Source: Microbotryum violaceum (lineage: Eukaryota). Taken from it: 64,000 nt of DNA. Shown in pieces: positions 1 through 64,000 of this stretch; positions within the stretch are counted from its first letter, which is position 1; each line of letters begins with the position of its first letter. The stretch is from positions 992,001 through 1,056,000 of the forward strand of contig CDLV01000004.1 in the NCBI GenBank assembly GCA_001244265.2. The letters run 5' to 3'. A model generated the notes under the pieces. The model ran no database searches. It worked only from the letters and a program-made list of their open reading frames with translations, and was not told the DNA's origin. Position numbers and translations under genes: made by a program.

Positions 1-752
1 CCTGTGGAATCAGGGATTCAACCATAATATCCAGCTATGCAAATTCCGCCACATCTGCGACATCTGCCGCGAGCAGATCCATGGCCGGAAAGTGTGTCCG
101 AAAACCCGCTCCGACCCCGGCGCTAAAGCAGTGGTACTGGCGTCCAACGCTGCGGCGCGCTCCACACACCACTGAGCGCAAGCTCTTCATCTACTTGATC
201 TCAATCTGTACATCAGCCAGTAGGATCTTCATTTGCCTGTACAATGCGCGACAAAATTTCACCCACCCTCCCGCTCCAAGGTTCCTGAAAAACCCTCATC
301 TTACATCTGCCAAATCATCAACAAAAACAATACCAAAATACGGAGTACGGGTTTTTCTCTTACCACTGCAACTCAACTCTTCCATCCTAAAACAAACGCC
401 ACAAACAGCGCGAACTATGGAGGAGTCAAATTAACCGACCCTCAGTGCTACGGACCTGATAACCCAATGTCCATACGGATACTAGAACGACCGGCTAAGG
501 CAGCCATAAAGTAGCTTTGCTCTTACAGAAGCTCTATAAAACTGCCTTACATAAATTGCAACACCTCCGTAGAGAAGACATACGTCTGTGGCTTTGATAG
601 AGTAATGACTCAAATTGTCACTCGATGGAAGCACCGCGTGCAGCGGTGCTCCAGAACGATAGACAGGATCAAACAATAGTAATTCACTAGAACCTCGGGT
701 CAGTGAGCTGGCGAAAGCCAAGGGAGGTTCTAGGCGCGCGCAAGCTATTCAA

Positions 753-5431
<4,679 letters not shown>

Positions 5432-5443
5432 TCAAAAAAAAAT

Positions 5444-7685
<2,242 letters not shown>

Positions 7686-8142
7686 GGTGTGGAGGGATAC
7701 GGATAGGCTATAGATGGAACAGGGCCCTGATGGGGAAGAGGGAGGCTAAGCCGAGGCGCAGAGCGTTGGGAAAGAAGTCAAGAGTGGATCGTGCAGCTTC
7801 AGCCGAGGCAACAAGCCAAGCTCGAGTCAGACGCGTCGCGTCGCCGAATGCCGGAACGGCAACGGCAGTGGCACCGGCGGTCCGGCGCGGTACTACCACT
7901 CACTAAAAGGTAAGGTTGTCATCCCCACAATAGGGCGAGCCACCTTTCAAGACTGGGAGGGTTCCTCATTGGGTCGTTTCAAGTTGTCGAAATACGCGTC
8001 AGCGAGCCAAATTTGCTCACTCAACAGATCGCGTTGATCGGAGGACCGAAGCATTCGACCCCCTGCATTCGACCCCCTGTGTGCCGCCGCCATCCGCCTG
8101 GCAAACCACCACACTTCGGCTAGGAAGGATCCAAAAAGAGTC

Positions 8143-10874
8143 TTAGTGATTACAGCTGAAGCAATTGGCAAGTAATGGCTCGGAACGACAACACCTATTC
8201 TGAGGAGAAATGGTATGGTGTACATCAAATGCTAAATGGCCCCCCCTGAGACGATCATCATCCTTGATCGCGCCGGTTCCAGCCCCCCCGTCGACGGAAA
8301 CATCGATCCCACCAAGTTTCAGTGAATGATCGTCCAGCGGTGGCTCAGTGAACTCGTCGCCATCTTCGTTGAGCATAATCACCGCTTCCTCGGCTTCTTC
8401 GCGATAAGCGCGCCATTGACGCGCCGCCTCCTTCTCTTGTCGATCTTCCTCGATTTCCTCTTCCTCATTTTCGTCCTCTTCTTCATCCTTCTCCCCGTCT
8501 TCGTCTTCATCCTCTTCATCTTCCTCTTCTTGCCCCTCTCCATCTTCCTCATCCTCCGACCCGTCCTCCTGATCAAGCGCCTCCATCTCCTTCTGCCTCG
8601 CCGCAATCTCCGCCGCCAAACTCGCCGACCTCGCCGCGAACTCATAATCGAACTGCTGGTTCTTCGCTCGCTCCCCTCCTCTCCCAAACGTAAATTCGCT
8701 CAACGCAATCTCGAGATTCGATCGTGCTTCATGTTCAGTGCTGAAGGGGGTCGAAGCCTCGAAATCATTGAAAGCCGTCGAGTAATCGTCTGAGGGATCG
8801 ACCGACGAAGTGGCTTTGGAGGACGCGGCGGAGGAGAAAGTCGACGATGCGCTGGAAGGGTAGGAAAAGTTCTCGTCGTGCTCGTGGCGATAGCCTCCGC
8901 TCGAGGTTGAAGTGTGCGGTTCGCGACCGTAGATCGAGCCGGCGCCACCTGCAGAGCCATCAAAGTTGAAACCGTAGGGATCCGCAGCTTCGTAGAACAA
9001 GGGTGTGATGGTCTCGCAGCGGTCGTCCATGCGGAGAGAGGAGCTCAATTCGTCAAAGCCGCTCAAGTCCTGGTTCAAAAGCGTCTCCTCGAACGACGCA
9101 CGGGTGGACAGGACGGGTGCATCGGCGAACGTGACCGAAGTTTGTGTAAGTGGACTCGTCGTCCAAGCATCGGCGACTGAAGAAGGCGGACCTGACACGG
9201 CTTCCATATTGGATGGGATCTCGAACGAAATGGTACGCTCGATGAGCCCTTGTTGAGGGTCCACAAAGTCATTGGCTTCAAAATCAGTCACTTGGCGCCA
9301 TCGATCGATCTGAGCCTCCGTGTCAAACGTCGGCACGAGCTCGAGAGCGGGCCAAACCGGCCGTTCTTGAGAATGAGAAGATACGACGCTCCCATTGCCC
9401 CCAACTGACGACGAGGATGACGAGGGCCACGAACTCGAGGGCACCTGAAAGGGCGCGTTCACGCTGCCGAAGGCGGAGTGGGGGTGTGAGCCGTTCTCGC
9501 TACTGATAACGTTGGGGTTGGCAATCACCGACGGGTCGGGCGTGACGTGTGTACCTGCACCCATCAAATCCCAGTTCTGCAGCTCTTCGACGCTGAGGGG
9601 CATCTGCCATGCGTGGCTCGGGAGTTTCGTAGACGTTGGAGTGTAAGCGATCGCATTCTCCTGCGGGGGCGGTACAGGCACCTGTGGGCTGTCTACCAGA
9701 TGCCAAAAGCTTGGGTCGAGCGAGGCAAGGATCCGTTCGACCGCGGCATCGGAAGTGTCCTCTTTGGCTTTCGGCTCCGAAATACGAGCATCGCGGGTGA
9801 TATGCGCAGGCGCGGGAATGTAAACTTGACTTTGCTGAGGAAAGAGCTCGCTCGAGGACGGCTTTATGTCGTGCGGTGAGATTGCGCGCTGCGGTGAAAT
9901 TGATTCGGCCCCCGTCGAAGGGGAAGGCTTGCGCGAAGAAGCAGAGGAGGCTGAAGAGGAGGCGCGCGTTGAGGCAGAGTGACCGTGCGGTGGGTGCCAT
10001 CCTACGACGGGGTACGGCGAGTACGCATGGGCTACGTGAGTCGTCGTGGCTTCATGTCCATGTGCCAAGTTGTGGGGCTTGCTCGCGGCGGTCGAGTCTT
10101 TCCTGCGACTGCCTGAGACGCTATTCTTGCGCCCAAGGGTGCTCGTATCGTGTGGGTTCTCCGTCGAGGAGGCCGATGAGCGCGTGGAAGAGCTTGACGA
10201 GACTTGGGATGAGTTCTGCCTCAATAGCGAGAAGGAAGGGTTGTTGAGCAGTTCTGTTGCGCCATTTGGTAGAGTAATGGGCGGAAGGCGTTCTGTGATG
10301 CAGATTCGGCAGAACGTCGTGCCGTGATCAGTTCAAGCGGTGGGATATGAATCATGCTCATGGGCCCCATCGAACTTGCCCTTGCCAGAACAGTGGCACT
10401 TCATATGAGTGTTGGTCTCCTGGCGATGGCGCTGACATTTGGAGCATTGCGTCTTGGGTCGACCTTTCTCTAAAGATGTAGAAAAGAGCATACGCGAGCG
10501 TCAGCTTGCGCGCCTCGTGGCCGGCGCGAGGTCGCACCCGGGAGAGCCCAAGAGCTTGACGTACTTTTGACCTCGGTGAGCGGACGATTGCCGTGGGCCT
10601 CTGGACAATTGGCACTGCGGTGCCCCTGTAGATGATGCAGCGGGAACTGGATCGTCAGTTACCGCCCCCCATGCGACCCAAACCCACTAGCCCGCACGAA
10701 AGCGGGTCGCCGCGCGGATCATGCCCCCGTTGTGCGAACACGACGAGGCGGCCCGGACGGCGGCCCGGACGGCGGCCCGGACGGCGGACGGCAGGCAGCG
10801 GAGACAGAGAGGGAGGCGAGGGCACTGACCCTCAAGCAGGGCTCGCACGTGAACTTGATACCGTCGATGATCAT
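8143..10874 (-). CDS. Copper-fist (Ace1/Amt1/Mac1/Haa1-family) DNA-binding transcription factor; exons 10874-10830, 10625-10565, 10469-10380, 10292-~8143 (3' end uncertain)
   Basis: Spliced N-terminus MIIDGIKFTCEPCLRGHRSANCPEAHGNRPLTEVKKKGRPKTQCSKCQRHRQETNTHMKCHC matches the copper-fist consensus (CxxCxRGHR...KGRP.TQC..C...H.KC.C). It joins in frame to the long Ser-rich/acidic ORF 8143-10224. Confidence 0.88.
10747..10788. repeat. 12-bp tandem repeat (GGCGGCCCGGAC x~3.5) in intron 1 of the copper-fist gene
   Basis: Directly visible. Confidence 0.8.
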
Positions 10875-11287
10875 CTTGACTGTTCCAGCGTGGTCGATCT
10901 CGAGTTACAGGTCCAGCCGCTCGTTCGTCTCCGAGGTAGAGGGCGCCTTGTGCGATGCACGGCGACGGTTTCGGCCACTGCCCCGGACGGAAACAGGCCT
11001 GAGAGGGAAACGGTCCGGGAGCGGCGAAGCGGGCGGAGATGAACGTGGTGCAGCTGAGTACGCTTTATCCTCCAAGACGAAGAGCCCGTCGATCATCCAC
11101 TCGTGTTATTGGCGTGAGCTCATGGTTCGACGGAGAGGGATGATGGCGTCAACAGCGTCTCGATCGCCCAGTGGTCCTGCGGTTTCAGAGTCCGAAGTGT
11201 ATGCGTCGAAACCGGAGGGGGAAGGAGTGAAGCGCGTGACACTGGTCGGCGCACGCCTACAGAAAGCACCTATGCGGGTCAAATAGG

Positions 11288-11514
11288 ACCCGGGAAAGCT
11301 CAGCCGGAAGTGCGTCTCGAAAAACCCCGTTTTTAGGCCAATTTGTACACCGAATATTCCTATTCAAGGGGTATGTGTGTAAGACCAGGTTATCGATTTA
11401 TGTTGAAAATTTACTCTACCATCAGAAACTAGGTCATGTAGCATCTTACAAGGCATGAATGGGCCCGAAAAGTGCAAATCTCCGAGACGCACATCGGGCT
11501 GAGCTTTCCGGGGT
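11288..11514. mobile_element. MITE-like element with imperfect ~50-bp terminal inverted repeats
   Basis: ACCCGGGAAAGCTCAGCCGGAAGTGCGTCTCG at left versus reverse complement ACCCCGGAAAGCTCAGCCCGATGTGCGTCTCG at right; AT-rich non-coding interior; no clear TSD. Confidence 0.6.
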
Positions 11515-11530
11515 GCGCTTGCGCCGGCCA

Positions 11531-11748
11531 CGACACATGTAAGGATATATCCTTACACATGAGTTAAGGTCAATACACAACCAAATCTGTTCATCTTGAT
11601 ATTGTAACATCAACATATAACTATTCCTGAATGGTGTCTGCAAGGACTACATGATAGCATGTGTATTGCAAGACTTGTAGTGATTCAAAATTTCTGTGTC
11701 CTTACCGCACCCTTGTATCCTTACATGTGTCGACACATGTAAGGATAC
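11531..11748. repeat. GACACATGTAAGGATA motif cluster including a perfect 34-bp palindrome (11715-11748)
   Basis: GTATCCTTACATGTGTC|GACACATGTAAGGATAC; second palindrome TGTAAGGATATATCCTTACA at 11538-11557. Confidence 0.8.
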
Positions 11749-12667
11749 GCCCGCGCACGCACATGCCATGTGGAACGACAGGAGGCGCACTCAGCTCGAA
11801 GCCTTTGTTCACATTTGTTCACCTAATTGTCCCCACACCGCCCATTGACGTCAACACCGTGGCACTGTTTGAATTTTGCGAACCAGCCAATTGCGACCTC
11901 CAGCTTTGTGCCAGCAGGCACGGACTCAAATCTTTCATCAATGAGATTGCGGAACCGCCAACTTCCCGACCGTGACGCCGGGCCCTGGGCTCGGACTCGT
12001 TCTGGAGCTGGAGACCGGCCCCAATGGCGGACTCCCAAGTAGAGATTCAAAGTCCCAAGCATCAAACGCCAATCAACGGTAGGAACCAATCGTCGAATCA
12101 GGAAAGGAAACGGCCAGTCGGTCCCCGAGTCGGCAAACTCAGCGCATCCTCAGGACGATTCTGGCGACCTTCAAGCTGAAGCATTGACCTGCACGGTGTC
12201 CGCACCGCGGCTATCGAAATCCCCGACTCCAACAGGAGAATTTCCTATCACCGATCGTACAAGCGACTTGCCTAATCGCATCAAGTCCGCAGAGGACTGC
12301 GAGGAGAACTGTGACAATTATGTGGACAATAAGCACAATGATCACAAGGACGACCGTGACAATGACTCACCTTGTTCCACTCGGCTCGCCCACGACACTC
12401 CCTTCCACCACACCATCAAGCAAGAGAAGTCAACAATGCCTCTCCTGTGCTCCCAGAACAGCGATCCCGGTTGGCCGTCGCTGCGCAGTCAAAGCAGTGT
12501 TGAGAGTGTGAATTCCGCTTCTACCCTCCAAGTCGGCTCGCTTTCACCAGCATTAGCTCCGAACCTCTCCCGTCTAAGCGTTTCACAACCCAAAGCTATT
12601 CCAAAGGACAGCTCCATTCTTCCCAAGCATCAACATACGACTCTTAAGCTTGAAGGTACGCCACATG

Positions 12668-13002
12668 TGTTGTCTAGATGGTAGGCCATTGGTAACGAGG
12701 CAAGGCGCGCGCCCGGAGGCTCGATTGGTTTTAAGGCAGTGGATTAGATAGGTGTCTGAGTGGATTATAGTCTTGTGCGTGGGCCTATGCCTTCGCAAAG
12801 CAGACTCCCTTGTTTATTTTTTCTTTAATCACTCGTTCCTTGACTATCGGTTCTGACACTGCGCTGTGTATCATCCTACCGCTGCCACCTATATAGGTTA
12901 GTTGCAATACTTCAATCACTTGTTCCTCAACTATTGGTTCTGACACTGCGCTGCATATCATCCTACCGCTGCCACCTCTATAGGTGGTGCACTTTTACAG
13001 CA
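12668..13002 (+). mobile_element. Solo LTR (Copia-like, 335 bp) with TSD ACATG and intron-like unit 12897-12983
   Basis: TG...CA ends; ACATG at 12663-12667 and 13003-13007; ~70-bp internal direct repeat; TAG|GTTAGT...TAG. Confidence 0.85.
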
Positions 13003-13445
13003 ACATGCGCTCTCCCAGCCTGCTTAACAAACGGCTTCACTGAAAACTGATATTGTCCGTTTGCCTTTCTTAGTGTTGATGGTCAACTCTGAGGTTTCCT
13101 TGAAACCTCTCTTGGCAACTAACGTGCCGATGATATTTACGCTGTTGGTGTCCATCTGATGTTAACGCTGTTAGTGTCCATCAACTTCACGGAGACAGGA
13201 CATTGTTTCGTCTATCTACGAGATATTTTGGAAGAGGTTGCTGAGCTAACTGGCCTAGCTCTCCAAGGTATGCAAGACAAGATTAGATCGGTTCCCGAGC
13301 AATGTTGACAGGCCACTCAGCCAGTTACTAACCGTTTAATTCAGCGACTTATCTGTGCCTTTGTACAGAGGACTCCTGCTTCGACTACTGGGTGGTCGAT
13401 GACGCGGCTACGTCATCTTGTTGTGGGAAATTAGTGGGGTCTGCG

Positions 13446-13633
13446 TGTAAGGCGCCGCTCCGCTTACGCCTCACGACAACCTCAGCGGCCGAAGCCTTAC
13501 TTGCGCGCGGCGCCATGCGCGCCTCTTGACCTTAGTCCTTTTAGTAGTTTATCTTCGCCTGCGGTTACACCGTTTGATCCTTTCTGTTCGAACTCGGAAT
13601 CAGTGAGGCTCGAGAGCGATCTCGTGCCTTTCA
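13446..13633. mobile_element. Solo LTR (188 bp, TGTAAGG...CA, Gypsy-like start) nested in the Copia A LTR, TSD CTGCG
   Basis: CTGCG at 13441-13445 and 13634-13638; the Copia A LTR sequence resumes afterwards. Confidence 0.85.
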
Positions 13634-13775
13634 CTGCGGTCCAGAGGGACTTCGACTCCATTGTAAGAGCGCAATGCGAACCGAAATAGCTGGGATGGAG
13701 TCGGATTTGCAGCATAAGAACCAGGCATCCGGTATTGTGTATTGTGGTGATGATCGGCAGATGTAAGATGTGGGT

Positions 13776-14353
13776 TCATGCTGAGTTGAGGAGGGCTTGC
13801 TGCAGCTGAGGGGAAACCCTGACGTACTCCTCCCAAGCGGACGAGCGCCAACGCCCGAGCCGCTTGATGATATCCGCCGAGAGACCTTGCAGAGCGTAGT
13901 GAGTCGCACCTCCGGCTCAAAGAGAGTGTCCACTGTAAGCTGATCCGAAGGTGCGACGGAGGTGGCCGATGAACCAGGTGCGGGTGGGTGGGAGACCTCC
14001 CCTTGTCAAGAACAGCAGGTCGGAGGACTTGTTCCGACTATCCCGGGCCTGCAGGTAGCGATGCAGGATGCGTAGGAAGGCTGGATCCGTCGTGCAGGGT
14101 GTGAAGTACAGGAATGACCCTTGCCAACGGCGGTCTGCTTTGTGGTACAAAAGATGGACTGAGAAGCCATTGGAGTCCATCTTCACTGTGCTGCGTTGCA
14201 GGAGTTTGGCTGGATCCCAAAAACGGATTGTTGAGGGAACAGTGAGCTCTGCACTCCGTGCACACGATGCAAAACCTAGAGACACCATCGCAAGAAACAG
14301 GAGCGAGTTGTAGTCCAGATCCCGGAGTGCCCCCGCCGTGCGAAGTACGAGGG
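13776..14353 (-). pseudogene. Tyrosine recombinase, C-terminal catalytic part
   Basis: GFASCARSAEL...HKAD...YSGHSL*AGGATHYALQGLSADIIKRLGRWRSSAWEEYVR. The HxxR arginine codon is a TGA stop at 13917-13919. The 5' part is cut by a Gypsy LTR. Confidence 0.85.
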
Positions 14354-16617
<2,264 letters not shown>

Positions 16618-16649
16618 GTTCGGTTCAAAATTCTCACGGACCACCACTC

Positions 16650-19600
16650 AATAAGAGACTGACGAGTGTGTAATCCAACCGTCAGTTAATTGCATATGAT
16701 AGTAGCCGTAGTGCTAGATGTACGTACCTGACGAGCGTGTAGTCCAACCGTGGAAAGAAGACAACGGTTGGTGCGCATTGCCAGGCTTCACTAAACAAAC
16801 GCGCGCTTCTAATCAAATAACCGATAGCCGCCTTCCTGCTAATCCTCATTCACAACACGCCAACTCGCCCCTTCACGCGATGAATATATAAGCCCCATCG
16901 CGTGTACAAACTGATAGTGCTTCTGTGTCCTGAGCCCCTTGGTGAGGACGTCCGCAGCCATGGTGCCCGTGGGCACCCAGACCATCTCAATCGTGCCTTC
17001 CGCGATGTGGTCCCGGATGAAGTGAAAGTGGATGCTAATATGTTTGGTACAAGCATGGAAAGCCGGGTGCTTGGCCAGAGTGATGGCGGACTGGTTGTCA
17101 CCCCGCAAACGAGTCGGAGCGGTCTGCTCAAAGCCAAGATCCGCAAGCAAACGACGTAACCAAATCCCCTTGCGAGCGGCGTATGACATGGCCACATACT
17201 CGGCCTCGGTACTGGAGAGGGTGACGAGAGTCTGTCGCTTGGCGATCCAAGAGATAGCTCCACCAGTGCACATGAACACGTAGCCCGAGACGCTCCGGCG
17301 AGTGACCGGGTCGGCGCCATGATCAGCATCAACGAATCCCTCCAAGATTGCCAACATAGGCTGGAAGGACTTCTGATAGCGGATGCCAAAATTGCGGGTA
17401 CCGACAAGGTAGCGCAGGATGTGTTTGAGCGCCTCCCAATGCTCCGCCATGAAGTTGTTGCAGAAACGAGCAGCCTTTGAAACGGCGAACGCGATGTCGG
17501 GTCGGGTGGTGCCAGAGAGGTATAAGAGCTTGCCTACAATGGCGTGATAGGGGATCGAGGCAGGATCAAAACCGGAGTCAGCGCGATTCCTCAGAGTCGA
17601 CGGAGCCGCGAGAGGCGTGGGGCGGGGGAGGCATTGGCCATGTGGTGTTCCTCGAGGATGGCATCGACGAAATGTCCCTGGTTGACGATCGCAGCACCCG
17701 TCTTGCCCTCACGACGGATGCTCTGGCCGAGGAAGAAGGAAGCCTCGTCGGTGCTGCGAGCTTCGAACCGAGCCTTGAGCTGACAGAGCACGCCGTCGAG
17801 ATCCCCGTCACCCGTGAGCAGACCGTCGTCAACATGAATGGAGAGGAAAGACCGTCGATCCCCCTCTTTGCGAACGAAAACGGTATGGTCACTGTTGGTG
17901 CGGGTGGCCAATGGACAGGATCCATTCAGTGAAGACCTTGTACCACTCGCGGCCCGCCTGAACGAGGCCATAGAGAGCGCACTGCAAGCGCACAATATCG
18001 CCTCCGGGTAGTCGCATGTAGATCTCGGTCCCGCCGAGGTTTGCCGTTGAGGTACGCAGACGAGACGTCAAACTGGCGGGTCTCCCACTCGTTCTCGACG
18101 GCGAGGGCAAGTAACAGTCGATGAGAGGTGGCTTGACCTGTGGGCGAGAACGAATTGATATGCACCCCCGACATCTTTGCATGTCCCCGCGCGCAACAAG
18201 TCGAGCTTTGTACTTGACAATTTGACCCTCCGCATTGCGCTTGACGAGGAGCACCCACATGCTCCCAATGACAATGGCCCCGAGCGGGGGTCGAACCGGC
18301 TTGGAGAACGCGTTCTTAGCGGCGAGAGCTCCCTCCTCCACCAACATGGCGGCCAGCCAGTAATCACGAAAGGGGCCAGCAAGGGCGGCCTGGACCGAAG
18401 GAGTGTCATTGCTGTCAATCTTGGCGAGGAGCGCAGAGACTACATCTGCGTGTCAGGGTCACCTTCGTCAAAGTCATCGAACTGGATGGCTGCGTGGTTG
18501 GCAAACTCCCAATGCTGTGCCGCGTGAGCAAATCCGAGGTAGTCAGGCGGACGGCGGGTCCGGGTGGAGCGATCACCATTGGGCGGTGCGTTTGCCAGGC
18601 CAGGGTTCGAAAATGCGAGGGCGGGCGGAACGGGTGGCGGAGCGGCGGCAGCGGGAGCCACGGCCGGCGCTTTGGCGACAGGGGGCGCAGCGGCGGAACC
18701 AATGCCGAGCGGCGCGGGCGGGTAAGACAAACCGACCGCAACAGGGATGGCAGGCATGGCAGGGCTCACCGTAGCGGGAAGGAAACGGTCCTCAAAGAAC
18801 CTGGCCTGAGACGATTCAAAGACCTTGTTGCAAACCGGATCGAAGAAGCGCCAGGCCTTGGATCGCGAGGAGTAGCCAACAAAGTAGCAGAGGCCGGATC
18901 GCGGGGCCAGCTTGTTGGGACGTTGCTCGGGGCGAGCGGCACATGAGCGGCACAGCCCCAGGTCTTGACACGGTCGAGGCGGGGGCGGCGGGTGTCCGTG
19001 ACCGGGTCCGAGGGTTCGTGCAGCACAGAGTCTGGGGTGCGCTGCTGGAGCGGCGACGAGGGGAGCAGATTTATGACGTAGATTGCGGCGTGCGCCGCTT
19101 CATCCCAAAGTGCGGGAGGCAGTCCCGAGCCGTTCCTGAACGCCCATCTGGCCGTGCTCGTACGCTGTGGAGAGCTCGTGGAAAATGCCCTGCGCGGCGA
19201 GCCAATCCCGGAGCCTGTGGTTCACAAACTCGCCCCCTCTGTCCGTGCGCAGCGTCGTGACGCCCTGGCCCCCATACTGGGTCTTCGACATCGCAACAAA
19301 ATCCTGAAGGACGGCTGACAAGTCACTCTTGAGCCGGATGCTGCGAGCCCAGCGGAAGCGCAAAAACTCGTCCGTGATGCCGCAGAGGTAACGAGCACCC
19401 GAAAGTGCGGGCACAGGGCAAGGACCCCACACGTCGGCAAAGACACGGGAGAAAGGTGCGTCCACGGGGTGGCCCGCGGGTTCCCGGTTCGGGGAAGAGA
19501 CGGTTTTGCCGGCGCAACAAGCATCGCACTGATCGAGGAGGCGAATCTGATCCGGAGTTACAGCTGCTACATCGAGTGGAATTTGACCCGACCTAACAAG

Positions 19601-21562
19601 CTCTACCAAATGACCCCAAGAAGGATGACCCAAGCGCTGATGCCAAAGCACTACGTCTGTAGGCAAGGTGGTGGCAGTCAGCGCCAGGTGATCCGCCCGA
19701 GGAGGTGGGTGAGAACTTGCCTGAAGCACGTAGTGGTTGTGATCGAGGGCGAAGGAAAGGCGGGAGGTCGCGCTCGAGATCGCGATCCCGGTATGTTTCC
19801 CAGCCGCGTCGCACTCGTTGGATAGCTCATACCCGTCCTTCATCAGGCCGGCAAGTGAGACGAGTTCAGCGGACAGACCGGGGACGAGGAGGACGTCGTG
19901 GAGCTCGATGGACGCTTCGTCGACACCGAACCGGAGAGTGCCCGTACCGGTCGCCATGGCACTGGAGTTGAAGGCGCCGACGACCCGGACGCGCTCCGTG
20001 GTGAAGGGCTTGAAGTCGATGAGGAGGTCCCGACGAGTTGTCATGTGGCGGGTCGCACCCGAATCAAGCAAGTAGCGCGGGATGTCGCTCAGGTACAGCA
20101 CCGTGTCGTCGTCACCAATGGGTACGCCGACGACAAAGTATCCCTCGTAGGCCTCGTCCTCGAGCTGAGCCTCGGTGCACGGTCGACGGCGACGAGCGCC
20201 ATTACGTCGGCCGCGCCAATGGTGATGTTGTGCTTGGCGAGAACAGCGATGCGGCGGCGAGAGACCTCTGCCGACGGCACCGTGCATCCGTCGCCAAGAT
20301 GTCCCTGCTCGTAGCACCTTCTGCGCTGCATCCGACCCAGTTTCAGGCGACCAGCGTGCGAGATCCCGTGAGGCCACCTCTCCTTGAGGCCGGGCACCCT
20401 CGAGGCCTGAAGGAAGGGGGCGCCGAGGGACCGGAAGGACGGCCCGAGGGTTTCGAGCGAGGACAACCCGAGGCTGGCTGACTCCGAGACTGCACCCGTG
20501 CCGCTAATGCCTCCGCGATGGGCTCGATCTGCCGGCTCGAGAAAAGTGCGGCCCTATGTATCGCGCCCTCAACTTGCTCGAGCGATGGGAGCGTGCCAAT
20601 GGAGTCGATGACCGTCACGAGGTTCCTCGGCATCCTAGCCTTCAAGAGGTCCATGCGAACGCCCTCGGACAGCGCGGGCGGTGGTACCCACTTGTCGAAA
20701 TCGCTCTGGGTAAACGATGTGCCGTCGATCCTGGCGCGTTGATAGGCTTTGTCACGGGAGACATGGGCGGCGACGAGGTCCTCAAACAACCGGTTGAAGT
20801 TCGCAAGCCATGGGTCGAGCGCTTCGCCGTCAACAAATGGCTCACACAAGAAGAGGGCGTTGAGCTTCGCTGAGCGCATGAAATCGTCCGAAGCGCGACC
20901 GAGATCCTTATCGAGCGCGGCCCACAAGTCGAGCGTGGCGTTGGCTTTGACACGGGCGAAGGTGGACTCCCCCAAGCATACAATTAGCGTGTTGCGCGCC
21001 TGCGCAAGGGCCTGATCGAGAGCGTCGACATCCTGACGGTACAATCGAAGTTGGTTGCGATAGGTGGCCACATTGTCTACCCGGTTGTCGCCCTCCAAGT
21101 GAGTGAACTCGGACTGCAAAGGCTCGGGGCCAACGTCTAGAACACCGGTGATGTGCTTGAGGCGGCCCTCGCCTTTCAGGACGTTCTGAAGTCGCTCCCT
21201 GGCAACACCCCAGTTGGTGGCGTCGACTTTGCCGTATAGGTCGCCCATCAGACTGACGTGGTCAGCCGTGGGAGTCGCCATCTTGGATATGCGCTGCGTC
21301 TTTTCTGCGTGCGGATCTGTGCCTTGCGGCAATACAGACGCTACCAAATAAGAGACTGACGAGCGTGTAATCCAACCGTCAGTTAATTGCATATGATAGT
21401 AGCCGTAGTGCTAGATGTACGTACCTGATGAGCGTGTAATCCAACCGTGGAGAGAAGACAACGGTTGGTGCGCATCGCCAGGCTTCACTAAACAAACGCG
21501 CGCTTCTAATCAAATAACCGAAAGCCGCCTTCCTGCTAATCCTCATTCACAACACGCCAACT
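16650..21562 (-). mobile_element. Ty1/Copia element family B, LTRs 21347-21562 and 16650-16865 (216 bp)
   Basis: Near-identical LTRs; PBS TGGTAGCG (3' end of initiator tRNA-Met, as in Ty1); LLDSGAT, RTDRGGEF, HVDD, ADVLTK motifs; many frameshifts; no TSD. Confidence 0.92.
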
Positions 21563-23618
21563 AGGCGATTGGCCGAGCTCTCGAGCTGACGGAGTTGGGT
21601 CTCCGCCTCGAGCTGACGGAGGTGGGTCCTTGCCGGATTCTCAGTCGGTTTGTCGCTTTCTTCCTCGTCAGAAGTCACCCATGGATTGGCGTTGCGAGCG
21701 GGGCGCTTGCCTTGCACCAAGACCGCCGGCGCCGGTGGCGCATGAGCTGCCCGCGAGGGTGCCGGAGTAGCAGCCACCGTTATGATCCAACCGAGGTAAG
21801 GAGCAATGCTTGTATAGCACATCGTCCCCTTCGGGCAAGGCATCGAGGGGTACTTCACCTTCGATGAAGAGGTTGAAGCATACGATGAGACGGCCGTCCT
21901 GATCCAAATCGAGCTCGTCGACCGTAAAGACTGGCAAGTCACCTAGGCCGCGGATTGACGTAACGCGTCGTTCTAGATCACCATCTTGTCCGGGCCGCTC
22001 GTTGCGTCTGGTGTCACTTTGGCCGTCTTGAGCCGCCTGTCGACGTCTGACGCCGGAGGCGGTAGGATTGAAGACCCTTTGTCCAATAGCGCGCTCCGTA
22101 TGCAGCAATGTAGTCGGCAGGGCGAGCGGAACCCAGAGCGTGCGAAATGACCGGATGCATTTGCGCTTCCTCGAGTGATTTGATACTGATCGGGGTACCT
22201 CAAGGAAGTTTCTCAACTTGCAACTCCCAGAAGTTAAGGGCGGCAGGATCGAGCGCCATGCGTTCTAGCTCGGTTTTGAGGATCAATATATCGGCGTCCG
22301 TCAGGAGTCCGCCATCCGCCTCCGCCCATGCCTCCGCAATCTTAATGAGCGCCTTCTTGGTGAAGTTTCCCGAGGTAGGGATCGGATACGAGGAGTCCCA
22401 GGCGAGAGGCTCGTAAGGATCGGCAAAGGGGTCAACTGACATGATTATGATGGGTCGAGGCAAAGCGCAGCGAAGGTACGACCTAATATAGACGAAGATA
22501 GAACGACTATGCTTGTAAAGCGTGTGCAAAGACTCTGAGGACTATGGCATACCTATGCTTGTAAAGCGTGTCGCTTGGAGACAAGAAGACAGCAAAGGAA
22601 ACAGACCTCGGACGCTGGTACGTCGAGGTTGGGTCTGTGTAGCAAGGTAGCCAAGTCAGTCAACGTGTTCAACAAGGACAGTCAAGAGTAGGAGTACCCT
22701 AAGGTAGAGCCTGAAGGTGGGTGATGTACCTCAGCTCTTTGAGCAAGACGCAGGCGAACAGGAGAGAGGTGCAGCACTGGCAGGTGCGGGCGGACGGCTG
22801 CATACAAAGTATGGAGCGTCAGTCAACCATCCAACAAAGGAGTGTTGAAAAAGAGAGGCGTACACAGTGACAGCTGTTCTTCGTCAACTGGTAAGGCAGA
22901 AGACTGCAAGGCGGAAGCTGTACGGTATTGCTGGGGGGGGGGGGGGTCCTGTGAGGAGCTCGGAACCTGTCAGCCAATTGGCGGCAGGAAGAGTTCAAAG
23001 AAGGCCACTGACCTTGGCAGGAGGTGGCAGAGGTACACAGCGATACTGGTACGGCAACGGCAAGCAGTGGGAACTGAAAGGTGCGGCAGGAGCTGGCTTG
23101 GTAAACTCTTGCGCAAGTGCGGCTTACAGACCAAGGCTCGAGGCAGGCATGCGGCACACGGCTTATTGCAAGAGGGGCAGACGTGCGAGCACGGCTTACT
23201 GCAAGGAGGGTAGAGGTTGCGCACGCTTGAGTCCTTGGCGTCAAACTCTTGCAGCAAAAGCAGAAAAGACCATAAGTGGTCTTAGCAGTGGCGCGGGCGC
23301 GCGGGTGTTGTGCGGGGGACCGGTAGAGGTGGCAGAGGCGGCTGGTTGTTTACACGAGATTGCGTCTTTTTGGCCTAGCTGTGTTTTCTCTCTTCTCCAC
23401 CACGCACTCAATATCACATCTCGCCTAGTCACTCTGTTACAGTCGATTGACCTTTAGCGACCCACTATCTCACAATAGGTTAGTTGAAATACATTACCAC
23501 GCACTCGATATCACATCTCGCCTAGTCGCTCTGTTACAGTCGATTGACCTTTAGCGACCCACTATCTCACAATAGGTCATCTATCGACGTCACGTAACTA
23601 GAGACGCTCCTACAATAA

Positions 23619-28210
<4,592 letters not shown>

Positions 28211-28963
28211 TAGTCGCTCTGTTACAGCCGATTGAACTTTAGCAACCCACTATCTCACAATAGGTTAATTGAAATACATTACCACACACTCAAATATCAC
28301 ATCTCGCCTAGTTGCTCTGTTACAGCCAATTGACCTTTAGCGACCCACTATCTCACAATAGGTCATCCATTGACGCCATGTAACTAGAGATGCTCCTACA
28401 ACAACACATCTACTCACTCAACTCCATGTCTTGCCTCCTGCCAGTACGACCAACTTGCAGCATTTACTGCTGCAACCGACTCTTTGGACAAGGTTCTTGG
28501 GTTGACCAGCTTCGTACTCGACATTGACTCATTGCCAGCAGAAGCAACCATTACCTTGAGAGTGCGTATAGCTTCATGAGTTGACGGATTCTATGTCGCT
28601 GAGCTGACTCTTGATTGAAAATGTCACAGGTCTACAAGCACATCAAGGCTCAACTCCCATTCGTAAATATCACTACAAGACCTCAAGGCCGGGTAGATGC
28701 CCCTGTTCCAAGTGGCGCACCTTCTGCTTCCAAGCACGACTTGCTTGTCAAGGAAAAGCGTGAAGCATCTCCAAGCGACAGGATCTCCGGCAATCTATGT
28801 CCAAACACCGAACCATATTCAACGGATGACAAGCTTGTCAACAGTGAAGATCATGCGAATTTACCAATATATAGTGAAGGAAGGACAACAATGACGGACC
28901 TGATGCTCGAAGCATACCCACAAGAGATTGTTCTTGATCCTTGGTGGCCCAACGGGACTTGGG

Positions 28964-31440
<2,477 letters not shown>

Positions 31441-34400
31441 TATGAACCGCACGACTGCTCAAGTGGTGGTGAGTCTCTGATCAACGGACCAAGGAGACCA
31501 GACCAATGAAGTTGCTTGAGCAGGAGAGTGAGAAGTGCGGAGCCAGTTGGCTGGGGTAAGTGCGCAACCAGGTCTGTGCCCCAGTGTCAAGCCCACGGAC
31601 CCAGCCTGGAGGCAAGGGGAGCTAGGCGGAGAGTGACTAGGTCCGTGCACTTGATGCAGGTGCATAGACCAAGCCCAGTGATGAGAGAGCAGGGTGAAGG
31701 ACAGGCCAAAATCACAGAGAGGACAAGACAGAAAGAGGGAGATGATGTGAGAAGGAAGTAAAGAGAGTTGTAACTCTCACACCCCCCCTACTTCGAGCAT
31801 CAGGGAGCACAGACACCAAGTTGGCCGCGGTGCCAAGCAAAGAGGTCGCAAGACAAGGCCTTGGTGAAGATATCCGCCGTCATCTTGCTGGTGGCAATGT
31901 ATTGGACAACAATGTCGCCCATGGAGACCATATCCCGGACAAAGTGTTTGCGAAGCCAAATGTGTCGAGTGCAAGCATGGAAGACCGGGTTTTTGGTGAG
32001 AGCATTGGCACCCTGATTGTTGCCGTAGATGAGGACGGGCTGTGAAGAAGGGAGACCAAGCTCACCAAAGAGTTGGCGTAGAAAAATGGCCTCCTTGCCG
32101 GTGTGGGTCAGAGCAAGGTACTCGGTGTCGCAAGTGGAGTCGGCGACGCGTGACTGTAGACGGGAGGACCAGGAGACAGCGGCACCTGCGTAGGTAAAGG
32201 TGTAGCCCATAGTCGATTTGGAGGAGAAGAGGCATGCACCCCAGTTGCAGTCCGAGTAGCCGACCAAGGGAGCCGGATCACCACGAGTGTAGCGTAAGCC
32301 GTGAGACAGGGTGCCGGCAACGTAGCGGAAGGCGTGCTTGATCGCACCCCAGGCAGCAGCAGACGGTGAACGAGAGAAGCGGGCCAGATATCCGACGGTG
32401 TAGGCGAGGTTGGGACGCGTACCGGTAGAAGCATACATAAGAGAGCCGATCGCTTGCAGGTACCGAGTTCGATCCGGGAATGGGGTGGGTTGGAGTTCGA
32501 CTTCGAGGTGGAGATCGGGCTGCATGGGTGTGGCGACAGAGTGAGCATTGGACATACCGAAGCGGGCAAGAACGTCCTTGAGGTACTGCTCCTGACTGAG
32601 GGTGATGGAGCCGTCGTTGGAGCCCCGAGTTTGGATGCCGAGGATGTATTCTGCCTCACCAAGTCGTTTGACGCCGTAACGCTGCTCGAGACCGTGGAGG
32701 GTACGCTCGATCTCTGGGAGAGAAGGGCTGATCATGAGCAAGTCGTCAACGTAGAGCGCAATATAGTGACGCTCATCACCGGCCGCCCGAACGTAAACGC
32801 AGTGGTCCGACTCCGTGGCGGTGTAGCCGAGAGCCGACAAGGCAGAGTCGATCTCGTCATTCCAAATACGTCCAGCCTGGCGCAAGCCGTAGAGAGAGCG
32901 GTGCAGCTGGAGAACCTTGCCCGGCATGTAGACTCCATTGGGTACGCGAATGTAGAGTGGCTTGTCCAATTTACCGTGGAGGTAGGCCTTGTCAATGTCG
33001 GCCTGATGGATGTGGTAACCATGGACGGCTGCGAGGGCAAGGAGTGCGCGAATGGATGTGAACTTAGCGACGGGTGCGAAGGTCTCGTCAAAATCGATGC
33101 CCCAGCGCTGAGAGTCGCCAAGGGCAACAAGTCGGCCTTTGTAAGACTTGACCTGGCCGTGCTGGTCGCGTTTTGTACGGAAGACGAATCGAGAGCCGAG
33201 AATCCTGGCATCTGCAGGCACGAGGGACTCATCAATTGGTGTGAAAGCGGAGAAATTGCGGGAAAGTGAGTCGAATTCGGCCTGGGCAGCGAGACGCCAC
33301 TCGTCAGCTTGAGGGGTTGCCATTGCAGCACGCCAGTGAGGGGGATCCCGGGCGGGCGCGATCAGTTCCGTCGAGTCCGTAGGCGCGGTGTTGAGCAAGG
33401 CGACGGCGCCGGAGGCAAGGTGGGCGACGGGTGGAGGCGAGTGGAGAGCGTCGTCCAGGTCGTCGGGAAATTCGGGTGCGAGACAGACGGAAGCGATGTC
33501 AACCGAGTGTGGCAAAAGGTCGATAGGGTCGGGGGACTCGGATCGAGTGGGCGAGGACGGCGCGGGCAACGGACGTGGCACCACCGGTCGAGGGGATGGA
33601 CAAGGCGTGGAGATTGCCGAGTTGGAGCTGCCCTGGTCAGAGGCGTAGGTGTCGGGGGAGTCCTGTTCAGGGAGGCCACCAGTACGGTTGATGAGGGAGC
33701 CTTGGTTAGAGGCAGGAAGAGAGCCTTGGTCGGAGGCAGGAGGAGAGCCTTGGTCAGAGGCAGGGCACGCGCGTGAGTCCTGGTCAGGGAGGACGCGGGC
33801 CTTGGTCAGAGGCAGCGGGCGCGGGTCCTGGGGGCTCGGCGCGAGGCGCCAGAGAGTGAGGGGAAGCAACGAGCGACGGCTCAGAGTGGTCTACCTGGTT
33901 GGGGTGAATGTCGGCGGCCACAGGAAGTGGAGTGGTGCCAGTGTGGTGTTGGCCACACTCTGCAAGGCAGGGAACTCAGATTCACGAAAGACGACGTTGC
34001 GACTGAGGAGGATTTTGCATGTAGCCGGGTCGAATAGGCGATACGCCTTTGCGTGGTAATCGAGCCCTACAAACATGAGCGGCACAGCCTGGGATCGAAG
34101 GCGGTGCGCTTAACCGAGGGAAGGCAGTGCCACGCACGACAACCGAAAGCACGTAATGAGGATACATCCGGTGGAATGCCATACCAACGAGTGTCAGGGA
34201 TATCACCGCAAATGCCTGCATGCGACATCAAGTTCTTGCAGTGTACAAAGTACGTGGCGGCCTCAGCCCAGAGGCGCGTGTCAGCACCGGCCGAGTAGAG
34301 TAAAGCAAGGATACCCTCTTTGATGGTGCGGTTGGTGCGTTCAACACGTCCGTTTTGTTGAGGGGTGTACGAAATAGTGAGCTCGCGACGTATACCCTTG

Positions 34401-36634
34401 GCCACACAGAAATCGACAAAGTTCCGAAGAGTGAACTCGCCACCATTGTCAGAGCGAATGGTCTTTACCCAATCACCCGTGGCGTTCTCTACCTCAAGAA
34501 TCCAGGCGCGGAGACGGTGAAAGACGTCACTTTTGTGAGTGAGGAGGATGCACCAATGTTTGCGGGTGTAGTCGTCGACAATCACAAGCATGTAGCGATG
34601 ACCGCCAAAGCTGGCCCGAGGCATTTGGGCAACATCGACGTGGACGAGGTCCAGGTGGCCGGACGCAATGGACTTGGAATGAGCAAAAGGGAGGGCATGC
34701 GCTTTGGAAGCGAGACAAGCATTGCAATTGAAAGACCTAACCTCTTCCTCTGAATATACCCAATCCACCCCAGTGACCAAACCTTTCTGCACGACGCTCT
34801 TAAGTTGCGCGACGGGTAAATGCGCAAAGCGACAGTGCATAGTCAGCAAGGAAACTCTGTGAGGGGTGGCTAGGAGGGCATTGGGCATACAGGGTGAGGG
34901 TGCGACAGTTAACGCGTATAGGTCATTTGCGATTGCTTGTGCCATGGCGACGACGGTGCCGGAGGAGTTGCGGATTGTGGCGCGGCCGGAACCAAAGAAG
35001 GTGGTGAAGCCAAGTCGATCCAGACGACGGAACGATAATAAGTTGCACGGGAGCGAAGGTACTAAGAGTACGTCGGTCGCTACAACGGGGCCAGCTGAAG
35101 TCGAGAGACGGATGGAGCCACAACCGGTGGACGGGAGGGAACCGGCAACTCCAGCAATGTGCAGGCCAGCGAACGGCCGGAGGGTGGAGAAGAGCTGGCT
35201 GTCGTTGGCCATGTGGCGATTAGCGCCGGAGTCGAGGAGCCAAGCCGACTTGGGAAAGGCAGACGGGGTGGCGAGGAGGCACACTGTGAAGGTGGCGGGT
35301 TCTGGCTTCTTGTCGACGGCAGGGGAGGTGACGGCAGGAGAGGCGACGGCGCAGGAACCCTTCTTGTGATTTCGTGAAGTCGCTCCGGCGGCAGCCTTCC
35401 GGGCGCAGAAGGTGGCGGCTCAGGCGGTGTCGGGACAGTCCCGAAGCCAGTGCATCTTTCGACAAGAGGGGTTGGGGCAAGGGCTATGAGGGACGCGTTG
35501 CTGAGAGGTGGTAGTGGCGGCAACGGGTGAGTCGACCGGACGAGCCTTGATCTCGTGGTAGATATGGTCGAGGATCTCGGCGGCAGGGGGCAGTGTACGG
35601 GATGTGCCCTGAGAATTGACAAACATTGTCCGCCAGGCGGAGAGGAAGGCATCCGGGCGAGCAAGTGTGACGCTAGTAGAGAATCCGTCGTCAACTTTGA
35701 GTCGTCGAGGAGGCGCGAGTCGTTCTCAAATTGGTCGCGAAACTGAAGGAACTCGTCAGCGGTGTCGGGCATAGGGTCGGGACTGAAGAGTTGAGAGATG
35801 ACAGGGAGAAGATCGACCGCCGAGACAGCACCATATCGCATGCGCAGAGCTACCCAAATATTGTGACCGCTGCGAGGGTCGCCGAAGTATTGCGAGAGGC
35901 CGGGAAGAACCATCTGAGGATCGACGGTGGCGCAGATCGAGGCGCGAGCGTAGTGATCCCATAATGAAACGTAAGATGGCGGCCAGGACAACAAAGGGAC
36001 GCCAGACTGAAGGTAGTCAATAACGTTGGAGGGCAGACGGGAGCATAGCGTCAGGACCCAGTCTTGATAGCTGTTGGTGTTGCGCAGAAGGTCAGAAGCA
36101 GCGAAGGCTGCGGCCTGTGTGGGGGGGCGCGGTGGGGGGACCGCGAGCGTTGAGGACTTGAGGGCGTCATCGGACATGCCAGGCGTGCAGGGTGCAGGGC
36201 GAGGCTGAGTTGTGCAAAGCGCGAAAAAAAAAAAAAAACGACGCGGGCGGGCACGGAGGTGACCGCGCTGGTAGCTTGTTGTGGCTTATAACCTATGAAC
36301 CACACGACTGCTCAAGCGGTGGTGAGTCTCTGATCAACGGACCAAGGAGACCAGACCAATGAAGTTGCTTGAGCAGGAGAGTGAAAAGCGCGGAGCCAGT
36401 TGGCTGGGGTAAGTGCGCAACCAGGTCCGTGCCCCAGTGTCAAGTGCACGGACCCAGCCTGGAGGTAAGGGGAGCTAGGCGGAGAGTGACTAGGTCTGTG
36501 CACTTGATGCAGGTGCCTAGACCAAGCCCAGTGATGAGAGAGCAGGGTGAAGGACAGGCCAAAATCACAAAGAGGACAAGACAGAAAGAGGGAGATGATG
36601 TGAGAAGGAAGTAAAGAGAGTTGTAACTCTCACA
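31441..36634 (-). mobile_element. Ty1/Copia family D copy 1, LTRs 31441-31781 and 36294-36634 (341 bp, intron-less)
   Basis: PBS GGTTATAAGCC; G-rich PPT; WLLDSGAN, RSDNGGEF, YVDD, ADIFTK; flanks belong to different elements, no TSD. Confidence 0.93.
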
Positions 36635-37562
36635 TGGAGGACACCACGGAGCGTGATTGGGTGTCCAGTCTTGGCGACAAATGCCGCGTCCCCCATGCCG
36701 ATGGCCGTGATGCCGCCCGCAATGCCGCCGATCTTGGTGTGTGCCGTTTGACAATAAGTCGTGAACAGGGATCGGTCAGCGACCATGTGTGTTGTGGCGC
36801 CCAAATCGACTACAAAGGCGTCAGTCGGGAGTTGGCGATGAGCAAACAGGGAGGAGGCAAAATAGCTGAAGTTTGGTTGCGGGGCCGCGGAGGAAGACGC
36901 GTCGTTTTGGGTGTCGTCGCTGCTACGTGTCTGTTCACCCCGGTTCTTGCAGTCGAGTGCCCAGTGACCTTTCTTGTGGCAGCGGCGGCAGGGGCCGGTG
37001 GGTGGGTGCTTTGCATGTGAAGTGCAGTCGCGCAGGCGGTGGCCGGGGGCGCGGCAGGCCGGGCAAGAGGAGGAGGTGGCAAGCATGGCCGAATGCAAGG
37101 TCAAGAGTCCTGCTGAGCGAAGCTGGATGCAAATGCGGTCCGTAAGCGTCGTGAGTTCGGGAAGGTCGCGTCGGTTTTGCTGCTCGTCCGTGAAAGGGAG
37201 TCGGAAGCTGTCGAGGCAAGATGGGACCATGGCGAGCACGTGGGTGGCAAGCACGTCGTTGAGCAATGTTTTGGCGTCGCGGATTTCCTGAGCAATCAAC
37301 ATGTACTTGCGTAGCCAGGTGTTGTAGGCCTCGACGGAGGCAGGCATTGTCCTGAAGTCCCAAAGGCGAGCGAACAACTCGAGGGTGCGTGTAGCGTCGT
37401 CCGGTGCAAAACGAGCCTTGAGAGCGGCAAAGATGCGCGGTGCTGACAGGTCGTCGCTGGGGATGGCGTCGAGGGTAGCCGATACGTCGGCGGAGTCGAT
37501 AGAGCCAACAATGATTTCCCGGGCGGCGTCATCACGGGCGGCAAGCTGGTCGGCGGTCCAGG
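36635..37562 (-). mobile_element. Copia family C gag/protease fragment
   Basis: Homologous to 45415-46340; two CCHC knuckles; VVDLGAT. Confidence 0.88.
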
Positions 37563-40500
37563 TATAAGATGATCACCACTACTGTCAGGAGGGGTTGATA
37601 GTCAAACAGAAGTGATGAGGAGGAAGCTAAGAACAGACAGGAGGCCCGCGCTGAGATAGGCCCAGTCGCGGGTGAAATTGATAGTGTGCTAAGACAGTTG
37701 CGCGCGTCTAAGTCCCCACCGCAAGGGGGCAGCCTAGCGGGCACGCGCACGGATCCACCCGGCGCTGGCGCGCTGAGTCAGTTGTGCGCATCAAAGTCCC
37801 CAGCGCAGGGGGCGGGCTGGCGGGCGCGCGCAACAACCGAGGCGCCTCTGCCGTGCTGAGAGTGGACTCGTCACACCCCCCCCCCCCCCCCCCCCACGCA
37901 AATGCGAGGCAGACCCAAGCCATGGGTGTCAAGTGCGCAAGCCGAGAGCATAGCAATGCATGGAAAAAATCTTTGGGCCAAGTGCCTTGGTAAAGATGTC
38001 GGCCACCATGTTGCTTGTCCCCACGTGCAAAAGAGAAATCTCACCCCAATTCACCATGTCCCAAACGAAGTGCTCACGCAGACGGATATGTCGAGTCCCG
38101 GATGCGCGGACAGGGTCTCGTGCGACGGCGGCAGCAGCTTTGTTGTCAGTGTAGATGTGAGCTGGGATACCAGACTGGACATGGAGCTCCTCAAGCAGCT
38201 GACTGAGGTAGATCCCTTCCTTGCCAGCATGCGAGAGAGCAAGGTATTCCGCGTTGGTGGTAGAGTCGGCGACCCGCGATTGACGCTTGGAGGACCAGGA
38301 CACAGCGGAGCCGGCAATGTAGAAGACAAAACCCATGGTGGAGACCGATGTGTCGACGCAGGCACCCCAGTTTGCATCGGAGTAACCTACCACGCCTGTG
38401 ATGCCCGTCTTACCACAAGTGTAAAGAAGCTCGTCGCGATAAGTGGCTCGGAGGTAGCGTAGGACGTGCTTGACAGCATTCCAATGGCGCTGGCCCGGGT
38501 TGTTGGCGAAGCGGGCCAGGTAAGATACGGCAAAGGCAATGTCGGGGCGAGTGCCAAGAGAGATGTATAAGAGCGAGCCGATTGCCTGTAGATACCATGA
38601 CCTGATCTGTTCCGTGCCTTGACCCGGAATGGCGGTGAGCAAAAGACCGGGGGTCATCGGGACGGTAGCACCGCGAGTTGTAGTGTTGAAGTGGAACCGA
38701 GTGAGCACGTCCATGATGTACCGTTCCTGGCATAGGGCAATAGAGCCGTCGTTGAGCCGCCTGATATGGATGCCAAGGATGTACTCGGCCGGTCCAAGGT
38801 GTTTGACACCGTAACGTTGTTCCAGGCCCGAGATGACGCATTCGATCTCGGCCAGGTCCGGGCTGATCATCAGAAGGTCGTCGACGTACAGTGCAATGTA
38901 GTGTGGACTTTGCCGATCGTCGAGCCGAGAGTAGACGCAGTGATCGGTGCCCGTCGCCGTGTACCCGAGAGCACAAAGCGAAGCGTCGATGTGTCGATTC
39001 CAGATGCGGCCGGCCTGTTTGAGCCCGTAGATGGAACGGCGCAGTCGAAGCACCTTGTCGCTGGGAAGGTCAAAGCCGCGCGGTGCCATCATCCAGATGT
39101 CGTGATCGAGGTCGCCGTGAAGATAGGCTTTGTCGATGTCCGCTTGGTGTACATGCAGGCCGTTGGCGGCTGCGAGCGCGAGGAGTGAGCGTATCGAAGA
39201 GAAGCGGGCAACGGGTGCGAACGTCTCGTTGAAGTCGATGCCGTTGCGTTGGCGATTGCCCTGCGCAACGAGCCGTGCCTTGTGTCCAGTGACGTCGCCG
39301 AGTGCGTTCGGTTTGGTTTTCCAGACGAACTTGGACGTGACGATGGTCGCACCCGCGGGTACCGTAGAGCGATCGTCGATGGTGAAGACCTTGAAGTCAT
39401 CTCGCATGGAATTGAACTCGTCGGTGGCGGCCTTGGCCCATACCTCACGCTTGTCGCTGGACATTGCCTCGCGCCAGGTCTGTGGGTCACTGGTGATGGA
39501 CTCAACTGGTTGAATGGCCTCGGCGTCAGACACGTCGTCGTCGGTTGCAATGAATGCGCGGTGATGTCGGATGAGGAAAGCGAGTTCGTCCGGCGATTCG
39601 TCATGAGGGGTGCCCAATGAGGTCAAGTTCGTCAGGAGACTCCTCAGCCGATGCGGGCTCACGGTACGTGCTGAAGTCTGGGTGGTGCACGGCCGGTGGG
39701 TCGAAGCGAACCTGGGGCTGTGAGCCGATAAGGTCGAGAGGATCGGCGGAGTATTCAGAGTCAGTCGGTAAAGCCAATGGTGACGATGACGCAGCCGACG
39801 ATGTGGAAGGCACAGGCAATGGCGACGCGGGTGGCTCAGGAGACGGTGACGAGGACGGCGCAGACAACGGCAAGGAGGACGGTTTGGCATCTGTGGGGTT
39901 AAGTAAGGTTCCACCAGTGTACCCTGGGGCCACGTCAACGGCGCTCATGGCAGAATCATCAAGGGGGCATGAGACGTCCATGTGCGCCGACCTTACTAGT
40001 GGGGTCCTCGTCTTGATGGCGGGGGCGGGCGGATCGGCAGGAACGACGACGTAGTGTTTGGTGTCGGCCAAGTTGACGGGTGCGTCGTCTTGCAGGCCGG
40101 GGAAGTCGTTGTCCAAGAAGGTGACATTTTGGCCAAGTACAATCTTGTTGACGGAGTGGTCGAAGAAACGGAAAGCCTTGGAGGCGAGGTCGTAACCGGT
40201 GAAGATCATGCGCCTGGCTTTGGGGTTGAGCTTGTTGCAAAGGTCCGGGGCGATCGTGAGCCAGGCGGCGCAGCCGAACGGGTGGAGGGCGGTGGTGGTG
40301 GTGCGTTGGCCGTTCCAAGCGGATTCTGGAGTCTGTTTGGCTAAAGCGGAGTGTGAGCACCTGTTTTTGCAATAAACAAAGTACGCGGCCGCCTCATCCC
40401 AAAAGGTGGTGGGCAAACAAGAATCAGCGAGGAGAGCGAGGACACCTTCAATGATGGAAAGGTTGACACGTTTGGCGCGACCATTTTGTTGAGGTGTGTA

Positions 40501-40808
40501 CGGTATAGAGTACTGGCGGCGAATACCCCTGGACTTGCAGAACTCCGTGAATGCGTTGGAGCAATACTCCCCACCGTTGTCGGAGCGGAGAATCTTCAAG
40601 CGTGCGTTCGTTTCCTAACTCCACGTCGGCGAGCCAAGTCTGAAAGGTCGGGAAGACATCGCTTTTGTGATCGATTGCATATGCCCAGAGTTTGCGAGAG
40701 TGGTCGTCAAGGAATGTGACAAGGTAGCGCTTTCCGGTCAAGGACGGAGTGGGAAACGACAGGACATCGCTGTGCACAAGGCCAAGTCTCTTGGGGGAGC
40801 GGGGGAAT
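37563..40808 (-). mobile_element. Copia family E 3' part: IN-RT-RH plus 3' LTR 37563-37875
   Basis: [19 protein letters not shown]-run PPT at 37876-37895; truncated in the integrase at an inverted junction. Confidence 0.88.
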
Positions 40809-43800
40809 GCGAGCCTGGGAAACTTGGGGCGCGCGGCTCTCACACTGTTAGCTTCCTATTCATCACTCTTGGCTAGAACTACATCGCTGACGTAGTAGAG
40901 TTGATCGAATAGGTTATAAGCCCAACGAGCTACCAGCCCGCCGCTCGCTCGCAATTTTCCTCGAGCCCAGCCACTCGAGCCGCCCACGTCCATCGCACCA
41001 TCGCACAATGGACAGTAGCGACCCCACCACGCCTTCGTCCCCAGGGACCCCAACCCTCTTGCGTCTTCGATCACCGATCAACTCGCTACCCTGCAGGCCC
41101 AGCTCGCCGCCCTGCAGGCCTCGCAGCCCCTGCCGCCACCGCCTCGCTGCCCCTGCCGCCCCCGCCTCTGCCGCCGCTGCTCGCAGCCCACTGCCGCCGC
41201 CGCCGCCGCCACCACCGCATCAAAAGTCGTCTTTCCCAAGCACGCTCGCCTAGACGGCTCCAAGTCGTTCACAAACTGGTTACGCCAGCTCCGGCTCACG
41301 CTTCCGAATCAGATTCGTGGTTACGTCCTTGATGGAGTTGTTCCCCGACGTGGACGGCCGACCAGCTGGCCGCTCGTGACGACGCCGCGCGGGAAATTAT
41401 CGTCGGCTCCATCGACTCCGCCGACGTCTCGGCAACCCTCGACGCCATCCCAAGCGACGACCTGTCGGCGCCACGCATCTTCACCGCTCTCAAGGCTCGT
41501 TTTGCACCGGACAATGCTACCCGCACCCTCGAGTTGTTCGCCCGCCTTTGGGATTTCAGGAAGATGCCTGCCTCCGTCGAGGCATATGACACCTGGCTGC
41601 GCGAGTACATGTCCATCGTACAAGAAATTCGCGACGCCAAAACTTCGCTCAACGACGTACTCGCCACTCACGTGCTTGCCATGGTCCCGTCGTGCCTCGA
41701 CAGCTTCCGACTCACGTTCACGGACGAGCAACGCAACCAACGCGACCTTCCCGAGCTGACGACGCTGACCGACCGCATTCGCGTCCAACTTCGTTCGGCG
41801 GGGCTCTCCACCTCGCACTCGGCCATGCTCGCTACCGCCTCCCCATGCCCCGCCTGCCGCGCCCCCGGTCACCGCCTTCGTGACTGCACCTCACGCGCTC
41901 AATATTCGATCAACTCTACTACGTCAGCGGTGTAGTTATAGCCAAGAGTGATGAATAGGAAGCTAACAACAAAAGAGCCACGCGCGCCAAGTCCACAGCC
42001 AGCGAGCCTCGGGGGTGAGCCAATGGCCCAGGCTCGCTCCGCGCGCCTAAGTCCCAGCCTCGCTCTGTGCGCCTAAGTCCTGGGCCGGGGCGCCCGGCTC
42101 GCTCCGCGCGCCTAAGTCCGCGCCCGGTTCGCTCCGCGCGCCTAAGTCCTGAGCCGAGCGGAGAGTGGATTCCTCACACCCCCCCCACGCGAACGCGAGG
42201 TAGACTTGAGCCGTGGATGTTGCGTCCGGAGGCCTAGAGCAAAGCAATGTGTACCAAAAATCTTGGGGCCTAGCGCTTTGGTGAAAACGTCCGCAACCAT
42301 GTCTGCTGTGCCAACGTGAGAGAGAGAGATATCACCTCGATTGACCATGTCACGGACAAAATGCTCGCGGAGGCGAATGTGCCGGGTGCCGGAGGTGCGA
42401 ACGGGGTCGTGAGCGACGGCGGCCGCGGCCTCGTTGTCGGTGAAGATGTGAGCTGCAGCGATTGGTGAAACGTGGAGCTCGGAGAGGAGTTGGGTAAGGT
42501 AGATCGCTTCCTTACCCGCGTGCGACAAGGCCAGGTACTCGGCATCAGTGGTGGAATCTGCTACCCGAGTCTGACGCTTCGACGACCAAGAGACGGCGGC
42601 GCCTGCCAAGTAAAATACGTAGCCCATCGTTGAGATGGATGTGTCGACGCAGGCGCCCCAGTTCGCATCAGAATAACCAACCACACCCGTGACTTTTGCT
42701 GGGCCGCGGGCATAGAGAAGCTCATCGCGGTACGTGGCGCGAAGGTAGCGAAGGACGTGTTTGACGGCAATCCAATGGCGGCGGCCGGGGTTGTTGGCGA
42801 ACCGGGACAGGTACGAGACGGCGAAGGCAATGTCGGGTCGAGTGCCAAGGGAGATGTAAAGGAGGGAGCCGATGGCCTGTAGGTACCACGAACGAATGCG
42901 CTCCGTTCCCTGACCCGGAATTGCCGTGAGCGAGAGGCCGGGCGTCATCGGCACCGTAGTGCCGCGTGTCGTGGTGTCAAAGTGGAAACGGGCTAGCACG
43001 TCCATGATGTAGCGCTCCTGGGATAGAGCAATGGAGCCGTCGTCCAGGCGGCGGATTTGGATTCCGAGGATGTACTCCGCCGGGCCGAGTCGTTTAACGC
43101 CGTATCGCTGTTCAAGGCCGCAGATGACACGTTCAATCTCGTCGAGGTGGGGACTGACAATGAGGAGGTCGTCGACATACAAGGCGATATAGTGAGGCCG
43201 CTGCTGATCGTCAATGCGAGAGTAAATGCAGTGATCAGTGCCTGTTGCCTTGTACCCGAGATTCCTGAGTGATGTGTCAATGTGACGATTCCAGATGCGA
43301 CCGGCCTGCTTGAGACCGTAGATTGAACGTCGCAGCCGGAGAACCTTATCGCTCGGGAAGTCGAAACCTCGTGGTGTCGTCATCCAGATATCATGATCGA
43401 GCTCGCCGTGTAGGTAAGCCTTGTCGATGTCGGCCTGATGAACGTGGTAGCCGTTGGCAGCGGCAAGAGCCAAGAGGCAGCGAATGGAGGAGAAGCGGGC
43501 GACGGGTGCGAAGGTTTCTGAGAAGTCGATGCCGTTGCGCTGTCGGTTACCCTGCGCTACAAGACGTGCCTTCCGCCCCGTGACTTCACCGCTGGCGTTG
43601 CGCTTGGTCTTCCAGACGAATTTGGAGGTGACGATGGTGGCGCCCGGCGGTACGGATGAGCGAGGCTCGATGGTGAACACCTTGAAGTCGTCGCGCATGG
43701 CGGTGAACTCGGTGGCGGCAGCCTCAGCCCAGATGTTGTGCTCGTCGCTGGACATTGCTTCGCGCCAGGTTTGGGGGTCGCTAGTGATCGATTTGACGGG

Positions 43801-46509
43801 CTCGATGGCGTCGAGGGTGGGGTCGTCGTCGTCTGTGGCGATGAAAGCGCGGTGGTGACGAGAGAGGAAATCGATCTCATCGGGGGAGTCGTCATCGGAG
43901 GGCTGCCCAACGGGGTCAACGGCTGGTGCCTGCGTCTCTGGTGTGTCGTCGTCGGATCGATGCACGTCCATCAGGTTGAGGCGAACCGCGGTGTTGGAGC
44001 TGAGGAGATCAAGCGGGTCATCCGAGTCGTTGAGGGACGGATCCCTGGCCGAGGACGTGGCCGGCGACGAAAATGGGGAAAGCGATGGAGACGACGAAGA
44101 GCGAGTGTCTGTAGAGTTAAGTAAGGATCCGCCAGTGTACCCTGGGGCCACGTCAACGGCGCTCATGGCAGAATCATCAAGGGAGGATGAGACGTCCATG
44201 TGCGCCGACCTTACTAGTGGGGTCCTCGTCTTGACGGCAGGGGCGGGCGTGTCGGCGGGAACAACGAACTGACGGTCGGTGTCGTCCGCATCAACGGGCG
44301 TGGTGACTGGCAGGCCGGGGAAGTCGTTGTCGAGGAAGGTGGCATTGCGACCAAGCACAATCTTATTGATGGAATGGTCAAAGAAACGGAAAGCTTTGGA
44401 GGCGAGGTCGTAACCTGTGAAGATCACGCGCGCGGCCTTGGGGTCGAGCTTGCTGCGACGGTCCGGGGCGACCGTGAGCCAGGCTGTGCAGCCGAACGGG
44501 TGGAGGGCGGTGGTGGTGGTGCGTTGGCCGTTCCAAACAAATTCTGGAGTCTGTTTGGCCAAAGCTGAGTGTGAGCATCTGTTTTTGCAATAAACGAAAT
44601 ACGCAGCCGCTTCATCCCAAAAGGTGGCCGGCAGACGGGCGTCCGCAAGGAGAGCGAGGACGCCCTCGACGATGGAGAGGTTGACACGTTCGGCGCGACC
44701 GTTTTGCTGAGGCGTGTAAGGGATAGAATATTGGCGACGTATGCCCTTGGACTTGCAGAACTCCGTAAATGCGTTTGATCGATACTCCCCGCCATTGTCG
44801 GTTCGAAGGATTCTCAAACGTGCGTTCGTCGCTAACTCCACTTCGGCGAGCCAAGTCTGGAAGATCGGGAAGACGTCGCTCTTGTGATCGATCGCATATG
44901 CCCAGAGTTTGCGAGAGTGGTCGTCGAGGAATGTGACAAGGTAGCGCTTCCCGGTCAAGGACGGAGTGGGAAACGACAGGACATCGCTGTGCACGAGGCC
45001 AAGTCTCTCGGGGAATGCGACTCAGAGTCAGGAAAAGGGAGACGGTGGCCTTTGGAACCAAGGCAAGCATTGCAAACAAACTCTTCCACGTCTTTGTCAC
45101 TGTACCCGGCCCCAAACCCGTCCAGCAAACCTGCAGCAATCATCTTCTGTATAGAGGATGGGGCAAGATGGCCGAGGCAGCGGTGTAGGGTAAGCAGGGG
45201 CACGGGGGACTCAGAGCGTGAGAGAAAGGCAAGATGCTGACACTTGGTGTGATCCGCGTCCAAAAGGTAAAGACCATCGTTGACCCTGGTACCGTGAGCG
45301 ATGGCCTGGTCGTCCTTGGTGATGTCGATGCCGTCGCTGGTGAAGGCGAGGCGAACCCGGTCGGTGTCGCAGAGGCGAGCGACAGAGAGGAGGTTGACGT
45401 GGAGGCCAGGCGTGTGGAGAACGCCACGGAGTGTGATCGGGTGTCCAGTCTTGGCGACGAATGCCACGTCCCCCACGCCGATAGCCGTGATGCCACCCGC
45501 GATGCCGCCGATCTTGGTGTGTGCCGTCTGACGATAAGTCGTGAACAGAGATCGGTCGGCGACCATGTGTGTCGTGGCGCCCGAATCGACTACAAAGGCG
45601 TCAGTTGGGAGTTGGCGACGAGCGAACAGGCAGGAGGCGAAATAGCCGACGTTCGGTTGCAAAGCCGCGGAGGAAGACGTGTCGTCCTGGGTGTCGTCGC
45701 TGCGACGTGCCTGTTCACCCCGGTTCTTGCAGTCAAGTGCCCAGTGACCTTTCTTTTGGCATCGGCGGCAGGGGCCGGTGGGCGGGTGCTTCGCACGTGA
45801 AGTGCAGTCGCGCAGGCGGTGACCGGAGCGCGGCAGGCGGGGCAGGGGGAGCTGGTGGCAAGCATGGCCGAATGCGAGGTCGAGAGTCCTGCCGAACGAA
45901 GCTGGATGCGAATGCGGTCCGTAAGCGTCGTGAGTTCGGGAAGGTCGCGTCGGTTTCGCTGCTCGTCCGTGAACGTGAGTCGGAAGCTGTCGAGGCAAGA
46001 CAGGACCATGGCGAGCACGTGGGTGGCGAGCACGTCGTTGAGCGATGTTTTGGCGTCGCGTATTTCCTGAGCAATCGACATGTACTCGCGTAGCCAAGTG
46101 TCGTAGGCCTCGACGGAGGCAGGCATCGTCCTGAAGTCCCAAAGGCGAGCGAACAACTCGAGAGTGCGTGTAGCGTCGTCCGGTGCAAAACGAGCCTTGA
46201 GAGCGGCAAAGATGCGCGGTGCCGACAGGTCGTCGCTGGGGATGGCGTCGAGGGTGGCCGATACGTCGGCGGAGTCGATCGAGCCAACGATGATGTCCCG
46301 GGCGGCGTCGTCACGGGCGGCAAGCTGGTCGGCGGTCCAGGTCGGGGCATGACACCGTCGAGAACGTAACCGCGAACCTGGTTGGGAAGCGCAAGACGGA
46401 GTTGACGCAACCAGTTGGTGAACGACTTGGGGCCGTCCAGACGAGCGTGCTTGGGAAACACGACCTTGGATGCGGTGGCGGCGTTCCCCGGCACGGCGGT
46501 GACGGCCGG

Positions 46510-46544
<35 letters not shown>

Positions 46545-49500
46545 GTTGCGAGGCCTGCAGAGCGGCAAGCTGGGCCTGTAGAGTGGCGATTTGTTCGCGA
46601 TCGAAGATTCAGGGGAGCTGGGATCCCTGGGGGCCAAAGGCGAGGCGGGAGAGCTGTCCATGATGTGATGGTGCGATGGACGTGTGCGGCTCGAGTGGCT
46701 GGGCTCGAGTGAAAAAAAACGCAAGCGGCGGGGCTGGTAGCTCGTGGGCTTATAACCTATTCGATCAACTCTACTACGTCAGCGGTGTAGTTATAGCCAA
46801 GAGTGATGAATCCATTTCAACATACCTATTCGATCAACTCTACTACGTCAGCGGTGTAGTTATAGCCAAGAGTGATGAATAGGAAGCTAACAACAAAAGA
46901 GCCACGCGCGCCAAGTCCACAGCCAGCGAGCCTCGGGGGTGAGCCAATGGCCCAGGCTCGCTCCGCGCGCCTAAGTCCCAGCCTCGCTCTGTGCGCCTAA
47001 GTCCTGGGCCGGGGCGCCCGGCTCGCTCCGCGCGCCTAAGTCCTGAGCCGAGCGGAGAGTGGATTCCTCACACTCAACACCCCCCACCGGCCCCTGCCGT
47101 CGCTGCCACAAGAAGGGTCACTGGGCCCTCGACTGCAAACCGCGAGGCGACCAAAACCGAACCGGCGACAACAACCAGGACAACACCCCCTCATCGGCGG
47201 CTCAACAACCGAATGTTGGCTATTTCGCCTCCTGCCTGCTCGCTCGCCGCCATCTCCCGACCGACGCCTTCATCGTCGACTCGGGCGCCACGACTCACAT
47301 GGTCGCCGACCGCTCCCTGTTCACGACTTATCGTCCAACGGCACACACCAAGATTGGCGGCATTGCCGGCGGTGTCACGGCCATTGGCATGGGGGATGTA
47401 CCGTTTGTTGCCAACACCGGACACCCGATCATGTTGCGCGGCGTTCTGCACGCGCCGGGCCTTCACGTCAACCTTCTCTCCGTCTCTCGCCTTTGTGACA
47501 CCGACCGCGTTCGGCTTGCCTTCACCAGCGACAGCATCGACATCACCAAGGACGGCCAGGCCATCGCTCACGGTACACGGGTTAACGACGGTCTCTACCT
47601 CCTGGACGCGGACCACACCAAATGTCAGCAGCTTGCCTTTCTCTCACGCTCTGAGTCTACCGTGCCCCTACTTACCCTCCACCGCTGCCTCGGCCACCTT
47701 GCTCCATCCTCTATACAGAAGATGATCGCTGCGGGTTTGCTGGACGGGTTTGGGGCCGGGTACAGTGACAAAGACGTAGAAGAGTTTGTTTGCAATGCTT
47801 GCCTTGGTTCCAAAGGCCATCGTCTTCCTTTTCCCGACTCGGAGTCACATTCCCCGAGAGACTTGGTCTCGTGCACAGCAATGTCCTGTCGTTTCCCACT
47901 CCGTCCTTGACCGGGAAACGCTATCTTGTCACCTTCCTTGACGACCACTCTCGCAAACTTTGGGCATACGCAATCGATCACAAAAGCGACGTCTTCCCGA
48001 CCTTCCAGACTTGGCTCGCCGAAGTGGAGTTAGAAACGGACGCGCGTCTACGAATCCTCCGCACCGACAACGGCGGCGAATACCGATCCAACGCGTTCAC
48101 GGAGTTCTGCCAGTCCAGGGGCATTCGTCGCCAATACTCTATTCCATATACGCCTCAGCAAAACGGCCGTGCCGAACGTGTCAACCTCTCCATCGTCGAG
48201 GGCGTCCTCGCCCTCCTTGCTGACTCCCACCTGCCGGCCACTTTTTGGGACGAAGCGGCTGCATACTTCGTTTATTGCAAAAACAGGTGCTCACACTCAG
48301 CTTTGGCCAAACAGACTCCACAATTCGTTTGGAACGGCCAACGCACCACGACCACCGCCCTTCACCCGTTTGGCTGCGCGGCCTGGCTCACGGTCGCGCC
48401 GGACCTTTGCAACAAGCTCGACCCCAAGGCCGCGCGCGTGATTTTTACTGGTTACGACCTCGCCTCCAAGGCTTTCCGGTTCTTCGACCATTCCACCAAC
48501 AGGGTTGTGCTTGGCCGAAATGCCACCTTCCTCGACGACGACTTCCCTGGCCTACCAGTCAACACGCCCGTCGATGCGGACGACGCCAAACGCCAGTTTG
48601 TCATTCCCGCCGACACACACGCCACCGCCGCCACACCCGCTCCCGCCGTCAAGACGAGGACCCCACTAGTAACGTCGGCGCACATGGACGTCTCATCCCC
48701 TCTTGATGATTCTGCCATGAGCGCCGTTGACGTGGCCCCAGGGTACACTGGCGGATCCTTACTTAATTCTACAGATACCAGCCCCTCGTCGTCTCCGTCG
48801 CTCGCCCCGATTTCGTCTCCCGCCCCGTCCTCAGGGGGGGTACCGTCCATCGAGGACTTGGATGATCCGCTTGACCTTCTGCACTCCGACACCGCGGTTC
48901 GCCTCCGCCTGATGGACGTACATCGATCCGACGACGACACCCTGGTCACACCCACTGCCGCCGTTGGCCCCGGGCAGCCCTCCGACGACGACTCCCCTGA
49001 TGAGATCGATTTCCTCTCTCGTCATCACCGCGCCTTCATCGCCACCGACGACGCCGACCCCACCCTCGAAGCCATTCAGCCGGTCAAATCGATCACTAGC
49101 GACCCTCAGACCTGGCGTGAAGCGATGTCCAGCGACGAGCACGACCTCTGGGCTCAAGCCGCCTCCGACGAGTTCACCGCCATGCGCAACAATTTCAAGG
49201 TGTTCACCATCGAGCCTCGTTCCTCGTACCACCGGGCGCCACCATCGTCACCTCCAAATTCGTCTGGAAGACCAAGCGCAATGCACAGGGTGATATCACA
49301 GGGCGGAAGGCACGCCTGGTCGCGCAGGGTAACCGCCAGCGCGACGGCATTGACTTCTCAGAGACGTTCGCACCCGTCGCCCGTTTCTCCTCCATTCACT
49401 GCCTCCTCGCCCTTGCTGCTGCCAACGGCTATCACGTTCATCAGGCTGACATCGACAAGGCTTACCTTCACGGCAAGCTTGATCACGACATCTGGATGAC

Positions 49501-51108
49501 GACGCCACGAGGTTTCGACTTCCCGAGCGACCAGGTTCTCCGGCTGCGGCGCTCGATCTACGGTCTTAAGCAGGCCGGTCGCATCTGGAATCGCCACATT
49601 GACACATCGCTCAGGAGTCTTGGGTACACGGCAACGGGCACTGATCACTGCATTTACTCTCGCGTTGATGATCAGAAGCAGCCCCATTATATCGCATTAT
49701 ATGTCGACGATCTCCTCATTGTCAGCCCCGCCCTTGACGAGATTGAGCGTGTCATCTCCGGCCTCGAACAGCGATACAGCGTCAAACGACTCGGCCCTGC
49801 AGAATACATCCTCGGCATCCAGATTCGACGCCTGGAAGACGGTTCCATTGCTTTATCTCAGGAGCGCTACATCATGGACGTGCTCGCCCGCTTTCACTTC
49901 GACACCACAACGCGCGGCGCTACGGTGCCAATGACGCCCGGCCTCTTGCTCACGGCAGTACCGGGTCAGGGAACGGAACGCATTCGGTCGTGGTACCTGC
50001 AAGCCATCGGCTCCCTCCTATACATTTCACTTGGCACTCGCCCCGACATTGCCTTCGCCGTCTCGTATCTGTCCCGGTTCGCCAACAACCCCGGCCGCCG
50101 CCATTGGGTCGCCGTCAAACACGTCCTTCGCTACCTTCGCGCTACGTACCGTGATGAGCTACTCTACGCCTGCGGTCCAACCAAGATTACAGGGGTGGTT
50201 GGCTATTCCGATGCAAACTGGGGTGCCTGCGTTGACACGTCAATCTCCACAATGGGCTTCGTCTTTTACTTGGCCGGCTCCGCTGTCTCTTGGTCATCGA
50301 AGCGTCAGACTCGGGTAGCAGATTCCACCACTGATGCCGAATACCTCGCCTTGTCGCACGCTGGTAAGGAGGCCATTTACCTCACACAACTCCTCTCCGA
50401 GCTCCATGTTCGCCCGATCGATGCAGCCCACATCTTCACCGACAACGAGGCCGCGGCCGCCGTCGCTCACGACCCCGTTCGCACCTCCGGCACTCGGCAC
50501 ATCCGTCTCCGCGAGCACTTCGTCCGCGACATGGTCAACCAGGACGATATATCCCTCTCCCACGTTGGCACAGCGAACATGGTTGCGGACCTATTCACCA
50601 AAGCGCTAGGTCCCAAGATTTTTGGTACGCATTGCTATGCTCTGGGCCTCCGGATGCGACACCCACGGCTCAAGTCTACCTCGCGTTTGCGTGGGGGGGG
50701 TGTGAGGAATCCACTCTCCGCTCGGCTCAGGACTTAGGCGCGCGGAACAAGCAAGGCGCATTGGCTCAGGACTTAGGCGCGCGGAGCGAGCCAGGCGCAC
50801 ACAGCCCCAGGACTTAGGCGCGCAGGGCGAGCCTGGGCCATTGGCTCAGCCCCAAGGTTTGCAGCCTGAGGACGTGAGGCGCGCGGCTCTCTTGTTGTTA
50901 GCTTCCTATTCATCACTCTTGGCTATAACTACATCGCTGACGTAGTAGAGTTGATCGAATAGGTTATAAGCCCAACGAGCCACCAGCCCGCCGCTCGCTC
51001 GCAATTTTCCTCGAGCCCAGCCACTCGAGCCGCCCACGTCCATCGCACCATTGCACAATGGACAGTAGCGACCCCACCACGCCTTCGTCCCCAGGGACCC
51101 CAACCCTC
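40808..51108 (+). mobile_element. Copia family C copy 2: partial 5' LTR to 40911, 3' LTR 50701-50961, then a second PBS/leader (tandem unit)
   Basis: gag from 41008 interrupted at 41902 and resuming at 47078; pol to 50737; 50962-51108 repeats 40912-41058. Confidence 0.88.
41903..47072 (-). mobile_element. Copia family C copy 1, full length, TSD CTCAA, inserted antisense in the gag of copy 2
   Basis: LTRs 46758-47072 and 41903-42178; CTCAA at 41898-41902 and 47073-47077; 950-aa IN-RT-RH ORF at 42142-44994. Confidence 0.95.
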
Positions 51109-57645
<6,537 letters not shown>

Positions 57646-58067
57646 TGAATGTTGAACAGAAGTGGTCTATTTCAGCATACCTATGAGACGATCACCACTA
57701 CTGTCAGGAGAGGTTGAATGTTGAACAGAAGTGGTGAGAGGGAAGCTAAGAAACAGAAAGGGACCCGCGCTGAGATAGGCCCAGTCGCGGGTGAAGTTGC
57801 TAGCGCGCTAAGGCAGGCGCGCGCGCCTAAGTCCCCACCGCAAGGGGGCGGCCTAGTGGGCACCCGCACGGATCTATTCGATCAACTCTACTACGTCAGC
57901 AATGTAGTTATAGCCAAGAGTGATGAATCATTTCAACATACCTATTCGATCAACTCTACTACGTCAGCAATGTAGTTATAGCCAAGAGTGATGAATAGGA
58001 AGCTAACAGTGAATGAGCCGCGCGCCCAATTTCTCAGCCAGTGAGCCTCAGGGCTGACCCAATAGGC

Positions 58068-58292
58068 CAGGCTCGTTCCGCGCGCCTAAGTCCCGAGCCA
58101 TTTCGCCCGGCTCGCTCCGCGCGCCTAAGTCCCGACCTGATGCGCCCGGCTCGCTCCGCGCGCCTAAGTCCCGACCTGATGCGCCCGGCTCGCTCCGCGC
58201 GCCTAAGTCCCGAGCCGAGGCGCCAGGCTCGCTCCGCGTGCATAGGTCCGTGCGCGATGCGCCCGGCTCGCTCCGCGCGCCTAAGTCCTGGA
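58068..58292. repeat. GC-rich ~39-bp tandem units (GGCTCGCTCCGCGCGCCTAAGTCC core) in the U3 of family C LTRs
   Basis: Copy number varies among LTRs at 42030-42150, 46955-47045, 50730-50830 and 61651-61830. Confidence 0.85.
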
Positions 58293-61200
58293 CCGAGCGG
58301 AGAGTGGATTCCTCACACCCCCCCCCACGCGAATGCGAGGTAGACTTGATCCGTGGGTGTCGCGTCCGGAGGCCTAGAGCATAGCAATGTGTACCGAAAA
58401 TCTTGGGGCCAAGCGCTTTGGTGAATACGTCTGCAACCATGTTTGCTGTGCCAACGTGTGAGAGGGAGATATCACCCGATTTACCATGTCGCGGACAAAG
58501 TGTTTGCGGAGGCATATGTGTCGAGTGCCAGAAGTGCGAACGGGGTCGTGAGCGACGGCGGCCGCGGCCTCGTTGTCGGTGAAAATGTGAGCTGCCTCGA
58601 TTGGACGAACATGGAGCTCGGAGAGGAGTTGTGTAAGGTAAATCGCTTCCTTACCAGCGTGCGACAAGGCGAGGTATTCGGCATCGGTGGTGGAGTCTGC
58701 TACCCGAGTCTGACGCTTCGATGACCAAGAGACGGCGGAGCCGGCCAAGTAAAATACGAAACCCATCGTGGAGATGGATGTGTCGACGCAGGCACCCCAG
58801 TTTGCATCAGAATAGCCAACCACACCTGTAATTTTGGGTGAACCGCTGGCGTAGAGTAGTTCATCGCGGTACGTAGCGCGAAGGTAGCGTAGGACGTGTT
58901 TGACGGCAATCCAATGGCGGCGGCCGGGGTTGTTGGCGAACCGGGACAGATACGAGACGGCGAAGGCTATGTCGGGGCGAGTGCCAAGGGAAATGTATAG
59001 GAGAGAGCCAATGGCTTGTAGGTACCACGACCGAATGCGTTCCGTTCCCTGACCCGGGACTGCCGTGAGTGAGAGGCCGGGCGTCATTGGCACCGTAGCA
59101 CCTCGGGTTGTGGTGTCGAAATGAAACCGGGCGAGCACGTCCATGATGTAGCGCTCCTGGGAAAGAGCAATGGAACCGTCTTCCAGGCGGCGGATTTGGA
59201 TGCCGAGGATGTATTCCGCGGGGCCAAGTCGTTTGACGCCGTATCGCCGTTCGAGGCCTGAGATGACACGTTCGATTTCGTCTAGGGCGGGGCTGACAAT
59301 GAGGAGATCGTCGACATACAAGGCGATGTAGTGGGTTTGCTGCTGATCATCAATGCGAGAGTAAATGCAGTGATCAGTGCCCGTTGCCCTGTACCCCAGA
59401 CTTCTGAGCGATGTGTCAATGTGACAATTCCAGATGCGATCGGCCTGCTTAAGACCGTAGATCGAGCGCCGCAGCCGGAGAACCTTGTCGCTCGGGAAGT
59501 CGAAACCCCGTGGCGTCGTCATCCAGATATCGTGATCGAGCTCGCCGTGCAGATAAGCCTTGTCGATGTCGGCCTGATGAACGTGATAGCCATAGGCAGC
59601 GGCAAGAGCGAGGAGGCAGCGAATGGACGAGAACCGAGCGACGGGTGCGAAAGTCTCCGAGAAGTCGATGCCATCGCGCTGACGGTTACCCTGTGCTACA
59701 AGGCGTGCCTTCCGCCCTGTGATATCACCGCGTGCATTTCGCTTGGTCTTCCAGACGAATTTGGAGGTGACAATGGTGGCGCCCGGCGGCACCGAGGAGC
59801 GAGGCTCGATGGTGAACACCTTGAAATCGTCGCGCATGGCTGTGAACTCGTCGGCAGCAGCTTGAGCCCAGAGGTCGTGCTCGTCGCTGGACATCGCTTC
59901 GCGCCAGGTCTGAGGATCGCTAGTGATTGATTTTACGGGTTCAATGGCTTCGAGGGCGGGATCGTTGTCGTCTGTGGCGATAAAGGCGCGGTGATGGCGA
60001 GAGAGGAAGTCGATCTCGTCAGGTGAGTCGTCATCAGAGGGCTGCCCAGCGGAGGCAACGGCGGGTGTGGTTGTCACCAGGGTGTCGTCGTCGGACCGAT
60101 GTACGTCCATCAGGTTGAGGCAAACCGCGGTGTTGGAGTTGAGAAGGTCAAGCGGGTCATCCGAGTCATCGATGGACGGTCCCCGGCCGAGGACGTGGCG
60201 GGAGACGAAAACGGGGGGAGCGACGGAGACGACGAAAGACTGGTGTCTGTAGAATTAAGTAAGGATCCGCCAGTGTACCCTGGGGCCACGTCAACGGCGC
60301 TCATGGTAGAATCATCAATAGAGGATGAGACGTCCATGTGCGCCGACCTTACTAGTGGGGTCCTGGTCTTGACGGCGGGGCGGGCGTGCTGGCGGGGGCG
60401 GGCGTGCTGGCGGGGCGCGGCGTGCTGGTGGGGACGCACGTGTCGGCGGGGATGGTGAACTCGCGTTCGGTGTTGTCCGCATCGACTGGCGTGTTGGCTG
60501 GGAGGCCGGGGAAATCGTCGTCGAGGAAGGTGGCATTTCGGCCAAGTACAATCTTGTTGGCGGAATGGTCGAAGAAACGGAAGGCCTTGGAGGCTAGGTC
60601 GTAACCGGTGAAAATCACGCGCGTGGCCTTGGGGTCGAGCTTGCTGCGAAGGTCCGGCGCGACCGTGAGCCAGGCCGCGCAGCCGAACGGGTGGAGGGCG
60701 GTGGCCGTGGTGCGTTGGCCGTCCCAAGCTAATTCGGGGGTCTGTTTGGCCAAAGCTGAGTGTGAGCACCTGTTTTTGCAATAAACGAAGTACGCAGCCG
60801 CTTCATCCCAGAAGGTGGCCGGCAGATGAGAGTCAGCAAGGAGGGCGAGGACGCCCTCGACGATGGAGAGGTTGACACGTTCGGCACGACCGTTTTGCTG
60901 AGGTGTGTAGGGAATAGAGTATTGGCGACGAATGCCCCTGGACTTGCAGAACTCCGTAAATGCGTTGGATCGGTACTCGCCGCCGTTGTCGGTGCGAAGG
61001 ATCCTTAAACGTGCGTCCGTCTGTAACTCCACTTCAGCGAGCCAAGTCTGGAAGGTCGGGAAGACGTCGCTTTTGTGATCGATCGCGTATGCCAGAGTTT
61101 GCGAGAGTGATCGTCAAGGAATGTCACAAGGTAGCGCTTTCCGGTCAAGGACGGAGTGGGGAACGACAGGACATCGCTGTGCACAAGGCCAAGTCTCTCG

Positions 61201-62021
61201 GGGGAATGCGACTCCGAGTCGGGAAAAGGGAGACGGTGACCTTTGGAACCAAGGCAAGCATTGCAAACAAACTCCTCTACGTCTTTGTCACTGTACCCGG
61301 CCCCAAACCCGTGTAGCAAACCTGCGGCAATCATCTTCTGTATAGAGGATGGGGCAAGATGGCCGAGGCAGCGGTGGAGGGTAAGCAGGGGCACGGGGGA
61401 CTCGGAACGTGAGAGCAAGGCAAGCTGCTGACATCTGGAGTGATCCGCATCCAAAAGGTAGAGCCCGTCGTTAACCCTGGTACCATGAGCGATGGCCTGG
61501 CCGTCCTTGGCGATGTCGATACCGTCGCTGGTGAAGGCGAGTCGAACGCGGTCGGTGTCGCAGAGGCGAGAGACGGAGAGGAGGTTGACGTGAAGGCCCG
61601 GCGTGTGCAGAACTCCACGCAGCGTGATCGGATGTCCGGTCTTGGCAACGAGGCGCGCGGAGCGAGCCGGGCGCATCGCGCACGGACCTATGCGCGCGGA
61701 GCGAGCCTGGCGCCTCGGCTCGGGACTTAGGCGCGCGGAGCGAGCCGGGCGCATCAGGTCGGGACTTAGCGCGCGCGGAGCGAGCCGGGCGAAATGGCTC
61801 GGGACTTAGGCGCGCGGAACGAGCCTGGCCTATTGGGTCAGCCCTGAGGCTCACTGGCTGAGAAATTGGGGCGCGCGGCTCATTCACTGTTAGCTTCCTA
61901 TTCATCACTCTTGGCTATAACTACATTGCTGACGTAGTAGAGTTGATCGAATAGGTATGTTGAAATGATTCATCACTCTTGGCTATAACTACATTGCTGA
62001 CGTAGTAGAGTTGATCGAATA

Positions 62022-62052
<31 letters not shown>

Positions 62053-62155
62053 ATGGGTTCAAGCCCCCTGGGGTCAGGCAATTTTGCGCGCACCCCGCAC
62101 TTGCCTTCAAAGCCGCACCCACTGCCACAAGCTCTTCAGCTTCGCGCACAGGGGG

Positions 62156-62250
62156 TGTTGAACCTCCCTCCATCTCACTTCTAGGACAATATGCGCTCCC
62201 TGAAGTAGAGGTGCCTCTCCTTTTGGTGCAGTGGTATATTGCTCCTAATA
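62156..62250 (+). repeat. 95-bp mini-LTR (TGTTGAAC...TAATA), preceded by a G-rich PPT and followed by PBS GGTTATGAGC
   Basis: Inverted near-identical copy at 62355-62449. Confidence 0.75.
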
Positions 62251-62570
62251 GGTTATGAGCTCGTGCGATGTGTGATGGACGTGTGCGGCTCGAGTGGCTG
62301 AGGCTCGAGGAAAAAAACGCGAGTGGCGGGCTGGTAGCTCGTGGGCTGATAACCTAATAGGAGCAATATACCACTGCACCAAAAGGAGAGGCACCTCTAC
62401 TTCAGGGAGCGCATATTGTCCTAGAAGTGAGATGGAGGGAGGTTCAACAGGATCCACCGGCGCTGGCGCGCTGAGTCAGTCGCGCGCGTCTAAGTCCCAG
62501 CGCAGGGGGCGGGCTAGCGGGTGCGCGCAACGACCGAGGCGCCTCTGCCGAGCTGAGAGTGGACTTGTCA

Positions 62571-63998
<1,428 letters not shown>

Positions 63999-64000
63999 TG

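Follow-up and report, generated by a model that had tools for sequence, protein, structure and literature searches.

LTR retrotransposons with spliced introns are known, among them Drosophila copia, in which the gag mRNA is spliced, and Ogre, which carries an intron. Retroviruses have a major splice donor in the leader, and their unspliced RNA serves as the genome. Retroelements replicate via RNA, so that an intron that is spliced is expected to be lost in the progeny. We know of no copia- or Ogre-type intron in which the R-U5 tail is duplicated or whose end meets the PBS, and a literature search for an intron in an LTR or in a leader upstream of the PBS found no such description. In retroviral vectors, direct repeats are deleted and duplicated through template switching by reverse transcriptase. 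For the Ty5 element, the available text of one study describes a PBS complementary to an initiator tRNA-Met half molecule, or anticodon stem-loop (bioRxiv 10.1101/2025.04.25.647736). Finally, the tandem duplication of an AGGT segment creates a working intron (Hellsten et al. 2011, PMC3265369), an idea that goes back to Rogers.

The element at the centre of this analysis, element d, lies on the minus strand of a 64-kb stretch of DNA (the window). It is a Ty1/copia LTR retrotransposon, with integrase upstream of reverse transcriptase, a CCHC gag, two LTRs, a polypurine tract (a G8 run preceding the 3′ LTR), a PBS, and a 5-bp TSD. Its pol ORF (42142-45021, minus strand) contains rve (residues 8-104), SH3_retrovirus (165-235), and RVT_2 (457-693) domains, while a second ORF (44955-46310, minus strand) contains zf-CCHC, Pol_BBD, and gag_pre-integrs. 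The gag start codon was placed at 46659-46661 (minus strand), and the element carries two frame breaks. The 5′ LTR (46827-47072, minus strand), which belongs to family C, reads TGTGAGG...GATCGAATA and is flanked on its outer side by the TSD TTGAG (47073-47077). The 3′ LTR (41903-42178, minus strand) ends with a single X, as ...GAATA|TTGAG and without an AG, next to the second copy of the TSD (41898-41902). The LTR pair is identical at 246/246 bases, save one 30-nt repeat unit in U3, and the copy is therefore young.

At the border between the 5′ LTR and the PBS, the order of sequences is X1 (...GAATAG) | GTATGTTGAAATGG + X2 (...GAATA) | G-GTTATAAGCCC. X1 (46827-46880, minus strand) is the final 54 nt of the LTR. 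Its first base is A, and it follows directly on a pyrimidine-rich tract (...GTTAGCTTCCT); from this context, we infer that X1 is the transcribed R-U5 tail ("exon X") and that transcription starts at X1. The spacer GGTATGTTGAAATGG (46812-46826, minus strand) comes next, with a donor-like GTATGT in a motif that is kept across families, and its first base, G46826, completes the ATAG of X1. X2 (46758-46811, minus strand) repeats X1 exactly and has CTGAC 22 nt before its final AG; if the G after each copy is included, X1 and X2 form a 55-base exact run. The PBS (46733-46757, minus strand; GGTTATAAGCCCACGAGCTACCAGC) starts GGTTATAAGCCC, and about 25 nt of it are common to the PBS of families C and E. 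The positions of the TSD (47077-47073 and 41902-41898) show that the two LTRs share sequence only up to X1, and since the 3′ LTR has a single X, the 69-nt block of element d sits between the LTR proper and the PBS.

Read as a splicing substrate, this block contains a candidate 69-nt intron (46757-46825, minus strand) of the form GTATGT...CTGAC...ATAG. The first-pass annotation had proposed that its acceptor AG is built from the last LTR base and the first PBS base, and that removal recreates GAATAG in front of an intact PBS, X itself ending in ATAG. Both points hold for the sequence: the acceptor-like AG consists of A46758 (last base of X2) and G46757 (first base of the PBS), and the in-silico deletion of 46825-46757 (69 nt) gives ...GAATAG|GTTATAAG, with X1 joined to the intact PBS. 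We tentatively propose, at a little short of an even chance, that the 68-98-nt unit is a spliceosomal intron of the 5′ leader, spliced facultatively, which arose via AGGT duplication. The site is the 3′ edge of a tandemly duplicated stretch, the putatively transcribed LTR tail (X, probably R-U5), in Ty1/copia elements with a putative anticodon-loop-type tRNA-Met PBS. As X ends in AG and GT comes next, the duplication yields AG|GT...AG|GT. The first junction is donor-like (GTATGT, with G at +5), X2 supplies the branch-like CTGAC, and the second junction, which coincides with the LTR|PBS border in the case of families C and F, would be the acceptor. Splicing would then bring back a leader without the duplication, in which X adjoins the PBS, and unspliced RNA would pass the unit on to the progeny.

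The same anatomy recurs in the window. The arrangement X-GGTWWGYTGMAAT-X is common to four copia families (C, F, G, and J), with an X that is specific to each family; the units, family E included, measure 68-98 nt, a pyrimidine-rich tract precedes every X1, and every X1 begins with A. In family C, element c has the 68-nt unit at its 5′ LTR (61955-62022, plus strand; end ATAG|GTTATGAGCCC), and copy e has it at the end of its 3′ LTR (57874-57941, minus strand), where the TSD GATCC provides the final G with its first base. The family-F 3′ LTR (57613-57680, minus strand), labelled E in the first-pass annotation, reads X′-GGTATGCTGAAATAG-X′ and ends CTCATA|TG. In copies e (57941-57874) and F (57680-57613) the block thus falls within a 3′ LTR, unlike in element d. 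Family G carries a 97-nt unit in its 5′ LTR (23479-23575, plus strand; GTTAGT...AATAG), where the second unit ends AATAG|GTCATC and is followed by 45 further LTR bases (23576-23620) before the PBS at 23621. Its 3′ LTR unit (28264-28361, plus strand) is complete inside the LTR, with the donor-like site decayed to GTTAAT. The family-J copy (12897-12983, plus strand) reads X-GGTTAGTTGCAATACTTC-X with an 87-nt period. X1 and X2 co-vary, being the same within each copy, with family J as the looser case (89% alike). The 55-base exact runs are found in d, c, and e, where each subfamily variant, CACCGCT for d and CATTGCT for c and e, occurs in both X copies, and the identity of the family-F copies was judged by reading the sequence.

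The spacer is the part that these families share. With up to one mismatch, the motif ATAGGTWWGYTGAAAT has seven matches against 0.01 expected, a number reached in 0/100 shuffles, and the seven are spread over four families, between which the X sequences can hardly be aligned. A neutral tandem duplication in a few related dead copies of a transposon graveyard, with no function at all, is in our judgement very improbable. The region is indeed full of broken and rearranged elements, and the frame breaks of d would suit such an origin. However, the spacer is kept at 12/13 bases between C and F and at about 10/13 toward G and J while X is too diverged to be aligned with ease, X1 and X2 are the same within every family, and the identical LTRs of d mark a young copy. 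We also considered the spacer as a copy of the 5′ start of the LTR and rejected this origin, as the score was matched by 239/2000 and 460/2000 shuffles, with test coordinates that were a few bases off.

Several features of the units resemble splice signals. The donor-like contexts are ATAG|GTATGT in three units, GTATGC in one, GTTAGT in two, and GTTAAT in one (the decayed old copy), with G at +5 in 6/7 units. The motif CTGAC lies inside X at 22 nt (C), 23 nt (F), or 41 nt (J) before the terminal AG, and family G has TTGAC; we take CTGAC to be branch-site-like by the fungal consensus, which may not be the host's, as the window contains no gene confirmed as belonging to the host. AG|GT is present at both junctions in five of the seven units (d, c, G 5′, G 3′, and J), and the two units at 3′ LTR ends (e and F) run into the flank instead. 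Toward its 3′ end the candidate intron is a second copy of the exon that precedes it, and, to judge from the sequence, the wider anatomy matches that of an intron that arose when an AG|GT segment was duplicated in tandem. Counting against the intron, AGs located 5, 8, and 10 nt past the CTGAC adenine in family C are possible competitors of the terminal AG.

The same repeats could belong to an ordinary U3-R-U5 LTR whose U5 repeats R and is never spliced, a possibility that we consider only slightly less likely than the intron. Misaligned strand transfer and slippage of reverse transcriptase on direct repeats would expand, contract, and homogenise the units; the spacer would have another role, as a signal for 3′-end formation, an element of the start site, or the tip for the integrase; and the GT...AG look would be a side effect of duplicating X together with the first PBS bases. 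Indeed, apart from one missing base, the first six spacer bases resemble the PBS (GGTATG or GGTTAG versus GGTTATG). Moreover, X2 begins exactly where X1, and with it the putative RNA 5′ end, begins, so that the unit equals the strong-stop template plus 10-18 nt. The entire 16-nt block is kept, TGAAAT included, which is more than a donor requires; we know of no splicing role for the conserved TG(A/C)AAT after the donor-like hexamer, and the block presumably resembles a yeast 3′-end formation motif. A 96-nt "H unit", homologous to the spacer tail plus X, starts exactly with TGTTGAA at a TSD-defined integration boundary (TSD GATCC), a hint that the spacer tail could mark a terminus or act as some other signal.

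Family E bears on this unspliced repeat from the other side. Its 5′ LTR contains three units of 70, 72, and 72 nt (51615-51828, plus strand) that start GTGAGC or GTGTGT and end GAGCAG, giving the donor-like contexts CAG|GTGAGC and CAG|GTGTGT. These units are non-homologous to the C-type and lack its spacer, yet they are bounded GTG.G....CAG; the last unit leads into TTGTGC, a sequence unlike a donor, ahead of the PBS at 51843. This pattern speaks for the intron and is not explained by a 3′-end signal. Two further points speak against the unspliced repeat: CTGAC is kept in the X of three families though the remaining X has diverged past easy alignment, and a leader of this kind, if transcribed in an intron-rich fungus, would probably be hard for the spliceosome to ignore.

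Unit numbers vary within single insertions. The 3′ LTR of the family-E element (56661-56802; TSD CGCGC) has one 72-nt unit fewer than its 5′ LTR, and together with d this makes two of the four elements with both LTRs in the window in which the pair differs by one unit, as expected for an unspliced repeat and indicative of fast repeat dynamics. Two full elements have single-unit LTRs on both sides, namely the family-C element AB (40.8-51.0 kb), the host of the nested d, and the older E-like element E2 (31.4-36.6 kb), and the unit is therefore dispensable for at least one transposition round. The surrounding region is a nest of broken, rearranged elements. DNA forms with a single X, equal to the predicted spliced product, were found at 40912, 50962, 56960, and 36293, the first two being the family-C leader. 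Slippage of reverse transcriptase accounts for the single and double forms equally well: deletion of one unit through slippage of either a polymerase or reverse transcriptase gives the same single-X product, and such DNA copies hence do not discriminate. No 68-69-nt joint at 46757/46826 was present in short Logan contigs of four runs over 42200-47078 (three guessed to be RNA, with no cover at 46812, and one DNA), a result that is uninformative as the contigs break at the 55-nt repeat.

The first-pass annotation went further and saw in the LTR|PBS border a built-in asymmetry that confines splicing to the 5′ LTR. Eleven PBS-like matches occur in the window, ten adjoining an LTR end and the eleventh (55334) lying inside pol. 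The junction is conserved across members, with A|GG and a PBS beginning GGTTAT at 10/10 junctions. A|GG recurs because these LTRs end in A and this type of PBS begins with G; the AG alone is the automatic, trivial outcome of an A-ending LTR meeting a G-starting PBS. The G is normally absent at 3′ LTRs, as annotated: 5/6 ends lack it (41903 ATA|TT, 56816 ATA|CG, 31441 ATA|AT, 57613 ATA|TG, and 28406 ACA|CA), the end at 57613 reading CTCATA|TG as written there. At the sixth (57875 ATA|GA), a family-C 3′ LTR (copy e), the G comes from the TSD GATCC, which begins with it, and an AG arises by chance. The acceptor is thus not restricted to the 5′ LTR in all members. Besides copy e, family G carries a complete AG|GT unit inside both LTRs, and in family J the second unit leads into GTGGTG and not into a PBS of the GGTTAT type. 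The A|G border is a by-product of the LTR end and the PBS type, and not a device limiting splicing to the 5′ LTR. Of the interpretation given in the first-pass annotation, the recurrent intron-like anatomy stands, and a general 5′-only asymmetry does not.

That asymmetry had been put forward for a self-regenerating leader intron, which would be removed by splicing at the 5′ end of genomic RNA and retained in the 3′ LTR, where the missing acceptor G would keep the copy unspliced. Minus-strand strong-stop DNA, a copy of X1, would pair with X2 in the 3′ LTR and be extended over the spacer, X1, and U3, so that in an intron-dependent fungal host the element would gain the expression benefit of a spliced leader intron without losing the intron. 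We regard this scheme as unlikely. Overwriting of X2 by X1 in each cycle would directly account for identical X1 and X2 in every family in spite of a fast divergence of X between families, although fast repeat slippage could homogenise the two unaided. Single-X forms (annealing to X1) and double-X forms (annealing to X2) are both predicted and both seen, but d, with a double 5′ and a single 3′ end, is produced no better than by the standard model. Families C and F have a complete AG|G only beside the PBS, in line with the 3′ ends that lack G; against this, the full AG|GT units in both LTRs of family G leave no asymmetry there, and the internal AGs of the family-C X could serve as acceptors in the 3′ copy. 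Regeneration would also require transcription to extend to the far end of the 3′ LTR, with a U5 of about zero, which is unusual.

The PBS is putatively of the anticodon-loop (half-tRNA-Met) type, a name taken in part from the description of Ty5. Across the ten junctions, the anticodon complement ATG is intact in 3/10, with ATA in five, ATT in one, and ATC in one. A tRNA scan of the 64-kb window found no tRNA genes, and the Rfam tRNA model had no match to the 40-nt stretch 62022-62061. At gathering scores, Rfam had no match in the window, nor any in 46600-47100 at E up to 1; a lncRNA match at 62015-62075 was dismissed as chance. Relatives were sought with ATAGGTATGYTGAAAT in metagenomes, where at least 119 matches were obtained and none of the 119 loci listed had a flanking repeat plus a GGTTAT PBS; one AT-rich locus (L114) passed the loose repeat filter by chance. 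A scan of viral contigs with the pol protein found no relative, and a search of a protein atlas returned just generic copia clusters, with no useful taxon.

If the unit is spliced, it would show how a retrotransposon can keep a leader intron upstream of the PBS and would illustrate, in nature and more than once, the birth of introns through AGGT duplication; the regeneration variant, should it be true, would add a new trick to reverse transcription. If unspliced, the unit would be a conserved duplicated R-U5 module bearing some signal, and a clear example of how slippage of reverse transcriptase leaves a single insertion with two LTRs that differ, a point of importance when insertions are dated by their LTRs.

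Compared with retroviral leaders, the elements share a donor-like site in the 5′ leader, and spliced and unspliced RNAs could likewise differ in fate. Here, however, the donor-like site and the whole candidate intron lie upstream of the PBS, and a spliced RNA would retain the PBS and all coding sequence and would still be a possible template. The copia gag mRNA and the Ogre intron are precedents for introns in LTR retrotransposons, but they are located in the coding part. Template switching resembles what is seen in the differing unit numbers between LTRs of otherwise identical elements (d and E), whereas slippage alone leaves the four-family spacer conservation and the GT...AG bounds of family E unexplained. 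As in the Ty5/Drosophila-copia-type (hemivirus-like) elements, the order is gag (CCHC)-protease-integrase-RT, and the TSDs are 5 bp. The PBS starts GGTTATGAG and contains the complement of a CAU anticodon in a loop context, which may make it comparable to the PBS described for Ty5. The LTRs here end in ...ATA as opposed to the CAACA tip given in that text (bioRxiv 10.1101/2025.04.25.647736), and, unlike in the Ty5-type, their tail is tandemly duplicated with a conserved spacer. There is also a likeness in form to introns born by AGGT duplication: the 3′ part repeats the upstream exon, AG|GT is present at both junctions, and removal restores the unduplicated sequence. Unlike in those introns, the duplication lies in a leader that is non-coding and belongs to a retroelement replicating via RNA, and it is conserved, with its spacer fixed, across several families.

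A nest of LTR retrotransposons spans approximately 12 kb to 64 kb of the window, in a region with a GC content of approximately 0.52-0.62. Most of the DNA runs that contain this sequence amount to approximately 17-45 million letters of contigs, which is in keeping with a small genome of fungal type. No tRNA genes were found in the window by tRNA scan, and no matches by Rfam search. In the ORFs near the finding, the domains zf-CCHC, Pol_BBD, gag_pre-integrs, rve, SH3_retrovirus, and RVT_2 were identified, integrase preceding RT; these elements are of Ty1/copia type. In a self-comparison of the window, copia copies of several related families face either way and are nested in one another; gypsy-type copies were identified by domain search at 1.8-5.2 kb and 30.1-31.5 kb. 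The gypsy-type stretches 626-2234 and 28964-30571, which contain RT/RNase H domains and lie 28.3 kb apart, share 99-100% identity; they may be a pair of very recent copies, or else a segmental duplication that encloses the copia nest at 12-28 kb. The direct 5-bp duplication is absent from the flanks of E2, an older family-E-like element (31441-36632, minus sense). The two flanks seem related when one of them is inverted (...TCCTCCA| and |ATACCATGGAGGA), suggesting that two copies recombined or that an inversion took place between them.

Element d, a minus-strand family-C copy, is bounded by the 5-bp duplication TTGAG (47077-47073 and 41902-41898). Its LTRs (5', 47072-46827; 3', 42178-41903) are identical at 246/246 positions, except for one 30-nt U3 repeat unit. 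The final 54 nt of the LTR (X1, 46880-46827, ending ...GATCGAATA) are followed on the 5' side by a spacer, GGTATGTTGAAATGG (46826-46812), an exact second copy (X2, 46811-46758), the primer-binding site (PBS; GGTTATAAGCCC..., from 46757), and the gag ATG (46661), all on the minus strand. X1 ends in ATAG followed by GTATGT, while X2 ends in ATA and obtains its G from the first PBS base, as the first-pass annotation had described. Removal of 46825-46757 (69 nt) yields ...GAATAG|GTTATAAG, with the PBS kept whole. The 3' LTR of d lacks the AG, having a single X and then TTGAG, and the second example of the annotation, at 57613, does read CTCATA|TG. The gag-pol frame of d shifts twice, at 45009 and 46343, giving three overlapping ORFs, and at each break a single-base indel separates d from the majority of the other copies in DNA run X1; d is thus a broken copy despite its identical LTRs. 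Family-C U3 regions contain tandem repeats of approximately 39 nt (GGACTTAGGCGCGCGGAGCGAGCC...; 58006-58317, 61653-61848, 50699-50856, and 46927-47050), their number varying from copy to copy and, within d, from one LTR to the other. The host of d is AB, a plus-strand family-C element split into 40822-41902 and 47078-50961. Its 3' LTR is followed by a PBS and approximately 100 nt of leader (50962-51065), until a family-F LTR cuts in, so that one LTR is common to two elements in tandem.

A|GG was found at 10/10 LTR|PBS junctions of the window; an eleventh PBS-like match, at 55334, lies inside pol and was left out of this count. The PBS starts with GGTTAT(G/A/T/C)AG, including ATG, the complement of a CAU anticodon, in three copies, and approximately 25 nt of it are common to families C and E. 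An LTR ending in A beside such a PBS must make AG, and the border AG is therefore no signal in itself. The G is absent from 5/6 3' LTR ends and present at 57875 because the target-site duplication (TSD) there is GATCC. The base complementary to the anticodon varies over the 10 sites (ATG, n=3; ATA, n=5, in families C and E alike; ATT, n=1; ATC, n=1), and a G-to-A change repeated in two families would be odd if it were mere decay. In the family-C copy c, the PBS runs on for 40 nt (62022-62061, plus strand). Its complement fits the cloverleaf register of tRNA positions 1-40, showing a 7-nt stem strand, a GG-containing D arm, and CAU in the anticodon loop, the pattern that copying of the entire 5' primer half into the element would leave; this stretch gave no score with the Rfam tRNA model.

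The spacer is a more distinctive feature. The motif ATAGGTWWGYTGAAAT, allowing at most one mismatch, has 7 matches in the window against 0.01 expected, and all 7 are flanked by two direct copies of X. The spacer is GGTATGTTGAAATG(G) in family C (5' side of d, 5' LTR of c, and 3' LTR of copy e; period 68-69 nt), GGTATGCTGAAATAG in family F (3' LTR ending at 57613; 68 nt), GGTTAGTTGAAATACATT in both LTRs of family G (97-98 nt), and GGTTAGTTGCAATACTTC in family J (12.9 kb; 87 nt). Between families, X can be aligned only in its first bases and last four (ATAG). Within a copy X1 equals X2, with 55-base exact runs in d, c, and e, and in F by reading of the sequence; the few differences in family G are G/A changes at CG sites, not common to its two LTRs. 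Two positions of X separate a pair of C subfamilies, and the variant typical of a subfamily is present in X1 as well as in X2; X1 and X2 hence undergo concerted evolution, whereas the spacer stays constant. Spacers in C contain two upstream ATGs (46812-46826) and those in F one (57667-57681), with none in G or J; in unspliced RNA, these would open short reading frames before gag.

X1 always starts with A after a pyrimidine-rich tract; we infer that transcription starts at this A, X then being the R-U5 tail. The main rival to a spliced unit, and quite a possible one, takes the LTR as ordinary and unspliced, with U5 a repeat of R and the spacer a signal of some other kind. The first six bases of the spacer resemble the PBS start minus one base. 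Because X2 has exactly the same starting point as X1, the unit has the extent of the strong-stop template with 10-18 nt added, an indication that reverse transcription produced it. Moreover, a 96-nt H unit resembles the spacer tail plus X, with a score reached by only 4/2000 shuffles (significant), and its opening TGTTGAA coincides exactly with an insertion boundary fixed by a TSD; the spacer tail may thus mark a terminus. The TSD, GATCC, lies at 62454-62450 and 57874-57870, the intact target being GGTGGATCCGTGCG at approximately 51225-51238. This insertion (57870-62454, minus sense) is a single one in a family-F LTR, flanked by GATCC left and right. At its 3' end stands a long double-X LTR of family C, and at its 5' end only the H unit (TGTTGAACC...TATTA), followed by PBS and C-type leader; such unlike ends are unpredicted by the standard LTR replication scheme. 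At 62155-62449, two copies of H unit plus PBS, 99% alike, stand head to head around an 80-nt leader in a palindrome-like structure, with a G5 run before the plus-strand copy. Such a structure may have formed by snap-back during reverse transcription.

We tentatively rank first, at less than even confidence, the reading of the unit as a facultative leader intron. Judged from sequence, its anatomy is that of an intron made by tandem duplication of an AG|GT-containing segment, a route shown to work (PMC3265369). The first AG|GT would serve as donor and the second as acceptor; the upstream exon would be repeated in the 3' part of the intron, and removal would give back the original sequence. AG|GT is present at both junctions in 5/7 units, the remaining two being at 3' LTR ends, G is at +5 in 6/7, and unit lengths are 68-98 nt. 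CTGAC occurs in X of C, F, and J (22, 23, and 41 nt before its end, respectively), with TTGAC in G. Family E (element 51285-56816, TSD CGCGC) has a unit Y, unlike X, behind which are units of 70, 72, and 72 nt that begin with GTGAGC or GTGTGT and end with GAGCAG; TTGTGC follows the last, and then the PBS. The length, the +5 G, CTGAC, and these independent GT...CAG bounds place the leader intron first. However, splicing does not account for the conserved TGAAAT, and in family C nearer AGs follow the branch-like motif. The contigs aligned to element d, none of them from a run recorded as RNA, were shorter than needed to span the repeat. Slippage losing one repeat unit gives the same product, so single-X DNA copies (40912, 50962, 56960, and 36293) prove nothing.

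The first-pass annotation had further proposed that the acceptor exists at the 5' LTR only, as a regeneration model requires. Copying of X1 into X2 in each cycle would account for their identity, but we consider this model improbable. It requires transcripts through the whole 3' LTR, a putative step. As a general rule, the 5'-only acceptor fails because of families G and J and copy e: in both LTRs of G, a complete unit with the ending AATAG|GTCATC stops 45 nt short of the LTR end, the J unit is not followed by a PBS of GGTTAT type, and e carries AG at its 3' end. Unit number is unequal between LTRs in two of the four elements with both LTRs in the window (d and E, whose 3' LTR has one 72-nt unit fewer) and equal in G and E2 (31.4-36.6 kb; a single Y in each LTR). 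Repeat turnover is thus fast, and could alternatively homogenize X1 and X2.

At the level of index entries, the literature search found no description of an intron-like unit between LTR and PBS, or of an R-U5 tail duplicated around a conserved spacer. The PBS of these elements can be likened to the half-tRNA type described for Ty5 (bioRxiv 10.1101/2025.04.25.647736). Copia elements and introns arising by AGGT duplication are known kinds; the variant seen here appears to be new, with a putative function.
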